Shown here: positions 1-64,000 of the stretch, in pieces
How the letters are laid out: each line of letters opens with the position of its first letter
Position numbering within the stretch: the first letter of the stretch is position 1
Assembly: GCF_046105845.1 (NCBI RefSeq)
Contig: NZ_CP151004.1
DNA from: Escherichia coli
GTDB lineage: Bacteria > Pseudomonadota > Gammaproteobacteria > Enterobacterales > Enterobacteriaceae
Direction: 5' to 3' (one strand)
DNA: 64,000 bases
Program-made: the position numbers and the translations under genes
The notes under the pieces: model-generated
Told to the model about the DNA's origin: nothing
Seen by the model: the letters and a program-made list of their open reading frames with translations, nothing else
Databases searched by the model: none

Positions 1-1
1 C

Positions 2-1009
2 GCTATTTTCGGCGGGAAAAGACGAGTAAGAATTTCAAGTCAAAGCCTTAAACGTGCGATGCGTAAAAGTGATTATTACGCACAAAATATTGGTGAATCC
101 AGTCTCAGAACAATTCATCTTGCACAATTACGTGATGTTCTTCGGCAAAAACTTGGTGAACGTTTTGACCAAAAAATCATCGATAAGACATTAGCGCTGC
201 TCTCCGGTAAATTAGTTGATGAAGCCGAAAAGATTTCTGCCGATGCGGTTACTCCATGGGTTGTGGGAGAAATAGCCTGGTTCTGTGAGCAGGTTGCAAA
301 AGCAGAGGCTGATAATCTGGATGATAAAAAGCTGCTCAAAGTTCTTAAGGAAGATATTGCCGCCATACGTGTGAATTTACAGCAGGGTGTTGATATTGCG
401 CTTAGTGGAAGAATGGCAACCAGCGGCATGATGAGTGAGTTGGGAAAAGTTGATGGTGCAATGTCCATTGCGCATGCGATCACTACTCATCAGGTTGATT
501 CTGATATTGACTGGTTCACCGCTGTAGATGATTTACAGGAACAAGGTTCTGCACATCTGGGAACTCAGGAATTTTCATCGGGTGTTTTTTATCGTTATGC
601 CAACATTAACCTCGCTCAACTTCAGGAAAATTTAGGTGGAGCCTCCAGGGAGCAGGCTCTGGAAATTGCAACCCATGTTGTTCATATGCTGGCAACAGAG
701 GTCCCTGGAGCAAAACAGCGTACTTATGCCGCTTTTAACCCTGCGGATATGGTAATGGTTAATTTCTCCGATATGCCACTTTCTATGGCAAATGCTTTTG
801 AAAAAGCGGTTAAAGCGAAAGATGGCTTTTTGCAACCGTCTATACAGGCGTTTAATCAATATTGGGATCGCGTTGCCAATGGATATGGTCTGAACGGAGC
901 AGCTGCGCAATTCAGCTTATCTGATGTAGACCCAATTACTGCTCAAGTTAAACAAATGCCTACTTTAGAACAGTTAAAATCCTGGGTTCGTAATAATGGC
1001 GAGGCGTGA
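2..1009 (+). CDS. casC: Cascade subunit CasC (Cas7e), 5' end cut by window edge
   Basis: Reading frame is open from nt 2 to the stop at 1009; the 316-aa track ORF is the C-terminal part. Followed directly by casD, casE, cas1, cas2 and a type I-E array. Confidence 0.85.
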
Positions 1010-1011
1010 AC

Positions 1012-1686
1012 ATGAGATCTTATTTGATCTTGCGGCTTGCTGGGCCAATGCAAGCCTGGGGGCAGCCGACCTTTGAAGGAACGCGACCTACCAGAAGATT
1101 TCCGACCCGAAGCGGGTTATTAGGGCTACTCGGGGCTTGTCTTGGGATCCAACGTGATGATACTTCTTCATTACAGGCGTTATCAGAGAGTGTGCAATTT
1201 GCAGTGCGCTGCGATGAACTCATTCTTGACGATCGTCGTGTGTCTGTAACGGGGTTGCGTGATTACCATACAGTCCTTGGAGCGCGAGAAGATTACCGTG
1301 GTTTGAAAAGTCATGAAACGATTCAAACATGGCGCGAATATTTATGTGATGCCTCCTTTACCGTCGCTCTCTGGTTAACACCCCATGCAACGATGGTTAT
1401 CTCAGAACTTGAAAAAGCAGTATTAAAGCCTCGGTATACACCCTACCTGGGGCGAAGAAGTTGCCCACTAACACACCCGCTTTTTTTGGGGACATGTCAG
1501 GCATCGGATCCTCAGAAGGCGCTATTAAATTATGAGCCCGTTGGCGGCGATATTTATAGTGAGGAATCAGTTACAGGGCATCATTTAAAATTTACGGCGC
1601 GCGACGAACCGATGATCACCTTACCTCGACAATTTGCTTCCCGAGAATGGTATGTGATTAAAGGAGGTATGGATGTATCTCAGTAA
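1012..1686 (+). CDS. casD: Cascade subunit CasD (Cas5e)
   Basis: Track ORF 1006..1686; ATG at 1012 gives MRSYLILRLAGPMQAWG..., recognised as E. coli CasD; 3' end overlaps casE by 14 nt. Confidence 0.9.
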   Translation: MRSYLILRLAGPMQAWGQPTFEGTRPTRRFPTRSGLLGLLGACLGIQRDDTSSLQALSESVQFAVRCDELILDDRRVSVTGLRDYHTVLGAREDYRGLKSHETIQTWREYLCDASFTVALWLTPHATMVISELEKAVLKPRYTPYLGRRSCPLTHPLFLGTCQASDPQKALLNYEPVGGDIYSEESVTGHHLKFTARDEPMITLPRQFASREWYVIKGGMDVSQ

Positions 1687-2272
1687 AGTCATCATTGCCA
1701 GGGCCTGGAGCAGGGATCTTTACCAACTTCACCAGGGATTATGGCATTTATTTCCAAACAGACCGGATGCTGCTCGTGATTTTCTTTTTCATGTTGAGAA
1801 GCGAAACACACCAGAAGGCTGTCATGTTTTATTGCAGTCAGCGCAAATACCTGTTTCAACTGCCGTTGCGACAGTCATTAAAACTAAACAGGTTGAATTT
1901 CAACTTCAGGTTGGTGTTCCACTCTATTTTCGGCTTCGGGCAAATCCGATCAAAACTATTCTCGACAATCAAAAGCGCCTGGACAGTAAAGGGAATATTA
2001 AACGCTGTCGGGTTCCGTTAATAAAAGAAGCAGAACAAATCGCGTGGTTGCAACGTAAATTGGGCAATGCGGCGCGCGTTGAAGATGTGCATCCCATATC
2101 GGAACGGCCACAGTATTTTTCTGGTGATGGTAAAAGTGGAAAGATCCAAACGGTTTGCTTTGAAGGGGTGATCACCATCAACGACGCGCCAGTGTTAATA
2201 GATCTTGTACAGCAAGGTATTGGGCCAGCTAAATCGATGGGATGTGGCTTGCTATCTTTGGCTCCACTGTGA
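1673..2272 (+). CDS. casE: CRISPR repeat endoribonuclease CasE (Cas6e)
   Basis: 199-aa ORF MYLSKVIIARAWSRDLYQLHQGLWHLF..., recognised as Cas6e; position between casD and cas1. Confidence 0.92.
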   Translation: MYLSKVIIARAWSRDLYQLHQGLWHLFPNRPDAARDFLFHVEKRNTPEGCHVLLQSAQIPVSTAVATVIKTKQVEFQLQVGVPLYFRLRANPIKTILDNQKRLDSKGNIKRCRVPLIKEAEQIAWLQRKLGNAARVEDVHPISERPQYFSGDGKSGKIQTVCFEGVITINDAPVLIDLVQQGIGPAKSMGCGLLSLAPL

Positions 2273-2287
2273 TTGAGGTGTAATAAA

Positions 2288-3491
<1,204 letters not shown>

Positions 3492-3596
3492 AAACAAAGA
3501 ATTAGCTGATCTTTAATAATAAGGAAATGTTACATTAAGGTTGGTGGGTTGTTTTTATGGGAAAAAATGCTTTAAGAACAAATGTATACTTTTAGA
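3492..3596 (+). promoter_or_regulatory. CRISPR leader (AT-rich, contains the array promoter)
   Basis: 105-bp AT-rich segment between the cas2 stop and the first repeat; in type I-E systems the leader sits here and new spacers are added at this end. Confidence 0.6.
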
Positions 3597-5089
3597 GAGT
3601 TCCCCGCGCCAGCGGGGATAAACCGTCCGATCCGAAAAAACGGGTAGTCGCCTACGAGAGTTCCCCGCGCCAGCGGGGATAAACCGCCCAGTGGCGAAGG
3701 GCAACGTAAGCATAAAACGAGTTCCCCGCGCCAGCGGGGATAAACCGGGGTAACACCGTGGCAGCAAGTCGATCCGCTGGAGTTCCCCGCGCCAGCGGGG
3801 ATAAACCTGATGCGCGCCGACTTGAATCACTGCGCATGGCGAGTTCCCCGCGCCAGCGGGGATAAACCGATGGACCGTGCCGCTTTTCGCCACCTGACGC
3901 CGAGTTCCCCGCGCCAGCGGGGATAAACCGTGGCTCCGGTCGGGGCCCGCCGCTTGCGGTGGGAGTTCCCCGCGCCAGCGGGGATAAACCGGTGCGTGAA
4001 TTATCTATCCAGGCAAAAGTAACGAGTTCCCCGCGCCAGCGGGGATAAACCGCATATTTTTCAGGATATCTATAAATGGGCGGGGAGTTCCCCGCGCCAG
4101 CGGGGATAAACCGCTCATCAAAATAATCGGCATTGTCAGAAATCCGAGTTCCCCGCGCCAGCGGGGATAAACCGTGCACTGGCTGACTACGCCGCAGCAC
4201 ATAAATGAGTTCCCCGCGCCAGCGGGGATAAACCGATAATTGATGCGATCTGGTCCACTACAGTGGCGAGTTCCCCGCGCCAGCGGGGATAAACCGTAGT
4301 TGCTGTTTAGGCTGTGTTGTGGTTACCAGAGTTCCCCGCGCCAGCGGGGATAAACCGACCTGCTCGCGATGCGTCTGCCGCTGGAACCCGAGTTCCCCGC
4401 GCCAGCGGGGATAAACCGTTGCGCGATCCATCGCTCAGCTTTGATCATGAGAGTTCCCCGCGCCAGCGGGGATAAACCGCGCAGCGCCGACGAACTGGAC
4501 GGCGCTATAAAGAGTTCCCCGCGCCAGCGGGGATAAACCGATGTGGCAGAAATTGATGGAGCGGATGTGCGAGAGTTCCCCGCGCCAGCGGGGATAAACC
4601 GATTTAGATACGGCACACAGGAATGCGCTGGATGAGTTCCCCGCGCCAGCGGGGATAAACCGCGGCTGGCTGTAATAATGCACGGCAGTGTGACGAGTTC
4701 CCCGCGCCAGCGGGGATAAACCGTGAATAATAAGGCGCTGACGGGCGATATTACGGAGTTCCCCGCGCCAGCGGGGATAAACCGGAACAACCTGAACGGA
4801 TGCCACCTTTTCACCTGAGTTCCCCGCGCCAGCGGGGATAAACCAACCGTCAGCATAGACCCATCTAGTCAGATTCTGTGTTCCCCGCGCCAGCGGGGAT
4901 AAACCGGCCCATTCCCCCCATACCGGCGGCAAGTTTAAGTGTTCCCCGCGCCAGCGGGGATAAACCGATTCCGTCAAATTTATCACTCAACGCCAGTTCG
5001 TGTTCCCCGCGCCAGCGGGGATAAACCGGGCGCACTGGATGCGATGATGGATATCACTTAGAATTCCCCGCCCCTGCGGTAGAACTCGC
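3597..5089 (+). CRISPR. Type I-E CRISPR array: 24 full 29-bp repeats, one degenerate terminal repeat, 24 spacers of 32 bp
   Basis: Repeat GAGTTCCCCGCGCCAGCGGGGATAAACCG recurs with an exact 61-bp period from 3597 to 5000. The last three full repeats begin GTG instead of GAG, and repeats 4 and 21 differ in their last base. Degenerate repeat GAATTCCCCGCCCCTGCGGTAGAACTCG at 5061..5089. Confidence 0.97.
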
Positions 5090-5109
5090 AGCTCTCATTT
5101 TCAACCCCA

Positions 5110-6147
5110 TCAAGACGCCTTCGCCAGCTCCTTCACCAGAGGTAGCATTATCCGCATAACATCACGGCAGCGACGTTCTATTCTTCCTGGAAGTGCCTTA
5201 TCAATATGTTGTTGATTATCCAGTCTTACGTCATGCCAGCTATTTCCCGCAGGGAATGCAGCTGTTTTTGCGCGTTGCTGATAACCATCCTTATTCCCAA
5301 GATTCCAATTTGTTGCTTCTACCGAAAGTACGGCAATACCGGCTTTGTCGAAAACTTCGGCGTCATTACAACAGCCAGTACCCTTCGGATAATTTTTATT
5401 CAAACCCGGATTGGTCGTTGCGGCAATTCCATGACTACGCGCAATTGCCAGTGCCCTGTCGCGCGTTAATTTCCTTACTGCTTCAGGGGTTTTTACACCA
5501 CTATTGAAATACAATTTATCGCCAACAATTAAGTTATCGAGATTAATCACCAGCAGCGTATTTTTCTTTTCGGTGTCACTCATCCGCTTGAGTAAATTCT
5601 CAGCGCCTAATTTCCCTTCCTCTTCACCGCTGGTCGCCACAAATCGAATACCATACTCGGTAGGCGTATTTTTCAGGCGTTCTGCCAGTTCCAGCATAAC
5701 ACCTAAACCTGCGGCGTTATCATCTATTCCTTGTAACGTCAGCCCGCCGAGATTGGCATCGGCGTCAGCATCGCTCAGCGGAGCGTAAGTATCCAGATGC
5801 GCCATAATGATGATCTGCTGCGGCGCTTTGCCTTCATGAGCGGCAATCACCGTACTTCCCGTCACGTTATGCCAGCTCTTGCGATTATCGCGGGCGGTAT
5901 AAATATACCGACTATTAAATGTCCGAATATCACTGCGATAACCCATTTGCTGAAACTGCTGGCGAATATAATCGGCAGATAACATTTCTGCAGGAGTTCC
6001 GGTCATGCGTCCCGGAAAGAAAGTAGCAATATGTCGTGCCTGGGTATTAGCAAAATCGCCAGGTTTAGGTGACGAGGCGTGTACGGGGAGAATAAAGCAT
6101 ACGCCGAGCGCCAGGGCAGCGGTACGGTGGCGCAATGCGGAAAACAT
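5110..6147 (-). CDS. iap: Alkaline phosphatase isozyme conversion aminopeptidase (M28 family)
   Basis: 345-aa ORF with signal-peptide-like N-terminus, recognised as Iap; the array's distal end abuts its stop, the classic iap-CRISPR arrangement. Confidence 0.9.
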   Translation of the reverse strand: MFSALRHRTAALALGVCFILPVHASSPKPGDFANTQARHIATFFPGRMTGTPAEMLSADYIRQQFQQMGYRSDIRTFNSRYIYTARDNRKSWHNVTGSTVIAAHEGKAPQQIIIMAHLDTYAPLSDADADANLGGLTLQGIDDNAAGLGVMLELAERLKNTPTEYGIRFVATSGEEEGKLGAENLLKRMSDTEKKNTLLVINLDNLIVGDKLYFNSGVKTPEAVRKLTRDRALAIARSHGIAATTNPGLNKNYPKGTGCCNDAEVFDKAGIAVLSVEATNWNLGNKDGYQQRAKTAAFPAGNSWHDVRLDNQQHIDKALPGRIERRCRDVMRIMLPLVKELAKAS

Positions 6148-6398
6148 AGTGAGTCCTTAAATACCATGCAAATTTTTTTACCGCCATAGTATGAAACTGC
6201 CGCTGCGCTAAAACAATTTCAAATCTTCCTAAACGCCCGAAATCCGGTGCCTTAAGCACTTTTTGATATTAGCTTTGCCAAATCGTTATTCCGTTAAGGA
6301 ACTACTCATTCTAATTGGTAATTTCATTCGTTCTCTTACGCTCCCTATAGTCGAAACATCTGATGGCAAGAAAATAGCGGTATTGCAAAGGAACGGTT

Positions 6399-7307
6399 AT
6401 GGATCAAAAACGACTTACTCACCTGCGGCAACTGGAGGCGGAAAGCATCCACATTATTCGCGAGGTGGCGGCAGAATTCTCAAATCCGGTGATGCTCTAC
6501 TCTATCGGTAAAGATTCCAGCGTCATGCTGCATCTGGCGCGCAAGGCGTTTTATCCAGGTACGCTGCCTTTCCCGTTGCTGCATGTCGATACCGGCTGGA
6601 AATTCCGCGAGATGTATGAGTTCCGCGATCGTACGGCTAAAGCCTACGGCTGCGAGCTGCTGGTGCATAAAAACCCGGAAGGCGTGGCGATGGGGATTAA
6701 TCCATTCGTACACGGCAGCGCGAAACATACCGATATTATGAAAACTGAAGGCCTGAAACAGGCGCTGAACAAATACGGTTTTGATGCCGCCTTCGGTGGT
6801 GCGCGCCGTGACGAAGAAAAATCCCGCGCTAAAGAGCGAATTTACTCTTTCCGTGACCGCTTCCATCGCTGGGATCCGAAAAATCAGCGCCCGGAGCTGT
6901 GGCACAACTACAACGGGCAAATTAACAAAGGCGAAAGCATTCGCGTCTTCCCGCTCTCTAACTGGACCGAGCAGGATATCTGGCAATACATCTGGCTGGA
7001 AAATATCGACATTGTTCCGCTGTATCTCGCTGCAGAACGTCCGGTTCTGGAACGCGACGGTATGTTGATGATGATTGATGACAACCGTATCGACCTGCAA
7101 CCGGGCGAAGTGATTAAAAAACGGATGGTGCGTTTCCGTACGCTGGGCTGCTGGCCGCTGACCGGTGCGGTGGAGTCAAATGCACAAACACTGCCGGAGA
7201 TCATCGAAGAGATGCTGGTTTCCACCACCAGTGAACGTCAGGGCCGCGTGATTGACCGCGACCAGGCGGGGTCTATGGAGCTGAAAAAACGTCAGGGGTA
7301 TTTTTAA
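6399..7307 (+). CDS. cysD: Sulfate adenylyltransferase subunit 2
   Basis: 302-aa [30 protein letters not shown]..., recognised as CysD (PAPS reductase-like fold); start of cysDNC. Confidence 0.95.
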
Positions 7308-7308
7308 G

Positions 7309-8736
7309 ATGAACACCGCACTTGCACAACAAATCGCCAATGAAGGCGGCGTCGAAGCCTGGATGATTGCGCAACAACATAAAAGCCTGCTGCGTTTTCT
7401 GACCTGTGGTAGCGTCGATGACGGCAAAAGTACTCTGATTGGTCGTCTGCTGCATGATACCCGCCAAATCTACGAAGATCAGCTCTCATCGCTGCATAAC
7501 GACAGTAAGCGTCACGGCACTCAGGGCGAAAAGCTGGATCTGGCACTGCTGGTGGACGGCCTGCAAGCTGAGCGCGAACAGGGCATCACCATTGACGTGG
7601 CTTACCGTTATTTCTCTACCGAGAAGCGCAAATTTATTATCGCCGACACCCCTGGGCACGAGCAGTACACCCGCAATATGGCGACCGGCGCATCGACATG
7701 CGAACTGGCGATCTTACTGATCGACGCCCGTAAAGGCGTGCTCGATCAAACCCGTCGTCACAGTTTTATCTCCACACTGTTGGGGATCAAACATCTGGTC
7801 GTGGCGATCAACAAAATGGATCTGGTGGGTTACAGTGAAGAGACGTTCACCCGTATTCGCGAAGATTATCTGACGTTTGCCGGGCAGCTGCCGGGTAATC
7901 TGGATATCCGCTTTGTGCCGCTCTCTGCACTGGAAGGCGACAACGTGGCTTCGCAAAGTGAAAGTATGCCGTGGTACAGCGGTCCGACACTGCTCGAAGT
8001 GCTGGAAACCGTGGAGATCCAGCGAGTGGTGGATGCCCAGCCAATGCGCTTCCCGGTGCAGTACGTTAATCGCCCGAATCTCGATTTTCGTGGCTACGCC
8101 GGAACGCTGGCATCCGGTCGAGTGGAAGTCGGGCAACGTGTCAAAGTGCTGCCCTCTGGTGTGGAATCAAACGTCGCGCGGATCGTGACTTTTGATGGCG
8201 ATCGCGAAGAAGCCTTTGCCGGAGAAGCGATCACCCTGGTGCTGACGGATGAGATCGACATCAGCCGTGGCGATCTGCTGCTGGCGGCAGACGAATCGTT
8301 ACCGGCTGTGCAGAGCGCGTCGGTGGATGTGGTATGGATGGCGGAACAGCCGCTTTCCCCAGGCCAGAGTTACGACATCAAAATTGCCGGTAAGAAGACG
8401 CGTGCTCGTGTTGATGGCATTCGTTATCAGGTTGATATTAATAACCTTACCCAACGCGAAGTTGAAAACCTGCCGCTGAACGGCATCGGCCTGGTGGATC
8501 TCACTTTTGACGAGCCACTGGTGTTAGATCGTTATCAGCAAAATCCGGTTACCGGTGGGCTGATTTTTATCGATCGCCTGAGCAATGTGACCGTGGGTGC
8601 CGGTATGGTGCACGAGCCAGTTAGCCAGGCAACTGCTGCGCCATCTGAATTCAGTGCATTCGAACTGGAATTGAATGCCCTGGTTCGCCGCCACTTTCCA
8701 CACTGGGGCGCGCGCGATTTACTGGGGGATAAATAA
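7309..8736 (+). CDS. cysN: Sulfate adenylyltransferase subunit 1 (GTPase)
   Basis: 475-aa ORF with GTPase motifs ([21 protein letters not shown]); 1-nt gap after cysD. Confidence 0.95.
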
Positions 8737-8738
8737 TA

Positions 8739-9344
8739 ATGGCGCTGCATGACGAAAACGTCGTCTGGCATAGCCATCCAGTCACTGTACAACAACGCGA
8801 GCTACACCACGGTCATCGCGGTGTAGTGCTGTGGTTTACCGGCCTCTCCGGGTCCGGTAAATCAACGGTCGCCGGGGCGCTGGAGGAGGCGTTACATAAA
8901 CTCGGCGTCAGTACGTATCTGCTGGATGGCGATAATGTTCGCCACGGATTATGCAGCGATCTCGGTTTTAGCGATGCCGATCGTAAAGAAAATATCCGTC
9001 GCGTCGGTGAAGTGGCGAATTTGATGGTTGAAGCCGGACTGGTGGTGCTGACCGCATTCATCTCGCCACACCGCGCCGAACGCCAGATGGTTCGCGAACG
9101 CGTAGGAGAAGGGCGCTTTATCGAAGTGTTTGTCGATACACCGCTGGCGATTTGCGAAGCCCGCGATCCAAAAGGCTTATATAAGAAAGCGCGTGCCGGT
9201 GAACTGCGTAACTTTACGGGAATAGATTCTGTTTACGAAGCGCCTGAATCGGCAGAAATTCATCTCAATGGTGAACAATTAGTAACAAATTTGGTACAGC
9301 AATTATTAGATCTGTTGAGACAGAACGATATTATCAGATCCTGA
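8739..9344 (+). CDS. cysC: Adenylylsulfate (APS) kinase
   Basis: 201-aa ORF with P-loop GLSGSGKST, recognised as CysC. Confidence 0.95.
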
Positions 9345-9393
9345 GACACCACCGGGTTTCCATGCCCGGTTCGTCAAAGTAACAGGATCAAAT

Positions 9394-9717
9394 ATGCGTA
9401 ATAGCCATAACATTACACTAACAAATAACGACAGCCTTACTGAGGATGAAGAAACCACATGGTCACTGCCTGGTGCCGTGGTCGGTTTTATCTCATGGTT
9501 ATTTGCGCTGGCGATGCCGATGTTGATTTATGGCTCTAACACGCTGTTCTTCTTTATCTACACCTGGCCTTTCTTTCTGGCACTGATGCCTGTCGCGGTA
9601 GTGGTGGGGATTGCGCTGCATTCATTGATGGACGGAAAGCTACGCTACAGTATTGTTTTCACCCTGGTGACAGTAGGCATTATGTTTGGCGCACTGTTTA
9701 TGTGGCTACTGGGCTAA
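9394..9717 (+). CDS. ygbE: Small inner-membrane protein YgbE
   Basis: 107-aa hydrophobic ORF in the conserved position downstream of cysC. Confidence 0.8.
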   Translation: MRNSHNITLTNNDSLTEDEETTWSLPGAVVGFISWLFALAMPMLIYGSNTLFFFIYTWPFFLALMPVAVVVGIALHSLMDGKLRYSIVFTLVTVGIMFGALFMWLLG

Positions 9718-9910
9718 TTTGTACTTTCTTGTCTCCTCTGTTCATAATTCAAACCGTAACTAATAATGAGATTATGTTCTGCACGCCCTGGGTATACGTA
9801 ACAATGGACAAATGTGGTACATTTGCCCGCGTTGTCGCGGTATCCCCAACAGAGGATGTAGAGTCGTCTTCGGATGCATGGGATGATGATGCCGTTTTTC
9901 AGGGGGCAGG

Positions 9911-10222
9911 ATGGGTAAACTAACGCTGCTGTTGCTGGCTATTCTGGTCTGGCTACAGTATTCGCTGTGGTTCGGTAAGAACGGTATACATGACTATACC
10001 CGCGTCAATGATGATGTGGCGGCACAGCAAGCTACAAACGCGAAACTTAAAGCGCGAAACGATCAACTTTTTGCCGAAATTGACGATCTCAATGGCGGCC
10101 AGGAGGCGCTCGAAGAGCGTGCGCGTAATGAACTCAGCATGACCAGGCCGGGCGAAACTTTTTATCGTCTGGTGCCTGACGCGTCGAAGCGCGCACAGTC
10201 TGCGGGGCAAAACAATCGATAA
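9911..10222 (+). CDS. ftsB: Cell division protein FtsB
   Basis: 103-aa ORF with N-terminal transmembrane segment and coiled-coil region; upstream of ispDF. Confidence 0.9.
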
Positions 10223-10240
10223 ATCAGCCCAGGAATTAAC

Positions 10241-10951
10241 ATGGCAACCACTCATTTGGATGTTTGCGCCGTGGTTCCGGCGGCCGGATTTGGCCGTCGA
10301 ATGCAAACGGAATGTCCTAAGCAATATCTCTCAATCGGTAATCAAACCATTCTTGAACACTCGGTGCATGCGCTGCTGGCGCACCCCCGGGTGAAACATG
10401 TCGTCATTGCCATAAGTCCTGGCGATAGCCGTTTTGCACAACTTCCTCTGGCGAATCATCCGCAAATCACCGTTGTAGATGGCGGTGATGAGCGTGCCGA
10501 TTCCGTGCTGGCAGGTTTGAAAGCCGCTGGCGACGCGCAGTGGGTATTGGTGCATGACGCCGCTCGTCCTTGTCTGCATCAGGATGACCTCGCGCGATTG
10601 TTGGCGTTGAGCGAAACCAGCCGCACGGGGGGGATCCTCGCCGCACCAGTGCGCGATACGATGAAACGTGCCGAACCGGGCAAAAATGCCATTGCTCATA
10701 CCGTTGATCGCAACGGCTTATGGCACGCGCTGACGCCGCAATTTTTCCCTCGTGAGCTGTTACATGACTGCCTGACGCGCGCTCTAAATGAAGGCGCTAC
10801 CATTACCGACGAAGCCTCGGCGCTGGAATATTGCGGATTTCATCCGCAGTTGGTCGAAGGCCGCGCGGATAACATTAAAGTCACGCGCCCGGAAGATTTG
10901 GCACTGGCCGAGTTTTACCTCACCCGAACCATCCATCAGGAGAATACATAA
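10241..10951 (+). CDS. ispD: 2-C-methyl-D-erythritol 4-phosphate cytidylyltransferase
   Basis: 236-aa ORF recognised as IspD; shares a 1-nt overlap with ispF. Confidence 0.93.
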
Positions 10952-11430
10952 TGCGAATTGGACACGGTTTTGACGTACACGCCTTTGGCGGTGAAGGCCC
11001 AATTATCATTGGTGGCGTACGCATTCCTTACGAAAAAGGATTGCTGGCGCATTCTGATGGCGACGTGGCGCTCCATGCGTTGACCGATGCATTGCTTGGC
11101 GCGGCGGCGCTGGGGGATATCGGCAAGCTGTTCCCGGATACCGATCCGGCATTTAAAGGTGCCGACAGCCGCGAGCTGCTACGCGAAGCCTGGCGTCGTA
11201 TTCAGGCGAAGGGTTATACCCTGGGCAACGTCGATGTCACTATCATCGCTCAGGCACCGAAGATGTTGCCGCACATTCCACAAATGCGCGTGTTTATTGC
11301 CGAAGATCTCGGCTGCCATATGGATGATGTTAACGTGAAAGCCACTACTACGGAAAAACTTGGATTTACCGGACGTGGGGAAGGGATTGCCTGTGAAGCG
11401 GTGGCGCTACTCATTAAGGCAACAAAATGA
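10951..11430 (+). CDS. ispF: 2-C-methyl-D-erythritol 2,4-cyclodiphosphate synthase
   Basis: 159-aa [42 protein letters not shown]..., recognised as IspF. Confidence 0.93.
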
Positions 11431-12456
11431 TTGAGTTTGATAATCTCACTTACCTCCACGGTAAACCGCAAGGCACCGGGCTGCTGAAAGCCAATCCGGA
11501 AGACTTTGTGGTGGTGGAAGATTTGGGCTTTGAGCCTGATGGTGAAGGTGAGCATATTCTGGTTAGAATCCTCAAAAACGGCTGCAATACCCGTTTTGTG
11601 GCGGATGCACTGGCGAAATTCCTTAAAATTCATGCCCGTGAAGTCAGCTTCGCTGGGCAAAAAGACAAACATGCTGTAACGGAACAGTGGTTATGTGCTC
11701 GCGTGCCGGGCAAGGAAATGCCCGATCTGAGCGCCTTTCAACTGGAAGGCTGCCAGGTGCTGGAGTATGCGCGGCACAAGCGCAAGCTGCGTTTAGGCGC
11801 GCTGAAAGGTAACGCCTTTACCCTGGTTCTGCGCGAAGTGAGCAATCGCGATGACGTTGAACAACGTCTGATCGATATTTGCGTAAAAGGTGTACCGAAC
11901 TACTTCGGTGCCCAACGTTTTGGGATTGGCGGTAGCAACTTGCAGGGCGCGCTGCGCTGGGCGCAAACCAATACTCCGGTGCGCGATCGCAATAAACGGA
12001 GTTTTTGGTTGTCGGCAGCCCGCAGTGCGTTGTTTAATCAGATTGTTGCTGAGCGCCTCAAAAAAGCAGACGTTAATCAAGTTGTTGACGGCGATGCGCT
12101 ACAATTAGCCGGACGTGGTAGCTGGTTTGTCGCAACCACCGAAGAACTGGCGGAATTACAGCGTCGCGTCAACGATAAAGAGCTGATGATAACCGCCGCA
12201 TTGCCGGGCAGTGGCGAATGGGGAACTCAGCGTGAAGCGTTAGCATTCGAACAAGCAGCTGTCGCCGCAGAAACTGAATTACAAGCCTTACTGGTGCGCG
12301 AAAAAGTTGAAGCCGCGCGCAGAGCGATGCTGCTGTATCCGCAACAATTAAGCTGGAACTGGTGGGATGACGTCACCGTAGAAATCCGTTTCTGGCTTCC
12401 GGCGGGAAGTTTTGCAACCAGCGTTGTCAGGGAACTTATCAACACAACAGGTGATT

Positions 12457-12476
<20 letters not shown>
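11427..12476 (+). CDS. truD: tRNA pseudouridine(13) synthase
   Basis: 349-aa ORF recognised as TruD; 4-nt overlap with ispF. Confidence 0.92.
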
Positions 12477-13838
<1,362 letters not shown>

Positions 13839-13977
13839 AACGTGAGGAAATACCTGGATTTTTCCTGGTTATTTTGCCGCAGGTCAGCGTATCGTGAACA
13901 TCTTTTCCAGTGTTCAGTATGGTGCCTTGCACGGTAATTATGTCACTGGTTATTAACCAATTTTTCCTGGGGGATAA

Positions 13978-15117
13978 ATGAGCGCGGGAAGCCCAAAATT
14001 CACCGTTCGCCGCATTGCGGCTTTGTCACTGGTTTCGCTATGGCTGGCAGGCTGTTCTGACACTTCAAATCCACCGGCCCCGGTAAGCTCCGTTAATGGC
14101 AATGCGCCTGCAAATACCAATTCTGGTATGTTGATTACGCCGCCGCCGAAAATGGGGACGACGTCTACAGCTCAGCAACCGCAAATTCAGCCGGTACAGC
14201 AGCCACAAATTCAGGCAACTCAACAACCGCAAATCCAGCCGGTGCAGCCAGTAGCTCAGCAGCCGGTACAGATGGAAAACGGACGCATCGTCTACAACCG
14301 TCAGTATGGGAACATTCCGAAAGGCAGTTATAGCGGCAGTACCTATACCGTGAAAAAAGGCGACACACTTTTCTATATCGCCTGGATTACTGGCAACGAT
14401 TTCCGTGACCTTGCTCAGCGCAACAATATTCAGGCACCATACGCGCTGAACGTCGGTCAGACCTTACAGGTGGGTAATGCTTCCGGTACGCCAATCACTG
14501 GCGGAAATGCCATTACCCAGGCCGACGCAGCAGAGCAAGGAGTTGTGATCAAGCCTGCACAAAATTCCACCGTTGCTGTTGCGTCGCAACCGACAATTAC
14601 GTATTCTGAGTCTTCGGGTGAACAGAGTGCTAACAAAATGTTGCCGAACAACAAGCCAACTGCGACCACGGTCACAGCGCCTGTAACGGTACCAACAGCA
14701 AGCACAACCGAGCCGACTGTCAGCAGTACATCAACCAGTACGCCTATCTCCACCTGGCGTTGGCCGACTGAGGGCAAAGTGATCGAAACCTTTGGCGCTT
14801 CTGAGGGGGGCAACAAGGGGATTGATATCGCAGGCAGCAAAGGACAGGCAATTATCGCGACCGCAGATGGCCGCGTTGTTTATGCCGGTAACGCGCTGCG
14901 CGGCTACGGTAATCTGATTATCATCAAACATAATGATGATTACCTGAGTGCCTACGCCCATAACGACACAATGCTGGTCCGGGAACAACAAGAAGTGAAG
15001 GCGGGGCAAAAAATAGCAACCATGGGTAGCACCGGAACCAGTTCAACACGCTTGCATTTTGAAATTCGTTACAAGGGGAAATCCGTAAACCCGCTGCGTT
15101 ATTTGCCGCAGCGATAA
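13978..15117 (+). CDS. nlpD: Lipoprotein NlpD (LysM plus M23 peptidase-like domain)
   Basis: 379-aa ORF with lipobox (LAGCS), PQIQ repeats and a C-terminal M23-like region; the rpoS promoters lie inside this gene in E. coli. Confidence 0.92.
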
Positions 15118-15179
15118 ATCGGCGGAACCAGGCTTTTGCTTGAATGTTCCGTCAAGGGATCACGGGTAGGAGCCACCTT

Positions 15180-16172
15180 ATGAGTCAGAATACGCTGAAA
15201 GTTCATGATTTAAATGAAGATGCGGAATTTGATGAGAACGGAGTTGAGGTTTTTGACGAAAAGGCCTTAGTAGAAGAGGAACCCAGTGATAACGATTTGG
15301 CCGAAGAGGAACTGTTATCGCAGGGAGCCACACAGCGTGTGTTGGACGCGACTCAGCTTTACCTTGGTGAGATTGGTTATTCACCACTGTTAACGGCCGA
15401 AGAAGAAGTTTATTTTGCGCGTCGCGCACTGCGTGGAGATGTTGCCTCCCGCCGCCGGATGATCGAGAGTAACTTGCGTCTGGTGGTAAAAATTGCCCGC
15501 CGTTATGGCAATCGTGGTCTGGCGTTGCTGGACCTGATCGAAGAGGGCAACCTGGGGCTGATCCGCGCGGTAGAGAAGTTTGACCCGGAACGTGGTTTCC
15601 GCTTCTCAACATACGCAACCTGGTGGATTCGCCAGACGATCGAACGGGCGATTATGAACCAAACCCGTACTATTCGTTTGCCGATTCACATCGTAAAGGA
15701 GCTGAACGTTTACCTGCGAACCGCACGCGAGTTGTCCCATAAACTGGACCACGAACCAAGTGCGGAAGAGATCGCAGAGCAACTGGATAAGCCAGTTGAT
15801 GACGTCAGCCGTATGCTTCGTCTTAACGAGCGCATTACCTCGGTAGACACCCCGCTGGGTGGTGATTCCGAAAAAGCGTTGCTGGACATCCTGGCCGATG
15901 AAAAAGAGAACGGTCCGGAAGATACCACGCAAGATGACGATATGAAGCAGAGCATCGTCAAATGGCTGTTCGAGCTGAACGCCAAACAGCGTGAAGTACT
16001 GGCACGTCGATTCGGTTTGCTGGGGTACGAAGCGGCAACACTGGAAGATGTAGGTCGTGAAATTGGCCTCACCCGTGAACGTGTTCGCCAGATTCAGGTT
16101 GAAGGCCTGCGCCGTTTGCGCGAAATCCTGCAAACGCAGGGGCTGAATATCGAAGCGCTGTTCCGCGAGTAA
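15180..16172 (+). CDS. rpoS: RNA polymerase sigma factor RpoS (sigma-38), full length
   Basis: Internal ATG of track ORF 15144..16172 gives [34 protein letters not shown]... (330 aa); no premature stop, codon 33 reads E. Confidence 0.95.
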
Positions 16173-16189
16173 GTAAGCATCTGTCAGAA

Positions 16190-16224
16190 AGGCCAGTCTC
16201 AAGCGAGGCTGGCCTTTTTCTTTT
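16190..16224 (+). terminator. Rho-independent terminator of rpoS
   Basis: GC-rich hairpin AGGCCAGTCTCAAGCGAGGCTGGCCT followed by a T-run, about 18 nt after the rpoS stop. Confidence 0.6.
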
Positions 16225-16292
16225 GTTTGGGAAGTCGGTGTGTTTTGTCGCCTGGATAAGACTCGTCAGCGTCCTACCCGGCAATCAGCATC

Positions 16293-16637
16293 CTATTTGC
16301 TCATCATCTTGCGCACCAACTGCATAAACAGCTCCTTCTCTTCTGCACTCAAACGCCCCAAAAATTCCTCATCCACACTGTCACCAATCGGTATCGCCGC
16401 AGCAAGTACCTTTTCTCCTTCGGCAGTCAGCCAGACAAAGCGACGCCGCTTGTCAGCGGCGTCATGTTCACGTCTGACTAAGCCACGATTTTCCATTCTT
16501 GCCAACATTTCTGCCAGCGTTGCTTTGGTGCTGACTGCTGCTTCTATCAGTGCCACCTGTTCGATACCAGGCTTATCAGCAATGGCGCGCATCACCGCGT
16601 ACTGTGGTTTGGTCAGGTCAGGTAACTCGACCCCGGC
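16293..16637 (-). pseudogene. MarR/SlyA-family regulator, apparently 5'-truncated
   Basis: The 100-aa track ORF begins inside the winged-helix region (…LTKPQYAVMMRAIADKPGIEQVALIEAAVSTKATLAEMLARMENRGLVRRE…); the frame stays open upstream only to a stop at about 16638, with no room for the N-terminal helix. Confidence 0.55.
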
Positions 16638-16793
16638 TCAAGCCCGGCCGGGATCACCGACAAGCTGATTATCGACGCCACCACGCCTGTCGCCCCGGAC
16701 AACCGTGGTCACTACAGCCAGCCCGTGGTGGATTTGCCGGAAACCAAAGCCTGGGCTGAAAAACTGACCGCTATGCTGGCCGCACGTAAATAA
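16626..16793 (+). pseudogene. 3' fragment (about 55 codons) of a UbiD-family decarboxylase gene
   Basis: Frame without a start codon translates to …GITDKLIIDATTPVAPDNRGHYSQPVVDLPETKAWAEKLTAMLAARK*, which looks like a UbiD-family C-terminus; it is bounded upstream by a stop at about 16623 and abuts the truncated MarR gene. Confidence 0.5.
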
Positions 16794-16803
16794 GGAGAAC
16801 AAG

Positions 16804-17040
16804 ATGATTTGTCCACGTTGTGCCGATGAACAGATTGAAGTGATGGCGAAATCGCCGGTAAAAGATGTCTGGACGGTCTACCAGTGCCAGCATTGCCTCT
16901 ATACCTGGCGCGATACCGAACCGCTACGCCGCACCAGCCGCGAACATTATCCCGAAGCGTTCCGCATGACGCAGAAAGATATTGATGACGCGCCGATGGT
17001 GCCGAGCATCCCGCCGCTGCTGGCGGCAGATAAGCGTTAA
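16804..17040 (+). CDS. Small zinc-ribbon protein resembling the D subunit of hydroxyarylic acid decarboxylases (EcdD/BsdD-like)
   Basis: 78-aa ORF MICPRCADEQIEV…VYQCQHCLYTW with two CxxC pairs; AAGGAG ribosome-binding site 7 nt upstream; lies right after the UbiD-like fragment. Confidence 0.6.
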   Translation: MICPRCADEQIEVMAKSPVKDVWTVYQCQHCLYTWRDTEPLRRTSREHYPEAFRMTQKDIDDAPMVPSIPPLLAADKR

Positions 17041-17080
17041 TAAAAAGTGCCGGGTAGTGGCTTTGCTTTACCCGGCCTCA

Positions 17081-17737
17081 TTACTTTATTTTATAAAATG
17101 ACAGCCGCCCGCTTTTCGGCGATCCGGTATCAATATAAATCTGGTTAGCGAACGTCTGAATGTTATCAAACATCATATGTCCAAATATAAAATAATCAGC
17201 GCCGTTTATTTGTTGTAACTCGCCATTAAGCGATTTCTGCACACGATCAACAGGCCAGAGTAGTTCTCTCTCCGCTATTTCTTTGTCAAAGAGATATTCA
17301 TTCCCCGGATAATCTGCATGTGCGATGACATATTTTATTATGTCGTTAGTGATTTCAATAATATGTGGAAGGCGATGAAATTTCAGCAACAGATTTATTG
17401 CTTCTTGTTGTTCCGTCTCATTTAATTCAAAGAACCAGTCGCCGCCGCTGGCAAGCCACATATTTCCATCGCCAGTTTCGAATGCATCAAGCGCCATCGC
17501 TTCATGGTTGCCTTTAACCGACGTAAACCAGGGTTGGTTTAGCAGGTGCAGCACGTTAAGACTCTCCGGCCCACGATCAATATTATCGCCGACAGAAATA
17601 AGTAAGTCGGTTTCAGGGCAAAAAGAGAGTTGATGTAAGCGGGATTGTAATAATTGATAGTCACCATGAATATCACCAACGGCCCATATATGGCGATAGT
17701 GATGGGTATTGATTTTTTGATAGCGTGTAGATGGCAT
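17081..17737 (-). CDS. pphB: Serine/threonine protein phosphatase 2
   Basis: 218-aa ORF with metallophosphatase motifs (GDIHGD, GDNIDRG, GNHE); adjacent to mutS. Confidence 0.9.
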   Translation of the reverse strand: MPSTRYQKINTHHYRHIWAVGDIHGDYQLLQSRLHQLSFCPETDLLISVGDNIDRGPESLNVLHLLNQPWFTSVKGNHEAMALDAFETGDGNMWLASGGDWFFELNETEQQEAINLLLKFHRLPHIIEITNDIIKYVIAHADYPGNEYLFDKEIAERELLWPVDRVQKSLNGELQQINGADYFIFGHMMFDNIQTFANQIYIDTGSPKSGRLSFYKIK

Positions 17738-17842
17738 GGTTTTACCCTGTAAAATAAGCTTTCCTATTATACAGGGTATTTTTATTTGATTCGTCAGTTG
17801 TCGTTAATATTCCCGATAGCAAAAGACTATCGGGAATTGTTA

Positions 17843-20404
17843 TTACACCAGACTCTTCAACCGATAAATCCACTCCAGCGCCTGACGCGGAGTCAGTGAA
17901 TCCGGGTCGAGGTTTTCCAGTGCCTCGACCGCAGGCGAAGTTTCTTCTGGTACGGGCAGCAAAGACATTTGCGTACCATCCACTTGCGTAGCGGCGGCGT
18001 TCGGCGAAATGCTTTCCAGCTCACGCAGTTTTTGCCGTGCGCGCTTAATCACCTCTTTTGGCACGCCCGCCAGAGCAGCAACCGCCAGGCCGTAGCTTTT
18101 GCTCGCCGCGCCATCCTGCACGCTATGCATAAAGGCAATGGTGTCGCCGTGCTCCAGTGCATCGAGATGCACGTTGGCGACGCCTTCCATTTTCTCCGGT
18201 AACTGGGTCAGCTCGAAATAGTGGGTAGCAAACAGCGTCAATGCCTTAATCTTATTCGCCAGATTTTCTGCGCACGCCCACGCCAGCGACAGACCATCGT
18301 AAGTGGACGTTCCACGCCCGATCTCATCCATTAACACCAGACTGTATTCGGTGGCGTTATGTAAAATATTGGCGGTTTCAGTCATCTCCACCATAAAGGT
18401 TGAGCGCCCGGAAGCCAGGTCATCTGCCGCGCCTACGCGGGTAAAGATGCGATCGATAGGTCCAATCTCGACTTTTTGTGCCGGTACATAGCTGCCGATG
18501 TAGGCCATCAGCGCAATCAGTGCGGTCTGGCGCATATAGGTACTTTTACCGCCCATATTCGGACCGGTAATGATCAACATGCGACGCTGCGGCGACAGGT
18601 TCAGCGGGTTGGCGATAAATGGCTCGTTCAGTACCTGTTCAACCACCGGATGGCGGCCTTCGGTGATGCGAATACCCGGTTTATCAATGAAGGTCGGGCA
18701 GGTGTAGTTCAGCGTATAGGCCCGTTCCGCCAGGTTCACCAGCACGTCGAGTTCCGCCAGCGCGCTCGCGCTCTGTTGCAACGCTTCCAGATGCGGCAAC
18801 AGCAGGTCGAACAACTCTTCATAAAGCTGTTTTTCCAGTGCTAGTGCTTTGCCTTTTGAAGTGAGAACTTTGTCTTCGTACTCTTTTAGCTCTGGAATAA
18901 TGTAGCGCTCGGCGTTTTTCAGCGTCTGGCGACGCATGTAATTGATGGGTGCCAGATGGCTTTGTCCACGGCTGATCTGAATGTAATAACCATGAACCGC
19001 GTTAAAGCCGACTTTCAGCGTGTCCAGGCCAGTACGTTCACGCTCGCGGACTTCCAGACGCTCCAGATAATCGGTCGCGCCGTCAGCCAGCGCGCGCCAC
19101 TCATCCAGCTCTTCGTTATAGCCCGATGCGATAACACCACCGTCGCGTACCAGCACTGGCGGTGTGTCGATGATTGCTCGCTCCAGCAGATCGCGCAGCT
19201 CGGCAAACTCGCCCATCTTCTCACGTAGCGCCTGTACCGGAGCGCTATCGACAGTTTCTAACTGCGCACGCAGCTCCGGCAGTTGCTGGAAAGCGTGACG
19301 CATACGGGCCAGATCGCGTGGGCGAGCAGTTCGTAAAGCCAGACGCGCCAGAATACGTTCCAGGTCGCCGACCTGACGCAGTACCGGCTGCAGCTCGGCG
19401 GTGAAATCCTGCAATGCGCCAATAGTTTGCTGGCGCTCAAGCAACACGCGGGTATCGCGCACTGGCATATGCAGCCAGCGTTTCAGCATACGACTACCCA
19501 TCGGCGTTACAGTGCAGTCGAGCACTGAAGCCAGCGTGTTTTCCGCACCGCCCGCCAGGTTCTGAGTAATTTCCAGGTTACGACGTGTCGCGGCATCCAT
19601 AATGATGCTGTCCTGCTCACGTTCCATGGTGATAGAACGAATATGTGGCAGGGTCGTACGTTGGGTATCTTTCGCATACTGCAACAGACAACCGGCAGCA
19701 CAAAGTCCGCGCGGCGCGTTCTCGACGCCAAAACCGACCAGATCGCGGGTGCCAAATTGCAGATTCAACTGCTGGCGCGCGGTGTCGATTTCAAACTCCC
19801 ACAGCGGGCGACGGCGCAGGCCGCGACGGCCTTCAATTAACGACATTTCAGCAAAATCTTCTGCATACAGCAGTTCCGCAGGATTAGTGCGTTGCAGTTC
19901 TGCCGCCATCGTTTCCCGGTCAGCCGGTTCGCTCAGGCGAAAACGACCGGAACTGATATCCAGCGTCGCGTAGCCGAAACCTTTGCTGTCCTGCCAGATA
20001 GCCGCCAGCAGGTTGTCCTGACGCTCCTGCAACAGGGCTTCATCGCTGATGGTGCCTGGCGTAACGATACGCACAACTTTGCGCTCAACCGGACCTTTGC
20101 TGGTCGCCGGATCGCCAATTTGTTCGCAGATGGCAACGGACTCGCCCTGATTCACCAGTTTGGCGAGGTAGTTTTCCACCGCATGGTAGGGAATCCCCGC
20201 CATCGGGATCGGCTCTCCCGCCGAAGCACCGCGTTTGGTCAGTGAAATATCCAGCAGTTGCGATGCGCGTTTTGCGTCGTCATAAAACAGTTCATAAAAA
20301 TCACCCATCCGGTAAAACAGCAGGATCTCGGGATGCTGGGCTTTCAGCTTGAGATACTGCTGCATCATGGGCGTATGGGCGTCGAAATTTTCTATTGCAC
20401 TCAT
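17843..20404 (-). CDS. mutS: DNA mismatch repair protein MutS
   Basis: 853-aa [43 protein letters not shown]… with Walker [10 protein letters not shown]. Confidence 0.97.
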
Positions 20405-20650
20405 GGGGTTATGTCCGGTTCCCTGATATTAAATGGGGTGTGATGGTTTTTATTTTCGTTGTAATCACATAAGGCGCACATGATACCGGAGTTAATCATT
20501 TCAGGGGAAGAAGCGAACGGCGAGTTCTTGATGCTGGTTCCGGGAAAGATGCTGTTTTGCAGCTTTTGCGTGATGCTTATGAAGCAAGTACGCAAAATTG
20601 TATCGGTTGGCTAACCCTTCTTCTTTAGAGTCATAGTGCCTTTTAAGATT

Positions 20651-20673
20651 AAGTTGTAATATAAATGCATCTT
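20651..20673. promoter_or_regulatory. Candidate NsrR operator upstream of ygbA
   Basis: AAGTTGTAATATAAATGCATCTT lies about 18-40 nt upstream of the ygbA ATG; the right half matches the AAATGCATCTT half-site I recall for NsrR, and ygbA is a known NsrR regulon member. Left half is degenerate. Confidence 0.4.
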
Positions 20674-20690
20674 AATGAGGTGGAGGCAGC

Positions 20691-21035
20691 ATGTCCGGCA
20701 AGCGTATCTCTCGTGAAAAACTGACGATTAAAAAAATGATCGATCTTTATCAAGCGAAATGCCCGCAGGCGTCAGCGGAGCCGGAGCATTACGAGGCGTT
20801 GTTTGTTTACGCGCAAAAGCGGCTGGATAAATGTGTGTTCGGCGAAGAGAAACCAGCCTGTAAGCAGTGTCCGGTGCACTGTTACCAGCCTGCAAAGCGT
20901 GAAGAGATGAAACAGATTATGCGTTGGGCCGGGCCGAGAATGCTGTGGCGTCATCCGATCTTAACCGTGCGTCATCTCATCGATGACAAGCGTCCGGTGC
21001 CGGAGTTGCCAGAAAAATATCGTCCAAAGAAATAA
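20691..21035 (+). CDS. ygbA: Nitric oxide-responsive protein YgbA
   Basis: 114-aa ORF MSGKRISREKLTIKKMIDLYQAKCPQASAEPEHYE…; divergent from mutS. Confidence 0.85.
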   Translation: MSGKRISREKLTIKKMIDLYQAKCPQASAEPEHYEALFVYAQKRLDKCVFGEEKPACKQCPVHCYQPAKREEMKQIMRWAGPRMLWRHPILTVRHLIDDKRPVPELPEKYRPKK

Positions 21036-21073
21036 ATCTGCCGGAGAGCCATACTCTCCGGCAAATAAGGCGT

Positions 21074-21502
21074 TTACGCTTTGGTGGCAATCAGGATGGC
21101 TGATGCTTTGATCAATGCAATAACGCGTGAGCCAGTGGTGAGTTTCATTTCATCCTGACTTTCATTTGTTACCACTGCCACAATTTCAAAACCCGCATCC
21201 GTTTTGATATGGACAGTGGCGTTCACTGCGCCTTCGGTGATTGTCGACACGCTGCCAGCAAACTGGTTGCGAGCAGAGAATTTCAGTCCACAGTCTTCCG
21301 TTGCCAGCGTTACCCACGGGGCTTTAATCAGGGCAATCGCTTCTTTCCCTTTCGCCAGACCCAGAGCCTGCTGGCTGCTGTGAGTCACAATTGCCACCAG
21401 CTTTGCACCACCTGCCAGCGTCAGTTCTACTTCGTCATTCACCGCGCCCATTGCTACTGCGCTAACTGTTCCGGTTAATTGATTTCTTGCTGAAACTGCC
21501 AT
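21074..21502 (-). CDS. Tandem TOBE (Mop-like) molybdate/tungstate-binding protein
   Basis: 142 aa from the ATG that has a strong GAAAGGAGG ribosome-binding site; two ~68-aa repeats each starting with the SARNQ(L/F)xG(T/S)V Mop signature; starts 44 nt after the fhlA stop on the same strand. Confidence 0.75.
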   Translation of the reverse strand: MAVSARNQLTGTVSAVAMGAVNDEVELTLAGGAKLVAIVTHSSQQALGLAKGKEAIALIKAPWVTLATEDCGLKFSARNQFAGSVSTITEGAVNATVHIKTDAGFEIVAVVTNESQDEMKLTTGSRVIALIKASAILIATKA

Positions 21503-21546
21503 ACTGCCTCCTTTCATTGAATGTTGATCGAGTATAACCACATCTG

Positions 21547-23625
21547 TTAAATCAATGCCGATTTATCAATTCCCAGTCGCTTCATCCGTGACAGCAGAGT
21601 CGTGCGTTTCAGCCCCAGACGTTGCGCAGCGCCTTTAGGCCCGGCAACCACGCCGTTGGTTTCTTTCAGCACGCGAACAATCAACTGATATTCATCTTCG
21701 CCCTCCTGGGCGACAACCGTTGCGGCAGGCGGCGTTTCTGGTTCCGGTAAAACAATATCTGGCAGTGACAGCTGCAGCACGTTGCCGCGTGTTAGCAATA
21801 CCGCGCGCTCAATGACGTTTTCCAGTTCGCGTACGTTACCCGGCCACTCCATGTTGCTCAGGATGCGCAGCGTCTCGGCAGGAATGCTGTCGATATTGCG
21901 CCCCAGACGACGGGCAATTTTGAAGGTAAAGGCTTTCGCCAGCAGCGGAATATCTTCCGGACGCTCGCGTAGTGGCGGCAGGTGAATCGGGAATACGTTC
22001 AGGCGGTAATAGAGATCGCTACGGAACTCACGGTCGGCGACCATTTTTTTCAGATCGCGGTTAGTTGCGGCGATTAGACGCACGTCCGTCTGAATGATTT
22101 TGTTGCTGCCGAGACGTTCAAACTCCTGTTCCTGTAATACACGCAGCAACTTCGGCTGTAACTCCAGTGGCATATCGCCCACTTCGTCGAGGAACAGGGA
22201 GCTTTTATCCGCCAGTTCAAAACGACCGATACGCTGGGCGCTGGCACCGGTAAAAGCCCCACGCTCATGACCAAACAGATCGCTCTCTAGCAATCCGGCA
22301 GGCATCGCCGCGCAGTTCATTTTTACCATGCGGCGATTATTACGCCCACTGAGATTATGGATCGCGCGGGCAATCAGCTCTTTACCCGTGCCAGTTTCAC
22401 CGAGGATCAGCACGGTACTGTCGCTTTGCGCCACCATTTCAACTTGTTTAAGTACGCTGTACATGGCTTCGCTGCGGCCAATAATCTCGCCAAATTCACT
22501 ATCAACATTGTTGAGCTGCTCGGTCAGGGCGAGGTTTTCATCAACCAGCCGTTCTTTCAGACGATGGATTTCCTGATAGGCGAGGGCGTTATCGACAGCG
22601 ATTGCCACACGTTCGGCAATCTGGCGCAGTAAATTCAGATTGGTAGTGGTAAACACTTTCTCTTCGCATTGCGCCAGTTTCAGCACGCCCAGCATGGTGT
22701 CGCCAGACATCAGCGGTAACAGGCACAAGGTTTGAATCTGGTTGCCCCAGGTGTCGAACAACATGCGTTCATAGGGGGCTAAATCGTCCCGCTCGTGGAG
22801 ATTAATCAGCAGCATCTCTTTGCTTTTGAACACGCGTTCGGTGAGGGTTCCGGCTTCATCGACTTCGCTCTGTTCGTGGGCGGGATGCTGTTTATCAAGA
22901 TAGTGAGTGGAGTAGATGTTGAGTTTGTTTTTACGGTGGCTGCGTAAGACGATGCTGATATCGTCAATGTCGAAGTAGTAATGGATTTCTTTGGCGACTT
23001 CGCTGACCAGTTCGTCCATATCCAGGCGGGAAAGCACCGCGTTGGTAATGGCAACCAGGATGCGGAAGTTATCGCGCTCCCGGCATAACAACTCATAGTC
23101 GACATTATTGACGACGCGGCTCTGGATTTGTTCGGTGACGACAGAAACGATCTGCGTAAATGTTTGCAGACGATTGAACTCTTTTTCGCTCCAGGGGCGA
23201 TCGTCATAACGAATAAATTCACAGCCACCAAAAATATGCCCTTCCGCCGCCAGTGGCATCAGGCAATAGTGACCAAATTTGGGGTATAGCCCACCTGCGG
23301 CCAGCTGCGGCCAGGTTTCACAAAATTCTTCGTAACTGCAATGCAGCGTATCAGGGCGCGACAAAATGCTGCGTACCGGACCGTGTGCCAGAACAGTTTC
23401 GTCTTCATATTTAATGGGGGTGTCTTTTTCACGCGATGCGTAATAAGACGCACGTTGAGTCTGCGCTTGCCACAACACAATAGCCGCGTTGTCGGCGAGC
23501 GCAGAACGCTTTACCAGTTGCGAAAGAGCCTCACACAGCGAGGCCAGATCGGGCTGCTGCAATAGTGTCCGAGTGATGTCGAACAACCCTTGTTGTCCGA
23601 GATCACTCATCGGTGTATATGACAT
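21547..23625 (-). CDS. fhlA: Formate hydrogenlyase transcriptional activator FhlA (sigma54 enhancer-binding protein)
   Basis: Internal ATG of track ORF gives MSYTPMSDLGQQGLFDITRTLLQQPDLASL… (692 aa); AAA+ sigma54-interaction domain ([14 protein letters not shown]). Confidence 0.95.
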   Translation of the reverse strand: MSYTPMSDLGQQGLFDITRTLLQQPDLASLCEALSQLVKRSALADNAAIVLWQAQTQRASYYASREKDTPIKYEDETVLAHGPVRSILSRPDTLHCSYEEFCETWPQLAAGGLYPKFGHYCLMPLAAEGHIFGGCEFIRYDDRPWSEKEFNRLQTFTQIVSVVTEQIQSRVVNNVDYELLCRERDNFRILVAITNAVLSRLDMDELVSEVAKEIHYYFDIDDISIVLRSHRKNKLNIYSTHYLDKQHPAHEQSEVDEAGTLTERVFKSKEMLLINLHERDDLAPYERMLFDTWGNQIQTLCLLPLMSGDTMLGVLKLAQCEEKVFTTTNLNLLRQIAERVAIAVDNALAYQEIHRLKERLVDENLALTEQLNNVDSEFGEIIGRSEAMYSVLKQVEMVAQSDSTVLILGETGTGKELIARAIHNLSGRNNRRMVKMNCAAMPAGLLESDLFGHERGAFTGASAQRIGRFELADKSSLFLDEVGDMPLELQPKLLRVLQEQEFERLGSNKIIQTDVRLIAATNRDLKKMVADREFRSDLYYRLNVFPIHLPPLRERPEDIPLLAKAFTFKIARRLGRNIDSIPAETLRILSNMEWPGNVRELENVIERAVLLTRGNVLQLSLPDIVLPEPETPPAATVVAQEGEDEYQLIVRVLKETNGVVAGPKGAAQRLGLKRTTLLSRMKRLGIDKSALI

Positions 23626-23698
23626 TTTGTTCTTCCAGGAAAGCACCGCAAAGCGGTGCAAAAGGTCATTGACTAACTATAGGAGATTTAGAATTTTA

Positions 23699-24709
23699 TT
23701 AGCATATACGCGGAAGCGGTTCGGCGTGCGGTAGATCGAGGGTTCGTTTCACGCCATACAGACCGGCAAGACGAACACCTTTACGTTCCACCACTTCACC
23801 AATCAGCGCCGCGTCTTTTCCCAGTGGATGGGAATGTAACGCTGCCAGCACTTGCTCTGCCGCGTTGCGTTCAACGGCGATCACCAGTTTGCCTTCGTTG
23901 GCAAAGTTAAGGGCGTCCAGTCCCAGCAGTTCGCAAACGCCGCGCACAGCAGGTTTAACCGGCAGTGCCGCTTCTGAAAGTTCAATACCGCAACCGCAGG
24001 CTGCCGCGAACTCATGAACTACCGCGTTCACACCACCACGGGTGGCATCACGCAGCGCTTTCACGCCGGGAATGTCACGCAGCGTCTGAATAAGCGGCGT
24101 TAGTACCGCGCAGTCGCTGACCAGTTCGCCGTCCAGCCCCAGTTGCTCACGCAGGTTAAGGATAGTCGCCCCGTGGTCCCCGAGTGTACCGCTAACCAGC
24201 AATACATCGCCTGCGGTTAGCGTCTGTGCGCCCCAGTGAATATTCGCCGGAATTGCGCCCATGCCAGCGGTGTTGATAAACAGTTTATCTGCCGCGCCGC
24301 GCTGCACCACTTTAGTATCGCCAGTGACGATGGCAATGCCTGCCGCGCGGGCGGTTTCTGCCATGCTGGTCACTACGGCTTTCAGTGTCTCCATCGGCAA
24401 TCCTTCTTCGAGGATAAAGCCACAGGAGAGATAGCGCGGAATAGCGCCACTGACCGCAACGTCATTCGCGGTGCCGCAAATCGCCAGCTTGCCGATATTA
24501 CCGCCAGGAAAGAACAGCGGGTCAATGACGTAACTGTCGGTGGAGAACGCCAGACGGTCGCCTTCCGCTACCAGCTGCGCCAGATCAAGACGTGCCTGAT
24601 CTTCCTGCTCTGCCAGCCACGGGTTGGCAAAGGCTTCCATAAACAGGCTGTTGATTAATTGCTGCATCGCCTGGCCGCCGCTACCGTGGGCGAGTTGGAT
24701 ATTATTCAC
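23699..24709 (-). CDS. hypE: Hydrogenase maturation protein HypE
   Basis: 336-aa ORF MNNIQLAHGSGGQAMQQLINSLF…, recognised as HypE. Confidence 0.93.
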   Translation of the reverse strand: MNNIQLAHGSGGQAMQQLINSLFMEAFANPWLAEQEDQARLDLAQLVAEGDRLAFSTDSYVIDPLFFPGGNIGKLAICGTANDVAVSGAIPRYLSCGFILEEGLPMETLKAVVTSMAETARAAGIAIVTGDTKVVQRGAADKLFINTAGMGAIPANIHWGAQTLTAGDVLLVSGTLGDHGATILNLREQLGLDGELVSDCAVLTPLIQTLRDIPGVKALRDATRGGVNAVVHEFAAACGCGIELSEAALPVKPAVRGVCELLGLDALNFANEGKLVIAVERNAAEQVLAALHSHPLGKDAALIGEVVERKGVRLAGLYGVKRTLDLPHAEPLPRIC

Positions 24710-25827
24710 GCTTCACTCTCCTGCTGACGATACTGATACCACGCGGCGCACGCTCCTTCGGAGGAAACCATCAGCGCACCAAACGCGGTTTGAGGATTAC
24801 AGGTGTTACCAAACAGCGGGCATTGATGCGGCTTACATTTGCCCGTTAATACTTCGCCACAACGTGCGCGCGGGTCATCGCAGACCTGCTGCGGTGCCGG
24901 GCGGAAATGCGCTTCGGCATCGAATCGTTGATAATCCGGCGTCAGGTGTACACCAGAAGATTCAATCACGCCTAAGCCGCGCCATTCGCTGTCGCCGTTG
25001 ACACAGAACACATCGGCAATCGCCTGTTGCGCCAGCAGGTTACCGGCATCCGGCACCACCCGACGATACTGATTCTCTACCTTGCTGTGGGCCGCTATTT
25101 TCTGCTCCACCAGCATGACCACGCCTTGCAGTAGATCAAGCGGTTCGAAACCAGCGACCACCAGCGGACGATGAAAATCGCTGGCGATAAAATTATAGGC
25201 ATCAGTGCCGATAACCATACTAACGTGACCGGGCGCAAGAAACGCGTCGATACCGTTATCCGGCTCTTCCAGCAAACTGCGCAGCGTCGGGATAAGCGTA
25301 ATATGCTGGCAGAAGAAGTAAAAATTCTGCACATCACGCGCTTTCGCCTGTTGCAGAGTGATGGCCGTCGTCGGCATGGTGGTTTCAAAACCTAAGCCGA
25401 AGAACACCACTTTGCGGGTTGGATTCTCCTGCGCCAGTTTCAACGCATCCATCGGCGAGTAAACGATGCGCACATCGGCACCGCGTGCTTTTGCCTGCAA
25501 CAGCGATCCCTGTTTCCCCGGCACGCGCATGGCGTCGCCAAAGGTACAGAAGATGACTTCCGGATGGCTGGCAATCTCCACGCAGGTGTCGATTCTACCC
25601 ATCGGCAGTACACACACCGGGCAACCGGGACCGTGGATAAACTCAACGTTTTCCGGCAGCAACTGGTCGAGGCCGAATTTAAAAATGGCGTGGGTATGAC
25701 CACCGCACACTTCCATAATCCGCAGAGGGCGTTCGGCGGTGTAAGAGAGATGTGAAGCACGTTCGCGCAGATGCTCAATTAACTGCATCACCTGTTCCGG
25801 CGCGCGATATTCATCAACAAAACGCAT
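24706..25827 (-). CDS. hypD: Hydrogenase maturation protein HypD
   Basis: 373-aa [23 protein letters not shown]…, recognised as HypD. Confidence 0.93.
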   Translation of the reverse strand: MRFVDEYRAPEQVMQLIEHLRERASHLSYTAERPLRIMEVCGGHTHAIFKFGLDQLLPENVEFIHGPGCPVCVLPMGRIDTCVEIASHPEVIFCTFGDAMRVPGKQGSLLQAKARGADVRIVYSPMDALKLAQENPTRKVVFFGLGFETTMPTTAITLQQAKARDVQNFYFFCQHITLIPTLRSLLEEPDNGIDAFLAPGHVSMVIGTDAYNFIASDFHRPLVVAGFEPLDLLQGVVMLVEQKIAAHSKVENQYRRVVPDAGNLLAQQAIADVFCVNGDSEWRGLGVIESSGVHLTPDYQRFDAEAHFRPAPQQVCDDPRARCGEVLTGKCKPHQCPLFGNTCNPQTAFGALMVSSEGACAAWYQYRQQESEA

Positions 25828-26099
25828 TATTTTTCCTCGCCATACAACAGCGCACCGACATCCGGCTCAACGTCAAACATGTTTTGTAAGGCGTCGAGAG
25901 TGTCGCGCGCTTCGGCTTCATTAATTACGCTCATGGCAAAGCCAACGTGAACCAGTACCCACTGGCCCACGCGCGGCTGACCGTTTTCATCGCAGCTGCC
26001 GACTAACGTTAAATCGACATCGCGCTGAATGCCGCAGACGTCGACTTTCGCCTGGTTGCCGTCAATGGTGCGGATCTGGCCGGGAACGCCTATGCACAT
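25827..26099 (-). CDS. hypC: Hydrogenase maturation chaperone HypC
   Basis: Internal ATG of track ORF gives [30 protein letters not shown]… (90 aa), the conserved MC(I/L)G(V/I)P N-terminus. Confidence 0.9.
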
Positions 26100-26962
26100 C
26101 GCTGTGTCTCCAGCCAGTTCAGCCACTGGTCCATCCCTTCGCCGCTGGTGGCGGAAATAAGGATGATTTCAATTTCTGGATTGACTTCGCGGGCGCAGGC
26201 GATGCACTTCTCAACGTCAAAGTTGAGATACGGCAACAGGTCAACTTTGTTGAGCAGCATCAGCGAGGCGGCGGCAAACATATGCGGATATTTCAGCGGT
26301 TTGTCTTCACCTTCGGTAACGGAAAGCACCGCCACTTTGTGTTTTTCACCGAGATCGAAGCTGGCCGGGCATACAAGGTTGCCAACGTTTTCGATAAACA
26401 GAATACCGTTATCGTCCAGTGGCAGACGCGGTGCGGCGTCGGCAATCATCTGTGCGTCAAGATGGCAGCCTTTACCGGTGTTCACCTGAATCGCTGGTGT
26501 GCCGGTAGCGCGAATGCGTGCGGCATCGTTCACGGTTTGCTGGTCGCCTTCAATAACCGCGCACGGAACGCTGTCTTTCAGGCGCATTAAGGTTTCCGTC
26601 AGCAGGGTGGTTTTACCGGAACCAGGGCTGGAAACCAGGTTGAGCACCAGTTGCTTGCGGGCAGCAAAGCGCGCGCGGTTGCGTTCAGCCAGACGGTTAT
26701 TTTTGTCCAGCACGTCAATTTCGACTTCCAGCATCCGACGCTGGCTCATGCCCGGCGCGTGAGTGCCCGCTTCGCCATGACCGTAATGCAGGTCGCCTTC
26801 TTCAGTCTGGCTGGGGGTAAATTCAGGCGCTTTAATGCCGGTGATTTTCATCTTCGGGCGTGCCGCCGGGGCAAATGGCGCGCTACGAAACGCGGAATGA
26901 GGGTTATGTTCATCACCCTCAATATAGAGGTTGCCTTCACCGCAACCGCATGTTGTACACAT
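26090..26962 (-). CDS. hypB: Hydrogenase nickel-insertion GTPase HypB
   Basis: 290-aa [13 protein letters not shown]… with His-rich stretch and GTPase motifs (GSGKTTLL). Confidence 0.93.
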
Positions 26963-26965
26963 CGC

Positions 26966-27316
26966 TCACTCCTGGTCTATTTCTATCCGCCGAATCTGTA
27001 AACCGTCGTCTGCCACAATCTGTAGCATGTCACCATGACACTGTGGACAGCGGCGGACGCGCTGGGTCAGTAGCGTCACATACTGTTGGCATGTTTCACA
27101 CCAGCATTCGGCCTCTTGTTCTTCGAGGTGCAGTTTACAACCTTCCGCCACGCTGCCGCGGCAAACCAGATCAAAACAAAAGGCAAGAGAGCTGGTTTCG
27201 ACACAAGAAAATGCGCCAATTTTGAGCCAGACCCCAGTTACGCGTTTTGCGCCGTGTTTTGCGGCCTGCTGTTCGATCAATTCCAGTGCCCGTTGGCAGA
27301 GGGTTATTTCGTGCAT
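26966..27316 (-). CDS. hypA: Hydrogenase nickel-insertion protein HypA
   Basis: Internal ATG of track ORF gives MHEITLCQRALELIEQQA… (116 aa) with zinc-binding CxxC…CxxC. Confidence 0.92.
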   Translation of the reverse strand: MHEITLCQRALELIEQQAAKHGAKRVTGVWLKIGAFSCVETSSLAFCFDLVCRGSVAEGCKLHLEEQEAECWCETCQQYVTLLTQRVRRCPQCHGDMLQIVADDGLQIRRIEIDQE

Positions 27317-27347
27317 ATCGCCTCCCATTAACTATTGCCAGCTACAA

Positions 27348-27362
27348 GCAATAATTGTGCCA
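27348..27362 (-). promoter_or_regulatory. Candidate sigma54 promoter of the hyp operon
   Basis: Minus strand reads TGGCACAATTATTGC, with GG and GC at the -24/-12 spacing; about 32 nt upstream of the hypA start. Coordinates approximate. Confidence 0.45.
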
Positions 27363-27475
27363 GTGTTGATTATCCCTGCAGTGAATAATGTCGATGATGT
27401 CGAAATGACACGTCGACACGGCGACGAAATTCATCTTTAGCTTAAAAATCGCTTTAATAACAATGAATTAAAAGT

Positions 27476-27491
27476 TGGCACAGAAAATGCT
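27476..27491 (+). promoter_or_regulatory. Candidate sigma54 promoter of the hyc operon
   Basis: TGGCACAGAAAATGCT with GG/GC at the -24/-12 spacing; about 37 nt upstream of the hycA ATG. The FhlA-activated hyc operon is known to be sigma54-dependent. Confidence 0.55.
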
Positions 27492-27527
27492 TAAAGCTGG
27501 CATCTCTGTTAAACGGGTAACCTGACA

Positions 27528-27989
27528 ATGACTATTTGGGAAATAAGCGAGAAAGCCGATTACATCGCACAGCGGCATCGTCGCCTACAGGACCAGTGGC
27601 ACATCTACTGCAATTCGCTGGTTCAGGGGATCACGTTATCGAAAGCGCGCCTGCATCACGCCATGAGCTGCGCGCCGGACAAAGAACTCTGTTTCGTCCT
27701 TTTTGAACATTTTCGTATTTACGTCACCCTGGCGGATGGCTTTAACAGCCACACCATCGAGTATTACGTCGAAACAAAAGATGGTGAAGACAAACAGCGG
27801 ATTGCGCAGGCGCAACTGAGCATTGACGGCATGATTGATGGCAAGGTCAACATCCGCGATCGCGAACAGGTTCTGGAACACTATCTCGAAAAAATCGCTG
27901 GCGTTTACGACAGCTTATACACCGCCATTGAAAACAATGTGCCGGTGAATTTAAGCCAACTGGTAAAGGGACAAAGCCCGGCAGCATGA
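27528..27989 (+). CDS. hycA: Formate hydrogenlyase regulatory protein HycA
   Basis: 153-aa ORF MTIWEISEKADYIAQRHRRLQDQWHIY…, recognised as HycA. Confidence 0.92.
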   Translation: MTIWEISEKADYIAQRHRRLQDQWHIYCNSLVQGITLSKARLHHAMSCAPDKELCFVLFEHFRIYVTLADGFNSHTIEYYVETKDGEDKQRIAQAQLSIDGMIDGKVNIRDREQVLEHYLEKIAGVYDSLYTAIENNVPVNLSQLVKGQSPAA

Positions 27990-28049
27990 GCTGAGGCTTT
28001 GCCCGTTTTGCAGGCGTTACGCCTGTTTGGGGATGGGCGTGTCGATGAG

Positions 28050-28094
28050 TGTCGAAAATGACATTTTATCGGCATGTTTTCGTCAAAAATGACA
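28050..28094. promoter_or_regulatory. Two copies of a TCGAAAATGACA-like motif in the hycA-hycB spacer (candidate FhlA upstream activating sequence)
   Basis: TGTCGAAAATGACA (about 28050..28063) and CGTCAAAAATGACA (about 28081..28094); a related GTCGAAATGACACGTCGAC motif sits in the hyp-hyc intergenic region near 27390..27410. Confidence 0.35.
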
Positions 28095-28113
28095 ATCACC
28101 TGAGGAATGCCTG

Positions 28114-28725
28114 GTGAATCGTTTTGTAATTGCTGACTCCACGCTCTGTATCGGCTGCCACACCTGTGAGGCCGCCTGTTCAGAGACGCATCGCCAGCAC
28201 GGCCTGCAATCAATGCCGCGCCTGCGAGTGATGCTCAATGAAAAAGAATCTGCGCCGCAGCTCTGTCACCACTGTGAAGATGCGCCCTGTGCGGTGGTTT
28301 GCCCGGTTAACGCCATCACCCGCGTTGATGGGGCCGTGCAGTTAAATGAAAGTCTGTGCGTAAGCTGCAAACTGTGCGGCATCGCCTGCCCGTTTGGCGC
28401 AATTGAATTTTCCGGCAGCCGTCCGCTGGATATTCCGGCAAATGCCAATACCCCGAAAGCGCCACCGGCACCGCCTGCTCCGGCGCGTGTCAGCACATTG
28501 CTTGACTGGGTGCCAGGTATTCGCGCGATCGCCGTCAAATGTGACCTTTGTAGTTTTGATGAACAAGGTCCGGCCTGCGTGCGGATGTGCCCGACTAAAG
28601 CCCTGCATCTGGTGGATAACACCGATATCGCCCGCGTCAGCAAACGTAAGCGTGAGCTGACTTTTAACACGGACTTTGGCGATCTCACCTTGTTTCAGCA
28701 GGCTCAAAGTGGAGAGGCTAAATGA
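28114..28725 (+). CDS. hycB: Formate hydrogenlyase 4Fe-4S ferredoxin subunit HycB
   Basis: 203-aa ORF with four CxxCxxCxxxCP clusters; GTG start per ORF track. Confidence 0.92.
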   Translation: MNRFVIADSTLCIGCHTCEAACSETHRQHGLQSMPRLRVMLNEKESAPQLCHHCEDAPCAVVCPVNAITRVDGAVQLNESLCVSCKLCGIACPFGAIEFSGSRPLDIPANANTPKAPPAPPAPARVSTLLDWVPGIRAIAVKCDLCSFDEQGPACVRMCPTKALHLVDNTDIARVSKRKRELTFNTDFGDLTLFQQAQSGEAK

Positions 28726-30548
28726 GCGCAATTTCCCTGATCAATAGCGGCGTGGCGTGGTTTGTCGCCGCCGCTGTTCTGGCATTTCTCTTTTCTTTTC
28801 AAAAGGCGCTAAGCGGCTGGATAGCCGGAATTGGCGGCGCGGTTGGTAGCCTGTATACGGCAGCCGCGGGCTTTACTGTGCTGACTGGCGCGGTTGGCGT
28901 GAGCGGTGCGCTGTCGCTGGTAAACTACGATGTGCAAATCTCTCCGCTTAACGCGATTTGGCTGATTACGCTCGGTCTGTGCGGTCTGTTTGTCAGCCTC
29001 TACAACATTGACTGGCATCGCCACGCGCAGGTGAAGTGCAACGGCTTGCAGATCAATATGTTGATGGCTGCCGCCGTCTGCGCCGTCATCGCCAGCAACC
29101 TCGGCATGTTCGTGGTAATGGCTGAAATCATGGCCCTGTGCGCGGTGTTCCTTACCAGCAACAGCAAAGAGGGCAAACTGTGGTTTGCGCTGGGGCGTCT
29201 TGGCACTCTGCTGCTGGCGATTGCCTGCTGGCTGCTGTGGCAGCGTTACGGCACGCTGGATCTGCGCCTGCTGGATATGCGTATGCAACAGCTGCCGCTC
29301 GGTTCCGATATCTGGCTGCTCGGTGTGATTGGCTTTGGCCTGCTGGCCGGGATTATTCCGCTGCACGGCTGGGTGCCGCAGGCACATGCGAACGCCTCTG
29401 CGCCAGCTGCCGCGTTGTTTTCTACGGTAGTCATGAAAATTGGCCTGCTGGGCATTTTAACCCTGTCGCTGCTGGGCGGTAATGCACCGCTGTGGTGGGG
29501 GATCGCGCTGCTGGTGCTCGGCATGATCACCGCGTTCGTCGGCGGTCTGTATGCGCTGATGGAGCACAACATCCAGCGCCTGCTGGCTTACCACACCCTG
29601 GAAAATATCGGCATCATCCTGCTGGGGCTGGGCGCTGGCGTAACGGGTATCGCGCTCGAACAACCGGCGCTGATTGCTCTTGGCCTGGTTGGTGGTCTGT
29701 ATCATCTGCTTAACCATAGCCTGTTCAAAAGCGTACTGTTCCTCGGGGCGGGGAGCGTCTGGTTCCGTACCGGTCATCGCGATATCGAAAAACTCGGTGG
29801 TATAGGCAAGAAAATGCCGGTTATCTCCATCGCCATGTTGGTCGGGCTGATGGCAATGGCTGCGCTGCCGCCGCTGAACGGTTTTGCCGGGGAATGGGTT
29901 ATCTATCAATCCTTCTTCAAATTGAGCAATAGTGGCGCGTTTGTTGCCCGTCTGCTGGGGCCACTGCTTGCTGTGGGTCTGGCAATTACCGGTGCGCTGG
30001 CGGTGATGTGTATGGCGAAAGTCTATGGCGTCACGTTCCTCGGTGCGCCGCGTACCAAAGAAGCCGAAAACGCCACCTGTGCGCCGCTCCTGATGAGCGT
30101 AAGCGTAGTGGCACTGGCGATTTGCTGCGTAATTGGCGGTGTTGCTGCGCCGTGGCTGCTGCCGATGCTCTCTGCTGCTGTACCTCTGCCGCTGGAGCCT
30201 GCTAACACCACCGTTTCTCAACCCATGATCACGTTGCTGCTGATTGCCTGCCCGCTGCTGCCATTCATCATTATGGCGATTTGCAAAGGCGACCGTTTGC
30301 CGTCGCGTTCCCGCGGCGCGGCCTGGGTGTGCGGCTACGACCACGAAAAATCAATGGTGATTACCGCTCACGGTTTTGCCATGCCGGTGAAACAGGCGTT
30401 TGCGCCAGTGCTGAAACTGCGCAAATGGCTGAATCCGGTGTCGCTGGTGCCGGGCTGGCAGTGCGAAGGCAGTGCGTTGCTGTTCCGCCGGATGGCGCTG
30501 GTTGAACTGGCGGTGCTGGTGGTGATTATTGTTTCACGAGGAGCCTGA
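28722..30548 (+). CDS. hycC: Formate hydrogenlyase membrane subunit HycC
   Basis: 608-aa polytopic membrane ORF, NuoL/ND5-like; position in the hyc operon. Confidence 0.92.
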   Translation: MSAISLINSGVAWFVAAAVLAFLFSFQKALSGWIAGIGGAVGSLYTAAAGFTVLTGAVGVSGALSLVNYDVQISPLNAIWLITLGLCGLFVSLYNIDWHRHAQVKCNGLQINMLMAAAVCAVIASNLGMFVVMAEIMALCAVFLTSNSKEGKLWFALGRLGTLLLAIACWLLWQRYGTLDLRLLDMRMQQLPLGSDIWLLGVIGFGLLAGIIPLHGWVPQAHANASAPAAALFSTVVMKIGLLGILTLSLLGGNAPLWWGIALLVLGMITAFVGGLYALMEHNIQRLLAYHTLENIGIILLGLGAGVTGIALEQPALIALGLVGGLYHLLNHSLFKSVLFLGAGSVWFRTGHRDIEKLGGIGKKMPVISIAMLVGLMAMAALPPLNGFAGEWVIYQSFFKLSNSGAFVARLLGPLLAVGLAITGALAVMCMAKVYGVTFLGAPRTKEAENATCAPLLMSVSVVALAICCVIGGVAAPWLLPMLSAAVPLPLEPANTTVSQPMITLLLIACPLLPFIIMAICKGDRLPSRSRGAAWVCGYDHEKSMVITAHGFAMPVKQAFAPVLKLRKWLNPVSLVPGWQCEGSALLFRRMALVELAVLVVIIVSRGA

Positions 30549-30550
30549 GA

Positions 30551-31474
30551 ATGAGTGTTTTATATCCGTTAATTCAGGCGCTGGTGTTATTTGCCGTTGC
30601 GCCGCTGCTCTCCGGTATAACCCGCGTGGCGCGCGCCCGCTTGCATAACCGTCGCGGGCCGGGCGTGTTGCAGGAGTATCGCGACATTATCAAACTGCTG
30701 GGTCGCCAGAGCGTTGGCCCGGATGCCTCCGGCTGGGTGTTCCGCCTGACGCCGTATGTGATGGTGGGCGTCATGCTGACTATCGCTACTGCGCTGCCGG
30801 TGGTGACCGTTGGTTCTCCGCTGCCGCAGCTGGGCGATTTGATCACTTTACTGTATCTCTTTGCCATCGCGCGTTTCTTCTTTGCCATTTCTGGTCTGGA
30901 TACCGGTAGCCCGTTTACCGCTATCGGCGCGAGCCGTGAAGCGATGCTTGGCGTGCTGGTTGAACCGATGCTGCTGCTTGGTCTGTGGGTCGCCGCACAG
31001 GTTGCCGGTTCCACCAACATCAGCAACATCACCGACACCGTTTATCACTGGCCGCTGAGCCAGAGCATTCCGCTGGTGCTGGCGCTTTGTGCCTGTGCAT
31101 TCGCCACCTTTATCGAAATGGGCAAACTGCCGTTCGACCTGGCGGAAGCCGAGCAGGAGTTGCAGGAAGGTCCGCTCTCTGAGTATAGCGGCAGCGGCTT
31201 TGGCGTCATGAAATGGGGTATCAGCCTGAAACAGCTGGTGGTGTTGCAGATGTTCGTCGGGGTGTTTATTCCGTGGGGACAAATGGAAACCTTCACCGTC
31301 GGTGGGTTGCTGCTGGCGCTGGTGATTGCCATCGTCAAACTGGTGGTTGGCGTCCTGGTTATCGCGCTGTTCGAAAACAGCATGGCCCGTCTGCGTCTTG
31401 ATATTACTCCGCGCATTACCTGGGCTGGGTTTGGCTTTGCATTTTTAGCGTTCGTCTCCTTGCTGGCGGCGTGA
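30551..31474 (+). CDS. hycD: Formate hydrogenlyase membrane subunit HycD
   Basis: 307-aa membrane ORF, NuoH-like. Confidence 0.92.
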   Translation: MSVLYPLIQALVLFAVAPLLSGITRVARARLHNRRGPGVLQEYRDIIKLLGRQSVGPDASGWVFRLTPYVMVGVMLTIATALPVVTVGSPLPQLGDLITLLYLFAIARFFFAISGLDTGSPFTAIGASREAMLGVLVEPMLLLGLWVAAQVAGSTNISNITDTVYHWPLSQSIPLVLALCACAFATFIEMGKLPFDLAEAEQELQEGPLSEYSGSGFGVMKWGISLKQLVVLQMFVGVFIPWGQMETFTVGGLLLALVIAIVKLVVGVLVIALFENSMARLRLDITPRITWAGFGFAFLAFVSLLAA

Positions 31475-31491
31475 TTAAAGAGAGTTTGAGC

Positions 31492-33201
31492 ATGTCTGAA
31501 GAAAAATTAGGTCAACATTATCTCGCCGCGCTGAATGAGGCATTTCCGGGCGTCGTGCTGGACCACGCCTGGCAGACCAAAGATCAGCTGACTGTCACCG
31601 TAAAGGTGAACTATCTGCCGGAAGTAGTGGAGTTTCTCTATTACAAGCAGGGTGGCTGGCTGTCGGTGCTGTTTGGTAACGACGAACGCAAACTGAATGG
31701 TCATTACGCCGTTTATTACGTGCTGTCGATGGAGAAGGGCACCAAATGCTGGATAACCGTGCGCGTTGAAGTTGACGCCAACAAACCGGAATATCCGTCC
31801 GTAACGCCGCGCGTTCCGGCGGCGGTATGGGGCGAGCGTGAAGTGCGCGATATGTACGGTTTGATTCCGGTAGGGCTGCCGGATGAACGTCGTCTGGTGC
31901 TGCCGGATGACTGGCCGGATGAACTTTATCCGCTGCGTAAAGACAGCATGGATTATCGTCAACGTCCGGCACCGACTACCGATGCTGAAACCTACGAGTT
32001 CATCAACGAACTGGGCGACAAGAAAAACAACGTCGTTCCGATTGGTCCGCTGCACGTCACTTCTGACGAACCGGGCCACTTCCGTCTGTTCGTCGATGGC
32101 GAAAACATTATCGACGCCGACTACCGCCTGTTCTATGTCCATCGCGGCATGGAAAAACTGGCGGAAACCCGCATGGGTTACAACGAAGTGACCTTCCTCT
32201 CTGACCGTGTGTGCGGGATCTGCGGCTTTGCTCACAGCACCGCCTACACCACGTCGGTGGAAAACGCGATGGGTATTCAGGTGCCAGAACGTGCGCAGAT
32301 GATCCGCGCCATTCTGCTGGAGGTAGAACGCCTGCACTCGCATCTGCTCAACCTCGGCCTCGCCTGTCACTTTACCGGCTTCGACTCCGGCTTTATGCAG
32401 TTCTTCCGCGTGCGTGAAACCTCCATGAAAATGGCAGAGATCCTTACCGGTGCGCGTAAAACCTACGGCCTGAACCTGATCGGCGGGATTCGTCGCGATC
32501 TGCTGAAAGATGACATGATCCAGACCCGTCAACTGGCACAGCAGATGCGTCGTGAAGTGCAGGAGCTGGTGGATGTGCTGCTGAGCACACCGAACATGGA
32601 ACAGCGCACCGTCGGTATTGGTCGTCTGGACCCGGAAATCGCTCGCGACTTCAGTAACGTTGGCCCGATGGTCCGTGCCAGCGGTCACGCCCGTGATACC
32701 CGTGCCGATCACCCGTTTGTTGGTTATGGCCTGCTGCCAATGGAAGTCCACAGCGAGCAGGGCTGCGACGTTATTTCCCGTCTGAAAGTGCGAATCAACG
32801 AGGTCTATACCGCGCTGAACATGATCGACTACGGTCTGGATAACCTGCCGGGCGGTCCGCTGATGGTGGAAGGCTTTACCTACATTCCGCACCGTTTCGC
32901 GCTGGGCTTTGCCGAAGCGCCGCGCGGCGACGATATCCACTGGAGCATGACCGGCGACAACCAGAAGCTGTACCGCTGGCGCTGCCGTGCGGCGACCTAC
33001 GCGAACTGGCCGACCCTGCGCTACATGCTGCGTGGCAATACCGTTTCCGATGCGCCGCTGATTATCGGTAGCCTGGACCCTTGCTACTCCTGTACCGACC
33101 GCATGACGGTGGTCGATGTACGTAAGAAGAAGAGCAAAGTGGTGCCGTACAAAGAACTCGAGCGCTACAGCATTGAGCGTAAAAACTCGCCGCTGAAATA
33201 A
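31492..33201 (+). CDS. hycE: Hydrogenase 3 large subunit HycE
   Basis: Internal ATG of track ORF gives MSEEKLGQHYLAALNEAFPGVVLD… (569 aa); NiFe-binding cysteine motifs (RVCGICGFAHS near the N-terminal site, DPCYSCTDR near the C-terminus). Confidence 0.93.
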   Translation: MSEEKLGQHYLAALNEAFPGVVLDHAWQTKDQLTVTVKVNYLPEVVEFLYYKQGGWLSVLFGNDERKLNGHYAVYYVLSMEKGTKCWITVRVEVDANKPEYPSVTPRVPAAVWGEREVRDMYGLIPVGLPDERRLVLPDDWPDELYPLRKDSMDYRQRPAPTTDAETYEFINELGDKKNNVVPIGPLHVTSDEPGHFRLFVDGENIIDADYRLFYVHRGMEKLAETRMGYNEVTFLSDRVCGICGFAHSTAYTTSVENAMGIQVPERAQMIRAILLEVERLHSHLLNLGLACHFTGFDSGFMQFFRVRETSMKMAEILTGARKTYGLNLIGGIRRDLLKDDMIQTRQLAQQMRREVQELVDVLLSTPNMEQRTVGIGRLDPEIARDFSNVGPMVRASGHARDTRADHPFVGYGLLPMEVHSEQGCDVISRLKVRINEVYTALNMIDYGLDNLPGGPLMVEGFTYIPHRFALGFAEAPRGDDIHWSMTGDNQKLYRWRCRAATYANWPTLRYMLRGNTVSDAPLIIGSLDPCYSCTDRMTVVDVRKKKSKVVPYKELERYSIERKNSPLK

Positions 33202-33210
33202 GGAATCGCC

Positions 33211-33753
33211 ATGTTTACCTTTATCAAAAAAGTTATCAAAACCGGCACGGCGACCTCGTCTTATCCGCTGGAGCCGATTGCGGTTGATAAAAACTTCCGT
33301 GGTAAGCCAGAGCAGAACCCGCAGCAGTGCATCGGCTGCGCGGCCTGCGTCAATGCCTGCCCGTCAAACGCCTTAACGGTTGAAACCGACCTCGCCACAG
33401 GAGAGCTTGCCTGGGAGTTTAATCTCGGGCGCTGCATCTTCTGTGGACGCTGCGAAGAAGTTTGCCCGACGGCGGCGATCAAACTGTCGCAAGAGTACGA
33501 ACTGGCGGTGTGGAAGAAAGAAGACTTCCTGCAACAGTCCCGCTTCGCGCTGTGCAACTGTCGCGTCTGCAATCGTCCTTTCGCCGTCCAGAAAGAGATC
33601 GACTACGCCATTGCGCTGCTTAAGCACAATGGTGACAGCCGCGCGGAAAACCACCGCGAAAGCTTTGAGACTTGCCCGGAATGTAAGCGCCAGAAATGCC
33701 TGGTGCCGTCCGACCGTATTGAACTGACTCGCCATATGAAAGAGGCCATCTGA
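33211..33753 (+). CDS. hycF: Formate hydrogenlyase iron-sulfur subunit HycF
   Basis: 180-aa ORF with two 4Fe-4S ferredoxin motifs. Confidence 0.92.
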
Positions 33754-34520
33754 TGAGCAATTTATTAGGCCCCCGTGACGCCAACGGCATTCCGGTCCCG
33801 ATGACGGTGGATGAATCCATCGCCAGCATGAAGGCGTCGTTACTGAAAAAAATCAAACGTTCTGCCTACGTTTACCGCGTGGACTGCGGCGGCTGCAACG
33901 GCTGCGAAATCGAAATTTTCGCCACGCTTTCGCCGCTGTTTGATGCAGAACGCTTCGGCATTAAAGTCGTTCCTTCACCGCGTCATGCGGATATTTTACT
34001 GTTTACCGGCGCGGTCACCCGTGCAATGCGATCCCCTGCGCTGCGTGCGTGGCAGTCCGCGCCGGACCCGAAAATCTGTATCTCCTACGGTGCCTGCGGT
34101 AACAGTGGCGGGATCTTCCATGATCTCTACTGCGTGTGGGGCGGTACGGATAAAATCGTCCCGGTGGATGTTTATATCCCTGGCTGCCCGCCAACGCCTG
34201 CCGCCACGCTGTACGGCTTCGCGATGGCGCTCGGCCTGCTGGAGCAGAAAATCCACGCTCGTGGGCCGGGTGAACTGGATGAACAACCGGCGGAGATCCT
34301 GCATGGCGATATGGTGCAGGCGCTGCGTGTGAAAGTAGATCGCGAAGCACGCCGACTGGCGGGTTATCGTTACGGTCGTCAGATTGCCGATGACTTCCTG
34401 ACACAGTTAGGGCAGGGCGAAGAACAGGTTGCACGCTGGCTGGAAGCGGAAAACGATCCGCGTCTGAACGAGATTGTCAGCCATCTGAATCATGTTGTTG
34501 AAGAGGCGCGTATCCGATGA
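33753..34520 (+). CDS. hycG: Hydrogenase 3 small subunit HycG
   Basis: 255-aa ORF, NuoB-like, with CGGCN…C…GCPP motifs. Confidence 0.92.
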
Positions 34521-34927
34521 GTGAAAAGGTGGTGTTCAGTCAACTGAGCCGTAAATTTATTGATGAGAACGATGCCACGCCCGCCGAGGCGCAGCAGGTG
34601 GTCTATTACAGCCTGGCGATTGGTCACCACCTTGGGGTTATCGATTGCCTGGAAGCGGCGCTCACCTGTCCGTGGGATGAATATCTGGCATGGATTGCCA
34701 CTCTGGAGGCGGGCAGCGAAGCCCGCCGCAAAATGGAAGGCGTGCCGAAATATGGTGAGATCGTCATCGACATTAACCATGTGCCGATGCTGGCCAACGC
34801 ATTCGATAAAGCCCGGGCAGCGCAAACTTCGCAGCAGAAGGAATGGAGTACAATGCTGTTAAGTATGCTGCATGATATTTATCAGGAAAACGCCATCTAT
34901 TTGATGGTGAGGAGATTGCGTGACTGA
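34517..34927 (+). CDS. hycH: Formate hydrogenlyase maturation protein HycH
   Basis: 136-aa [41 protein letters not shown]…. Confidence 0.9.
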
Positions 34928-35390
34928 CGTTTTACTCTGTGTTGGCAATAGCATGATGGGCGATGATGGCGCAGGCCCGCTACTGGCGGAAAAGTGCGCC
35001 GCCGCGCCGAAAGGTCACTGGGTGGTGATTGACGGCGGTAGTGCACCGGAAAACGACATTGTCGCTATTCGCGAACTGCGCCCTACGCGACTGCTGATTG
35101 TCGACGCCACTGATATGGGGCTAAACCCCGGCGAGATCCGCATCATCGACCCGGATGACATCGCCGAGATGTTTATGATGACTACCCATAACATGCCGTT
35201 GAACTACCTTATCGACCAGTTGAAAGAAGATATTGGCGAAGTGATTTTCCTCGGCATCCAGCCGGATATCGTCGGCTTTTACTACCCGATGACCCAGCCG
35301 ATTAAAGATGCGGTGGAAACCGTTTATCAACGACTGGAAGGCTGGGAAGGGAATGGCGGATTCGCGCAGTTAGCGGTGGAAGAAGAGTAG
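34920..35390 (+). CDS. hycI: Hydrogenase 3 maturation endopeptidase HycI
   Basis: 156-aa [28 protein letters not shown]…, recognised as HycI. Confidence 0.92.
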   Translation: MTDVLLCVGNSMMGDDGAGPLLAEKCAAAPKGHWVVIDGGSAPENDIVAIRELRPTRLLIVDATDMGLNPGEIRIIDPDDIAEMFMMTTHNMPLNYLIDQLKEDIGEVIFLGIQPDIVGFYYPMTQPIKDAVETVYQRLEGWEGNGGFAQLAVEEE

Positions 35391-35446
35391 TTCGTAGACA
35401 AACATGTTCACGTTTTGGAATTTGGACGTGCAATTGTGACGTGTAG

Positions 35447-35475
35447 ACGGGTGTTTACATATTGTGAACACCCGT
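35447..35475. promoter_or_regulatory. Inverted repeat upstream of the toxin gene (candidate antitoxin operator, or hycI terminator hairpin)
   Basis: ACGGGTGTT-N11-AACACCCGT (9-bp arms) 80-110 nt upstream of the higB-like ATG; further TGTGAACA/TGTTCAC-like copies at about 35403..35412; no T-run follows. Confidence 0.3.
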
Positions 35476-35556
35476 GTGATCAACTACTATAGAAAAATAA
35501 ATCCGAAGGAATGGTAGTCCAGGTTTAGTCATTCAGGCGCTAATAAGGAAGTTAAA

Positions 35557-35868
35557 ATGCACATCATTTCTAAAGCGCCATTTGAAGAGTGTGCGCGCAA
35601 ATATCCTAACGACGCTCTGGCTCTACACTCATTGTATCGGGTTATTAAGGAAACGGATTTTTCTACACCAGAAGAAATGCGAACGGCGTTTCCCAACCTC
35701 GACAATTTTAGATATCGCAACAAATGGTACGTTCTGGATGTCGGCGGGAACAATCTTAGGGTTATTGCCTACATAAACTTTGTTAATAAGCGGTTCTTTG
35801 TGAAGCACATAACGAATCACGCAGAGTATGACAAACTGACACGTTACTACAGAGAGAACAAAGAATGA
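35557..35868 (+). CDS. HigB-family (RelE/ParE superfamily) type II toxin, mRNA interferase
   Basis: 103-aa ORF MHIISKAPFEECARKYPNDALALHSLYRVIKETDFSTPEEMRTAFPNLDNFRYRNKWYVLDVGGNNLRVIAYINF…HAEYD…; shares the MH.I…KYP…FP.LDNF.Y…YV..VGGN.LRV…H.EYD pattern with E. coli HigB but is clearly a different sequence; AAGGAAG ribosome-binding site. Confidence 0.8.
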   Translation: MHIISKAPFEECARKYPNDALALHSLYRVIKETDFSTPEEMRTAFPNLDNFRYRNKWYVLDVGGNNLRVIAYINFVNKRFFVKHITNHAEYDKLTRYYRENKE

Positions 35869-36284
35869 CTGCTAATGCTGCACGCGCTGTTAAAGCAACA
35901 AGAGAACTGGTCAATGCAGTCCCCTTTCTGGGAGGTAGTGACTCAGAAGATGATTATCGTGAAGCACTGGAACTGGTCGAATATTTGATTGAAGAAGATG
36001 ACACCAATCCACTTATCGACTTTCTGGCGAGCCGCATTGCAGAATATGAAAACAACAACGAAAAGTTTGCCGAGTTCGACAAAGCCGTTGCAGCAATGCC
36101 GGTTGGCGTGGCGTTACTTCGTACGCTGATTGATCAACATAATCTGACCTATGCGGATTTGAAGAACGAAATCGGCTCTAAATCCCTGGTCAGTCAGATT
36201 TTGTCTGGACAACGATCCCTGACGATATCCCATATTAAGGCACTTTCAGCCCGATTTGGCGTTAAGCCGGAATGGTTTCTTTGA
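35865..36284 (+). CDS. HigA-family antitoxin (C-terminal XRE helix-turn-helix)
   Basis: 139-aa ORF overlapping the toxin stop by 4 nt (ATGA); C-terminal …IGSKSLVSQILSGQRSLTISHIKALSARFGVKPEWFL is HigA-like. Confidence 0.8.
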   Translation: MTANAARAVKATRELVNAVPFLGGSDSEDDYREALELVEYLIEEDDTNPLIDFLASRIAEYENNNEKFAEFDKAVAAMPVGVALLRTLIDQHNLTYADLKNEIGSKSLVSQILSGQRSLTISHIKALSARFGVKPEWFL

Positions 36285-36310
36285 TTTTGACTGATGCCAA
36301 ACGCCAGATT

Positions 36311-36335
36311 GCCCGATGCGCAACGCTTATCGGGC
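36311..36335. repeat. REP-like palindromic element
   Basis: GCCCGATGCGCAACGCTTATCGGGC (7-bp arms GCCCGAT/ATCGGGC) between the higA-like stop and the convergent ascB stop. Confidence 0.4.
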
Positions 36336-36362
36336 TTTCCTGGTTAGTGCGACAGTAGTTAC

Positions 36363-39253
<2,891 letters not shown>

Positions 39254-39512
39254 CGGATTTTATCCTGTTATCAGTAGGGTAGATGTAGTTGTTATCAGTC
39301 GACGTGACGGAAAAATGCCGATGCTGAAACGGAATTAGGAAACCGGTTTCACAAAATCATGAATAGTTGTCACTAAATAAGCAAGAGAGTTAATTGTTCA
39401 TTTTTTATATTTGTGAAACCGGTCACCTGAATATTTTTCCCGCCGATTGCGCAAGGACAATCGGCAAACGGTGCAGTACACTGCGTTGATTGCGTGTAAA
39501 GGGATGAAAATG

Positions 39513-40523
39513 ATGACGACGATGCTGGAAGTGGCGAAGCGCGCCGGGGTTTCAAAAGCGACCGTTTCCCGCGTGCTTTCAGGTAATGGCTACGTCAGCC
39601 AGGAGACTAAAGATCGCGTGTTTCAGGCGGTAGAAGAGAGCGGTTACCGTCCAAACTTGCTGGCGCGCAATCTGTCGGCGAAGAGTACTCAGACGCTGGG
39701 GCTGGTCGTGACCAACACACTTTACCACGGCATTTATTTTAGTGAATTACTCTTTCATGCCGCGCGAATGGCGGAAGAGAAAGGGCGACAGTTGCTATTG
39801 GCAGATGGTAAACACAGCGCCGAAGAAGAGCGCCAGGCGATTCAGTATCTGCTGGATTTGCGCTGCGACGCCATTATGATTTACCCGCGTTTTTTAAGTG
39901 TGGATGAGATCGATGACATCATTGACGCGCACAGTCAGCCGATAATGGTGCTTAATCGCCGCCTGCGCAAAAACAGCAGCCATAGCGTCTGGTGCGATCA
40001 TAAACAGACCAGCTTTAACGCCGTGGCAGAGTTGATAAACGCCGGACATCAGGAGATTGCTTTCCTTACCGGCTCGATGGATTCCCCCACCAGCGTTGAA
40101 CGTCTTGCCGGGTATAAAGACGCGCTGGCGCAGCATGGTATTGCGCTCAATGAAAAACTTATCGCTAACGGTAAATGGACGCCTGCCAGCGGGGCCGAAG
40201 GGGTAGAAACGTTGCTCGAACGTGGGGCTAAATTTAGCGCGTTAGTTGCCAGTAACGACGATATGGCGATAGGTGCGATGAAAGCGTTGCACGAGCGCGG
40301 CGTAGCGGTGCCAGAGCAGGTGTCAGTTATCGGATTCGATGATATCGCTATTGCCCCCTACACCGTTCCGGCGCTCTCCAGCGTAAAAATTCCGGTGACT
40401 GAGATGATTCAGGAAATTATTGGACGGCTGATTTTTATGCTCGATGGCGGGGATTTCTCACCGCCGAAAACCTTCAGCGGAAAACTGATCCGCCGCGGCT
40501 CCCTCATTGCTCTTTCGCAATAA
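39513..40523 (+). CDS. ascG: LacI/GalR-family repressor of the asc operon
   Basis: Internal ATG of track ORF gives MTTMLEVAKRAGVSKATVSRVLSGNGYVSQ… (336 aa); divergent from ascFB. Confidence 0.92.
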   Translation: MTTMLEVAKRAGVSKATVSRVLSGNGYVSQETKDRVFQAVEESGYRPNLLARNLSAKSTQTLGLVVTNTLYHGIYFSELLFHAARMAEEKGRQLLLADGKHSAEEERQAIQYLLDLRCDAIMIYPRFLSVDEIDDIIDAHSQPIMVLNRRLRKNSSHSVWCDHKQTSFNAVAELINAGHQEIAFLTGSMDSPTSVERLAGYKDALAQHGIALNEKLIANGKWTPASGAEGVETLLERGAKFSALVASNDDMAIGAMKALHERGVAVPEQVSVIGFDDIAIAPYTVPALSSVKIPVTEMIQEIIGRLIFMLDGGDFSPPKTFSGKLIRRGSLIALSQ

Positions 40524-40537
40524 ACATTGTCATCACA

Positions 40538-40571
40538 TGTCATCGTCACTAGTGTCGATGACATCGTTTTT
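40538..40571 (+). terminator. Hairpin plus T-run after ascG (candidate terminator, or regulatory inverted repeat upstream of hydN)
   Basis: Near-perfect 24-26-bp inverted repeat TGTCATCGTCACTAGTGTCGATGACA followed by TCGTTTTT, about 15 nt after the ascG stop and about 100 nt before hydN. Confidence 0.4.
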
Positions 40572-40671
40572 CCTGCATTACAGAATTTAATTTCTTTAAA
40601 TAACAGTAAATTAAAAACTGGCATGATTTGTGAATGTATCGGCGCATTAACTGTCATTGCTGGAGAATTTG

Positions 40672-41199
40672 ATGAACCGTTTCATCATTGCTGACGCGAG
40701 TAAATGTATTGGTTGCCGTACCTGTGAAGTGGCGTGCGTGGTTTCTCATCAGGAGAATCAGGACTGTGCATCGCTGACCCCGGAAACTTTTTTACCGCGA
40801 ATCCATGTCATTAAAGGTGTGAACATTTCCACGGCAACAGTCTGCCGTCAGTGTGAAGATGCACCGTGCGCTAACGTCTGCCCGAATGGTGCTATCAGTC
40901 GTGATAAAGGGTTTGTTCATGTGATGCAGGAACGTTGTATTGGTTGCAAAACCTGCGTTGTGGCTTGCCCGTATGGCGCGATGGAAGTGGTGGTACGTCC
41001 GGTGATTCGCAACAGCGGCGCGGGGCTGAATGTACGGGCTGACAAAGCCGAAGCCAATAAATGCGACCTCTGTAACCATCGTGAAGACGGCCCGGCGTGT
41101 ATGGCGGCTTGCCCGACTCATGCGCTGATTTGTGTCGATCGTAATAAACTTGAACAACTGAGCGCAGAAAAACGCCGCCGTACGGCGCTGATGTTCTAA
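40672..41199 (+). CDS. hydN: Formate dehydrogenase-H associated 4Fe-4S electron transfer protein HydN
   Basis: Internal ATG of track ORF gives [22 protein letters not shown]… (175 aa) with four ferredoxin-type clusters. Confidence 0.92.
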
Positions 41200-41351
41200 A
41201 AATCTTACAGAACTGTTCTGGCATCAAAGGAATTCCCGGAAATATTCGTAGAATACGGAGCGGGCGGTATCGCCGACCTGTGACTGCCGGATGCGACGCT
41301 GTCGTGTCCGGCTGGGCGGGTTACGCAATTCATGATGGCGGGAATAACTCA

Positions 41352-43592
41352 ATGGCAAAAAACATATCTTGCGGTGTCCAACTGCGTATTCGTGGCAAAG
41401 TGCAGGGCGTCGGTTTTCGTCCGTTTGTCTGGCAGCTGGCACAGCAATTAAATCTTCACGGCGATGTCTGTAATGACGGCGATGGCGTAGAAGTCCGGCT
41501 GCTGGAAGACCCGGAAACGTTTCTTGTGCAGTTGCATCAGCACTGCCCGCCGCTGGCGCGTATTGATAGCGTCGAGCGTGAGCCGTTTATCTGGTCACAA
41601 CTGCCCACTGAGTTCACTATCCGCCAGAGCACAGGCGGCACCATGAATACGCAAATTGTCCCGGATGCCGCCACTTGCCCTGCTTGCCTTGCCGAAATGA
41701 ATACCCCGGGCGAGCGGCGTTATCGTTATCCGTTTATCAACTGTACCCACTGCGGCCCACGTTTCACCATTATTCGCGCGATGCCTTACGACCGCCCGTT
41801 TACCGTGATGGCGGCGTTTCCGCTGTGTCCGGCCTGTGACAAAGAATATCGCGACCCGCTCGATCGTCGCTTCCACGCCCAGCCGGTGGCCTGCCCGGAG
41901 TGTGGCCCACATCTTGAATGGGTAAGTCATGGTGAACATGCAGAACAAGAGGCGGCATTACAGGCAGCTATCGCACAGTTAAAAATGGGCAACATTGTCG
42001 CCATCAAAGGGATTGGCGGATTTCATCTCGCCTGCGATGCGCGTAACAGTAACGCGGTGGCGACACTGCGGGCGCGCAAACATCGCCCGGCGAAACCGCT
42101 GGCGGTTATGTTGCCAGTGGCAGAAGGTTTACCAGACGCTGCCCGTCAGTTGCTTACCACACCCGCCGCGCCGATTGTGCTGGTGGATAAAAAATACGTT
42201 CCTGAGCTTTGTGATGATATCGCCCCTGGCCTTAACGAAGTTGGGGTGATGTTGCCTGCGAATCCGCTTCAGCATTTGCTGTTACAGGAACTGCAATGTC
42301 CGCTGGTGATGACCTCCGGCAACCTGAGCGGTAAACCACCGGCTATCAGCAACGAACAGGCGCTGGCGGATTTGCAGGGCATTGCCGACGGATTCTTGAT
42401 ACATAACCGCGACATCGTGCAGCGGATGGATGATTCGGTGGTGCGTGAAAGCGGCGAAATGCTGCGCCGTTCGCGGGGGTATGTGCCGGATGCGCTGGCT
42501 TTGCCTCCGGGCTTTAAAAATGTTCCGCCTGTGCTGTGTCTCGGCGCGGATCTGAAAAATACCTTCTGCCTGGTGCGCGGTGAACAAGCAGTGTTGAGTC
42601 AGCATCTGGGCGATTTAAGTGACGATGGCATCCAGATGCAGTGGCGCGAAGCGTTACGCCTGATGCAAAACATCTACGATTTTACCCCGCAATACGTTGT
42701 GCATGACGCACATCCGGGCTATGTCTCCAGCCAGTGGGCGCGCGAAATGAATCTGCCGACGCAAACGGTGCTGCATCATCATGCTCATGCGGCGGCGTGT
42801 CTGGCAGAACATCACTGGCCGCTGGATGGCGGTGATGTCATTGCGTTGACGCTCGACGGTATCGGTATGGGGGAGAACGGCGCTTTATGGGGCGGCGAGT
42901 GCCTGCGGGTGAACTATCGCGAATGCCAGCACCTGGGCGGCTTGCCAGCGGTGGCGCTTCCGGGGGGCGATTTGGCTGCAAAGCAGCCGTGGCGTAACCT
43001 GCTGGCGCAGTGCCTGCGCTTTGTGCCGGAGTGGCAGAATTACCCTGAAACGACAAGTGTGCAACAGCAAAACTGGAGCGTGCTGGCGCGGGCCATTGAG
43101 CGTGGAATTAACGCGCCGCTGGCGTCATCGTGTGGGCGTTTGTTCGATGCTGTGGCGGCGGCGCTGGGCTGTGCGCCAGCCACGTTAAGTTATGAAGGTG
43201 AAGCAGCTTGTGCTCTGGAGGCGCTCGCAGCTTCGTGCGACGGAGTGACGCATCCGGTGACGATGCCGCTGGTGGACAATCAACTGGATCTCGCCACTTT
43301 CTGGCAGCAGTGGCTGAACTGGCAGGCACCGGTTAATCAACGCGCGTGGGCGTTTCATGATGCGCTGGCGCAGGGTTTTGCCGCGTTGATGCGTGAGCAG
43401 GCCACGATGCGCGGTATCACTACGCTGGTATTTAGCGGTGGGGTTATTCATAACCGATTGCTGCGTACACGCCTGGCGCATTATCTCGCTGATTTCACAT
43501 TGCTCTTTCCGCAGAGTTTACCGGCGGGTGATGGCGGCTTGTCTCTGGGGCAGGGGGTTATTGCTGCGGCGCGCATCCTGCATACTGCATAG
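41352..43592 (+). CDS. hypF: Hydrogenase maturation carbamoyltransferase HypF
   Basis: Internal ATG of track ORF gives [30 protein letters not shown]… (about 747 aa): acylphosphatase domain, two zinc-finger CxxC pairs, YrdC and Kae1-like domains. Confidence 0.93.
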
Positions 43593-43635
43593 TGGCGGAT
43601 GTGGCGTAACTAAGCGTAAATAGAGCGCGGACAGT

Positions 43636-43657
43636 CCCCTCGCCCTTTGGGCGAGGG
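43636..43657. terminator. GC-rich hairpin between the convergent hypF and norW genes (candidate bidirectional terminator)
   Basis: CCCCTCGCCCTTTGGGCGAGGG (9-bp stem) in the 77-bp spacer between the hypF stop and the norW stop. Confidence 0.45.
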
Positions 43658-43669
43658 AGAAAAACATGC

Positions 43670-44803
43670 CTATACCGGCAACGTTTTCAACAATCCAAAT
43701 GCCTCTTTCATCCTATCCTCACTGACCACAAAGGCGCGAAGCTGGTCAGCATCGTCAACGCCGCGCGCCACCATTCCCTGGCGTTCGGTATTAATTTGCC
43801 AGCGTAAATCCTGACGCTGGGTTTCGCCTGCCAGATGCAGCGGTAATTCCGGCGTTTTGATTTTCACCAGCATCGCCGGGAGTTTCAGCGGCGTGTTATT
43901 GCCGAGAAGATTTTTTGCCAGCACCATCGCGCTAAGTTGAATCGGCTGGAGGAACGGCAATACCTGACCGTTAATTTCCGCGCAATCGCCCAGCGCATAA
44001 ATATCGGCATTACTGGTTTGCAGATAACTATCGACGCAAACGCCGCGATTAATCGTCAGCCCGGCGCGTCGTGCCAGGGCGGTTTCCGGGCGCAGCCCGG
44101 TGGCGGCAATTATCGCATCCACTTCGATGCAACGCTGGCGGTCCAGCGTTGCCAGAATGCCAGAATCCGTTTTTTCCAGCCCCTGCAACTGAGATTTTAA
44201 CAGCAGATGAACGCCCATCTCCGTCAACCGATGCTGTAAGCGGCTGCTTACTTCCGGTGGCATTAACGATGCCAGAATACTGGCAGCGTTGTCGATTAGC
44301 GTGACCGCTTTGCCTGCACGACAAAAATCCATCGCCAGTTCGCTACCAATCAAACCACCGCCGACAATCAACACGCGTCGGGCATCCCGCAGTTGCGTTT
44401 CACAGGCGCGATACTCTTGCTGACTATTTAACGTCAGCATTAACTCACGCCCGGGCACTGGCGGGACAAAGGCGCTGGCACCGGTTGCCAGCACTAACTT
44501 GTCGTATTGCCACTGATTATTCTGACTTTTCACCACATGGGCTTCGGCATCGATATCCGTTACCCAGGTGTGCGGAAACAGGCGCAGATTAAACTGCTCG
44601 GCAAATTCACCCGCTGTCTGGCGGGTAAGGTCATCGGCACGTTGCCCATGGCTGATAACATGGCTGAGATCCGGTTTGTTGTACTCATCCATGCTGTCGG
44701 CGGCAATCAGGGTTAATGGAATACTGGCGTCCTGTTTGCGAATATTTTTCACCAGTTGGCGGGCGGCGAAGCCCGAACCAATGATCACAATGCCGTTGCT
44801 CAT
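43670..44803 (-). CDS. norW: NADH:flavorubredoxin oxidoreductase
   Basis: 377-aa ORF with FAD/NAD Rossmann motifs ([16 protein letters not shown]). Confidence 0.93.
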
Positions 44804-46239
44804 TTTGCCTCCGATGCCAGTTCGTCAAAGACGTCTTTGCCAAGGGAGCATTCCGGGCACAGGAAGTTATCCGGGACTTCACTCCACGGCGTTCCTGGTG
44901 CAACGTCCTGCATTGGCTCGCCTTTTGCCGGATCGTAAATCCACTGGCAGACGCTGCACTGCATCCGTGGGCCGAGGTCAGCCGTCGTGGTGGCAGAGGT
45001 TTCTTCTTTAACCACCGTATTCACCGTGCTCTGCGGCAGCGGCGCGAGCGCCCACTGACGGGCAATTTCACGACCGTGTTCACGGCATAACTCCAGCGCG
45101 TCCTGGTCCGGTCGCCATTTGGCTTTCAGGCTAAGCGACATTTCGAAACCTGCATCCTGCAGGCGTGTGGAAAGACGATCCACCGCACCGCCGCTCCAGC
45201 CGTGAGAGCCGAAAGCACTGGCGTGTTTGTTACGGAAGCGTAATCCGGTCATCTCCTCCACCAGCCCGGCGATTTTCGGCATCATCACGTTATTCATCGT
45301 CGAAGTGCCAACCAGCACGCCTTTTGAGCGGAAGACATTGGTCAGGATTTCGTTTTTATCGCTTCGGGCGACGTTGAAAATTTTCACCGCCACGCGTGGG
45401 TCGGTTTCCGCAATCCCCTGGGCGATAGCGTCAGCCATCATGCGGGTATTATTCGACATGGTGTCGTAGAAAATGGTGATTCTGTCTTCCTGATAATCCG
45501 CCGCCCATTTCAGGTACAGCTCGACAATTTGCGTCGGGTTATCGCGCCATACCACGCCGTGAGAGGTCGCTATCATATCGACTGGTAAGTTAAAGCCCAG
45601 GATCTCGGTAATTTTCGGCGTTACCAGACGGCTGAACGGCGTCAGGATATTGGCGTAGTAACGCTGGCACTGCTCGAAAAGCTCCGTCTGATCCACTTCA
45701 TCGTTGAACAGATGCTCGTCGCAGTAGTGCTGACCGAAAGCATCGTTACTGAACAGCACCGCGTCGCCTGTCAGGTAAGTCATCATGCTGTCCGGCCAGT
45801 GCAGCATTGGCGTTTCGACAAAAATGAGCTGTTTGCCGTTGCCGATATCCAGCGTGTCGCCAGTTTTCACCACATTAAAATTCCACTCCGGATGATGGTG
45901 ATGACCATTTATCGAGTCGATAGCGTTGGCAGTACAGTAGATCGGCGTATCGGGAATTTGTGCCATCAGTTCGGTCAGCGCCCCGGCGTGGTCCTCTTCT
46001 GCATGGTTAATCACGATGTAATCGATATCCGCCAGATCGATTTCATTACGCAGGTTCTGCACAAATTCGCGGCTGAATTTATGGTCGACGGTGTCGATCA
46101 GTACGTTTTTTTCTTCGCGAATGAGGTAGCTGTTGTAGCTGCTGCCGCGCAGCGTTTTATATTCCGTGCCGTGAAAATCACGCACTTCCCAGTCACGTTG
46201 ACCAACCCAATGAATGTTATTTTTCACCACAATAGACAT
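44800..46239 (-). CDS. norV: Anaerobic nitric oxide reductase flavorubredoxin
   Basis: 479-aa ORF: metallo-beta-lactamase-like and flavodoxin domains, C-terminal rubredoxin ([10 protein letters not shown]…CPEC). Confidence 0.95.
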
Positions 46240-46285
46240 AGCAACCTCAATTTATTCAGCGTGTTCTAAAAAGATGTCTTGCTAA

Positions 46286-46302
46286 TTGCAGATTGCGTGC
46301 CA
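46286..46302 (-). promoter_or_regulatory. sigma54 promoter of norVW
   Basis: Minus strand reads TGGCACGCAATCTGCAA with GG/GC at -24/-12 spacing; about 36 nt upstream of the norV start. Confidence 0.6.
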
Positions 46303-46357
46303 GTTTTTTATCTAATTGTTTTTACTATATAAATAAAATTATGCTCATTAATGAGTA

Positions 46358-46413
46358 GTCAAAATGACTATCAATCAAATGGTCGATATGACAATATCTA
46401 TAGTCAAATTGAC
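46358..46413. promoter_or_regulatory. Three NorR binding sites (GT-N7-AC) in the norR-norV intergenic region
   Basis: GTCAAAATGAC (46358..46368), GTCGATATGAC (46382..46392), GTCAAATTGAC (46403..46413), matching the NorR enhancer architecture I recall. Confidence 0.6.
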
Positions 46414-46425
46414 AGTGAGGCAAAG

Positions 46426-47940
46426 ATGAGTTTTTCCGTTGATGTGCTGGCGAATATCGCCATCGAATTGCAGCGTGGGATTGGTCATCAGGATCGTTTT
46501 CAGCGCCTGATCACCACGCTGCGTCAGGTGCTGGAGTGCGATGCGTCTGCATTGCTACGTTACGACTCGCGGCAGTTTATTCCGCTTGCCATCGACGGGC
46601 TGGCAAAGGATGTACTTGGTAGACGCTTTGCGCTGGAAGGTCATCCACGGCTGGAAGCGATTGCCCGCGCCGGGGACGTGGTGCGCTTTCCCGCAGACAG
46701 CGAATTGCCCGATCCCTATGACGGTTTGATTCCCGGGCAGGAGAGTCTGAAGGTTCACGCCTGCGTTGGTCTGCCATTGTTTGCCGGGCAAAACCTGATC
46801 GGCGCATTGACGCTCGACGGGATGCAGCCCGATCAGTTCGATGTTTTCAGCGACGAAGAGTTACGCCTGATTGCCGCGCTGGCGGCGGGAGCGTTAAGCA
46901 ATGCGTTGCTGATTGAGCAACTGGAAAGCCAGAATATGCTGCCGGGCGATGCCGCGCCGTTTGAAGCGGTGAAACAGACGCAGATGATTGGCTTGTCGCC
47001 AGGCATGACGCAATTGAAAAAAGAGATTGAGATTGTGGCGGCGTCCGATCTCAACGTCCTGATCAGCGGTGAGACGGGAACCGGTAAGGAGCTGGTGGCG
47101 AAAGCGATTCATGAAGCCTCGCCACGGGCGGTGAATCCGCTGGTCTATCTCAACTGTGCCGCACTGCCGGAAAGTGTGGCGGAAAGTGAACTGTTCGGGC
47201 ATGTGAAAGGGGCGTTTACTGGCGCTATCAGTAACCGCAGCGGGAAGTTTGAAATGGCGGATAACGGCACACTGTTTCTCGATGAGATCGGCGAGTTGTC
47301 GTTGGCATTGCAGGCCAAGCTGCTGAGGGTGTTGCAGTATGGCGATATTCAGCGCGTTGGCGATGACCGCAGTTTGCGGGTCGATGTGCGCGTGCTGGCG
47401 GCGACTAACCGTGACTTACGGGAAGAGGTACTGGCAGGGCGATTTCGCGCCGATTTGTTTCATCGCCTGAGCGTGTTTCCACTTTCAGTGCCGCCGCTGC
47501 GTGAGCGGGGCGATGATGTCATTCTGCTGGCGGGGTATTTCTGCGAGCAGTGTCGTTTGCGGCTGGGGCTCTCCCGCGTGGTATTAAGCGCCGGAGCGCG
47601 AAATTTACTGCAACACTACAGTTTTCCGGGGAACGTGCGTGAACTGGAACATGCTATTTATCGGGCGGTAGTGCTGGCGAGAGCGACCCGCAGCGGCGAT
47701 GAAGTGATTCTTGAGGCGCAACATTTTGCTTTTCCTGAGGTGACGTTGCCGCCGCCAGAAGCGGCGGCGGTGCTCGTTGTTAAGCAAAATCTGCGTGAAG
47801 CGACAGAAGCGTTCCAGCGTGAAACCATTCGCCAGGCACTGGCACAAAATCATCACAACTGGGCTGCCTGCGCGCGAATGCTGGAAACTGACGTCGCCAA
47901 CCTGCATCGGCTGGCGAAACGTCTGGGATTGAAGGATTAA
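46426..47940 (+). CDS. norR: Nitric oxide-responsive sigma54 activator NorR
   Basis: Internal ATG of track ORF gives [28 protein letters not shown]… (504 aa): GAF domain, AAA+ (GETGTGKE), C-terminal helix-turn-helix. Confidence 0.93.
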
Positions 47941-48902
47941 ATAATCCCGGCCTGATAGAAATCCTGCAGGTTAATTGCGCCGGTGAGTTTGCCGTTTTCA
48001 TCCACCACCGGTGCGGCAGTGATTTTGCGCTTCATCAGGATCTCTTTGGCGTCGATGGCGCGACTTTGTGCCTGTAATGTGGTGCCGCCTGTCGTCATCG
48101 CTTCATTAACTGGCGTGGTGAGTGCGCCGCCGCCAACCAGCCAGCGACGTAAATCGCCGTCGGTAAAGACGCCTTGTACCTGTTGTTGAGCGTCACATAC
48201 CGCCACCAGCCCCAGACCGGTGCGACTGAGCTCCAGCATCGCATCCATCACGCTGGCGGTTAACGCTACCTGCGGGATAGCGTCATCACGGCGCATCAGA
48301 TGATGCACTTTATTCAGCAAGCGAGCGCCCAGTGCCCCGGCTGGGTGGGAGCGGGCAAAATCTTCTTCATTAAATCCGCGCGCCTGCATGACCGCCATCG
48401 CCAGCGCGTCACCCATCATCAGGGTATTGACGGTGCTGGAGGTCGGCGCAAGGTGCATCGGGCAGGCTTCGCGTTCTACGGAGATATCCAGCACCGCTTT
48501 CGCCGCCAGGCCCAGCGGTGACGTCGGTTTGCCGGTCATCGCCAGCAGCGCGATAGATTTATCTTCCAGACGCGGAATAATCAGATCCAGTTCCTTCGCG
48601 CCACCGGAGTAAGAGATAAACAGCATCACATCGCGGCTTTCAATCATCCCCAGATCGCCGTGCAGTGCTTCTGCCGGATGGACAAAAAAAGCCGGTGTGC
48701 CAGTGCTGGCAAGCGTTGCGGCGATTTTCTTACCTATGTGGCCCGATTTGCCAATTCCCGAAACCACCACTTTGCCTTCGCAGTGCAGGATGATATTGGC
48801 GGCGCGAACAAAATCATCGCCCAGACGTTCCGGTAAACGGCTTGCTTCCTGCAACTCCAGCATTAACGTCTGACGTCCCGCGTTCAGTAGTGCTTCACTC
48901 AT
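47937..48902 (-). CDS. gutQ: D-arabinose 5-phosphate isomerase (SIS plus CBS domains)
   Basis: 321-aa [30 protein letters not shown]…; last gene of the sorbitol operon. Confidence 0.92.
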
Positions 48903-49668
48903 TGCTCTCTCCGGTTATGATCACATCGATCCCTTTCTTTTCCAGCGCCTGACGAAACGCTGGATCGATACCTGCGTCGGTAATTAGCTTATCGACGCTT
49001 TCAAGACTGCAAACTACGTTGGGGCTTTTACGGCCAAACTTTGATGAGTCCGCCATCAAAATCACTTCGCGAGCGGCATTGCACATTGCCTTACTGACGG
49101 TATAAACCTCGTTGAACGTGGTTACGCCCGCATTGAGATCGATGCCGTCGGTGCCCATAAACAATTTATCGAAGGTGAAATGCTCGAAGGCATTCTCTGC
49201 CAGTTGCCCGTGAAATGAGGCCGATTTTTTACGAAATGTTCCGCCTGGCATCAGGATAGTTTGTTCGTTATCCAGTTCGGATAGCGCATTGACGATATGC
49301 AGGCTGTTGGTCATCACTGTGATGTTATTAAAGCGCGAGAGCAGGGGAACCATCTGCAAAACGGTACTGCCAGCATCAAGAATGATCGAATCGCCATCAT
49401 GGATAAAACTAACGGCAGCTTCTGCAATCAGCTCTTTCTTGTGGGTGTTGATGAGTGTTTTATGATCGATAGGCGGATCGGATTCCTCTTTATTCAACAC
49501 CACTCCGCCATAAGTACGAATGACGGTTCCGGCATGTTCCAGAATGACCAGATCTTTGCGGATGGTTGTGCCTGTGGTGTCAAAGTATTGCGCCAATTCT
49601 TCAACCGAGCATTTACCCTGCTTTTGCAGATACTCCAGAATGGCGGCCTGACGCTGACGAGGTTTCAT
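48895..49668 (-). CDS. srlR: DeoR-family glucitol operon repressor
   Basis: 257-aa [32 protein letters not shown]…. Confidence 0.92.
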
Positions 49669-49734
49669 GGGCGTGATTACCTGATTTAGGTTTCAAAATG
49701 ATAACTTCGCAAGCAAGTAACATTCACAACGAAA

Positions 49735-50094
49735 TTATCCACGTTTCAGTTTAAGCGCCAATGATAGAGCATTCTGTGATAGTGGATCATGGGGAAAGAT
49801 CACATCGGGCTGTAAATCACCCGCATACATACCGGTAATTGCGGGAATTTTTTGCGGTCGGGCGAAGACGGTCAGTCCTTTCATAAACAAGGTGTCGACG
49901 ATGCGTTGCTGATCGTCCAGGGCGATGGCGACCACGACCCGCGGTTTAAAGCGCCCGCTGGAACGGCCCACGCCAACCCGCCCTTGCTGGCATAGTGTGT
50001 CGAAGGCACGGTTAAAACGAGAAATTTGCCAACCGCCTAAGGCCAGTTGCGCACACCAGGCGATAACGGCGACGGTGATGAGTGCGGATACCAT
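49735..50094 (-). CDS. srlM: Glucitol operon activator GutM
   Basis: 119-aa ORF MVSALITVAVIAWCAQLALGGWQISRFNRAF…. Confidence 0.9.
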   Translation of the reverse strand: MVSALITVAVIAWCAQLALGGWQISRFNRAFDTLCQQGRVGVGRSSGRFKPRVVVAIALDDQQRIVDTLFMKGLTVFARPQKIPAITGMYAGDLQPDVIFPHDPLSQNALSLALKLKRG

Positions 50095-50129
50095 AACTTT
50101 TCCTTAATGTAGTGGCGGAAGTCCTGTAT

Positions 50130-50193
50130 GCCTGATGAGCGTAGCGCATCAGGCATTCTATTAGTCGCGCGGAGATCCTTAAAAGATCTCCGC
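50130..50193. repeat. REP-type palindromic elements between srlD and gutM
   Basis: GCCTGATGAGCGTAGCGCATCAGGC (8-bp arms) at 50130..50154 and GCGGAGATCCTTAAAAGATCTCCGC at about 50168..50193, in the 105-bp intercistronic spacer. Confidence 0.5.
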
Positions 50194-50199
50194 TGTTGA

Positions 50200-51354
<1,155 letters not shown>

Positions 51355-51364
51355 GTTTCAGCCT

Positions 51365-52902
<1,538 letters not shown>

Positions 52903-53139
52903 TTATTGTTTTATTACCAAACGGCAACCTAATCTAATCAGATTGAAAGATTTAAAAGTGTTATTTTGATCGCAAAATGAAAGATAAATATTTTAACTTG
53001 AAAGTTTAAATAAAAGGATAGCGAGGAGAATGAGTTGAGTTATGTAAAGTCCGTATCGGGCAGTGACTACCGCTTCCTTGTGCGGGGCGTGATGCTTTAC
53101 CATACTTGCCCCTGGTTGAATCTGTTAAATGGACCCCTC

Positions 53140-54225
53140 ATGTTCAAGCGTCGTTATGTAACATTGCTTCCCCTTTTTGTGTTGCTTGCCGCCTGTAGCA
53201 GCAAGCCAAAACCTACTGAGACTGAAACGACCACCGGAACGCCGTCTGGCGGCTTCCTGCTTGAGCCGCAGCACAATGTGATGCAGATGGGCGGCGATTT
53301 CGCTAATAACCCGAATGCCCAGCAGTTCATCGACAAAATGGTGAACAAACACGGTTTCGATCGTCAGCAGTTGCAGGAAATTCTCTCCCAGGCGAAACGT
53401 CTGGATTCGGTACTGCGGCTGATGGATAACCAGGCACCAACCACATCGGTGAAACCGCCATCAGGTCCGAACGGCGCATGGCTGCGTTATCGCAAAAAAT
53501 TTATTACGCCGGACAACGTGCAGAACGGTGTGGTTTTCTGGAATCAGTATGAAGATGCGTTGAATCGCGCGTGGCAGGTGTATGGTGTACCGCCGGAAAT
53601 TATCGTCGGGATTATCGGCGTTGAAACCCGCTGGGGGCGCGTGATGGGGAAAACTCGCATCCTCGATGCGCTGGCAACGCTGTCATTTAACTACCCACGC
53701 CGCGCGGAGTATTTTTCTGGCGAGCTGGAAACCTTCCTGCTGATGGCGCGCGACGAGCAGGACGATCCGCTCAATCTGAAAGGTTCCTTTGCCGGGGCGA
53801 TGGGCTACGGACAGTTTATGCCGTCGTCTTACAAACAATACGCGGTAGATTTCAGCGGCGACGGGCATATCAACCTGTGGGATCCGGTTGATGCCATTGG
53901 TAGTGTGGCGAACTATTTCAAAGCGCACGGCTGGGTGAAAGGTGATCAGGTTGCGGTGATGGCAAACGGTCAGGCTCCAGGCTTGCCAAATGGCTTCAAA
54001 ACCAAGTACAGCATTTCGCAGCTTGCCGCGGCAGGTTTAACGCCACAGCAGCCGCTGGGCAACCATCAACAAGCCAGCCTGCTGCGTCTGGATGTCGGTA
54101 CCGGTTACCAGTACTGGTACGGTCTGCCGAACTTCTACACCATCACCCGTTACAACCACAGTACCCATTACGCAATGGCGGTCTGGCAGTTAGGACAAGC
54201 CGTGGCGCTGGCGCGCGTGCAGTAA
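53140..54225 (+). CDS. mltB: Membrane-bound lytic murein transglycosylase B
   Basis: Internal ATG of track ORF gives MFKRRYVTLLPLFVLLAACSS… (361 aa) with lipobox LAAC. Confidence 0.92.
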   Translation: MFKRRYVTLLPLFVLLAACSSKPKPTETETTTGTPSGGFLLEPQHNVMQMGGDFANNPNAQQFIDKMVNKHGFDRQQLQEILSQAKRLDSVLRLMDNQAPTTSVKPPSGPNGAWLRYRKKFITPDNVQNGVVFWNQYEDALNRAWQVYGVPPEIIVGIIGVETRWGRVMGKTRILDALATLSFNYPRRAEYFSGELETFLLMARDEQDDPLNLKGSFAGAMGYGQFMPSSYKQYAVDFSGDGHINLWDPVDAIGSVANYFKAHGWVKGDQVAVMANGQAPGLPNGFKTKYSISQLAAAGLTPQQPLGNHQQASLLRLDVGTGYQYWYGLPNFYTITRYNHSTHYAMAVWQLGQAVALARVQ

Positions 54226-54369
54226 CTATTTGCAAGAGGGGAGCGTGAGCTTCCCTCTGGCTAATCAGCTTTTTTCTGAATCCTCCTCGTAAAATTGCAA
54301 CGCCAACACCATCTTCCTGACGAAAGTGCTATCTTGTCCGGCATAAATTTTTGACTGACAGAGGTTGTG

Positions 54370-54867
54370 ATGACTGACAGTGAACTGATGCAGTTAAGCG
54401 AACAGGTTGGGCAGGCGCTGAAAGCCCGTGGCGCAACCGTAACAACTGCTGAGTCTTGTACCGGTGGTTGGGTAGCGAAAGTGATTACCGATATTGCCGG
54501 CAGTTCCGCCTGGTTTGAACGCGGATTTGTCACCTACAGTAACGAAGCGAAAGCGCAAATGATCGGTGTACGCGAAGAGACGCTGGCGCAGCATGGCGCG
54601 GTGAGCGAACCTGTCGTGGTGGAAATGGCGATAGGCGCACTGAAAGCGGCTCGTGCTGATTATGCCGTGTCTATTAGTGGTATCGCCGGGCCGGATGGCG
54701 GCAGTGAAGAGAAGCCTGTCGGCACCGTCTGGTTTGCTTTTGCCACTGCCCGTGGTGAAGGCATTACCCGGCGGGAATGCTTCAGCGGTGACCGTGATGC
54801 GGTACGTCGTCAGGCTACTGCGTATGCATTGCAGACCTTGTGGCAACAATTTCTACAAAACACTTGA
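54370..54867 (+). CDS. pncC: NMN amidohydrolase PncC (CinA-like C-terminal domain)
   Basis: MTDSELMQLSEQVGQALKARGATVTTAESCTGGW… (165 aa); immediately upstream of recA. Confidence 0.9.
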   Translation: MTDSELMQLSEQVGQALKARGATVTTAESCTGGWVAKVITDIAGSSAWFERGFVTYSNEAKAQMIGVREETLAQHGAVSEPVVVEMAIGALKAARADYAVSISGIAGPDGGSEEKPVGTVWFAFATARGEGITRRECFSGDRDAVRRQATAYALQTLWQQFLQNT

Positions 54868-56008
<1,141 letters not shown>

Positions 56009-56028
56009 TCGTCTTGTTTGATACACAA

Positions 56029-56058
56029 GGGTCGCATCTGCGGCCCTTTTGCTTTTTT
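56029..56058 (+). terminator. Hairpin plus T-run between recA and recX
   Basis: GGGTCGCATCTGCGGCCC followed by TTTTGCTTTTTT in the 68-bp recA-recX spacer. Confidence 0.5.
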
Positions 56059-56076
56059 AAGTTGTAAGGATATGCC

Positions 56077-56577
56077 ATGACAGAATCAACGTCCCGTCGC
56101 CCGGCATATGCTCGCCTGTTGGATCGTGCGGTACGCATTCTGGCGGTGCGCGATCACAGTGAGCAAGAATTGCGACGTAAACTCGCGGCACCGATCATGG
56201 GCAAAAATGGCCCGGAAGAGATTGATGCCACGGCAGAAGATTACGAGCGCGTTATCTCCTGGTGCCATGAACATGGCTATCTCGATGACAGCCGATTTGT
56301 TGCGCGCTTTATCGCCAGCCGTAGCCGCAAAGGTTATGGACCTGCGCGTATTCGTCAGGAACTGAATCAGAAAGGTATTTCCCGCGAAGCGACAGAAAAA
56401 GCGATGCGTGAATGTGACATCGACTGGTGCGCACTGGCGCGCGATCAGGCGACGCGAAAATATGGCGAACCTTTGCCAACTGTCTTTTCAGAAAAAGTTA
56501 AGATCCAGCGTTTTCTGCTCTATCGTGGCTATCTGATGGAAGATATCCAGGATATTTGGCGAAATTTTGCCGACTGA
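56077..56577 (+). CDS. recX: RecA regulator RecX
   Basis: 166-aa [39 protein letters not shown]…. Confidence 0.92.
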
Positions 56578-56705
56578 ACGCATACGGGATTTTACTTCCC
56601 AGTCAAGAAAACTTATCTTATTCCCACTTTTCAGTTACCAGCCGGGCGGTTAACGACACGCAACGGCTGGTAGCGATATTTCGTTAGCTTGATTTCAGGA
56701 TAATT

Positions 56706-59336
56706 ATGAGCAAGAGCACCGCTGAGATCCGTCAGGCGTTTCTCGACTTTTTCCATAGTAAGGGACATCAGGTAGTTGCCAGCAGCTCCCTGGTACCCCA
56801 TAACGACCCAACTTTGTTGTTTACCAACGCCGGGATGAACCAGTTCAAGGATGTGTTCCTTGGGCTCGACAAGCGTAATTATTCCCGCGCTACCACTTCC
56901 CAACGCTGCGTGCGTGCGGGTGGTAAACACAACGACCTGGAAAACGTCGGTTACACCGCGCGTCACCATACCTTCTTCGAAATGCTGGGCAACTTCAGCT
57001 TCGGCGACTATTTCAAACACGATGCCATTCAGTTTGCATGGGAACTGCTGACCAGTGAAAAATGGTTTGCCCTGCCGAAAGAGCGTCTGTGGGTTACCGT
57101 CTATGAAAGCGACGACGAAGCCTACGAAATCTGGGAAAAAGAAGTAGGGATCCCGCGCGAACGTATTATTCGCATCGGCGATAACAAAGGTGCGCCATAC
57201 GCATCTGACAACTTCTGGCAGATGGGTGACACTGGTCCGTGCGGCCCGTGCACCGAAATCTTCTACGATCACGGCGACCACATTTGGGGTGGCCCTCCGG
57301 GAAGCCCGGAAGAAGACGGCGATCGCTACATTGAGATCTGGAACATCGTCTTCATGCAGTTCAACCGCCAGGCAGATGGCACGATGGAACCGCTGCCGAA
57401 GCCGTCTGTAGATACCGGTATGGGTCTGGAGCGTATTGCTGCGGTGCTGCAACACGTTAACTCTAACTATGACATCGACCTGTTCCGCACGCTGATCCAG
57501 GCGGTAGCGAAAGTCACTGGCGCGACCGATCTGAGCAATAAATCGCTGCGCGTAATCGCTGACCACATTCGTTCTTGTGCGTTCCTGATCGCGGATGGCG
57601 TAATGCCGTCCAACGAAAACCGTGGTTATGTACTGCGTCGTATCATTCGTCGCGCAGTGCGTCACGGTAATATGCTCGGCGCGAAAGAAACCTTCTTCTA
57701 CAAACTGGTTGGTCCGCTGATCGACGTTATGGGCTCTGCGGGCGAAGACCTGAAACGCCAGCAGGCGCAGGTTGAGCAGGTGCTGAAGACTGAAGAAGAG
57801 CAGTTTGCCCGTACTCTGGAGCGCGGTCTGGCGCTGCTGGACGAAGAGCTGGCAAAACTTTCTGGTGATACGCTGGATGGTGAAACGGCTTTCCGTCTGT
57901 ACGACACCTATGGCTTCCCGGTTGACCTGACGGCTGATGTTTGTCGTGAGCGCAACATCAAAGTTGACGAAGCTGGATTTGAAGCAGCAATGGAAGAGCA
58001 GCGTCGTCGTGCGCGCGAAGCCAGCGGCTTTGGTGCCGATTACAACGCAATGATCCGTGTTGACAGTGCATCTGAATTTAAAGGCTATGACCATCTGGAA
58101 CTGAACGGCAAAGTGACCGCGCTGTTTGTTGATGGTAAAGCGGTTGATGCCATCAATGCAGGCCAGGAAGCTGTGGTCGTGCTGGATCAAACGCCATTCT
58201 ATGCTGAATCCGGCGGTCAGGTTGGTGATAAAGGCGAACTGAAAGGCGCTAACTTCTCCTTTGCGGTGGAAGATACGCAGAAATACGGCCAGGCGATTGG
58301 TCACATCGGTAAACTTGCTGCGGGTTCTCTGAAAGTGGGCGACGCGGTGCAGGCTGATGTTGATGAAGCTCGTCGCGCCCGTATTCGTCTGAATCACTCC
58401 GCAACGCACCTGATGCACGCGGCGCTGCGCCAGGTTCTGGGTACTCATGTATCGCAGAAAGGTTCACTGGTTAACGACAAAGTGCTGCGCTTCGACTTCT
58501 CACACAACGAAGCGATGAAACCAGAAGAGATTCGTGCGGTCGAAGACCTGGTGAACGCACAGATTCGCCGTAACTTGCCGATTGAAACCAACATCATGGA
58601 TCTCGAAGCGGCGAAAGCGAAAGGTGCGATGGCGCTGTTCGGCGAGAAGTATGATGAGCGCGTACGCGTGCTGAGCATGGGCGATTTCTCCACCGAGCTG
58701 TGTGGCGGTACTCACGCCAGCCGCACTGGTGATATTGGTCTGTTCCGCATCATCTCTGAATCGGGTACTGCTGCAGGCGTTCGTCGTATCGAAGCGGTAA
58801 CCGGAGAAGGCGCTATCGCCACCGTTCATGCAGACAGCGATCGCTTAAACGAAGTCGCGCATCTGCTGAAAGGCGATAGCAATAATCTGGCTGATAAAGT
58901 GCGCTCAGTACTGGAACGTACGCGTCAGCTGGAAAAAGAGTTACAACAGCTTAAAGAACAAGCTGCCGCACAGGAGAGCGCAAATCTTTCCAGTAAGGCA
59001 ATTGATGTTAATGGTGTTAAGCTGTTGGTTAGCGAGCTTAGCGGTGTTGAGCCGAAAATGTTGCGTACCATGGTTGACGATTTAAAAAATCAGCTGGGGT
59101 CGACAATTATCGTGCTGGCAACGGTAGTCGAAGGTAAGGTTTCTCTGATTGCAGGCGTATCTAAGGACGTCACAGATCGTGTGAAAGCAGGGGAACTGAT
59201 TGGTATGGTCGCTCAGCAGGTGGGCGGCAAGGGTGGTGGACGTCCTGACATGGCGCAAGCCGGTGGTACGGATGCTGCGGCCTTACCTGCAGCGTTAGCC
59301 AGTGTGAAAGGCTGGGTCAGCGCGAAATTGCAATAA
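56706..59336 (+). CDS. alaS: Alanine--tRNA ligase
   Basis: 876-aa [52 protein letters not shown]…. Confidence 0.98.
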
Positions 59337-59570
59337 TATAAGCGTCAGGCAATGCCGTGGACTCGCTTCACGGCATTCGCATTAACGCTATCGACAACGA
59401 TAAAGTCAGGTTGAAGTTGTGTATATCGGCTAAACTTAGGTTTAACAGAATGTAATGCCATGACTGCTTACATGTAATGTGTTTGTCATTGCTTACTTTT
59501 TGGCGTTATATGATGGATAATGCCGGGATACAGAGAGACCCGACTCTTTTAATCTTTCAAGGAGCAAAGA

Positions 59571-59756
59571 ATGCTGATTCTGACTCGTCGAGTTGGTGAG
59601 ACCCTCATGATTGGGGATGAGGTCACCGTGACAGTTTTAGGGGTAAAGGGCAACCAGGTACGTATTGGCGTAAATGCCCCGAAGGAAGTTTCTGTTCACC
59701 GTGAAGAGATCTACCAGCGTATCCAGGCTGAAAAATCCCAGCAGTCCAGTTACTAA
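59571..59756 (+). CDS. csrA: Carbon storage regulator CsrA
   Basis: 61-aa [64 protein letters not shown]. Confidence 0.98.
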
Positions 59757-60071
59757 TCTTTCCGCGTCTCATCTTTATCGGTGAGACGCACCCTCAAAAT
59801 TTCTTCTTCACTCCATTGTCTTTTCGCTTTACTCCCGTTCATTCAACTTAAGTCTCCATTTTTTTGCATTACTGCTATCTGACAGACCTCCGTTTTTCTG
59901 TTGATAAAACACTCTTTTTGACGTTTTTACAGACTAATTGAGCGTGAAGTGTGCAAACGATAAAAGTGTGGGAAAAATTGTTTGACTTATAAGTCTCAGA
60001 AAGTAATATGTGCGCCACGCAGCGACGATGAGCGATAAACAAGTTCTTCGAAGCACTCGTAAGAGGCGTGT

Positions 60072-60164
60072 GGTGAGGTGGCCGAGAGGCTGAAGGCGCT
60101 CCCCTGCTAAGGGAGTATGCGGTCAAAAGCTGCATCCGGGGTTCGAATCCCCGCCTCACCGCCA
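60072..60164 (+). tRNA. serV: tRNA-Ser (anticodon GCU)
   Basis: 93-nt sequence GGTGAGGTGGCCGAGAGGCTGAAGGCGCTCCCCTGCTAAGGGAG…CGCCTCACCGCCA with long variable arm, GCT anticodon and encoded CCA. Confidence 0.95.
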
Positions 60165-60167
60165 TTT

Positions 60168-60244
60168 GCATCCGTAGCTCAGCTGGATAGAGTACTCGGC
60201 TACGAACCGAGCGGTCGGAGGTTCGAATCCTCCCGGATGCACCA
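60168..60244 (+). tRNA. argV: tRNA-Arg (anticodon ACG), copy 1
   Basis: 77-nt GCATCCGTAGCTCAGCTGGATAGAGTACTCGGCTACGAACCGAGCGGTCGGAGGTTCGAATCCTCCCGGATGCACCA; 3 nt after serV. Symbol assigned by position. Confidence 0.95.
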
Positions 60245-60378
60245 TATTCTACATATTTTCAGCGATGAAGGTATGGAAGAGGTGGCGGTAATAACCGCAG
60301 GCACTAGGGAGGATAACGTTGCTTTAGCAACGGCCCGAAGGGCGAGCCGCAAGGCGAGTAATCCTCCCGGATGCACCA
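60245..60378 (+). repeat. 134-bp element A ending in a duplicate of the tRNA-Arg 3' end
   Basis: Begins TATTCTACATATTTTCAGCGATGAAGG…, contains a small hairpin CGTTGC-TTTA-GCAACG, and ends …AATCCTCCCGGATGCACCA, identical to the last about 19 nt of the preceding tRNA-Arg. Confidence 0.7.
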
Positions 60379-60442
60379 TCTCTTACTTGATACGGCTTTA
60401 GTAGCGGTATCAAAAAATCTGCAGTAAAGTAAGTTTCCCGAT

Positions 60443-60519
60443 GCATCCGTAGCTCAGCTGGATAGAGTACTCGGCTACGAACCGAGCGGTCGGAGGTTCG
60501 AATCCTCCCGGATGCACCA
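60443..60519 (+). tRNA. argY: tRNA-Arg (anticodon ACG), copy 2
   Basis: Identical 77-nt sequence; symbol assigned by position. Confidence 0.95.
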
Positions 60520-60582
60520 TCTCTTACTTGATATGGCTTTAGTAGCGATATCAATATCAGCAGTAAAATAAATTTTCCCGAT

Positions 60583-60659
60583 GCATCCGTAGCTCAGCTG
60601 GATAGAGTACTCGGCTACGAACCGAGCGGTCGGAGGTTCGAATCCTCCCGGATGCACCA
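60583..60659 (+). tRNA. argZ: tRNA-Arg (anticodon ACG), copy 3
   Basis: Identical 77-nt sequence; 63-bp spacer from copy 2. Confidence 0.95.
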
Positions 60660-60722
60660 TCTCTTACTTGATATGGCTTTAGTAGCGATATCAATATCAG
60701 CAGTAAAATAAGTTTTCCCGAT

Positions 60723-60799
60723 GCATCCGTAGCTCAGCTGGATAGAGTACTCGGCTACGAACCGAGCGGTCGGAGGTTCGAATCCTCCCGGATGCACCA
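60723..60799 (+). tRNA. argQ: tRNA-Arg (anticodon ACG), copy 4
   Basis: Identical 77-nt sequence; 63-bp spacer from copy 3. Confidence 0.95.
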
Positions 60800-60932
60800 T
60801 ATTCTCCGAAATCTTCAGCAATAAAGGTATCGAAGAGGTAGCGGAATTAACCGCAGGCACCAGGGAGGATAACGTTGCGCCAGCAACGGCCCGAAGGGCG
60901 AACGCCAGTGAGTCATCCTCCCGGATGCACCA
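60800..60932 (+). repeat. 133-bp element B, paralogous to element A, ending in a duplicate of the tRNA-Arg 3' end
   Basis: TATTCTCCGAAATCTTCAGCAATAAAGG…GGAGGATAACGTTGCGCCAGCAACGGCCCGAAGGGCG…TCATCCTCCCGGATGCACCA; roughly 80 percent identical to element A by eye. Confidence 0.7.
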
Positions 60933-61079
60933 TCTTCTCCAAAAAATTTCCTTCAAAAATATCTCATTTCTAAATAACTACTTTATCCATTTCCTGAATA
61001 TTCTTCTCCTTCGCCATCAGCGACAAAATCAAGCAATTACGCTAAAGTAGCGTCATATTTTTCGACTTGCGAGAAGACC

Positions 61080-61646
61080 ATGTACGAGCGTTATGCAGGT
61101 TTAATTTTTGATATGGATGGCACCATCCTGGATACGGAGCCTACGCACCGTAAAGCGTGGCGCGAAGTATTAGGGCACTACGGTCTTCAGTACGATGTTC
61201 AGGCAATGATTGCGCTTAATGGCTCGCCCACCTGGCGTATTGCTCAGGCGATTATTGAGCTGAATCAGGCCGATCTCGACCCGCATGCGTTAGCGCGTGA
61301 AAAAACAGAAGCAGTAAGAAGTATGCTGCTGGATAGCGTCGAGCCGCTTCCTCTTGTCGAAGTGGTGAAAAGTTGGCATGGTCGTCGCCCAATGGCTGTA
61401 GGAACGGGGAGTGAAAGCGCCATCGCTGAGGCATTGCTGGCGCACCTGGGGTTACGCCATTATTTTGACGCCGTCGTCGCTGCCGATCACGTCAAACATC
61501 ATAAACCTGCGCCAGACACATTTTTGTTGTGCGCGCAGCGTATGGGCGTGCAACCGACGCAGTGTGTGGTCTTTGAAGATGCCGATTTCGGTATTCAGGC
61601 GGCCCTTGCAGCAGGCATGGACGCCGTGGATGTTCGCTTGCTGTGA
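61080..61646 (+). CDS. yqaB: HAD-family sugar phosphatase YqaB
   Basis: 188-aa ORF with HAD motif I (FDMDGT). Confidence 0.9.
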   Translation: MYERYAGLIFDMDGTILDTEPTHRKAWREVLGHYGLQYDVQAMIALNGSPTWRIAQAIIELNQADLDPHALAREKTEAVRSMLLDSVEPLPLVEVVKSWHGRRPMAVGTGSESAIAEALLAHLGLRHYFDAVVAADHVKHHKPAPDTFLLCAQRMGVQPTQCVVFEDADFGIQAALAAGMDAVDVRLL

Positions 61647-62071
61647 GTGAAGCGTTATCGCTTTTCTCGTTGTTTGCCAGTAGTTTTCTCAGCGCTACAC
61701 TATTACCCGGCAACTCCGAAGTCGTGCTGGTGGCAATGTTGCTTTCCGGGATCAGTCATCCCTGGGTTTTAGTTTTAACAGCAACAATGGGTAATAGCCT
61801 TGGAGGGTTAACTAACGTTATCCTTGGGCGTTTCTTTCCATTGCGTAAAACATCGCGCTGGCAAGAGAAAGCTACCGGCTGGCTGAAACGCTATGGTGCA
61901 GTCACGCTATTATTAAGCTGGATGCCCGTGGTTGGCGATTTACTGTGTCTGTTAGCGGGATGGATGCGCATCTCGTGGGGACCGGTAATCTTTTTTTTGT
62001 GCCTTGGTAAAGCGTTACGCTATGTTGCAGTTGCAGCAGCTACCGTTCAGGGCATGATGTGGTGGCACTAA
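61643..62071 (+). CDS. yqaA: DedA-family inner membrane protein YqaA
   Basis: 142-aa hydrophobic ORF overlapping yqaB by 4 nt. Confidence 0.85.
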   Translation: MSEALSLFSLFASSFLSATLLPGNSEVVLVAMLLSGISHPWVLVLTATMGNSLGGLTNVILGRFFPLRKTSRWQEKATGWLKRYGAVTLLLSWMPVVGDLLCLLAGWMRISWGPVIFFLCLGKALRYVAVAAATVQGMMWWH

Positions 62072-62116
62072 TTGTAGGCCTGCACATATGGTCACCATTA
62101 CAGTTATGCTAATTAA

Positions 62117-63700
<1,584 letters not shown>

Positions 63701-63708
63701 CAGAAAAG

Positions 63709-63781
63709 AAAAAGGCCACTCGTGAGTGGCCAAAATTTCATCTCTGAATTCAGGGATGATGATAACAAATGCGCGTCTTTC
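63709..63781 (-). ncRNA. micA: Small regulatory RNA MicA (SraD)
   Basis: Minus strand reads GAAAGACGCGCATTTGTTATCATCATCCCTGAATTCAGAGATGAAATTTTGGCCACTCACGAGTGGCCTTTTT, recognised as MicA with its terminator hairpin; lies between gshA and luxS as in E. coli. Confidence 0.85.
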
Positions 63782-63849
63782 ATATACTCAGACTCGCCTG
63801 GGAAGAAAGAGTTCAGAAAATTTTTAAAAAAATTACCGGAGGTGGCTAA

Positions 63850-64000
63850 ATGCCGTTGTTAGATAGCTTCACAGTCGATCATACCCGGATGGAAGCGCCT
63901 GCAGTTCGGGTGGCGAAAACAATGAACACCCCGCATGGCGACGCAATCACCGTGTTCGATCTGCGCTTCTGCGTGCCGAACAAAGAAGTGATGCCAGAAA
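63850..64000 (+). CDS. luxS: S-ribosylhomocysteine lyase LuxS, 3' end cut by window edge
   Basis: ATG at 63850 opens [50 protein letters not shown]…, which runs to the window end. Confidence 0.85.

Follow-up and report, generated by a model that had tools for sequence, protein, structure and literature searches.

In type I-E CRISPR-Cas systems, the repeat ends in a base that is the final one of the PAM (Swarts 2012, PMC3338789), and a new unit arises by insertion of a 33-bp prespacer with duplication of just 28 bp of the repeat (PMC3338789, PMC3737337, PMC4027179). A G-first unit with a C-ending partner has been recognized as the signature of one prespacer inserted both ways (Shmakov 2014, PMC4027179). 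Position 2 of the repeat is also known to vary, being the W of the consensus GWGTTCC..., and its two forms correspond, on the opposite strand, to the 'CRISPR-A' and 'CRISPR-T' duplicons, which are linked to leader-A and leader-T (PMC3737337). In E. coli, one combination of cas genes and leader is named cas-E2/EK with leader L2/leader-T (PMC3903273, PMC3737337), and cas-E2 and its L2 leader, along with one or more CRISPR units, have been proposed to have been inserted together into a pre-existing array (PMC3903273).

Here, we describe an array of this kind in a 64,000-nucleotide stretch of E. coli DNA (RefSeq assembly GCF_046105845.1, contig NZ_CP151004.1), referred to below as the window, and we report its anatomy, the distribution of its repeat variants, its sharing of spacers with other strains, a reverse-complement twin of one spacer (S4) and the AAG PAMs of four others. 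An original prediction, made from the sequence, had interpreted the variants as the mark of older, leader-distal units decaying behind leader-proximal acquisition. We favor, with a probability of about 0.87, a reading in which the variants are instead the products of three known processes: bases at position 29 that are carried by the spacers, blocks of GAG and GTG repeats that follow the leader/cas module, and an ancient anchor. Every element of this reading has been described before (PMC3338789, PMC4027179, PMC3737337, PMC3903273), and it is therefore already known.

Results

The array is flanked by cas2 and iap, with cysD and cysN further downstream and an AT-rich leader on the cas side (NCBIfam). 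The genes cas7e (its 5' end cut by the window start), cas5e, cas6e, cas1e and cas2e, identified by NCBIfam matches and forming a K-12-type (cas-E2/EK) I-E set, occupy positions 59-3491 on the plus strand and are followed by the CRISPR2.1 leader of type T/L2 (3492-3596, plus strand). On the other side, beside the array, lies the iap aminopeptidase gene (5110-6147, minus strand; NF007568, E=2.8e-212). The leader is identical to that of K-12 over 105/105 nt and shares 75% identity with the leader of E1 strains. Cas6e (199 aa) is 98.5% identical to the K-12 protein and 27% identical to the E1 variant, the corresponding values being 99.0% and 84% for Cas1 and 95.7% and 87% for Cas2. The locus is thus E. 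coli CRISPR-I/CRISPR2.1, chromosomal, with K-12-type cas genes and leader, a module that we found in 1221 of 5426 complete E. coli genomes.

The flanks of the array are mosaic: on the cas side the closest match is the WB61 group (99.5%), whereas on the iap side other strains are closest, which is consistent with recombination at the CRISPR locus. The segments at 5090-9000 and 24000-30000 reach at most 98.9-99.0% identity to any of the 5426 complete RefSeq E. coli genomes, so that the window comes from an E. coli-lineage strain outside this collection, unsampled or divergent and possibly Shigella or of a rare phylogroup. The iap gene, at 96.5-98.6%, varies to an unusual degree, the value for cysD being about 99.3%. 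Farther along the window, Rfam placed a five-tRNA cluster and the MicA sRNA (60072-60796 and 63710-63781). The content of tRNA cluster, MicA, cas, iap-cysDNC and hyc-hyp genes looks consistent with K-12-like synteny.

The type I-E array itself (3597-5089, plus strand) consists of 24 full repeats of 29 nt, 24 spacers and a degenerate terminal repeat, giving 25 repeats on a strict 61-nt period that starts at 3597. At this period, 24 repeats each lie within one mismatch of the CRISPR2.1 (CRISPR-I) repeat GWGTTCCCCGCGCCAGCGGGGATAAACCG, and 19 are exact copies of the consensus GAGTTCCCCGCGCCAGCGGGGATAAACCG, which we used as the reference. The variants are R4 (3780-3808), with T as its last base; R21 (4817-4845), with A as its last base; R22 (4878), R23 (4939) and R24 (5000), which have T at position 2 and so start with GTG but show no further difference; and R25 (5061-5089, GAATTCCCCGCCCCTGCGGTAGAACTCGC), which mismatches the consensus at 11 of its 29 positions. 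Repeat alignment bore out this inventory, as originally predicted, in every detail.

The three T variants coincide exactly with the distal three of the 24 repeats (chance 1/2024; 0.011 for any contiguous block), and the five variant full repeats, when pooled, skew distally (p=0.012, exact rank-sum test). Such pooling is unjustified, however, and the pooled test is inappropriate, because the position-29 variants (R4, R21) and the position-2 variants (R22-R24) are different phenomena and because R4 is near the leader. The two kinds of variant are accordingly treated separately below.

With respect to position 2, GTG rather than GAG is the majority form of this repeat. Among 1394 exact-core repeats from GTDB species representatives, covering about 50 species (Salmonella, Citrobacter, Klebsiella, Pectobacterium, Serratia, E. 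albertii and others), 1303 carried GTG and 86 carried GAG. The two forms fold alike into a 7-bp hairpin of -15.1 kcal/mol, with position 2 outside the stem. Where both occur in one array, they always do so in contiguous blocks across species and in either polarity, with A followed by T in Enterobacter sp. ENT03 and Entomohabitans and T followed by A in Pseudocitrobacter.

Within E. coli, we parsed 19 iap-side arrays including that of the window, out of the thousands that exist; 16 were K-12-type and three were E1. The first repeat was GAG in 16/16 K-12-type arrays and GTG in 3/3 E1 arrays. In K-12-type arrays, GTG repeats formed a contiguous distal block in eight and were absent from the other eight; a scatter of GTG repeats through related strains, which the original prediction had named as the pattern that would speak against an age polarity, occurred in 0/16. 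The window array has GAG in R1-R21, followed by a GTG ('CRISPR-A' type) block of R22, R23 and R24 with S22 and S23 (4878-5028, plus strand), which repeat alignment and spacer sharing identify as the remnant of an older array. Besides these three, there are four distal GTG repeats in each of DETEC-S792, JNE23-011 and JNE112863, three in TL012 and one in each of K-12, EC2 and EA2. GTG is the general form of the repeat and not a decayed one, and GAG is tied to the K-12-type leader/cas module.

Position-2 variants lie in blocks because positions 1-28 are copied from the first repeat, such that a change anywhere within those positions would pass to every later repeat. In the window, the 21 GAG repeats would descend from the GAG repeat of a K-12-type leader/cas module that would have been joined onto an older GTG array, of which R22-R24 would be the survivors; this order of events is one that we infer from the blocks as they now stand. 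A further variant, C13>T in the hairpin loop (T13), fills the whole leader-proximal block in strains 914033 and TL012 and represents a second example of a propagated first-repeat mutation.

The spacers of the old block have a history of their own. S22 (with one mismatch), S23 and S24 are common to JNE23-011 and JNE112863, and S23 and S24 are also shared with DETEC-S792. At the junction of R24 and S24 (5029), the window is without two or three units that those strains keep between S23 and S24. The missing units begin AGATTGG..., CTGTGCC... and GGTAAAAAC..., and the last of these also adjoins the anchor in E1-type arrays. These absences represent an internal deletion in the old part of the window array. 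The sharing of distal units with E1 arrays fits the module insertion proposed previously (PMC3903273).

The GAG/GTG boundary itself does not always fall at the same unit. S22 follows a GTG repeat in the window but a GAG repeat in the JNE strains, S23 follows a GAG repeat in DETEC-S792, and the AGATTGG... unit follows GAG in TL012 and GTG elsewhere. Each such shift of the boundary coincides with missing units. A deletion between repeats would keep the 5' end of the upstream repeat, including position 2, and could thereby move the boundary, relative to the spacers, in the distal direction only.

It is also conceivable that GAG originated within the array of this lineage, through a T>A mutation of the repeat that was then first, after S21 had been acquired, and spread by duplication without any exchange of cas genes or leader. 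Copying of the first repeat gives the same block pattern in either case, and independent A/T blocks of both polarities exist in other species, with the T13 variant as proof that such sweeps occur; moreover, GAG is found in the ygcE-queE arrays as well, whose leader is the same between cas variants (PMC3903273). An origin in place nevertheless sits poorly with the perfect association of GAG with the divergent K-12-type leader (75% identity) and cas variant (16/16 vs 0/3), with the presence of distal GTG units such as GGTAAAAAC... in E1 arrays, with the insertion of cas-E2, the L2 leader and a CRISPR unit inferred by others (PMC3903273) and with the mosaic flanks of the array. We consider it unlikely, although the arrival of GAG with a cas-E2 module and its origin in place are indistinguishable on these data. 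The strain N51, with a GAG anchor repeat beneath GTG repeats, requires an extra event under the explanation that we favor.

The N51 array (L006, NZ_CM165887.1, 2438-2832), which is of E1 type, has five GTG repeats and then GAG before the anchor spacer. The same polarity, T then A, is seen in Pseudocitrobacter vendiensis.

Of the 24 spacers, 21 had no occurrence at the iap locus of any of the 5426 complete E. coli genomes. Four spacers recur singly elsewhere, namely S15, S17, S18 and, in reverse complement, S4. S15 (4480-4511) is present in the iap-side array of EA2, S17 (4602-4633) in the ygcE-queE array of at least 50 genomes, and S18 (4663-4694; one mismatch) as the first spacer of the ygcE-queE array in O145. 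The recurrence of S15, S17 and S18 in arrays that are otherwise unrelated suggests that their protospacers were acquired independently more than once or that arrays have exchanged units.

Two related arrays contain repeated segments. That of WB61 (L102, 3981-4041) has a copy of the 3' end of the leader, with an N, after which the first three units are repeated; this is either an assembly artefact or a duplication of leader and array. In WWCOL-236 (L104, 3981-4102), one spacer is tandemly duplicated.

The variants at position 29 follow a different rule. Cas1-Cas2 inserts a 33-bp prespacer while copying solely positions 1-28 of the first repeat, so that the prespacer begins at 'position 29', where its base is normally the G of an AAG PAM. 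An insertion that is non-AAG or in reverse orientation then leaves a single non-G base, tied to its own spacer and absent from newer repeats. In the window, exact protospacers of S1, S6, S9 and S10 include the 'repeat' G and are preceded by AA, giving an AAG PAM in 4/4 cases. Whereas R4 and R21 end in T and A, the next newer repeats, R3 and R20, both end in G, which indicates that T and A were not propagated; the repeat ends CCT and CCA studied by Swarts et al. were likewise not propagated (PMC3338789). Among other strains, the unit A|GCGTAAGAAAAC... retains its A at array position 9 (WB61, EC488) and at array position 5 (23CRST026).

S1 (3626-3657) and S10 (4175-4206) match phage P1/P7, in parB and the gp23 region. 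S6 (3931-3962) and S9 (4114-4145) match large E. coli plasmids, S9 within a transglycosylase SLT-domain gene. The matching plasmid records number in the thousands. Since a plasmid BLAST search of the whole array was dominated by P1-type matches, it was rerun without S1, S6, S9 and S10, and S21 was then the sole matching spacer.

The same behavior is found beyond this locus. Among about 50 further species of Enterobacterales that share this repeat core, the base after the core was not G in 30 of 1392 repeats (2.2%), and such units showed no positional bias (mean relative position 0.44 vs 0.49, MWU p=0.38). Units ending in C made up 12/25 of the non-G units and 332/1261 of the G-first units in those species (Fisher p=0.018). 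The T of R4 and the A of R21 are therefore spacer-borne singletons without positional bias and not repeat mutations, and the original view of them as decayed repeats did not survive. The contrast between singletons at position 29 and blocks at position 2 serves as an internal control for the copying of positions 1-28.

The first of these singletons belongs to S4, a 33-nt unit (T+32, ending in C; 3808-3840, plus strand) that includes the terminal T of R4. Its sequence, T-GATGCGCGCCGACTTGAATCACTGCGCATGGC, is reverse-complementary at 33/33 positions to G-CCATGCGCAGTGATTCAAGTCGGCGCGCATCA, which is spacer 2 of the ygcE-queE array (CRISPR2.3) of strain NY1601. Given this twin, S4 is probably a prespacer that was inserted in reverse orientation. 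The more frequent C ending of non-G units than of G-first units in other species is consistent with such insertions. Searches for a protospacer of S4 returned none in phages, plasmids, IMG/VR (0 matches) or metagenomes (0 matches), and the AAG on its canonical side is for this reason inferred and not seen. A flipped S4 would imply a protospacer AAG-CCATGCGCAGTG... on the NY1601 strand, equivalent to ...CATGGC-TT in the orientation of the window.

The second singleton belongs to S21 (A+32; 4845-4877, plus strand), a 33-nt unit that includes the terminal A of R21 and matches SSU5/pHCM2-like phage-plasmids. Its last 29 nt match at 29/29 positions in PhiR41_1, five IMG/VR contigs and 14 plasmids of this kind. 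The six targets that were read (PhiR41_1 and the five IMG/VR contigs) have ATG|GCT where the array has A|ACC, placing the differences at position 29 and at the first and third positions of the spacer; the 14 plasmid alignments end at that boundary, before position 29. By our own calculation, three differences would all lie in the first 4 of 33 positions with a chance of about 7e-4 (4/5456). Neither a codon-degenerate search of IMG/VR nor a metagenome search with the 5' variant turned up a target carrying AACC, and a degenerate IMG/VR search for divergent homologues of the target returned just the same five contigs.

The first four bases of S21, AACC (window 4845-4849), duplicate the four bases with which the repeat ends. 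Shifted-ruler integration models for this AACC, worked through by hand, predict a trimmed repeat or an altered period, neither of which is present.

Most likely, the A of R21 would stem from a non-AAG acquisition from an unsampled variant of the target. Against an origin of this A in the protospacer, the six read targets carry G there, and the packing of the differences at the PAM-proximal end of S21 is unusual. The A and the following ACC could instead reflect a change on the array side, through aberrant integration or a later rewrite of the PAM-proximal seed. Such a change would accommodate the G|GCT of the six read targets opposite A|ACC in the array, with the other 29 nt identical and the 14 plasmid alignments ending at the boundary, as well as the clustering of three differences in four positions, the repetition of the last four repeat bases and the lack of an AACC target in IMG/VR and metagenomes. 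Those databases are incomplete, however, and target-side escape mutations, which cluster at the PAM and seed, could equally account for the pattern. CCA repeat ends with AAA or CGA PAMs are, in addition, documented as ordinary acquisitions (PMC3338789), and no mechanism is known for a length-neutral 4-nt replacement. We regard a change on the array side as quite unlikely. That A|ACC represents an undescribed length-neutral junction error, or a templated rewrite of the seed that would disarm the spacer against a resident phage-plasmid, seems highly doubtful. For R21, acquisition from a target variant with a non-AAG PAM is thus the reading that we retain.

The distal end of the array is formed by S24 (5029-5060, plus strand) and R25, the degenerate terminal ('anchor') repeat (5061-5089, plus strand). 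S24 is a species-wide anchor spacer, present with 0-2 mismatches in all 18 other iap-side arrays parsed, where it adjoins the terminal repeat in E1 and E2 types alike; a search of genome contigs with it gave 0 matches. In the alignment across strains, S24 and R25 have counterparts in each of the 12 comparison strains, R25 being identical at 29/29 positions to that of WB61, EC488, WWCOL-236 and 23CRST026 and differing by 1-4 positions from that of the remaining strains, which carry both cas variants (with a 1-nt indel in the K-12 type). R25 has a stem of 4 bp and a folding energy of -7.3 kcal/mol, against -15.1 for a full repeat. In the oldest full repeat, which is R24 in the window, mutations of the loop or stem (A12, T13, A19) are present in 10 of the 18 other strains sampled but absent from the window. 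S24 and R25 together are an ancient anchor common to nearly all E. coli, an old and fixed fossil, and the near-identity of R25 across strains means that it is not evidence of decay in the lineage of the window.

Discussion

The age structure of the array, in which acquisition is leader-proximal and distal units are older, is confirmed by the presence of S24 and the terminal repeat in every array and by the sharing of S22 and S23 with other strains. The mechanism attached to it by the original prediction is a separate matter. Age-dependent decay, in which old distal repeats under relaxed selection gather mutations that show as GTG, as a terminal A or T and as a degenerate R25, could draw on the distal skew of the pooled variants (p=0.012), on the loss of most of the stem from the terminal repeat and on the extra mutations at positions 12, 13 and 19 that the oldest full repeat bears in other strains. 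Decay would be expected to yield distal variants that are derived relative to outgroups and that impair the repeat; what we found instead is that GTG predominates across about 50 species, is also the outgroup form, lies outside the hairpin and folds identically. The three GTG repeats moreover share the same single difference and nothing else, R4 with its T lies near the leader, the position-29 variants are linked to spacers without positional bias, and the terminal repeat is identical or nearly so between strains, with no lineage-specific decay. Of the five variant full repeats, four are wrongly explained by decay, and as an account of the variants as a whole we judge it very improbable. The polarity of age is therefore real and its equation with decay is unsupported; similarly, the terminal repeat is degenerate, as predicted, but represents an old allele that all strains have kept nearly unchanged. 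Sequencing error as the source of the variants is out, as the same variants recur in independent genomes.

The three processes that we favor have practical consequences for CRISPR typing, for which the original prediction had recommended these variants. Position 29 should be counted with the spacer, and position 2 (A or T) does mark the leader/cas lineage that templated the repeat, but the anchor unit, being common to nearly all strains, carries no information. The array also serves as a natural illustration of rules established in the laboratory, namely the 28-bp duplicon, the PAM-derived base and flipped spacers, and its three retained GTG units help to reconstruct the join of the K-12-type module to the older array. 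Beyond correct annotation, the importance of these observations is small, the unusual 5' terminus of S21 being the only loose end.

How the locus relates to described systems can be stated for each process in turn. First, the variants at position 29 resemble those of Swarts 2012 (PMC3338789) in being singletons, like the CCT and CCA ends, that are not propagated, and in the G of AAG present in 4/4 exact protospacers; the difference is that the acquisitions here are natural and those there were made in the laboratory, and that the known targets of S21 are without the A. Second, S4 and its NY1601 twin share with the flipped spacers of Shmakov 2014 (PMC4027179) an exact self-complementary pair of 33-mers, with G at position 0 and C at +32. 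They differ in that the partners lie in separate strains and loci (iap-side vs ygcE-queE) of wild isolates and in that the protospacer of S4 was not found; the pair would be a natural case in which a single prespacer has become fixed both ways round among wild strains. Third, the anchor corresponds to the anchor tandem of Almendros 2014 (PMC3903273), the same degenerate repeat and spacer at the iap end whatever the cas variant, from which it shows no substantive difference, the window allele (…CTCGC) being common to the WB61 group.

Finally, the closest system overall is CRISPR-I/CRISPR2.1 of K-12 (Diez-Villasenor 2013, PMC3737337; Almendros 2014, PMC3903273). Both have the locus order cas2-array-iap-cysDNC, an identical leader, Cas6e, Cas1 and Cas2 proteins of 96-99% identity, GAG repeats near the leader, GTG in the oldest repeat or repeats, and the anchor spacer with its terminal repeat. 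The window differs from K-12 in keeping three GTG repeats where K-12 keeps one, in having an anchor repeat without the A12/T13 mutations of K-12, in its 24 spacers, 21 of which had no counterpart at the iap locus of the 5426 genomes, and in a chromosome that is at least 1% divergent at two loci.

Follow-up and report, generated by a model that had tools for sequence, protein, structure and literature searches.

An intact rpoS gene encoding the consensus, non-K-12 form of sigma-S in a 64-kb stretch of an Escherichia coli chromosome

We analyzed a stretch of 64,000 nucleotides from the chromosome of an Escherichia coli strain (the window) and found that its rpoS gene, which encodes sigma-38 (sigma-S), is intact. 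This is almost certainly an ordinary chromosomal E. coli rpoS that encodes the consensus, non-K-12 sigma-S. Its cis elements are like those of K-12, and we expect standard expression and regulation. The allele has glutamate at codon 33, and an intact E33 allele is the default in the species and indicates non-K-12 ancestry. An intact consensus rpoS is the expected state of E. coli, which was already known, and it raises no new question. The features of the window that we discuss are listed in Table 1.

Table 1. Features of the window, with coordinates, strand, and remarks.
Feature	Coordinates	Strand	Remarks
Type I-E cas genes, partial	59-3491 (about)		The window begins inside the cas operon
Type I-E CRISPR array	3597-5089		24 complete 29-nt repeats with 61-nt spacing, plus a degenerate terminal repeat; 24 spacers
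nlpD	13978..15117	+	379 amino acids; directly upstream of rpoS; hosts the main rpoS promoter; from ORF and annotated comparators
rpoS mRNA leader (long)	14613..15179	+	From the promoter inside nlpD; start placed at -567, as in the literature
Shine-Dalgarno sequence, TAGGAG	15167..15172	+	7 nt before the ATG; identical to K-12
rpoS coding sequence (sigma-38 / sigma-S)	15180..16172	+	330 codons plus TAA; from ORF, translation, and profile and nucleotide matches
Codon 33 of rpoS, GAG (Glu)	15276..15278	+	Species-majority state; CAG (Gln) in MG1655, TAG (amber) in many K-12 stocks
rpoS-mutS spacer, short type	16173-17842		1.67 kb
Intrinsic terminator of rpoS	16186..16229	+	15-bp stem with 7 G-C pairs, then a T-rich tail; from terminator scan
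MarR-family gene, 5'-truncated	16293-16628 (about)	-	PGAP pseudogene in VCSW5
Decarboxylase subunit D	16804-17040		Intact, 78 amino acids; followed by pphB
pphB-mutS-small ORF-ygbA block	17081-21000 (about)
Five tRNA genes	60072-60796	+	Rfam
MicA small RNA	63710-63781	-	Rfam

The reading frame that begins with the ATG at 15180 is translated without internal stops as far as the TAA at 16170-16172. The mechanical open reading frame is longer, at 342 amino acids, as it begins with an in-frame ATG at 15144, which is 12 codons further upstream. We rejected this longer form because the rpoS genes of the comparators all start at the equivalent of 15180, which is the annotated start in each of the four genomes (strains 7/2, VCSW5, MG1655, and BL21(DE3)). 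The longer form is also ruled out by the Shine-Dalgarno sequence, which precedes the ATG at 15180, and by the RpoS model, which aligns from residue 1 of the 330-residue form. The in-frame stretch from the upstream ATG (15144-15179) is present in K-12 as well, and gene callers could over-extend rpoS there. Three minus-strand open reading frames within rpoS (146, 198, and 120 amino acids) were dismissed as artifacts that mirror the strongly conserved coding sequence.

The predicted protein matches both of the NCBIfam equivalog models for RpoS. NF004207 matches with 604.6 bits (E = 5e-182; the cutoff is 394 bits), and residues 1-329 of the protein align to positions 1-329 of this 329-position model. 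TIGR02394 matches with 480.7 bits (the cutoff is 378.7 bits). In the NCBIfam search, the models for RpoD, RpoH, and other sigma factors all scored below their own cutoffs. Pfam identifies Sigma70_r1_2 at residues 56-88, Sigma70_r2 at 94-163, Sigma70_r3 at 174-248, and Sigma70_r4 at 262-315; each is above its gathering score and covers nearly all of the profile. In other words, regions 1.2, 2, 3, and 4 are all present, as in the group 2 members of the sigma-70 family. Neither end of the protein is truncated: all 330 residues align end to end with RpoS chains from PDB.

At the nucleotide level, the gene is identical (993/993 nucleotides) to rpoS from strain 7/2 and from many other isolates, whose sources include humans, dogs, and swine. 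Given the full-length match to NF004207 and the identity to annotated rpoS over 993 nucleotides, this is not a chance open reading frame. The protein is RefSeq WP_000081550.1, which is annotated in strains 7/2, VCSW5, and BL21(DE3); we confirmed this by translating those loci. WP_000081550.1 is the commonest RpoS sequence in E. coli. This exact protein is encoded on at least 1,000 contigs, whose sources name it RpoS. The first-pass annotation had reported the gene as rpoS with these same coordinates, a length of 330 amino acids, no internal stop, and glutamate at codon 33. The translation, the match to NF004207, and the nucleotide identity bear out the first three of these and the identification as rpoS, and codon 33 is indeed GAG.

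The gene is also in the expected place. It lies directly 3' of nlpD, with pcm, surE, and truD further upstream and a variable spacer toward mutS downstream. The order in the window is partial cas genes, CRISPR array, iap, cysDNC, ygbE, ftsB, ispDF, truD, surE, pcm, nlpD, rpoS, short spacer, pphB, and mutS, and the neighborhood of rpoS is co-linear with the annotated genomes of 7/2, VCSW5, MG1655, and BL21(DE3). Across 5,426 complete E. coli genomes, rpoS is present in 5,414, and at least 80% of it is found in one piece in 5,400.

The main promoter of rpoS, which we take to lie within nlpD, presumably starts transcription about 567 nucleotides upstream of the ATG, or near 14613 in the window. 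Reading the sequence, we see a TATTCT hexamer just upstream of 14613. A scan of 13800-16400 for sigma-70 consensus promoters gave no site; the known rpoS promoter is not close to the consensus. The promoter area (14467-14759) does not differ from K-12. The leader has only four substitutions relative to K-12 (at 14760, 14886, 14997, and 15018), all of which are synonymous in nlpD, and the last 161 nucleotides before the ATG (15019-15179) are identical. NlpD itself has no amino acid differences from its K-12 counterpart, with 14 synonymous substitutions in the gene. At the other end of the gene, the alignment to K-12 stops at 16218, just past the stem of the strong intrinsic terminator.

The leader of rpoS contains an auto-inhibitory hairpin that is relieved by the small RNAs DsrA, RprA, and ArcZ, together with Hfq. 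In the minimum free energy fold of 15030-15200, which spans the last ~125 nucleotides of the leader, a strand at about 15056-15080 pairs with the region of the Shine-Dalgarno sequence and the start codon. The z-score of this fold is -1.76, which is not statistically distinctive, so our argument about the leader rests on its identity to K-12 and not on the fold. When the entire window was searched with Rfam at gathering thresholds, nothing matched in or near rpoS.

Overall, the long leader (with its inhibitory hairpin and small-RNA target region), the Shine-Dalgarno sequence, and the terminator of an E. coli rpoS locus are all present (the functions of these elements are taken from the literature). 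Because these cis elements are present and are essentially identical to those of K-12, we expect rpoS to follow the standard pattern of expression and regulation. In that pattern, the leader hairpin keeps the ribosome-binding site closed, and small RNAs that depend on Hfq open it. Sigma-S is the alternative sigma factor that guides RNA polymerase to the promoters of the general stress response and of stationary phase.

We examined the distribution of codon 33 across the 5,426 complete genomes by using megablast with 31-mers, each of which has the first base of the codon at its center. An exact word of 28 bases is required by megablast, so a mismatch at the center of a 31-mer abolishes the match. 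The GAG (Glu) 31-mer was found in 4,833 genomes (89%), from across the species. The CAG (Gln) 31-mer was found in 174 genomes; in an even sample of 40 of these matches, all 40 look like K-12-type laboratory strains (MG1655, DH10B, MC4100, MC1061, Keio, and others). The TAG (amber) 31-mer was found in 121 genomes. The TAG matches listed are mostly K-12 derivatives (W3110, J53, HMS174, NCM3722, and S17-1), and they include the commercial laboratory strain BLR(DE3). The other ~300 genomes have other changes inside the 31-mer or lack rpoS. As a census of rpoS alleles, this covers codon 33 and large deletions. Codon 33 begins with G in the window (at 15276) and with C or T in alleles of the K-12 lineage.

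Dong et al. 2009 (PMC2700278) reported that K-12 stocks differ at codon 33, with amber, Gln, Tyr, or Glu. They also found that natural isolates other than K-12 commonly have GAG, as did all of the verotoxigenic (VTEC) strains that were tested. Our census agrees with these results. Together, the amber alleles in our census and those in PMC2700278 uphold the earlier statement that laboratory K-12 lines often carry lesions in rpoS. The first-pass annotation had also proposed a comparison with the alleles of related strains, and the outcome is that the protein is the consensus one and that codon 33 is in the majority state.

Does an intact rpoS indicate that the strain is a natural isolate? The first-pass annotation had taken it as mild evidence of a natural or unadapted isolate. 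We give somewhat better than even chances to the idea that the intact E33 allele is the sign of a natural strain and not of a laboratory one. In K-12 laboratory lines, codon 33 is CAG or TAG, and the part of PMC7527412 that cites Bleibtreu et al. 2014 states that storage or domestication can select for mutations that attenuate rpoS. But BL21(DE3), which is a laboratory workhorse, encodes the identical protein; GAG is the state of codon 33 in roughly nine tenths of the complete genomes; and 174 of the 295 K-12-type genomes that we counted (59%) are intact at this codon, with CAG instead of TAG. We estimate that the likelihood ratio of rpoS intactness, for natural versus laboratory strains, is below about 2. 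Intact copies are all but universal in the sequenced genomes; the loss of rpoS is informative, and its retention is not.

Apart from rpoS, the 22 kb that surrounds it is at most 98.8% identical to any complete E. coli genome, and these genomes include K-12 and BL21(DE3). The source is therefore not K-12 or BL21(DE3), and the other sequenced laboratory strains of that collection are improbable sources as well. In other words, the strain is probably not from a standard laboratory lineage, because its best match over 22 kb is just 98.8% identical and not because its rpoS is intact. This part of the earlier claim was probably right, but the intact allele is very weak evidence for it. An intact consensus rpoS is a useful annotation for experiments on stress, stationary phase, or biofilms, and it argues against K-12 ancestry. 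To infer a natural isolate from it would be a mistake, given that the same allele is found in BL21(DE3) and in most of the complete genomes.

The level and activity of RpoS also depend on rssB, hfq, crl, dsrA, rprA, and arcZ and on the ppGpp and ClpXP systems, whose genes are outside the window; the gene map shows no trans-acting regulators of RpoS within the 64 kb. We predict that the strain is phenotypically RpoS-positive, because its allele is identical to that of catalase-positive VTEC strains with GAG at codon 33 (PMC2700278). (The VTEC strains in that study that had GAG-33 and only synonymous differences were catalase-positive.) The level and activity of RpoS are highly variable among environmental isolates (reviewed in PMC7527412), and the strain could have an intact rpoS and yet be deficient or low in RpoS due to changes elsewhere, such as increased proteolysis via RssB or defects in hfq, the small RNAs, or ppGpp. 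We found no positive evidence for a deficiency of this kind, and the cis elements all match those of functional reference strains, so we consider it unlikely.

Another way in which RpoS activity could be reduced is if the window's rpoS is a cryptic missense allele, which is full length but attenuated. Attenuating missense alleles of rpoS are known, and variants at residue 128 are the subject of PMC5405132. The window's RpoS, though, has no private substitutions, as it equals WP_000081550.1, and its only difference from K-12 is at residue 33, where natural isolates have Glu. A cryptic missense allele is extremely improbable, and the identity to the consensus allele effectively refutes it. We prefer the view that this is an ordinary and probably functional rpoS.

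The first-pass annotation had also suggested that the status of rpoS matters for interpreting CRISPR regulation in this strain. The cas genes and the CRISPR array are about 10 kb upstream of rpoS and are its neighbors on the chromosome. The established regulators of the type I-E system in E. coli are H-NS, LeuO, CRP, and StpA. To our knowledge, sigma-S is not among the established regulators of this system. A full-text literature search for a link between RpoS and the control of type I-E cas genes in E. coli returned none among its top results, so the suggestion is unsupported. As to the array itself, the last few repeats begin with GTG, not GAG.

Downstream of rpoS, two deletions in the window set its spacer apart from that of strain 7/2; one is about 2.07 kb long and the other about 6.08 kb. 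Lost in the first deletion are decarboxylase subunit B, most of subunit C (whose tail is still in the spacer), and the 5' part of the MarR-family gene. The junction of this deletion, at 16624-16629, lies on a 6-bp microhomology (AACTCG). The second deletion removed ygbN through ygbI.

Beyond the spacer, none of the 5,426 complete genomes matches the pphB-mutS-ygbA block at more than 97.6% identity, and the adjacent nlpD-rpoS has best identities of 99.8-100% in complete genomes. Relative to four comparators, the divergence is 2.8-3.8% in the block and 0.6-1.3% in the 8 kb before it. This exact MutS protein was read on just 23 contigs, and the GTDB species-representative genomes have no exact match to a window-specific 37-mer taken from the mutS block. 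At only 17 sites of the block is the window different from all four of the comparators, so the block looks like a new combination of E. coli polymorphisms instead of an import from another species. Two Logan assemblies are 100% identical to parts of the window: SRR28309099 across 7843-30404 (22.6 kb) and ERR6411526 across 17824-30404 (12.6 kb). Both probably come from the clone that is the source of the window.

These observations may indicate a rarely sequenced lineage in which the invariant nlpD-rpoS adjoins a pphB-mutS-ygbA block that is at least 2.4% diverged, as a fresh recombinational mosaic with its breakpoint just past the rpoS terminator; we are evenly divided as to whether this is correct. 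A mosaic would fit with the hot spot of recombination that is known at mutS-rpoS and was reportedly described by Denamur et al. (2000), by Herbelin et al. (2000), and by Brown et al. (2001).

Elsewhere in the window, between hycI and ascB, a pair of genes encodes a HigB-family toxin and an HTH antitoxin (at about 35550-36284), as annotated in VCSW5; this region includes an open reading frame of 139 amino acids at 35865-36284. Unlike the window, BL21(DE3) has no toxin or antitoxin genes between hycI and ascB, so the pair is a small accessory insertion. Rfam matches nothing in the window apart from the five tRNA genes and MicA, and these fit with a K-12-like order (alaS-csrA-tRNAs-...-gshA-micA).

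Finally, we compared the gene with named alleles of rpoS. The consensus allele, WP_000081550.1, as found in 7/2, VCSW5, and BL21(DE3), is the same as the window at 330 of 330 residues and is in the same place after nlpD. The rpoS genes of VCSW5 and BL21(DE3) differ from the window by one and nine synonymous nucleotides, respectively, and their proteins are identical. RpoS from K-12 MG1655 (b2741, NP_417221.1) is the same at 329 of 330 residues, with glutamine instead of glutamate at position 33. Similarly, Q33E is the sole mismatch to the K-12 RpoS in solved holoenzymes (PDB 6kj6, 5ipl, and 6omf). At the nucleotide level, MG1655 differs from the window by nine substitutions, namely Q33E and eight synonymous changes, and it has the same length, start, stop, Shine-Dalgarno sequence, proximal leader (161 nucleotides), and terminator. 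MG1655 does differ downstream of rpoS, where K-12 has ygbN through ygbI and the window has the MarR remnant, subunit D, and pphB. The K-12 amber allele (TAG at codon 33, as in W3110, J53, and HMS174) involves the same polymorphic codon, but the window has a sense codon, GAG. Judging from its sequence, the window's rpoS is not this null or attenuated allele.

Follow-up and report, generated by a model that had tools for sequence, protein, structure and literature searches.

A deletion scar of the hosA-decarboxylase cluster between rpoS and pphB, a structural allele of the mutS-rpoS region of Escherichia coli

Introduction

The mutS-rpoS region of Escherichia coli exists in four main structures (PMC4209514; PMC5491219; PMC3074542). 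The O157 type contains hosA (there called slyA) together with decarboxylase genes and has no ygbN (PMC4209514); the K-12 type contains ygbI-N alone, the B2 type contains another segment, and the long EPEC type contains both the decarboxylase cluster and ygbI-N. The O157:H7/EHEC-1 type is the 'pattern I' of Ewers et al. 2014 (PMC4209514), and it also comes from Herbelin et al. 2000, as that study is cited in PMC5491219. The region has already been noted for recombination (PMC4209514).

In the 64,000-nucleotide stretch of E. coli DNA analysed here (referred to as the window), rpoS and pphB are separated by a short segment that fits none of these structures as a whole. It had been read, from its letters and open reading frames, as a decarboxylase configuration which has lost a ubiX-like gene and most of a ubiD-like gene (the original prediction). 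What is this segment, how did it arise, and how is it distributed among E. coli strains?

Results

Gene content of the rpoS-pphB interval

The gene order in the window is nlpD-rpoS-(908 bp)-pphB-mutS-ygbA, and a matching order is found in RefSeq loci. The stop codon of rpoS occupies positions 16170-16172 and that of pphB, on the minus strand, 17081-17083, so that 908 bp lie between the two genes, close to the 900 bp or so estimated at the outset. The features of the region are listed in Table 1. The rpoS DNA of the window is 100% identical to rpoS in many E. coli genomes. Its codon 33 (15277..15279) is GAG and differs from the K-12 allele; many ECOR strains are listed with this E33 form, as Q33E with respect to K-12 (PMC3074542).

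Table 1. Features of the window around the rpoS-pphB interval
Feature	Position	Strand	Evidence or remark
rpoS, intact, 330 aa, E33 allele	15181..16172	+	ORF; left edge of the variable interval
rpoS intrinsic terminator, hairpin followed by T run	16186..16219	+	Terminator scan, 15-pair stem; spared by the deletion
hosA pseudogene (MarR/SlyA family), codons 25-135 and stop kept	16293..16628	-	Alignment to 135-aa alleles
Deletion junction, one remaining AACTCG copy (6-bp microhomology)	16624..16629		blastn overlap
UbiD-family subunit C 3' remnant (ecdC/yclC/kpdC/vdcC), codons 421-475 and stop	16626..16793	+	NCBIfam NF041204
Subunit D gene (ecdD/vdcD), intact, 78 aa	16804..17040	+	NCBIfam NF041205
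pphB (Ser/Thr phosphatase), intact	17081..17737	-	ORF; right edge of the interval
mutS, intact, 853 aa, divergent mosaic allele	17843..20404	-	ORF

The terminator region of rpoS is the sole part of the interval common to K-12 and B2 strains (query positions 1-46/53); K-12 strains match the first 46 nt only, and ST131 strains the first 53 nt only. When the interval was scanned against Rfam, sub-threshold matches alone were returned, and these fell on the rpoS terminator. At the other end, an inverted repeat (GCCGGGTA ... TACCCGGC) was observed at 17047..17078 between the convergent genes ecdD and pphB, and it is kept in all O157-type loci. This repeat is probably a terminator serving both genes; the consensus terminator scan did not flag it because it has no T run.

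A separate observation concerns the far side of mutS. Between ygbA and fhlA, an ORF on the minus strand (21074..21541; 155 aa from a GTG as listed) occupies the place where RefSeq loci annotate a 142-aa TOBE-domain protein, which is present in many genomes. The stretch of about 480 bp with this ORF is missing from the metagenome contig L014, and the locus L021 is without a TOBE gene call. A length polymorphism of the fhlA-mutS amplicon (1.2-kb vs 1.67-kb) was reported to be exclusive to B2 'pattern III' strains (PMC4209514). Presence or absence of the TOBE stretch fits this polymorphism, but the loci compared here contradict its exclusivity to B2 'pattern III'.

The hosA remnant

The homology of the MarR-like remnant to the complete HosA of 135 aa begins at codon 25 and extends to the stop; over these 111 codons the remnant is 99% identical to intact alleles. 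Alignment with three full-length 135-aa alleles indicated that hosA codons 1-24, corresponding to helix alpha-1, are absent from the window, which agrees with the initial description of a minus-strand MarR/SlyA-like gene without its N-terminal region. The NCBIfam MarR-family matches begin at profile position ~34-35 in the remnant, as against position 16 in the full-length protein. What is retained is the winged helix-turn-helix core (MarR-family profile match from ~34 to the end), while the N-terminal dimer/hinge helix, the start codon, the promoter and the 146-bp upstream region are all missing. The 100-aa ORF described originally is indeed truncated, although the extent of homology was underestimated: the longest ORF starts from an internal GTG (16595), and homology reaches 11 codons further, up to the junction. 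With residues 25-135 only, the ORF cannot be taken for a full-length family member. The label slyA-like was right as to the MarR/SlyA family, but the gene is hosA and not slyA proper, as seen from the 99% identity of the intact allele to PDB 8AGA ('Transcriptional regulator HosA') and from the GenBank records, in which the truncated product is called hosA.

His9, Arg12, Phe15, His18 and Trp22 have been reported as the ligand/dimer hinge residues of HosA (bioRxiv 10.1101/2024.04.24.590444). All five fall within the deleted codons 1-24. The phenotype reported for HosA concerns motility. Because both the hinge residues and the promoter are lost, the regulator would be dead, and the anatomy of the gene predicts a non-functional HosA in carriers of the scar.

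Remnants of the decarboxylase operon

To the right of the junction, the subunit C remnant matches the VdcC model NF041204 at positions 418-466 of 467 (E = 3e-15, 55.5 bits). The cut-off of this model is 650 bits and the intact gene of locus L007 scores 788.9 bits, so the fragment falls far short of a full-length VdcC match. Its DNA shares 96.7% identity with the 3'-terminal part of intact subunit C genes (L001 8526..8695). The 55-codon fragment is therefore clearly UbiD/VdcC, as had been proposed, and the possibility that it has no similarity to UbiD can be set aside. It has no in-frame start codon, its stop lies at 16791-16793, and for this frame the ORF list has no entry of 30 aa or more.

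The small D-subunit-like gene originally described as intact is indeed so: ecdD covers profile positions 1-70 of 70 of the VdcD model NF041205 (121.2 bits vs a cut-off of 30). The exact EcdD protein is encoded on at least 1,000 contigs, and ecdD stays intact in all scar carriers. Its intactness could mean residual function; equally, 78 codons can survive by chance. A promoter scan of 16100..17150 found no sigma-70-like promoter able to drive ecdD, which is weak negative evidence. Because subunits B and C are gone, ecdD is an orphan, without the operon promoter and without its B/C partners. The missing UbiX-like gene corresponds to the Pad1 protein of PDB 1SBZ. UbiD-type decarboxylases require a cofactor made by the UbiX-type B protein. 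For a related protocatechuate decarboxylase, co-expression of B raised the activity, whereas D brought negligible benefit and, in one construct, lowered the activity (PMC5779730).

Breakpoints and the missing DNA

Intact clusters from the loci L001, L007, L009, L016, L017 and L026 were aligned with the 908-bp interval, as had been suggested at the outset. In blastn comparison with L001 (strain 2017.09.02CC), query positions 1-457 align at 99.6% identity to the rpoS-hosA side; for positions 452-908, which correspond to subunit D and the 3' end of subunit C, the identity is 96.7%. Six nucleotides (AACTCG) are common to both alignments, so that the whole 908 bp is parental and no nucleotide is left unaccounted for; across the intact clusters, each half of the interval matches the corresponding end of the cluster at 96-99.6% identity. 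Exactly 2,074 bp are missing relative to intact clusters (L007 7631..9704). The junction, first placed somewhere within 16620..16640, could thus be assigned to the hexamer given in Table 1. The missing DNA comprises 71 nt of the hosA 5' end, the 146-bp intergenic region between hosA and ecdB, all 594 nt of ecdB and the first 420 of the 475 codons of ecdC. The 146-bp intergenic region must carry the divergent promoters.

A search for short direct repeats at the junction, also suggested originally, led to the same hexamer. AACTCG occurs exactly twice in the rpoS-pphB interval of intact L007, at 7625 and 9699, that is 2,074 bp apart. For a junction placed at random in the interval, the chance of a microhomology of 6 nt or more is P ~0.002, which makes it very likely that the repeat took part in the deletion. 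The junction has the features of a microhomology deletion, namely a repeat at both parental sites, one copy kept and no insert. No IS sequence, terminal repeat, target-site duplication or filler DNA was found at the junction, and neither longer imperfect homology nor juxtaposing inverted repeats beyond chance were found at the two breakpoints. It should be noted that the interval contains 1,237 pairs of direct repeats with a length of 6 nt or more, AACTCG among them, and that 346 of these pairs exceed 6 nt, the longest reaching 13 nt; no feature favours the AACTCG pair because so many such pairs, and so many longer ones, are available.

Place among the mutS-rpoS structural alleles

The 3' end of subunit C is carried by 2,414 of the 5,426 complete genomes. 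Among the loci compared, L007, L009 and L017 are of the O157 type (pattern I), and L001, L016 and L026 are of the long type (pattern IV). The right half of the window interval runs ungapped through ecdD into pphB, like that of the pattern-I loci L007, L009 and L017, while pattern-IV L001 and L016 depart from the window after ecdD, into ygbN. The ygbI-ygbN genes are thus absent from the interval because ecdD directly adjoins pphB. Since this adjacency is that of the O157 type, the window can be read as the O157-type arrangement (rpoS-hosA-ecdB-ecdC-ecdD-pphB-mutS) minus 2,074 bp.

As in pattern I, the same hosA and decarboxylase sequences occupy the same slot beside the rpoS terminator, with ecdD adjoining pphB; the difference is that the window lacks the internal 2,074 bp and that hosA, ecdB and ecdC are not functional genes there. 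Likewise, in comparison with the EcdBCD/KpdBCD/VdcBCD operon under HosA, the window remnants and the intact D are 96-99% identical, but D alone is complete: the prenyl-FMN synthase B, the catalytic subunit C, and the N-terminus of the regulator together with the promoter have been deleted. Because of these deletions, the operon cannot work as described.

These alignments bear out the original reading of a decarboxylase configuration after loss of the ubiX-like gene and most of the ubiD-like gene. The polymorphism of the rpoS-mutS interval, which was mentioned there, is documented in the three studies cited above and is visible in the K-12 match pattern. The layout had been presented as either the ygbI-ygbN cluster or the decarboxylase cluster; both clusters do occur at this site, but many strains have both (pattern IV; L001, L016 and L026) and B2 strains have a third segment. 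The present allele is not described in PMC4209514, PMC5491219 or PMC3074542, in which four size classes and a few unexplained exceptions are given. The scar adds one structural allele to the mutS-rpoS polymorphism already known, and represents ordinary gene decay.

Frequency of the scar

The entire 908 bp was found in one piece in 6 of 5,426 complete RefSeq E. coli genomes: KE55, AST215, VCSW5, VCSW7, 19KM1831 and an O158:H23 strain. In these six RefSeq genomes, both remnants are already called pseudogenes by PGAP ('incomplete; missing N-terminus'). Twenty scar loci were compared, comprising the window, the six complete genomes, TA280, TA124, one metagenome contig and ten SRA/ENA/NCBI assemblies. 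The junction is identical in 20/20, with one SNP in TA124 located 7 nt left of it; 13 of these loci come from outside the window and the complete-genome set. A truncated HosA product identical to that of the window occurs on 446 contigs and sister variants on 57 and 69 contigs; the source names of truncated-HosA records include E. coli KTE66, TA280, TA124 and BWH 32. Because the same junction is seen across independent assemblies and lineages, the scar is a genuine, low-frequency and widely scattered allele.

A 19-mer spanning the junction gave no match among GTDB species representatives. In metagenomes it gave five matches, one of which is a real scar; the other four (L011, L012, L013 and L015) were rejected as chance matches, on unrelated contigs with a GC content of 45-72% and no other similarity to the window. 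At metagenome database size, the 19-mer probe is not specific.

The window itself lies outside the complete-genome set, where the best identity is 98.5-98.8% over 15-24 kb. A contig from SRR28309099 (L019) matches it at 100% identity over 12.5 kb, and the exact MutS protein of the window is encoded on at least 23 contigs. The closest named strain is TA280 (L018, GCA_000176655.2), on the rpoS side only. In several of the scar-carrying SRA/NCBI assemblies, rpoS is interrupted, giving two ORFs, or is shortened to 328 aa; in one of them pphB is split (L030 2921..3912, L034 2921..3913, L036 2921..3907 and L031 1356..2012). These split or shortened rpoS genes and the split pphB are further loss-of-function variants nearby.

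Mosaic flanks around the junction

At least four haplotypes of the left flank and at least four of the right flank carry the scar. In the first 55 nt on the right-hand side of the junction, three haplotypes can be distinguished (CCTAT, TGGCT and, in the window, CCGAC); because of these three near-junction haplotypes, no sequence core is common to all scars. The left flank of the window differs at 2-4 positions from the intact phylogroup-D-like strains 2017.09.02CC, 7/2 and isolate 362, as against 23-34 positions from most other scars. To the right, pphB of the window is 100% identical to that of the soil strain VCSW7, a scar carrier, and the best identity for pphB plus mutS (17081..20404) among the 5,426 complete genomes is 97.8%. 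The mutS gene alone is 95.8-97.2% identical to the loci compared, with rpoS, 1.7 kb away, being 100% identical to many genomes. This sharp rpoS/pphB/mutS mosaic fits the horizontal exchange already known for mutS alleles. No exact intact parent of the right flank was found (best match 98.3%), and the near-junction haplotype of the window had no exact match in intact or scar genomes beyond its own lineage.

Two further observations concern the vicinity of the junction. First, 3 mismatches separate the window from TA280 in the 3.3 kb that end at 16651, as against a difference of 4% to the right of it. The switch at 16651/16652 is a recombination breakpoint, ~25 nt from the junction. Such a breakpoint would be expected if a tract from an intact donor cannot cross the heterology. 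Secondly, nine scar loci representing four left-flank types have a C at 16671, at a distance of 42 nt from the junction, and 71-mers with 16671C (either 16679 allele) are absent from all intact genomes among the 5,426. Because they have 16671C in common, these nine scar loci share descent despite their unlike flanks, and the sharing directly shows replacement of the flanks around a common scar. The nearby 16679T was considered as a scar-specific marker and rejected, as it is also found in intact IAI39-type and O121-type genomes.

Other decays of the same cluster

Two loci carry the cluster in other decayed forms. In L010 (2013C_3997_C1; 1818..4170), an IS91-family element separates remnants of hosA (270 nt) and ecdC (255 nt). 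In L008 (BEC1-S17-ESBL-09; 7365..10578), subunit C is frameshifted and IS200C is inserted just after rpoS. The accessory operon lost in both is the same as in the scar. Their losses are independent of the scar because the endpoints and mechanisms differ.

Discussion

The above results can best be accommodated by an ancestor with the O157-type order rpoS, hosA, ecdB, ecdC, ecdD, pphB, mutS, in which one illegitimate recombination event would have joined AACTCG in hosA codons 24-26 to AACTCG in ecdC codons 420-422, removing 2,074 bp and keeping one copy of the hexamer. The likely route would be replication slippage or microhomology-guided end joining, both of which are RecA-independent in E. coli. 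Known short-homology deletions in E. coli likewise have a repeat at both breakpoints, one copy retained and no insert; compared with such deletions in general, the repeat here is short and its copies are 2 kb apart. Because the repeat has only 6 nt and its copies are so distant, the deletion should be infrequent and the site no hotspot. Once formed, the scar has probably been passed on by descent and also exchanged between lineages through homologous recombination, with its flanks replaced almost up to the junction. We regard it as highly probable that the scar is such a single AACTCG-to-AACTCG deletion with one origin, reshuffled in its flanks by recombination.

A low-frequency allele on many backgrounds is, on the other hand, also expected from recurrent mutation. 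The same 2,074-bp deletion might have arisen independently several times, with the AACTCG pair as a hotspot and each scar haplotype derived from its own intact haplotype. Several flanks look as this would require: the left flank of the O158:H23 strain has 0 differences from intact BEC1, that of the window is nearly identical to the three intact strains mentioned above, the right core of VCSW7 equals that of intact IAI39, and four-gamete violations occur within 18 nt of each other beside the junction. However, the repeat pair is undistinguished in length and is outnumbered by longer pairs, no extended homology or flanking inverted repeat pairs the two sites, the scar-private 16671C is common to four left-flank types, the window and TA280 agree closely until ~25 nt from the junction and then diverge, and the other independent losses of the cluster, in 2013C_3997 and BEC1, took other routes and ended elsewhere. 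Recurrence is thus unlikely in our view. The same can be said of the related idea that the junction was made repeatedly by a sequence- or structure-directed deletion hotspot beside rpoS, attractive as it would be in explaining the many unrelated flanks; we consider this improbable. In a weaker variant of this idea, one old scar may have persisted and spread by hitch-hiking or co-selection with particular rpoS or mutS alleles in this region prone to recombination.

An involvement of a mobile element, which inserted and then left, or caused an adjacent deletion without any part played by microhomology, was suggested by the IS91 element between the hosA and ecdC remnants of 2013C_3997, by IS200 just after rpoS in BEC1, and by an IS200-family insertion reported at this spot (PMC4209514). 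Yet the window shows no trace of an element and all of its 908 bp are parental, the junction sits exactly on a repeat present at both parental sites, and the endpoints of the IS91 deletion are different (270 nt of hosA and 255 nt of ecdC kept), all of which leaves an IS-mediated origin very improbable. Least probable of all, to the point of being nearly negligible, is the reading of the short form as ancestral or as an assembly artefact, with 'remnants' that are no such thing. Nothing speaks for it except rarity in complete genomes (6/5,426). Against it, at least 2,400 E. coli genomes have full-length versions of the genes from whose interior the fragments come, both fragments end abruptly at the same nucleotide, and the junction recurs in complete long-read genomes and in independent short-read assemblies. 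An IS-mediated origin, an ancestral short form and an assembly artefact were accordingly all rejected on the parental 908 bp, the gene matches and the reproduced junction.

With a single deletion as the preferred reading, the gene anatomy points to loss of function for both hosA and the decarboxylase operon. Because the UbiX-type gene is gone and the UbiD-type gene is reduced to 55 codons without a start, the cell is predicted to be unable to decarboxylate 4-hydroxybenzoate-type acids non-oxidatively via this operon. No effect on rpoS is expected because the gene and its terminator are untouched. In annotation, hosA and the UbiD-like fragment at this locus should be treated as pseudogenes and ecdD as an orphan. 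The practical weight of the finding is small: it adds one structural allele to the mutS-rpoS typing scheme, and PCR typing with o454/ygbN or yclC primers would mis-score this allele. The scar junction is a unique natural marker whose flanks have been rewritten many times, and it might be used to gauge how near to a heterology boundary recombination tracts end in wild E. coli.

Follow-up and report, generated by a model that had tools for sequence, protein, structure and literature searches.

Among the D subunits of non-oxidative hydroxyarylic acid decarboxylases (VdcD, EcdD, KpdD and BsdD), ShVdcD was shown to bind Zn via C3, C6, C28 and C31 and to associate tightly with the UbiD-like VdcC, in a complex that buries 59% of VdcD residues; the small subunit is strictly required for activity (Marshall et al. 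2021, PMC8379154). Complex formation and the requirement for VdcD were demonstrated for the Sedimentibacter and Bacillus proteins, and the only known role of VdcD is that of an obligate partner of VdcC (PMC8379154). Effects on other enzymes have also been described: non-cognate D subunits gave limited cross-activation of another VdcC (PMC8379154), and AroY activity was attenuated by KpdD/EcdD in engineered strains (PMC5779730). LpdD, PpcGamma and PhdC are likewise small proteins that are encoded beside a UbiD-like gene and needed for activity or maturation, but share no sequence similarity with VdcD (PMC8379154). The protein described here, unlike these three, is clearly a VdcD-type subunit.

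The rpoS-mutS region is a textbook polymorphic site of E. coli. In some strains this region (o454-nlpD) carries a slyA(marR)-kpdB-kpdC-kpdD cassette, and it is a recombination-rich mosaic (Ewers et al. 2014, PMC4209514). The stretch of DNA that we analysed (64 kb, hereafter the window) has the gene content of an Escherichia chromosome, truD-surE-pcm-nlpD-rpoS ... pphB-mutS-ygbA-fhlA-hyp/hyc, with a vdcD gene between rpoS and pphB. It resembles the 'O157/EPEC-type' rpoS-mutS arrangement (PMC4209514) in the site, in the flanking genes rpoS, pphB and mutS, in the cassette and in the mosaic flanks; it differs in being a 2,068-bp internal deletion derivative, which falls outside the four main patterns of that study. 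The gene family, the structure, the obligate VdcC-activator role and the polymorphism of the locus are already known, and the RefSeq annotation of the exact allele, as two pseudogene fragments and a 'subunit D', is already public. The features of the locus are as follows (window coordinates).

15144..16172, + strand: rpoS, longest ORF (in RefSeq, a 330-aa form with its start at 15180); left conserved neighbour, co-oriented with vdcD
16186..16219, + strand: intrinsic terminator of rpoS, a 15-bp stem followed by a T-run, from a terminator scan
16293..16628, - strand: what remains of marR, which codes for the MarR-family regulator of the vdc operon; the first 24 codons and the promoter are missing
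16624..16629, no strand: deletion junction, 6-bp microhomology AACTCG
16626..16793, + strand: remnant of vdcC (UbiD-like catalytic subunit), last 55 codons and stop, no start codon
16792..16797, + strand: Shine-Dalgarno-like AAGGAG, 6 nt before the vdcD ATG, overlapping the vdcC stop codon
16804..17040, + strand: vdcD (ecdD/kpdD/bsdD family), intact gene for the 78-aa zinc-ribbon subunit D of a non-oxidative hydroxyarylic acid decarboxylase
17081..17737, - strand: pphB (serine/threonine phosphatase 2; NCBIfam PRK09968, E-value 1.6e-138), right conserved neighbour, convergent with vdcD

The assignments of rpoS and pphB were also taken from the annotation at matching positions of homologous loci.

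The 78-codon ORF is a genuine intact vdcD, coding for the zinc-ribbon activator subunit of a phenolic-acid decarboxylase. Its product, read from ATG to TAA, matches the NCBIfam equivalog NF041205 over profile positions 1-70 of 70 (E-value 1.2e-35; 121.2 bits against a curated cutoff of 30), and a precomputed match to PF26358 exists for an identical protein; the NF041205 match ruled out a chance ORF. Pfam matches to DUF1062 and DUF5795 were sub-threshold and were set aside, the identity having come from NCBIfam and the PDB, where the ShdD/ShVdcD chain of 7AE4 was matched with E-value 3.5e-11. The two CxxC pairs are CPRC (residues 3-6) and CQHC (residues 28-31). In an alignment of 17 VdcD sequences from Enterobacterales, Vibrio, Shewanella, actinomycetes and Sedimentibacter the four cysteines (3, 6, 28 and 31) are invariant, and the window protein keeps all 16 of the 16 invariant columns (C3, R5, C6, S17, W23, C28, C31, Y33, W35, R36, T38, E39, F53, P67, P70 and L72). 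As the Zn ligands of ShVdcD are at the same positions, Zn binding is predicted for the window protein.

An AlphaFold2 model (pLDDT 87.3) places strands at residues 11-16, 24-28 and 34-36, and thus predicts a three-stranded antiparallel zinc ribbon followed by a proline-rich C-terminal tail (PMVPSIPPL). In a fold comparison the top seven PDB matches of the model were ShVdcD chains (probability 1.00), followed by the ribbons of NrdR and TFIIS. The likeness to VdcD/EcdD/KpdD/BsdD and to the solved ShVdcD (PDB 7AE4/7AE5/7AE7) therefore extends to the full-length match, the cysteine positions, the ribbon and the tail. The AAGGAG site is unchanged in comparison with the intact operon, being identical in the O157 locus (L001 5120-5195). 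The original prediction, made from the sequence alone, had described an intact 78-aa ORF with two CxxC pairs and a good ribosome-binding site, coding for a zinc ribbon like that of a decarboxylase D subunit; both the intactness and the identity were borne out, the latter by family match, by the confident ribbon with solved ShVdcD as its best match, and by synteny.

What the window does not have is the rest of the system: in contrast to the VdcD/EcdD/KpdD/BsdD systems it lacks vdcB, vdcC and the operon promoter. In E. coli the intact order is rpoS / marR(-) vdcB vdcC vdcD / pphB(-) mutS(-), and in our reference, the intact O157 locus (L001), marR(-) occupies 2596-3003, vdcB 3150-3743, vdcC 3743-5170 and vdcD 5181-5417. 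With blastn, window 16000-16629 aligned with L001 2304-2932 and window 16624-17394 with L001 5001-5771, the two alignments overlapping by 6 nt. The overlap is the hexamer AACTCG, of which the intact locus has a copy at each breakpoint and the window a single one; the sequence of the junction is GGTCAGGTAACTCGACCC. Additional short repeats (CGTGCTG) adjoin both AACTCG copies. In comparison with L001 the window is short of ~2,068 bp: the 5′ end of marR is gone, as are the region with the divergent promoters, the whole of vdcB and 88% of vdcC.

The two remnants beside the junction are easily recognized. Window 16626-16790 corresponds to VdcC residues 421-475 of 475 and is 100% identical (55/55) to O157 VdcC; against the NCBIfam VdcC profile (NF041204) it covers only positions 418-466 of 467, with 55 bits at a cutoff of 650. 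A full-length UbiD fold with prFMN domain and E(D)RE motif is not encoded, and the vdcC remnant is a pseudogene fragment devoid of both the catalytic and the prFMN domain. The marR remnant (Pfam MarR, E-value 1.7e-8) is 96% identical in tblastn to residues 25-134 of the O157 MarR; it falls short of a complete 135-aa winged-helix MarR with its own promoter, as the first 24 codons and the upstream sequence are deleted. Neither remnant contains frameshifts. Although vdcD no longer sits directly 3′ of a complete vdcC in a vdc(B)CD operon, vdcB being absent and vdcC reduced to its last 55 codons, operon position is a context feature and the protein is filed as VdcD. The ancestral adjacency of vdcC and vdcD is evident from the vdcC remnant and the intact loci; in the window, as in the intact operon, vdcD begins 10 bp after the vdcC stop codon.

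A tblastn search detected no further UbiD- or UbiX-like coding sequence in the 64-kb window. The claim that the genes for the UbiD-like and UbiX-like subunits had been lost beside this ORF is thus confirmed by the ~2,068-bp gap against the intact O157 locus, while the proposed search for paralogs elsewhere in the genome was answered as far as the window extends. E. coli has a housekeeping UbiD for ubiquinone biosynthesis, and its gene, like ubiX, lies elsewhere on the chromosome.

In our view vdcD of the window very probably survives as a passive relic, left by one microhomology-mediated deletion event within the polymorphic region between rpoS and mutS. The ancestral locus was marR(-) / vdcB-vdcC-vdcD, coding for a prFMN-dependent reversible decarboxylase of the 4-hydroxybenzoate/vanillate type in which VdcB makes the cofactor, VdcC is the UbiD-like catalyst, and the zinc-ribbon protein VdcD binds VdcC tightly and activates it allosterically. 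Deletion between the AACTCG repeats took away the 5′ end of marR together with the two divergent promoters, the whole of vdcB and 88% of vdcC, and abolished the decarboxylase. The right endpoint lies 175 bp before vdcD, which left the gene and its ribosome-binding site untouched. That the gene is still intact may be attributed to its small size as a mutational target, to the youth of the allele and to continual exchange of the flanks with intact alleles through homologous recombination, rather than to a role of its own. The locus is a clean case of operon decay via microhomology-mediated deletion, and an intact small ORF beside a scar is no evidence of function.

To place the allele in the species we considered 5,426 complete E. 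coli genomes. Matches to vdcD were found in 2,414 of them and to vdcBC in 2,409 (2,381 at ≥80% coverage); all three vdc genes were absent from ~3,010 genomes, so that 56% of genomes have no vdcD, and vdcD alone was seen in a handful (~0.1%). The presence of vdcD tracks that of vdcBC in >99.7% of genomes. Such a gene is dispensable to the species, and its presence is tied to vdcBC. The exact VdcD protein of the window occurs in 12,281 index blocks, and in the 10 contexts shown it was encoded in intact marR-vdcB-vdcC-vdcD operons (10/10). Among 80 species-level loci, vdcC was found directly 5′ of vdcD in all cases with enough upstream sequence to be evaluated, except in one Escherichia lineage.

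The architecture of the window with an identical junction was present in six of the 5,426 complete genomes (L002-L007; soil, human, dog and unknown sources; Hong Kong, USA, Switzerland, Japan and Canada), and one draft assembly (GCA_000176655.2, L105) is a further carrier of the junction. Strains with the allele are VCSW7, KE55, AST215, 19KM1831, VCSW5 and CFIAFB20140388. In all six complete carriers PGAP annotated subunit D as intact, next to a MarR pseudogene ('incomplete; missing N-terminus') and a pseudogene for a 'hypothetical protein'. The deletion is therefore a rare circulating allele that is not private to the window genome. A recent deletion had been one of the two suggested explanations for the intact small subunit. 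This explanation is supported, as the window VdcD is the common intact-operon allele and no protein change has accumulated since the deletion; the relic is young, but given the other carriers and their mosaic flanks it is not peculiar to one genome.

The allele was found on at least eight flanking haplotypes from several continents. In comparison with the window the carriers differ at 1-13 of 237 sites in vdcD, 0-25 of 657 in pphB, 16-20 of 121 in the rpoS-marR spacer and 0-4 of 1,029 in rpoS. For no carrier did we find an intact parent haplotype near-identical on both sides of the junction (the pairs L007-L018, L004-L019 and window-L020/L021 were compared). The spacer (window 16173-16292) is hypervariable, and in L020 IS200C is inserted there. 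Elsewhere in the window, the best identities to the 5,426 complete genomes were 97.8% for 17041-22000 (pphB-mutS-fhlA) and 98.8% for 40000-46000 (hypF-norVW), which indicates that the lineage is poorly represented among complete genomes and that the mutS region is strongly mosaic.

Such haplotype diversity could also arise if the site were a recurrent hotspot, with independent slippage between the AACTCG repeats in different backgrounds; in that case, too, vdcD would be a relic. To the right of the junction the deletion haplotypes diverge within 5-50 bp, and each is closest to a different intact allele: vdcC′ and vdcD of L007 are 99.3% identical to those of intact swine strains, while the left flank of the window is 99.5% identical to the intact locus of MRSN352231. 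The CGTGCTG repeats beside both AACTCG copies would also favour recurrence. On the other hand, 6-bp repeats 2 kb apart are a weak substrate for repeated identical events. A T at position 16679, 50 bp from the junction, is common to all carriers except the window, and it is rare among the intact loci of the panel (2 of 15); this speaks for a single origin. Moreover, L105 combines the left flank of the window with a right flank like that of L007; it is identical to the window over 16280-16651 and differs further right, a pattern expected from recombination. In a region known as a recombination-rich mosaic (PMC4209514), heterology at the deletion would naturally end conversion tracts at the junction. 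We thus regard repeated deletion as highly improbable; a single deletion event, with flanks later exchanged by recombination, is the most economical reading.

The other suggested explanation was an independent role: the orphan VdcD might be kept for a function that does not involve VdcC, e.g. modulation of the housekeeping UbiD, with expression by stationary-phase read-through from rpoS. Several observations could be taken in this sense and, equally, against a passive relic. An allele found on at least eight haplotypes is not extremely recent, and yet no disrupted vdcD was observed among its carriers. D subunits can influence non-cognate UbiD-family enzymes, given the partial activation of another VdcC (PMC8379154) and the altered activity of AroY in the presence of KpdD/EcdD (PMC5779730). 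In the window vdcD is co-oriented with rpoS and downstream of it.

Nevertheless, the intactness of vdcD carries no selection signal, as the dead vdcC remnant (55/55 aa) and the marR remnant (96%) are as well kept. Private variants of the deletion carriers, relative to 11 intact loci, comprised three non-synonymous and two synonymous changes in vdcC′ against one and six, respectively, in vdcD. This hint of constraint on vdcD was discarded: all six synonymous changes were in L007, imported from operons like those of the intact swine strains. Further, the majority of E. coli genomes do without vdcD, and those with vdcD alone are extremely few. In the known complex 59% of VdcD residues are given to the VdcC interface (PMC8379154), and as VdcC is deleted at the window locus, the complex that defines the known function of VdcD cannot form there.

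Expression of the orphan gene appears doubtful as well. The native divergent promoter region of the vdc operon is deleted, and crude promoter scans found no sigma-70-like site in 16050-17150, with none on the + strand at a relaxed 8/12 threshold. The rpoS terminator has a predicted fold of -26.2 kcal/mol (z-score -3.7); an Rfam scan of 16100-17150 gave only sub-threshold, terminator-like matches, located on this hairpin. Judged by its sequence, the terminator should block most read-through towards vdcD. With VdcC gone and no evident promoter after the strong terminator, we infer that the orphan vdcD probably has little or no expression and no function. Support for an independent role of the small protein is thus lacking: its sequence is that of the allele widespread in intact operons, the dead remnants are equally preserved, the gene is coupled to vdcBC in the species, the promoter is gone and a strong terminator precedes the gene. 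We consider such a role decidedly unlikely.

A thread of wider interest is that vdcD has been orphaned three separate times in Escherichia. The second orphan belongs to a cryptic Escherichia lineage (SCPM-O-B-8794 and relatives; L042 1541-1926, L102/L103 2893-3278), the mutS of which is 91% identical to that of the window. Its order is the rpoS terminator, 31 unrelated bp, the last ~20 bp of vdcC, a Shine-Dalgarno site, an intact vdcD and pphB. This context was seen in 24 of the 24 contigs read with that exact protein. Two members of the lineage are 1.3% apart over 6.2 kb, with only one synonymous site in vdcD. The third orphan was found in E. coli 7_33_80A (L106 1403-4002) in the order marR′, IS91-family transposase with a hypothetical gene, vdcC′ (last 85 codons), intact vdcD and ygbN; here the 5′ end of marR, vdcB and the greater part of vdcC have given way to an IS91-family element.

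One could argue that three independent deletions that leave vdcD and its Shine-Dalgarno site intact, co-oriented downstream of rpoS, point to a function; for the relic reading, the two further deletions are likewise a difficulty. The orphan of the cryptic clade appears fixed, keeps all invariant residues and has a dN/dS of 0.095 (about 0.1) relative to E. coli, which again speaks for an independent role and against a passive relic. Counted as changes, though, at similar dS there are 5 non-synonymous ones in this orphan, whereas sister clades that keep the intact operon have 1 (dN/dS about 0.02); while too few for significance, these counts suggest, if anything, relaxed rather than maintained constraint. 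Retention of vdcD in three deletions is easily explained by chance, because the target that vdcC (1,428 bp) offers to a right-hand endpoint is six times the size of vdcD (237 bp). We therefore find it very unlikely that a free-standing VdcD has been kept repeatedly after VdcBC loss, expressed by read-through from rpoS and acting on another target such as UbiD. By analogy with the effects of D subunits on non-cognate enzymes, an interaction of VdcD with UbiD is conceivable; if an orphan VdcD were expressed and did bind UbiD, this would link an accessory subunit to ubiquinone biosynthesis by cross-talk.

Other forms of the operon were encountered in the course of the analysis. In E. coli BEC1-S17-ESBL-09 (L020 4744-6170) vdcC carries a frameshift, with vdcB and vdcD both intact, another decay route that spares vdcD. 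Of the 2,409 vdcBC-positive genomes, 28 had their matches at <80% coverage in one place. The order marR-vdcC-vdcD, with no vdcB detected within 6 kb upstream, was seen in Superficieibacter, Cedecea, Rouxiella, a Pluralibacter MAG and Mangrovibacter (L038, L041, L062, L091 and L098, respectively), implying that prFMN would come from UbiX or a distant prenyltransferase. Finally, in L015, L019, L021 and L106 vdcD adjoins ygbN of the K-12-type ygb/otn cluster and not pphB; the vdc cassette thus coexists with either right-hand arrangement.

Follow-up and report, generated by a model that had tools for sequence, protein, structure and literature searches.

Comparative evidence for an ancestral ModG-like gene behind fhlA in the Enterobacteriaceae, deleted in K-12-type Escherichia coli

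In Escherichia coli K-12 MG1655, the gap between the formate hydrogenlyase activator gene fhlA and ygbA measures 36 nt and holds no gene, as the initial annotation of the present locus had stated. The occurrence of a complete gene of the molybdate-binding Mop family at the same position in another E. coli genome, within a window of 64,000 nucleotides that constitutes the whole stretch of DNA analyzed here, hence raises two questions: whether the gene, hereafter mop, was gained by some strains or lost by others, and what its product might contribute directly downstream of fhlA. The family itself is familiar, with structures available for ModG, Mop, Tub, and ModE, and mop is an uncharacterized member of it with an ordinary predicted function. 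The new points are modest: the gene appears to be ancestral, it is conserved behind fhlA, and a single deletion appears to have removed it from K-12 and from all sampled strains of phylogroups A, B1, and E. A search of the openly accessible literature returned no paper on an enterobacterial mop gene, on its linkage to fhlA, or on its absence from K-12. In RefSeq, mop proteins go under the names "TOBE domain-containing protein" and "molybdopterin-binding protein," with some labelled "transporter" or "molybdate transport system regulatory protein."

The mop coding sequence occupies positions 21074-21502 of the minus strand (142 aa; 429 nt with the stop codon), according to both ORF translation and RefSeq (WP_000301062.1, "TOBE domain-containing protein"). 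Its upstream neighbor on the same strand is the fhlA ORF (21547-23625, minus strand, 692 aa, TAA stop at 21547-21549), whose product matches the FhlA proteins annotated in strain A16 and in K-12 at 100%, and the 44-nt distance between both genes given in the initial annotation is borne out by a spacer at 21503-21546 (minus strand) that contains a conserved TATACT. In the mechanical ORF list, the mop frame is extended to a GTG codon at 21541, yielding 155 aa (21074-21541), but the sequence places the real start at the ATG at 21502, because of the ribosome-binding site at 21507-21512, the N-termini of orthologues, and the 429-nt RefSeq annotation. This site, as read from the sequence, is a strong AGGAGG Shine-Dalgarno element on the minus strand, 4 nt before the ATG, and its GGAG is invariant, at the same distance from the ATG, in 24 of 24 aligned orthologous spacers. 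The orthologue N-termini conform to M-[A/S/T/K]-[V/I/T/F]-SARN, and all the enterobacterial ones to M-[A/S/T]-[V/I]-SARNQ. Furthermore, dN/dS values of 0.03-0.09 across genera indicate that the ORF is a real gene and not a chance one. On its downstream side, mop converges with ygbA (20691-21035, plus strand), which encodes 114 aa here and 117 aa in K-12-type alleles, the mop+ and mop- alleles differing at the ygbA 3' end. A terminator scan places an intrinsic-terminator-like hairpin (21036-21066, minus strand) between the stop codons of mop and ygbA; it comprises a 14-pair stem with seven G-C pairs, followed by a TTATTTCTTT T-run, abuts the ygbA stop, and is probably bidirectional and common to both genes. 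An Rfam scan yielded no RNA family in or near the mop locus. As a matter of nomenclature, the PGAP/RefSeq annotation of four of the loci compared here (L001, L055, L057, and L059) labels fhlA as "flhA" (product "FlhA"), a naming slip for the formate hydrogenlyase activator gene that collides with the flagellar export gene.

The predicted protein consists solely of two tandem Mop (TOBE type 1) domains, spanning residues ~1-68 and ~74-140, and has no DNA-binding or ATPase domain. Pfam reports two TOBE matches (PF03459; residues 4-66, E = 1.6e-17, and residues 76-137, E = 6.2e-16) and nothing else significant, and the Mop model of NCBIfam (TIGR00638) is matched twice, with 142 bits where 55 are required, so that the initial description of a 142-aa protein made of two TOBE/Mop domains stands. 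A ModE transcription factor was also considered and is ruled out, since the NCBIfam ModE model is matched only at positions 124-261 of 263, with 88 bits against a cut-off of 369. The closest solved relative is ModG (1h9j; E = 5e-33, full length), with which the mop product shares 68 of 140 positions (48.6%) in a gapless alignment, followed by the di-Mop domain of E. coli ModE (~1e-15) and then by single-domain Mop and Tub proteins. An AlphaFold2 model of the monomer, built from a 21-sequence alignment (mean pLDDT 95.3), superimposes through Foldseek on ModG 1h9j over 142 columns with TM-scores of 0.95/0.93 and an rmsd of 1.3 A, and on the ModE di-Mop domain with TM-scores of 0.88-0.90.

The conservation of ligand positions provides a more direct indication of function. 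In Tub, type-2 sites are built from Ser4, the Arg6 backbone, Lys60, and the Ala61 backbone, together with Ser40 of the neighboring chain, while type-1 sites, located on the three-fold axis, are formed by the backbone of Ala20-Val21-Asn22 (PMC11980592, section 7), and these oxyanion sites resemble those in ModG, Mop, and ModE (PMC11980592). Mapped from the Tub residues described there, with Tub aligned without gaps on each half of the mop product, Ser4 and Arg6 correspond to S4 and R6 in domain 1 and to S76 and R78 in domain 2, Ala20-Val21-Asn22 to A20-V21-N22 and A92-V93-N94, Ser40 to T40 and T112, and Lys60 and Ala61 to K60 and A61 and to K132 and A133. Save for three single conservative changes, these 16 positions are invariant among the 46 full-length orthologues retrieved from the fetched loci, whose identity extends down to 40%. 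In the second Mop domain of ModE, on the other hand, the motifs have been lost, with NADNQ standing for SARNQ, GAEQ for GAVN, and FNAD for IKAS, and this domain is non-binding. Because both of its domains keep the ligand motifs that the second domain of ModE has lost, the mop product looks like a storage-type molbindin with two competent domains, unlike the sensor ModE.

Within E. coli, the initial annotation had pointed to a comparison of the fhlA-ygbA interval across genomes, and this comparison reveals two well-defined states. The mop segment (511 nt) is present in 1892 of 5426 complete genomes, always as one chromosomal copy and with 95-100% identity in all carriers but one, while a 70-nt probe for the K-12-type junction matches 3502 of the 5426 genomes (3379 of them with at least 99% identity); together, the two states account for 5394 genomes, and 32 have neither. 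Relative to the window, the segment that K-12-type E. coli (phylogroups A, B1, and E) lacks or has replaced corresponds to 21067-21545 by junction comparison. Reference strains carrying mop include CFT073 and 042, which encode the identical protein WP_000301062.1, as well as ATCC 25922 and a strain named ST648, and those devoid of it include K-12, ATCC 8739, IAI1, and several O157:H7 strains. We take the former to belong to phylogroups B2, D, and F and the latter to A, B1, and E, a pattern drawn from reference strains only and in which F stands for the one genome named "ST648"; hence B2 and D at least, plus apparently F, kept mop. This distribution fits a single loss on the branch leading to A/B1/C/E, and makes mop a clean presence/absence marker separating the A, B1, and E strains checked from those of B2, D, and F.

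The surroundings of mop in the window show some features of their own. A 791-nt run around the gene (20807-21597) has no mismatches to strain A16 (L001), while the surrounding 8.5 kb differs by 2.5% and divergence climbs to ~7% at the pphB/mutS 3' end, which suggests either mosaic recombination in the mutS region or an unusually low diversity of mop. The mutS-rpoS intergenic region, known to be polymorphic, is here a short variant (16293-17737) that contains pphB (17081-17737, minus strand), an orphan 78-aa ORF resembling a "hydroxyarylic acid decarboxylase subunit D" (16804-17040, plus strand) with no larger subunits, and a 100-aa MarR/SlyA-like fragment (16293-16595, minus strand), with rpoS (15144-16172) following directly; CFT073 carries the ygbI-N block at this place. 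Farther along, a HigB-like toxin ORF (103 aa, 35557-35868) and an HTH antitoxin-like ORF (139 aa, 35865-36284) lie between hycI and ascB. This pair is found in CFT073 and partly in IAI1, and is absent at this site in 042, where hycI and ascB are ~160 nt apart. Lastly, norV (44800-46239) is intact (479 aa) in the window and annotated as frameshifted in strain A16 and CFT073.

The presence of mop in a third of the complete genomes could reflect either gain or loss, and it is the comparison with other genera that assigns a direction to the change. In a scan of one genome per species, mop immediately follows fhlA, giving the order hypE-fhlA-mop with ygbA next in most cases, in ~35 species representatives of ~12 genera, encompassing Escherichia albertii, a cryptic Escherichia clade, several species of Citrobacter, Pseudocitrobacter, Klebsiella, Raoultella, Kluyvera, Enterobacter, Pluralibacter, Yokenella, Lelliottia, and Kosakonia, and a protein search for mop orthologues also returns E. 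fergusonii proteins. Synonymous divergence of mop and fhlA is similar (dS of 1.0 and 1.6, respectively, against Citrobacter portucalensis, and of 0.22 and 0.19 against the Escherichia clade) and pairwise dN/dS across genera falls in the range given above for both genes, from which it follows that purifying selection has acted on both during their joint inheritance. In every mop+ allele examined, outgroups included, 521 nt lie between the fhlA stop codon and a fixed anchor in the ygbA 3' end, against 55 nt in K-12 and IAI1. Since the same site is occupied across genera, the divergence of mop parallels that of fhlA, and the mop- genomes have one junction in common, the comparative evidence indicates that mop, at the 3' end of fhlA, is ancestral in the Enterobacteriaceae, and that the K-12 state is derived, through a deletion or replacement of ~470 bp rather than through absence of an insertion. 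The single junction shared by mop- E. coli fits a single ancestral loss.

The initial annotation had instead taken mop for accessory content, a gene recently gained between fhlA and ygbA by an otherwise K-12-like backbone. Its absence from K-12 and, more broadly, from 65% of the complete E. coli genomes would agree with such an insertion, and so would the location of Salmonella copies of mop in an island with fimbrial and IS66 TnpB genes, which implies that the gene can be mobile. An origin by insertion is nonetheless very improbable, given that the position is the same in E. albertii, in an Escherichia clade, and in many genera (about ten others besides Escherichia), that the dS of mop tracks that of fhlA, and that 3502 genomes have one and the same junction. 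Moreover, no integrase, insertion sequence, mobility gene, or repeat is found in the 521-nt interval or at the mop borders, as would be expected of a genomic island, and it is the 55-nt K-12 interval, not the 521-nt interval common to mop+ alleles and outgroups, that is derived and divergent. The gene does vary within E. coli, but the direction implied by an insertion of accessory content is wrong, K-12 having lost an ancestral gene.

Between fhlA and ygbA, the K-12-type segment has diverged far more than its flanks and brings the change of YgbA from 114 to 117 aa. It may have been imported rather than left behind by a clean deletion. It keeps a related but diverged hairpin (GCCGGACAG...CTGTCCGGC versus GCCGGAGAG...CTCTCCGGC), which in K-12 and IAI1 lies directly after fhlA. 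Alignment of this segment (K-12, L002 3918-3965; IAI1, L059 2540-2590) with positions 21036-21075 of the window also reveals a compensatory G/C swap in the terminator stem.

The layout of the locus further suggests how mop may be expressed. A consensus scan of the 44-nt fhlA-mop spacer detected neither a terminator nor a sigma-70 promoter, and inspection of the spacer by eye revealed no sigma-54 GG-N10-GC pattern. Because no terminator separates both genes, mop is probably transcribed by read-through from the hyp-fhlA transcript, which the hairpin behind mop would then end. The TATACT at 21531-21536, which recurs as TATA(C/A)(T/A) ~28 nt upstream of the mop ATG in most genera and is not accompanied by a recognizable -35 element, could be a weak internal -10 element. 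Longer fhlA-mop spacers are seen in Lelliottia, Enterobacter soli, and Citrobacter amalonaticus, and the Lelliottia spacer contains a hairpin after fhlA, which makes independent transcription of mop probable, at least there. Control by ModE finds no support. The E. coli ModE consensus, ATCGNTATATA-N6-TATATANCGAT (PMC545781), has no match within three mismatches in the entire window, and scoring of the 200 nt upstream of mop in 24 taxa gives best values of 8-13 out of 20 positions, mostly on a par with those of shuffled sequence, the one nominal match being that of Klebsiella spallanzanii (13/20; shuffle p = 0.03, uncorrected across the 24 taxa).

Taken together, these observations are best accounted for, with a probability of roughly three in four, by a model in which mop encodes an ancestral di-Mop molbindin of the ModG type, acting as a buffer or store of molybdate or tungstate, expressed by read-through, and lost once in E. 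coli. By analogy with Azotobacter vinelandii ModG, the protein would form a trimer equivalent to the hexamer of single-domain Mop and Tub, and could hold up to eight molybdate or tungstate oxyanions, with the S-A-R-N, T/S, and K-A motifs binding six of them at domain interfaces and the G-A-V-N backbone the other two on the three-fold axis. Located in the cytoplasm, it would buffer or store molybdate and supply molybdenum-cofactor enzymes when external molybdate fluctuates, the obvious client in fermenting enterobacteria being formate dehydrogenase H (FDH-H) of the formate hydrogenlyase (FHL) complex. A gene at the end of the hyp-fhlA transcript would have its product made when the formate regulon is on and the molybdenum- and selenium-dependent FDH-H is synthesized, and a weak promoter of its own might add to this supply. 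Strain K-12 makes active FDH-H and shows molybdate-dependent expression of hyc and fdhF. Full FHL synthesis in this strain also needs ModE and molybdate (PMC3149613). Because K-12 has these activities without mop, any contribution of the gene must be auxiliary and dispensable in laboratory culture.

Proteins of the Mop family bind both tungstate and molybdate (PMC11980592), and either oxyanion may therefore be the physiological ligand. It is conceivable, if quite unlikely, that the main role of the mop product is to sequester tungstate, an antagonist of molybdate in the synthesis of E. coli molybdoenzymes. Such a tungstate sink would be in line with the binding of both oxyanions by the related Tub, Mop, and ModG, and with the observation that, in gut species, the ModG-type architecture is commoner in predicted tungsten than molybdenum users (PMC11980592); against it, none of the loci examined has linked tupABC or tungstoenzyme genes, and the sequence offers no discrimination between W and Mo.

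The position of mop behind fhlA raises the further possibility that its product is a regulatory partner rather than a store, reporting molybdate status through protein-protein contact, either in mixed oligomers with the di-Mop domain of ModE or by acting on FhlA, and thereby tuning hyc, fdhF, mod, and moa. The tight and conserved linkage to fhlA across genera speaks for such a partner, as does the similarity of the protein to the ModE di-Mop domain (36% identity; TM 0.89-0.90), which dimerizes through the same surfaces. FhlA-dependent transcription of hyc in K-12 is known to require a molybdenum species, and contacts between Mop and MopB have been reported in Rhodobacter capsulatus, both of which can be counted in its favor. 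The linkage, however, is repeatedly broken. Raoultella sp. BIGb0138 and Enterobacter sp. BIGb0383 have kept mop and lost the entire hyc-hyp-fhlA block that separates it from ascB elsewhere, the order being ascF-ascB, a hycI remnant, and mop in the former (L014, 1615-5444) and ascF-ascB and mop in the latter (L030, 1201-5441), with ygbA further downstream in both. Three Phytobacter genomes (L035, L040, and L047, ~550-5426) have hycI-hypA...hypE followed directly by mop, with neither hyc structural genes nor fhlA at these loci. Conversely, two thirds of E. coli genomes, those of the A, B1, and E type, have kept fhlA and lost mop.

Orthologues in yet other contexts point the same way. Those of Serratia, Cedecea, and Edwardsiella (68-73% identity) have unrelated neighbors, none of them molybdenum-related in Serratia, where they comprise bcp and genes for an AI-2E transporter, LysE, and Lrp. 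In Salmonella enterica, mop was expected next to fhlA and SPI-1, but the copies examined (L052-L054, 6001-6429; 87% identical) do not adjoin fhlA and lie in an island alongside fimbrial usher and chaperone genes, a DUF6429 gene, and IS66 TnpB. Given that fhlA has been lost where mop was kept, that mop has been lost where fhlA was kept, and that no ModE operator is detectable, the linkage of mop and fhlA is, on genomic evidence, old and widespread but not obligatory. These losses and unrelated contexts, as well as the full complement of binding sites in both domains, as in the storage protein ModG and unlike in the sensor ModE, make a regulatory partner unlikely. Storage or buffering is hence favored over its rivals by the reciprocal losses and by the integrity of the second domain, and a dedicated link of mop to the FhlA regulon is possible but unnecessary. 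The idea put forward in the initial annotation, of a protein that buffers or senses molybdate for that regulon, is plausible as far as oxyanion binding goes.

The significance of these results stems largely from the strain in which the system has been studied. K-12 was the strain used in all the classical work on the control of formate hydrogenlyase by molybdate and on E. coli molybdate homeostasis, and it emerges here as a natural deletion mutant for a conserved, predicted cytoplasmic molybdate-binding protein encoded behind fhlA. This gene has been kept in most related genera and in about a third of complete E. coli genomes, among them extra-intestinal pathogens belonging to phylogroups B2 and D, and apparently to F. 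If its product buffers Mo or W to a measurable extent, anaerobic formate and nitrate metabolism, and the metabolism that depends on other molybdoenzymes, would acquire a further level of strain dependence in the gut and the urinary tract. A bolder reading, which must be regarded as speculative and rather improbable, is that in wild-type Enterobacteriaceae the control exerted by molybdenum over formate hydrogenlyase involves, as a functional component, a molbindin co-transcribed with FhlA, which could supply molybdate to FhlA, to ModE, or to MoeA-dependent steps, or signal its level to them. Were this so, the K-12 picture, in which hyc and fdhF respond to molybdate via ModE and MoeA alone, would describe a derived, mop-deleted state of control, common to phylogroups A, B1, and E and not to B2, D, and F.

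Among known systems, the closest parallel to mop is modG of A. vinelandii. Both proteins consist only of two tandem Mop domains (~145 aa in ModG and 142 aa here) and carry the SARN, GAVN, T/S, and KA ligand motifs in each domain, and ModG, whose structures (1h9j, 1h9k, and 1h9m) stem from Delarbre et al. (2001), as cited in PMC11980592, is a trimer with eight sites, an assembly predicted for the mop product by analogy. The genes differ in setting: modG belongs to the mod locus of a nitrogen fixer, whereas mop sits behind fhlA, at the hyp/hyc cluster of fermenting enterobacteria. According to Mouncey et al. (1996), as cited in PMC11980592, modG is ModE-controlled, whereas mop has no detectable ModE box upstream and lies outside a mod locus, and may therefore be regulated differently. 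The di-Mop domain of E. coli ModE (1h9r, 1h9s, 1o7l, and 1b9m) has the same tandem fold, with 34-36% identity, and its first domain shares the SARNQ, T..S, and KAPWV motifs with the mop product; its second domain, however, is degenerate (NADNQ, GAEQ, and FNAD), whereas both domains are intact here, and the mop product is devoid of the N-terminal winged-helix DNA-binding domain of ModE and hence is no transcription factor by itself. Lastly, the single-domain molbindins, comprising Mop of Clostridium pasteurianum, Haemophilus, and Sporomusa and Tub of Eubacterium limosum (PDB 1gug, 1fr3, and 9beb), store molybdate or tungstate in a 32-symmetric assembly, and each half of the mop product aligns with them end to end, with 30-40% identity and identical ligand positions. 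Their ~70-aa chains require six copies for such an assembly, whereas the covalent tandem encoded by mop would need three.

Follow-up and report, generated by a model that had tools for sequence, protein, structure and literature searches.

Remote or shared enhancers are a familiar feature of sigma-54 activators, as illustrated by NtrC at glnA and ZraR at the divergent zraP/zraSR genes. In such systems, palindromic sites act at a distance and in either orientation through looping, and one intergenic enhancer can serve divergent promoters. Closest to the locus described here are the FhlA upstream activating sequences (UASs) of the formate regulon (fdhF, hydN-hypF, hyc and hyp), which belong to the same organism, include the locus itself and each accompany a sigma-54 promoter. 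That the hyp-hyc divergon pairs two FhlA enhancers with a divergent couple of sigma-54 promoters has been part of the E. coli literature since the 1990s; of its two enhancer regions, IR1 is taken to serve hyc and IR2, the second UAS beyond hycA, to serve hyp. In studies by Lutz (1990), Hopper (1994) and Leonhartsberger (2000), formate- and FhlA-dependent activation was reportedly lost on mutation of the sites, and IR2 was needed for hyp.

The genes listed as FhlA targets are hyc, hyp, hydN(-hypF) and fdhF, and according to a secondary source FhlA is a tetramer that touches one side of the DNA and has binding sites upstream of fdhF and hyc (PMC11291172). A consensus for its sites, CATTTCGTACGAAATG (Leonhartsberger 2000), is quoted in PMC4987338 and PMC11197473. 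A further comparison is offered by the NorR enhancer of norVW (PMC2831303), which lies at 46358-46413 of the 64-kb window (the whole stretch of DNA that was analysed). It resembles IR1 in its 11-bp core, GTCRAWWTGAC, and in being coupled to a sigma-54 promoter with IHF, for which the site near IR1 is putative, and NorR resembles the FhlA system in carrying a GAF domain. It differs in its activator, in its nitric oxide (NO) signal and in its three equally spaced simple repeats, as opposed to the extended, TGWCGA-flanked palindromes of FhlA.

The region studied stretches over hypA<-IR1->hycA-IR2-hycB on the E. coli chromosome. It is 99.9% identical to the hypA/hycA/hycB region annotated in E. 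coli genomes, where the genes stand in the same order, so that the gene names given in an earlier note on this DNA are correct, and it is contained in 5425 of 5426 genomes. The RefSeq annotation of the locus holds no binding features. The earlier note had also pointed to three motif strings, and these were found in place: GTCGAAATGACACGTCGAC in the hypA-hycA spacer (27399-27417), and TCGAAAATGACA (28052-28063) and TCAAAAATGACA (28083-28094) in the hycA-hycB spacer. The features of the locus are collected in Table 1.

Table 1. Coordinates in the window of the genes, promoters and putative regulatory sites of the hyp-hyc divergon and of the hydN comparator.
Feature	Position	Strand	Sequence, basis or remarks
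hypA CDS, first gene of hypABCDE-fhlA	26966..27316	-	ORF and RefSeq annotation of a 99.9% identical genome
hyp sigma-54 promoter, -24/-12	27347..27362	-	TGGCACAATTATTGCT; 0 mismatches; inferred start ~27336
IR1, putative upstream activating sequence	27389..27418	.	Imperfect 30-bp palindrome TGTCGATGATGTC-GAAAT-GACACGTCGACA
IR1 core	27398-27410		TGTCGAAATGACA; contains the motif of the earlier note
Possible third IR1 half-site	27421..27434	.	GCGACGAAATTCA, with CGAAAT; read from sequence
IHF-like site	27458..27470	+	TAACAATGAATTA; between IR1 and hyc promoter; 1 mismatch to WATCAANNNNTTR
hyc sigma-54 promoter	27476..27491	+	TGGCACAGAAAATGCT; 1 consensus mismatch; inferred start ~27502
hycA CDS (FhlA antagonist), between IR1 and IR2	27528..27989	+	ORF and annotated relatives
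IR2a, imperfect palindrome	28040..28074	.	TGTCGATGAGTGTC-GAAAAT-GACATTTTATCGGCA; sequence and conservation
IR2a core	28050-28063		TGTCGAAAATGACA
IR2b	28077..28094	.	TTTTCGTCAAAAATGACA; region's best match to the quoted FhlA consensus
hycB CDS, GTG start	28114..28725	+	ORF and annotation; GAGGA ribosome-binding site 28103-28107
hydN upstream region (comparator)	40528..40566	.	TGTCATCACATGTCATCGTCACTAGTGTCGATGACATCG; TGTCGATGA common to IR1 and IR2a
hydN sigma-54 promoter	40618..40634	+	CTGGCATGATTTGTGAA; identical to ChIP-seq motif OS26 (PMC4591121)

We consider it highly probable that IR1 and IR2 are the two FhlA enhancer regions of the hyp-hyc divergon and serve its divergent sigma-54 promoters; FhlA is the presumed protein bound there. 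IR1 would act from between the back-to-back promoters: its centre precedes the inferred hyc start by ~98 bp, and a putative IHF-type bend site lies between the two. IR2 (28040-28094, made of IR2a and IR2b) would act from a position within the transcribed hyc operon that lies ~700-750 bp upstream of where hyp transcription is inferred to start. Once loaded with formate, FhlA oligomers would bind the TGTCG-(A)n-TGACA cores together with the flanking TGWCGA arms, reach promoter-bound sigma-54 RNA polymerase through DNA looping and open the promoters by ATP hydrolysis. The arrangement is best read as already known and as ordinary textbook regulation, as the earlier note had held: the locus is the E. 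coli hyp-hyc divergon, its motif blocks are conserved, and it has features in common with the hydN and fdhF upstream regions. From the rest of the FhlA regulon it shows no difference in kind. IR2 is nevertheless unusual there, being ~700 bp away from the hyp promoter and embedded in the hyc transcription unit, and to place a second enhancer past the opposite operon's first gene is a peculiarity of hyp-hyc.

Both candidate sigma-54 promoters put forward earlier proved to be the best consensus matches in the window and equal to ChIP-seq motifs (PMC4591121). The hyp promoter, the sole perfect TGGCAC-N5-TTGCW match in the window, is identical to motif OS28 for hypA, and the hyc promoter equals the K-12 motif OS27 except that position 27483, in the spacer, has G in place of A (PMC4591121). 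Sigma-54 motifs of hypA and hycA have been described in Salmonella as well (PMC3844500), and in the orthologous sequences GCA-N7-TGCCA of the hyp promoter and TGGCA-N7-TGC of the hyc promoter are each kept in 81/81. Another sigma-54-like site, inside hycA, was rejected: it is due to conserved W-[HRQ]-x-Y-C codons, and a mix of TGC and TGT there adds no constraint. The IHF-like site is not distinctive by scanning, since WATCAANNNNTTR gave 56 matches in the window against 47 expected, with the E. coli site carrying one mismatch; at its position the family consensus reads aaAtcAa....tTaAAa, in agreement with WATCAANNNNTTR, and the exact match occurs in 27/81 sequences.

Related motifs on either side of hycA had likewise been claimed, and the likeness turned out to be longer than stated. 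The 8-mer AAATGACA occurs five times on both strands of the window (2.45 expected from shuffles), and three of the five copies fall within 692 bp at hycA, where ~0.03 would be expected at the shuffle rate. The pattern GTC[AG]AAA(A)[CT]?TGAC has five window matches against 0.20 expected, namely the IR1, IR2a and IR2b sites, one NorR site and one position inside hypB. IR1 at 27389-27410 (TGTCGATGA-TGTCGAAA-TGACA) agrees with IR2a at 28040-28063 (TGTCGATGAGTGTCGAAAATGACA) in 22/24 positions, differing by two 1-nt gaps. When an IR2a profile HMM built solely from orthologues of 70 non-Escherichia species was run against the window, IR1 was the second-best match (15.5 bits, E 0.0015), and the next reached 6.8 bits (E 0.86). 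By sequence comparison, IR1 and IR2a are paralogous to each other.

Across 80 Enterobacteriaceae loci from ~15 genera, the motif blocks stand out as phylogenetic footprints, with identities of 0.83-0.97 compared with 0.28-0.51 in neighbouring non-coding DNA, which points to purifying selection on the sites where the operon layout is kept. For IR1, a palindrome of 12 pairs with one wobble and one bulge, column identity is 0.83 vs 0.37-0.38 in the flanks, and CGAdATGACA is present in 71/81 orthologous sequences. For IR2a it is 0.86 vs 0.28 upstream, and TGTCGA-N3-5-TGTCG is found in 75/78 sequences. IR2b is more tightly constrained than any other element of the locus, including both sigma-54 promoters: its column identity is 0.97 and its 16-mer TTTCGTCAAAAATGAC is exact in 74 of 78 distinct sequences, and in 63 of these it ends 20 nt ahead of the hycB start. 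The third half-site of IR1 (GTCGAAA) is partially conserved, in the Escherichia/Salmonella/Citrobacter group only, and can be put forward as such only tentatively. Short ORFs that would begin with the ATG in AAAATGACA were rejected, as spacer lengths vary by 1 nt between genera and the reading frame is not conserved.

Spacing follows the helix as well. The distance from IR1 to the hyc -24 element falls into classes of 43, 54-57, 65-66 and 77-79, that from the hyp -24 element to IR1 into classes of 18, 28-30, 40-42 and 52-53, and that from IR2a to IR2b into classes of 25-29 and 37-38. Such classes, ~11 bp apart, are as expected of a face-of-helix enhancer, and since this spacing is conserved from IR1 to both promoters, IR1 may contribute to hyp in addition to hyc. 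Within IR2a, the four tetramers TGTC/TGTC/GACA/GGCA start 10, 10 and 11 bp apart, in agreement with the one-side contact described for the FhlA tetramer (PMC11291172). A model of binding to one face suits IR1 less well, its four tetramers being spaced at 9, 9 and 8 bp.

A scan with the quoted consensus at up to 3 mismatches gave one unrelated match in the window (49223), and neither IR1 nor IR2a. IR2b (GTTTTCGTCAAAAATG) agrees with the consensus in 11/16 positions, among the top 16 of 1163 70-bp windows, and IR1 in 9/16 with one exact half-site, CGAAATG; a score of 9/16 is reached by ~30% of background 70-bp windows. Consensus variants with an extra base per half singled out IR2b alone. As a discriminator the quoted consensus was rejected, because the upstream regions of fdhF and hydN, both known to be FhlA-regulated, score merely 9/16. 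By density of the TGWCR pentamer, the top three places in the 64 kb are the hydN upstream region (the densest, in a 60-bp window), IR2 and IR1, and at the K-12 fdhF locus the densest window is the fdhF upstream region. The FhlA UASs are alike in being clusters of TGWCR units whose cores read TGTCG-(A)n-TGACA or GTCA-AAAC-TGAC; the hydN upstream region has TGTCGATGA(C) in common with IR1 and IR2a, and GTCAAAACTGAC is present at fdhF. The long IR1/IR2a block is not part of this likeness: nhmmer profiles of IR1, IR2a and IR2b gave only weak matches (<=5 bits) in the fdhF, hyfA and hydN upstream regions, which makes the block a property of IR1 and IR2a in particular, not a general matrix for FhlA. 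The quoted consensus is unusable for genome scans, and the practical value of the present result lies in annotation, as the family alignment sharpens the site bounds from the quoted 16 bp to ~30-bp palindromes, TGWCGA-N3-4-TGWC-GAAA(A)T-GACA-N2-5-TCGWCA, plus the invariant TTTCGTCAAAAATGAC.

The strongest competing explanation, which we still judge improbable, is that IR2a is mainly an RNA element, a hairpin in the hycA-hycB mRNA acting on stability, processing, attenuation or hycB translation, with its likeness to IR1 being secondary. The RNA of 28036-28125 indeed folds at -32.6 kcal/mol (z = -4.45; 0/200 shuffles as stable), the hairpin is kept in most genera even where its right arm has a different sequence, and in 63/73 sequences the sense strand folds more stably than the antisense, by a mean of 4.8 kcal/mol. 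Within the arms, 80.7% of cells are paired, 48 cells are compensatory compared with 23.6 +/- 3.6 in shuffles, and G.U-type pairs outnumber A.C-type pairs by 120 to 28. However, any DNA palindrome folds well as RNA, and IR1, which lies between divergent starts and in neither mRNA, behaves in much the same way as a control, with 76.4% of cells paired, 47 compensatory cells vs 28 +/- 5 and a covariation score of 0.204 vs 0.158. The strand bias of IR1 is opposite to that of IR2a, and the biases in strand and in G.U pairs can both be traced to which of the two arms is degenerate, since in IR2a it is G and T that abound in the conserved arm. Of the hairpin, only the 4-bp TGTC/GACA stems remain in the consensus fold, a Rfam scan of 26900-28600 gave no family match and two sub-threshold chance hits, and no terminator-like site was called at IR2a. 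Because the untranscribed palindrome yields equal covariation statistics, we set the hairpin aside and retain IR2a as a probable FhlA enhancer site.

Even less credible is the proposal that NorR recognizes the GT-N7-AC core of IR1, alongside FhlA or in its place, which would link formate hydrogenlyase expression to nitric oxide. The core GTCGAAATGAC does fit NorR GT-N7-AC and shares its 11-bp shape with all three NorR sites of the window. It is one base away from site 1 (GTCAAAATGAC, 46358-46368) and from site 2 (GTCGATATGAC, 46383-46393), both experimentally defined (PMC2831303), and in some species GTCGATATGACA occurs in IR1 itself. As the IR1 core fits the NorR consensus too, sequence alone cannot name the bound protein. 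At norV, however, all three NorR sites are required (PMC2831303), whereas IR1 has a single N7 core and stands beside the hyc and hyp genes, documented targets of FhlA; the spacing in IR2a and IR2b is N8 and not N7, and the C-terminal DNA-binding regions of FhlA and NorR share 29% identity in a gapped alignment. No NorR-hyc link was found in the literature examined. Finally, chance similarity of A/T-rich spacer DNA without shared function deserves next to no credence: the 8-mer alone is not rare (11/100 shuffles reach five copies) and the window shows no enrichment of the 14-mer when 3 mismatches are allowed, but three copies within 692 bp, a likeness of IR1 to IR2a reaching 22/24, the cross-genus HMM, near-invariance over ~15 genera with poorly conserved flanks and the enrichment of the pattern refute it.

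With IR1 and IR2 read as FhlA enhancers, the near-invariance of IR2b, its fixed distance from hycB and its place inside the hyc transcript suggest that IR2 may have a further role beyond that of a remote hyp enhancer. FhlA bound there might make hyc elongation or hycB translation depend on its occupancy, for instance by acting as a roadblock or through an RNA-level switch, and separately the GT-N7-AC core might allow cross-talk between NO and formate; both ideas are speculative and we regard them as unlikely. An internal sigma-54 promoter for hycB was sought in 28094-28200, and no GG-N10-GC of the right spacing was present. For hycA deletions designed for hydrogen production, IR2 should be left intact, since it borders the hycB ribosome-binding site and is probably what drives the hyp maturation genes.

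hycA is flanked by two related elements: IR1, a candidate upstream activating sequence for the formate-sensing sigma-54 activator FhlA in the spacer between the divergent hypA and hycA, and IR2, a second candidate FhlA enhancer in the hycA-hycB spacer, which is made of the palindrome IR2a and the site IR2b. The three strings read by the earlier note as FhlA sites are all present (GTCGAAATGACACGTCGAC at 27399-27417, TCGAAAATGACA at 28052-28063 and TCAAAAATGACA at 28083-28094), and their relatedness is stronger than it had proposed. Two single-base gaps are the only differences between IR1 TGTCGATGA-TGTCGAAA-TGACA (27389-27410) and IR2a TGTCGATGAGTGTCGAAAATGACA (28040-28063). A profile HMM of IR2a, built from 70 non-Escherichia orthologues to avoid circularity and run over both strands of the whole window, placed IR2a at the top (E 2e-6), followed by IR1 (15.5 bits, E 0.0015), with only 6.8 bits (E 0.86) for the third match. 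Furthermore, AAATGACA occurs five times in 64 kb against 2.45 expected, three of these inside 692 bp, and a window scan with GTC[AG]AAA(A)[CT]?TGAC gave five matches against 0.20 expected. Another match to the FhlA/NorR-like core pattern, GTCGAAATTGAC within the hypB coding sequence (26714-26725, minus strand), is probably due to chance.

Annotated E. coli chromosomes match the 1-kb stretch around the motifs at 99.9% identity, and 5425 of 5426 complete genomes contain it. According to annotation and ORFs, the locus has hypBCDE-fhlA on its left and hycC-I, ascBFG, hydN-hypF and norVW-norR on its right. From 27317 to 28113, eight positions differ from K-12 MG1655, none of them in a motif core; 28067 separates IR2a from IR2b as part of their spacer, and 27483 belongs to the spacer of the hyc promoter. 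The hyp and hyc sigma-54 promoters are the best window matches to TGGCAC-N5-TTGCW; K-12 ChIP-seq assigns these same sequences to hypA and hycA (PMC4591121), and Salmonella has equivalents of both (PMC3844500). Judging from the -12 elements, transcription would start at ~27336 (hyp) and ~27502 (hyc), placing the centre of IR1 ~68 bp and ~98 bp away, respectively. Given its position in the hycA-hycB spacer, IR2 lies within the hyc transcription unit, ~700-750 bp upstream of the hyp start.

Features of the hyp-hyc region and the norR-norV spacer
Feature	Position	Strand	Description
hypA	27316..26966	-	annotation and ORFs
hyp sigma-54 promoter	27347-27362	-	0 mismatches to consensus
IR1	27389-27418		imperfect palindrome, roughly 30 bp, [TGTCGATGATGTC]GAAAT[GACACGTCGACA]
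IHF-type sequence	27458-27470		between IR1 and hyc promoter; 1 mismatch in E. coli
hyc sigma-54 promoter	27476-27491	+	1 mismatch to consensus
hycA	27528..27989	+	annotation and ORFs
IR2a	28040-28074		palindrome [TGTCGATGAGTGTC]GAAAAT[GACATTTTATCGGCA]
IR2b	28077-28094		TTTTCGTCAAAAATGACA; end 20 nt before hycB GTG
hycB	from 28114	+	GTG start; annotation and ORFs
NorR site GTCAAAATGAC	46358-46368		norR-norV spacer
NorR site GTCGATATGAC	46383-46393		norR-norV spacer
NorR site GTCAAATTGAC	46403-46413		norR-norV spacer

The two promoter regions (27336-27362 and 27476-27502) are also 78% complementary over 27 nt, as an inverted repeat that extends past the -12 element; both share TGGCACA-N5-TGCTT-N3-GCTGGCA, of which the portion past -12 is not kept in other genera. 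A further sigma-54-like element inside hycA, TGGCACATCTACTGCA (27597-27612, plus strand), has the orientation of the hyc promoter, 121 bp downstream of it, and one mismatch, equal to the norV promoter. Its TGGC...TGCA skeleton is explained by conserved W-[HRQ]-x-Y-C codons, and it bears no sign of extra selection because the Cys codon alternates between TGC and TGT among species.

A single HycA scan of species-representative genomes yielded 80 loci in about 15 genera of Enterobacteriaceae, and every one of them is arranged as hypA<-IR1->hycA-IR2-hycB. The conserved parts of the alignments are only the ribosome-binding sites, the two promoters (both kept in 81/81 sequences), the IHF-like stretch (family consensus aaAtcAa....tTaAAa) and the motif blocks. 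In column identity to E. coli, the IR1 block reaches 0.83 against 0.37-0.38 in both flanks; IR2a reaches 0.86 and IR2b 0.97, compared with 0.28 for the DNA upstream and 0.51 for the spacer that separates the two. Of 78 distinct sequences, 74 carry an exact TTTCGTCAAAAATGAC. The spacers group into length classes between IR1 and the -24 element of hyc (43, 54-57, 65-66 and 77-79), between the -24 element of hyp and IR1 (18, 28-30, 40-42 and 52-53) and between IR2a and IR2b (25-29 and 37-38). Steps of about one helical turn are the pattern of a face-of-helix-dependent enhancer, which with few independent indel events is only suggestive, and they hint that IR1 may be in phase not only with the hyc promoter but also with that of hyp.

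Could IR2a instead be a specific RNA element, a hairpin in the hyc mRNA? As RNA it folds into a long hairpin (z = -4.45) that is kept in most genera, with the mRNA strand the more stable in 63 of 73 sequences, 48 compensatory cells against 23.6 +/- 3.6, and G.U combinations exceeding A.C by 120 to 28. However, IR1, which lies between the divergent starts and belongs to neither mRNA, served as a control and matches these statistics (47 against 28 +/- 5 compensatory cells; covariation 0.204 vs 0.158), so that the RNA reading is not supported. Its strand bias is opposite to that of IR2a, since the bias depends on which arm drifted, the conserved arm being G/T-rich in IR2a and A/C-rich in IR1. Together with the lack of any family match for IR2a in an Rfam search, the control shows co-evolving dyad symmetry in both enhancers rather than an element particular to RNA. 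Their arms vary jointly (palindrome alignments A1 for IR2a and A2 for IR1, 58 distinct sequences each): Escherichia TGTCGA...TCGACA corresponds to Citrobacter TGACGA...TCGTCA, and the paired variants GGG/CCC, AGG/CCT and ATG/CAT occur next to TGTC/GACA at sequence-variable positions, also in untranscribed IR1. Shared ancestry, protein preference for dyad symmetry and templated correction of quasi-palindromes are possible sources of this co-change.

The FhlA-dependent sigma-54 operons have been listed as hyc, hyp, hydN-hypF and fdhF (PMC4987338, PMC3844500), and a recent preprint's summary has FhlA binding upstream of fdhF and hyc, as a tetramer formed through its N-terminal domain whose C-terminal helix-turn-helix touches one DNA side (PMC11291172). 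The hydN upstream region (40528-40566) resembles the enhancers in carrying TGTCGATGACA and two TGTCAT units, as does that of K-12 fdhF, with GTCAAAACTGAC amid GTCAC/GACGA units. In an unbiased count of TGWCR pentamers per 60-bp window over the 64 kb, hydN, IR2 and IR1 came out as the top three, and at the fdhF locus the upstream region has the highest density of any window. In IR2a, TGTC/TGTC/GACA/GGCA start 10, 10 and 11 bp apart, a spacing that would suit an FhlA tetramer on one helix face; the spacings of 9, 9 and 8 in IR1 would be a poorer fit. The repeated motifs around hycA are confirmed and extended, and locus identity, promoter data, conservation and likeness to other FhlA-regulated regions support the FhlA reading. 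On established knowledge, FhlA would be the protein bound at these sites and IR2 the hyp enhancer. The layout of predicted FhlA enhancers with sigma-54 promoters is already known.

The motif scan used the 16-bp FhlA consensus quoted in two papers, CATTTCGTACGAAATG (PMC4987338, PMC11197473), and this consensus is a poor tool for scanning. At up to three mismatches it had one match, at an unrelated site. IR2b scored 11/16, within the top 16 of 1163 70-bp windows; IR1, which has an exact CGAAATG half-site, and the fdhF and hydN upstream regions reached only 9/16, as do ~30% of background windows.

The pattern scan also recovered the three experimentally defined enhancer sites (PMC2831303) of NorR, the NO-responsive activator of norVW, in the norR-norV spacer. 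The IR1 core GTCGAAATGAC (27399-27409) has their 11-bp shape, is one base off two of the three and agrees with the NorR GT-N7-AC, and GTCGATATGACA is present in IR1 itself in some species. The DNA-binding tails of FhlA and NorR share only 29% identity. No discussion of this overlap was found in the literature searched; it is a question of specificity, not evidence of cross-regulation.

In Klebsiella/Raoultella loci (L036, L039, L043, L058, L062, L063, L069 and L083), IR1 consists of TGTCGATGAC, a 12-16 nt insert and GTCATCGACATGTC, a build closer to the E. coli hydN upstream region than to E. coli IR1. Escherichia, Salmonella and Citrobacter carry an additional 40-60 nt between the hycA stop and IR2a (27990-28037); the distance from the stop to IR2a is 7-10 nt in most other genera. 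The E. coli segment includes a small GC hairpin and, after it, TTTGGGG (CAGGCGTTACGCCTG, 28011-28025), with a fold z-score of only -2.05. The stretch from IR2b through the hycB ribosome-binding site (28077-28113; TTTCGTCAAAAATGAC-N-ATCACCTGAGGA) is near-invariant in about 15 genera and more tightly conserved than the sigma-54 promoters, its distance to the hycB start being fixed at 20 nt in 63 of 78 sequences. Here E. coli UCACC (28096-28100) could pair with GGUGA across the hycB GUG start codon, and other genera point to an alternative pairing, GUCC/GGAC, across the ribosome-binding site.

Follow-up and report, generated by a model that had tools for sequence, protein, structure and literature searches.

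The window analysed here is a stretch of 64,000 nt of Escherichia coli DNA (RefSeq assembly GCF_046105845.1, contig NZ_CP151004.1) in which a two-gene toxin–antitoxin module lies between the hyc and asc operons. From the open reading frame (ORF) listing and the sequence, hycI ends at position 35390 and the ascB stop codon occupies 36363–36365 on the minus strand. The spacer between them (35391–36362) measures 972 nt, compared with an ascB/hycI gap of 158 nt and no annotated gene in K-12 MG1655, in line with the initial annotation. Two ORFs of 103 and 139 aa occupy the spacer, with the toxin first and a 4-nt ATGA overlap (35865–35868) joining them, so the order, overlap and position described earlier all stand. 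On the 3' side of the antitoxin gene there are 78 nt of spacer and then the convergent ascB, with no third ORF in between.

The segment had also looked AT-rich by eye, and the calculation agrees: GC content is 0.432 for 35391–36292 versus 0.563 and 0.523 in the left and right 5-kb flanks, which ranks the segment in the bottom 0.24% among 902-nt windows of the 64 kb. GC3 is 0.49 for the toxin gene and 0.42 for the antitoxin gene, versus 0.64 for hycI. When aligned with empty-site loci and loci that have an orphan antitoxin, the segment starts at the hycI stop and ends directly 5' of CTGATGCC at 36291. What lies here is an intact two-gene toxin–antitoxin module of the HigB/HigA family, ordinary in kind, and its features are collected in Table 1.

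Table 1 Features of the hycI–ascB spacer (positions of the window).
Feature	Position	Strand	Basis or remark
Low-GC segment, only in module carriers	35391..36290	.	Promoter region, toxin, antitoxin and short tail; absent from K-12-type genomes
29-nt palindrome, predicted HigA operator (distal site O1)	35447..35475	+	Inverted repeat and conservation
Putative sigma-70 promoter	35462..35490	+	Geometry as in plasmid relatives
Shine-Dalgarno AAGGAAG	35545..35551	+	5 nt 5' of the toxin ATG, read from the sequence
Toxin gene, 103 aa, HigB family (PF09907), SehA-like branch	35557..35868	+	Pfam match and alignments
Antitoxin gene, 139 aa, HigA type: N-terminal toxin-binding/dimerisation domain and C-terminal Xre-type HTH	35865..36284	+	
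Terminator-like hairpin, candidate terminator of the module	36255..36289	+	Consensus scan only
REP-like palindromic element, ancestral spacer DNA outside the module	36292..36345	.	Core GCCCGAT...ATCGGGC, 36311–36335

Homology searches bear out the reading of the two proteins as a HigB-like toxin and a HigA-like antitoxin, members of a known family rather than a new system. The first protein matches PF09907 (HigB_toxin) at 80.7 bits, where the cut-off is 27 (E = 9e-23, profile positions 4–73 of 74), and both proteins align full-length to the solved chains of the K-12 HigB–HigA complex (5IFG). The toxin shares 38% identity with K-12 HigB (5IFG_A) across 99 aa (E = 2e-21), and the antitoxin 46% with K-12 HigA (5IFG_B) over 134 of its 139 residues (E = 2.5e-35), with an HTH_3 domain at residues 85–138 (E = 2e-9). 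NCBIfam yielded no specific model for either protein, its one match being a chance match below threshold. The exact toxin protein occurs on 567 public contigs, where it is labelled HigB family toxin. The pair had been called related to, but distinct from, the E. coli HigBA; these identities agree with that description, and the comparison adds that the closest characterised relative is instead Salmonella SehAB, a placement supported, ahead of K-12 HigBA, by the 57% identity of the toxin to SehA.

Residue-level comparison points the same way. SehA toxicity requires Y53, D61, H88, Y91, K93, T95, Y97 and Y98 (PMC12817084), and in a gap-free alignment the window toxin has the same residue at all eight positions, which are also unaltered in the common toxin alleles, whereas K-12 HigB departs at four of the eight (N61, F93, V97 and H98). 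The family-invariant residues Y53, K56, R68, H88, Y91 and R99 are kept in the window toxin, K-12 HigB and SehA alike. Between the toxin alleles of the window and of the arrangement designated state B there are three nonsynonymous and two synonymous differences, a comparison that would argue only weakly for constraint on the toxin.

Nearest of all in sequence are pairs carried by Enterobacterales plasmids and P1-like phage-plasmids, with about 77–79% amino acid identity (toxin 77%, antitoxin 78%) and hosts scattered among other genera. Such relatives occur on 1,040 plasmid records, of which 63 are from Escherichia, in addition to the P1-like phage-plasmids, and 22 of 24 relatives have genes of 312 nt and 420 nt with the ATGA overlap.

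The inverted repeat upstream of the toxin gene has 13-nt arms that are 92% complementary and a 17-nt palindromic core, GTTTACATATTGTGAAC (35453–35469), which occurs nowhere else in the window (0.05 occurrences expected by chance). At the palindrome, 19 nt are exactly kept between two E. coli arrangements with otherwise differing upstream DNA, and the motif GTT(T/C)ACA-N3-TGT(A/G)AAC is present upstream of the toxin in 24/24 relatives, usually at −73 and −35. The window operator sits at −104, with a longer leader than in the plasmid relatives, and its 7-3-7 frame, GTTnnCA-N3-TGnnAAC, is common to the palindromes of the window, K-12 higBA and Salmonella sehAB. The 17-nt palindrome is thus likely to be the HigA operator. 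A search of the window allowing up to two mismatches gave no second operator, and at the position where nearly all relatives have their proximal operator the window sequence is degenerate.

A candidate −35 element, TTGTGA (35462–35467), lies inside the right half of the operator and is followed, after a 17-nt spacer, by the −10 element TACTAT (35485–35490). The plasmid relatives have TTGTAA, N17 and then an extended −10, TGCTATAAT, and GTTCACATATTGTAAAC occurs in plasmid promoters. The window candidate matches the consensus at 8/12 positions, below the scanner threshold, and a consensus scan of the spacer gave no promoter on the + strand, so we infer a sigma-70 promoter at 35462–35490 only from the geometry common to the relatives. 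Because the proximal operator is degenerate and the predicted −10 weak, regulation may differ from that of the relatives, or the module may be expressed via read-through from hyc.

At the other end of the module, a terminator-like hairpin (36255–36271) with a T-rich tail overlaps the antitoxin stop codon and may be the module's own terminator. The REP-like hairpin beyond it has a folding energy of −28.1 kcal/mol (z = −3.2) and aligns with the REP/BIME of empty-site, K-12-type spacers at the same position; genomes without the pair match query positions 900–972 only. An Rfam search of 35200–36600 at E ≤ 1 gave no match, as expected for a DNA repeat. The initial annotation had regarded both the base composition and this hairpin as consistent with horizontal acquisition. 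As a sign of transfer the hairpin was dropped, since the same element stands at the same place in pair-less genomes and is part of the ancestral spacer. The low GC content continues to favour acquisition, as do the plasmid and phage-plasmid relatives, and a foreign origin of the module is plausible from these sequence features.

A presence/absence survey of 5,426 complete E. coli genomes places the pair among accessory genes rather than in the conserved core, with 1,091 carriers (20%); the window's upstream region is common to 343 genomes. The antitoxin gene is found in 2,508 genomes (46%), always as a single chromosomal copy, and about 1,417 genomes (26%) have an intact higA without higB, outnumbering carriers of the pair. 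The toxin deletions have at least two different junctions, and an identical remnant ORF is encoded at two orphan loci that have diverged deeply, which hence share one junction. With at least two independent losses of the toxin gene, and with antitoxin-alone genomes outnumbering pairs, the toxin may be costly or may not be needed. Frameshifted copies were seen only once, and in all six loci compared the antitoxin protein is the same despite up to 16 synonymous differences. All 21 segregating sites are synonymous (P about 7e-14), and the antitoxin is hence evidently under strong purifying selection.

These counts are what might be expected if selection keeps the antitoxin while the toxin is attenuated or vanishing, with HigA serving as a regulator or an anti-addiction factor that would silence or neutralise incoming plasmid or phage-plasmid homologues, a role compatible with a functional module in the window. 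The targets for such a role exist on the Escherichia plasmids and P1-like phage-plasmids noted above; the antitoxin and its plasmid counterparts are 90–93% identical in the HTH domain and have the same recognition-helix stretch, and the motif also describes the plasmid operators. However, the N-terminal toxin-binding domain is just 62–68% identical to that of the plasmid antitoxins, which makes cross-neutralisation uncertain, and the synonymous divergence may partly predate toxin loss or reflect recombination. The toxin ORF of the window is moreover intact, with all critical residues, and encodes a common allele. We consider a locus maintained for its antitoxin unlikely, though well worth keeping in mind.

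The synonymous divergence of higA parallels that of hycI, and a divergent Escherichia assembly has the same site and arrangement, with higBA 95.5–96.9% and hyc 93.8–97.1% identical to the window. A recent insertion in this strain is ruled out by the distribution, by the co-divergence with hycI and by this divergent assembly, and acquisition of the module is old. The K-12 spacer retains scraps of an adjoining 253-aa gene, so the empty state of K-12 is at least partly derived; a Pfam search of this neighbouring gene gave no match. A contig scan, which matched exact peptide words and covered a single genome for each species, found the module in no other Escherichia species, and this is weak negative evidence. 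In state B the module may be flanked by a 4–5-nt direct repeat (CTGA), too short to tell target duplication from deletion microhomology. The history that we propose is that the module came long ago from the plasmid and phage-plasmid pool to the Escherichia chromosome, settling beside the 253-aa gene downstream of hycI, and that most lineages would later have lost it or reduced it to an orphan antitoxin. The window has a minority arrangement that lacks the 253-aa gene and has the distal operator only.

We read the locus as an intact, self-regulated type II operon encoding a HigB (PF09907) toxin and a HigA antitoxin, of the same branch as Salmonella SehAB, with a probability of about 0.8. Family, architecture and accessory status are all standard, and nothing about the module is surprising in kind. 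K-12 HigB is toxic, HigA neutralises it, and their operon represses itself (PMC2814082). In Salmonella, SehA slows growth, while SehB neutralises this toxin and binds the promoter (PMC7160566, PMC12817084). The sequences of the window pair and its relatives directly show the homology, the anatomy, the conservation of the operator, the distribution over genomes and the selection on the antitoxin, whereas we infer toxicity, neutralisation, DNA binding, promoter and target. A single transcript, with the toxin encoded first, would start from a weak promoter whose −35 lies within the 17-nt palindrome, and antitoxin translation would be coupled to that of the toxin via the ATGA overlap. An antitoxin dimer would bind the palindrome by its C-terminal HTH and repress the operon, while the N-terminal domain would bind and neutralise the toxin. 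Depletion of the antitoxin would leave free toxin that lowers translation capacity and slows growth.

The toxin target is the part of this scheme on which the odds are close to even. SehA has been reported to inhibit RNase III without cutting mRNA (PMC12817084), and we favour, at about an even chance, the same action for the window toxin, which would bind RNase III and thereby block the maturation of rRNA. This mechanism of SehA is the work of one laboratory, on a protein 57% identical to the window toxin. Alternatively, the same module may encode a ribosome-dependent mRNA interferase which, like K-12 HigB, enters the A site and cuts within codons. K-12 HigB, a member of the same Pfam family that aligns along the full length of the window toxin, cuts mRNA in vivo only when it is being translated (PMC2814082). 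A published classification lists PF09907 toxins as ribosome-dependent mRNases (PMC11980606, Table 1), and all six family-invariant residues are in place. However, the toxin is far nearer to SehA than to K-12 HigB and has the SehA-specific alpha-4 residues K93, Y97 and Y98 as well as D61, and for SehA, mapping of 5' ends in vivo showed no coding-region cleavage, with toxicity needing RNase III (PMC12817084). Since the invariant residues are also present in the mRNA-cleaving K-12 HigB, sequence alone cannot separate the two modes; we regard the interferase as a serious candidate that falls short of an even chance.

Phage defence by abortive infection, with the pair related to PD-lambda-2 or HigBAC-type modules, appears improbable. 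Each protein matches one PADLOC profile, the toxin PD-Lambda-2_A (E = 2e-15) and the antitoxin the N-terminal part of PD-Lambda-2_B (E = 2e-14), and HigB-like toxins do act in PD-lambda-2 (PMC9519451) and in the higBAC of E. coli C496 (PMC11980606). However, the B protein of PD-lambda-2 has about 400 aa and a peptidase, whereas the window antitoxin covers profile positions 9–115 of 402 only. PD-lambda-2 needs three genes and no third gene stands ahead of ascB, nor does a SecB-like chaperone gene follow the antitoxin. The toxic component of PD-lambda-2 is B rather than the HigB-like A (PMC9519451), and the hyc and asc neighbourhood is metabolic, unlike a defence island. Membership in PD-lambda-2 or in a toxin–antitoxin–chaperone system was ruled out on gene content.

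Returning to the self-regulated HigB/HigA operon, its practical consequence is for annotation, where K-12 HigBA and this pair are best kept apart, the latter being a separate paralogue of the SehAB branch that has an operator sequence of its own. Should the toxin prove to work like SehA, E. coli would offer a handy host for asking whether RNase III inhibition is general to the branch, and which of the four branch-specific residues turn a HigB fold that cleaves mRNA into one that binds RNase III. The distribution among genomes is a clean natural case of a toxin lost and an antitoxin kept, and could serve to test the anti-addiction idea against the plasmid and phage-plasmid homologues. A more speculative reading, less likely than not, links the two themes: the toxin and the plasmid and phage-plasmid clade at 77% identity would be RNase III inhibitors, and selection would keep the orphan antitoxin as chromosomal immunity against the mobile homologues, whose promoters it would repress via the common operator, whose toxins it would neutralise, or both. 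If this were true, RNase III inhibition would be a widespread and mobile toxin activity in Enterobacterales.

Among named systems, PD-lambda-2 resembles the window pair in having a HigB-like first protein and a second protein with a HigA-like N-terminal and HTH region, but differs in that a third gene is required for defence and that its B protein has a C-terminal peptidase (PMC9519451). The HigB/HigA of Proteus vulgaris Rts1 shares the name, the toxin-first order and the RelE superfamily fold with the window pair, but Rts1 HigB belongs to another Pfam family, PF05015 (PMC11980606), and a solved-structure search at E ≤ 0.01 gave no match between the Rts1 proteins and those of the window.

K-12 HigB/HigA (YgjN/YgjM; PDB 5IFG) agrees with the window pair in Pfam toxin family, gene order and antitoxin domain order, is of nearly the same size (104/138 aa versus 103/139 aa), and is autoregulated via palindromes in the same frame as that of the window (PMC2814082). 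Its operator, GTTGCCA-N3-TGGCAAC, is unlike that of the window, and the recognition-helix residues of the two antitoxins differ (SQILSGQRS versus SRVLSGKRK). Located at fadH–rlmG and complete in 2,825 of the 5,426 E. coli genomes, K-12-type higBA is a locus of its own, to which the window pair is a separate paralogue.

We found nothing in the literature on a toxin–antitoxin pair at hycI–ascB or on RefSeq WP_000547564 or WP_000126294, nor any characterisation of the plasmid and phage-plasmid pairs, and the window pair is an uncharacterised member of a known family. The plasmid pairs, such as WP_011251285/WP_011251286 of Klebsiella IncFIB/IncHI1B plasmids and that of Cronobacter phage JK004 (77–78% identity in both proteins), share with the window the two gene lengths, the overlap, the operator consensus and the promoter geometry. 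They have two operators, at −73 and −35, that bracket the extended −10, whereas the window keeps the distal one only, and they reside on mobile replicons, whereas the window copy is fixed at one chromosomal site.

Salmonella SehA/SehB (STM4031/STM4030.S) is 57%/45% identical to the window pair, and SehA is likewise a PF09907 protein of 103 aa. Shared too are the toxin-first order, the ATGA overlap and an antitoxin with an N-terminal dimerisation and toxin-binding domain and a C-terminal HTH, although SehB has 148 aa versus the 139 aa of the window antitoxin. The sehAB operator, GTTTTCA-N3-TGAAAAC, is present in two copies, whereas the window has one with other bases, and sehAB occupies a chromosomal site near fdhE, whereas the window pair lies between hyc and asc.

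The hycI-ascB spacer measures 972 nt in the window versus 158 nt, without an annotated gene, in K-12 MG1655, and it carries two ORFs that share an ATGA overlap. The 103-aa protein scores 80.7 bits with Pfam HigB_toxin (PF09907; cut-off 27), the 139-aa protein has a C-terminal HTH_3 domain, and both align near end-to-end with the E. coli K-12 HigB-HigA complex of known structure (5IFG_A, E = 2e-21, 38% identity; 5IFG_B, E = 2.5e-35, 46% identity). Judged by these matches, the pair is a genuine and intact module of HigB(PF09907)/HigA type, which bears out the initial annotation of a toxin-antitoxin (TA) pair of known family. Public databases already list the exact proteins by name ("HigB family toxin" and "antitoxin HigA / helix-turn-helix domain-containing protein"). 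A literature search for a hycI-ascB TA locus found no paper; the pair is labelled HigB/HigA, yet is an uncharacterised member.

Positions 35391-36292 have a GC content of 0.432, compared with 0.563 and 0.523 in the 5-kb flanks, which ranks them among the lowest 0.24% of equally long windows over the whole 64 kb, and GC3 is 0.42–0.49 in the pair's genes versus 0.64 in hycI. The original description of two overlapping ORFs in an AT-rich spacer that is without genes in K-12 was accurate. Other 1-kb bins of low GC (1-2000, 0.43–0.47; 17001-18000, 0.44; 59001-60000, 0.46; window mean 0.53) could be additional accessory segments. The 3' end of the antitoxin gene, stop codon included, runs into a terminator-like hairpin with a T-rich tail, which may be the module's own terminator upstream of the REP-like element. 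The latter has a stable predicted fold and is the only part of the spacer matched by genomes with an empty, K-12-type site, where it aligns with their REP/BIME. By this alignment it marks the module's right border, and the proposal that this REP-like hairpin points to horizontal acquisition does not stand.

Features of the locus and its arrangements in comparison loci (L-handles) from other genomes
Feature	Location	Strand	Basis or remark
hycI	ends 35390		left neighbour of spacer
Palindrome, 29 nt	35447-35475		inverted-repeat search; core GTTTACATATTGTGAAC at 35453-35469
Putative -35, TTGTGA	35462-35467		inferred from relatives' geometry
Putative -10, TACTAT	35485-35490		inferred from relatives' geometry
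AAGGAAG, Shine-Dalgarno position	5 nt upstream of 103-aa ORF	+	read from sequence
Toxin ORF, 103 aa	35557-35868	+	ORF listing and sequence
Antitoxin ORF, 139 aa	35865-36284	+	ORF listing and sequence
Terminator-like hairpin	36255-36289		
REP-like element	~36292-36345		
ascB stop codon	36363-36365	minus	right neighbour of spacer
hycI-pair-ascB	window		
hycI - 253-aa exported hypothetical gene - pair - ascB	L002		also O26 and O111 strains
Orphan antitoxin	L003, L008		differing deletion junctions
Forms without asc	L010, L013		
Empty K-12 type	L001, L012		
Orphan orthologues of 35865-36284	L003:1224-1643, L008:1660-2079, L010:3224-3643, L013:1530-1949		

Among 5,426 complete E. coli genomes, the antitoxin gene occurs in 2,508, always as a single chromosomal copy, and the full toxin gene in 1,091; a further 581 keep only the toxin gene's final 33 nt. 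From the other counts, about 1,417 genomes have the antitoxin without the toxin, with at least two different deletion junctions, and about 2,900 have no antitoxin gene. The window-type upstream region is found in 343. The 253-aa protein encoded between hycI and higB in L002 (1016-1777), absent from the window, has an N terminus that resembles a signal peptide, and Pfam gave no match to it. Some lineages lack the asc operon and carry a 142–145-aa hypothetical gene on the opposite strand between antitoxin and hydN (L010:3735-4172, L013:2228-2479, L034:3512-3940). The K-12-type higBA (L004:429-1156, outside the window) also varies between strains: 2,825 of the 5,426 genomes have it in full, and in many others the match is confined to query positions 238-728, leaving the toxin truncated and the antitoxin intact.

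The K-12-type spacer still matches both ends of the 253-aa gene, over 16 nt at its start and 26 nt at its end, and the REP/BIME that elsewhere trails the antitoxin comes next; the "empty" state is therefore, at least in part, the scar of a deletion. Pairwise synonymous differences in higA track those of hycI across six loci. An assembly whose copy of this protein carries the NCBI label Escherichia albertii has the order hycI, 251-aa gene, higB, higA, hydN, with higBA 95.5–96.9% and hyc genes 93.8–97.1% identical to the window. Together, co-divergence, the same-site copy and the K-12 scar place acquisition before the lineage split. Of the two arrangements, the one that includes the 253-aa gene is probably ancestral, the window form being a derived minority. 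Empty-site lineages could have lost the pair through precise deletion or stem from a pre-insertion allele, and the CTGA repeat at either end of the module lacks the length to choose between the two. Rather than a fresh insertion, the pair is an old accessory element that has lost its toxin repeatedly.

A comparison of six higA alleles, four of which come from orphan loci, shows 21 variable sites, every one synonymous (P ~7e-14 given 24% synonymous sites), and the protein (WP_000126294.1) is identical in every compared locus, with up to 16 synonymous differences. L003 and L013 share an identical remnant ORF, and hence a common deletion junction, and their higA genes are separated by 16 changes, all synonymous. 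Unless recombination intervened, this pattern suggests that higA stayed under constraint once the toxin was lost; a frameshift was seen in only one copy. The cause of such strong conservation of an orphan antitoxin is worth a bench test.

The palindrome core is unique within the window (0.05 matches expected by chance), and the two distinct upstream regions among E. coli pairs align poorly except for 19 identical nt spanning it. The motif GTT(T/C)ACA-N3-TGT(A/G)AAC precedes the toxin in 24 of 24 relatives examined, usually twice, at -73 and -35, flanking an extended -10. The window keeps only the distal candidate operator, at -104. In both chromosomal arrangements of E. coli (window 35470-35556 versus L005/L006:2930-3000) the proximal one, which nearly all relatives have at -35, is degenerate, and the E. 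coli leader is ~30–35 nt longer, which suggests altered autoregulation. The putative promoter falls under the consensus scanner's threshold. No terminator is present between hycI and the pair, so read-through from hyc would be possible.

By tblastn, 1,040 plasmid records match the toxin, 653 of them from Klebsiella, with best matches at ~77% identity. It is also found on P1-like phage-plasmids (an Enterobacter plasmid with tail and baseplate genes; Cronobacter phage JK004), and these mobile pairs have the same gene lengths (312 and 420 nt) and overlap as the window pair. Two records count as chromosomal, not mobile-element, matches: NZ_CP134663.1 in the plasmid collection is a 4.9-Mb E. coli chromosome, and AFYI01000005.1 in the phage collection a Salmonella Infantis chromosomal contig. 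Scanning one genome per species gave relatives at 56–79% identity in Leclercia, Mangrovibacter, Pantoea, Mixta, Kluyvera, Citrobacter, Photorhabdus and Rahnella. A simple scan of L016 (Leclercia adecarboxylata NCTC13032) and L023 (Kluyvera genomosp. 3) recovered the toxin ORF along with both operators, but no antitoxin ORF >90 aa that begins close to the toxin stop; the antitoxin could be disrupted there or use an unusual start codon.

In PADLOC, the two proteins match the PD-lambda-2 profiles A and, over its N-terminal part, B. That system requires a 400-aa HigA-peptidase fusion and a third gene, B being the toxic part (PMC9519451); the window pair has neither, and membership was rejected. 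A toxin-antitoxin-chaperone module was likewise rejected because the locus has no SecB-like chaperone gene.

K-12 HigB is a toxin that HigA neutralises and that cuts translated mRNAs only, its operon being under HigA repression (PMC2814082). Salmonella SehA is reported to have no endoribonuclease activity, to inhibit RNase III, to block rRNA maturation and to be non-toxic when RNase III is absent, and Y53A, D61A, H88A, Y91A, K93A, T95A, Y97A and Y98A each abolish toxicity (PMC12817084). All eight residues are identical in the window toxin in a gap-free alignment, whereas K-12 HigB has N61, F93, V97 and H98. The two main toxin alleles differ by 3 nonsynonymous and 2 synonymous changes, none at these positions. 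Y53, K56, R68, H88, Y91 and R99, among others, are invariant in all four aligned proteins and thus do not separate the modes. We prefer action through RNase III, as in SehA, at a probability of roughly 0.5, a leaning drawn from similarity to the result of one laboratory; mRNA cleavage as by K-12 HigB is a tenable, somewhat doubtful alternative. Which target is hit, RNase III or mRNA, merits a bench test.

The operators of both characterised systems keep the window's frame GTTnnCA-N3-TGnnAAC with different central bases (GTTGCCA-ATC-TGGCAAC in K-12 higBA, GTTTTCA-ACT-TGAAAAC in sehAB), and the recognition-helix region of K-12 HigA is unlike that of the window antitoxin; these differences would fit mutually insulated paralogues. 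K-12 HigBA is not the closest relative (38%/46%). The closest characterised proteins are SehA (STM4031, 57%) and SehB (45%), and on these similarities the pair is better called SehAB-like than K-12-HigBA-like.
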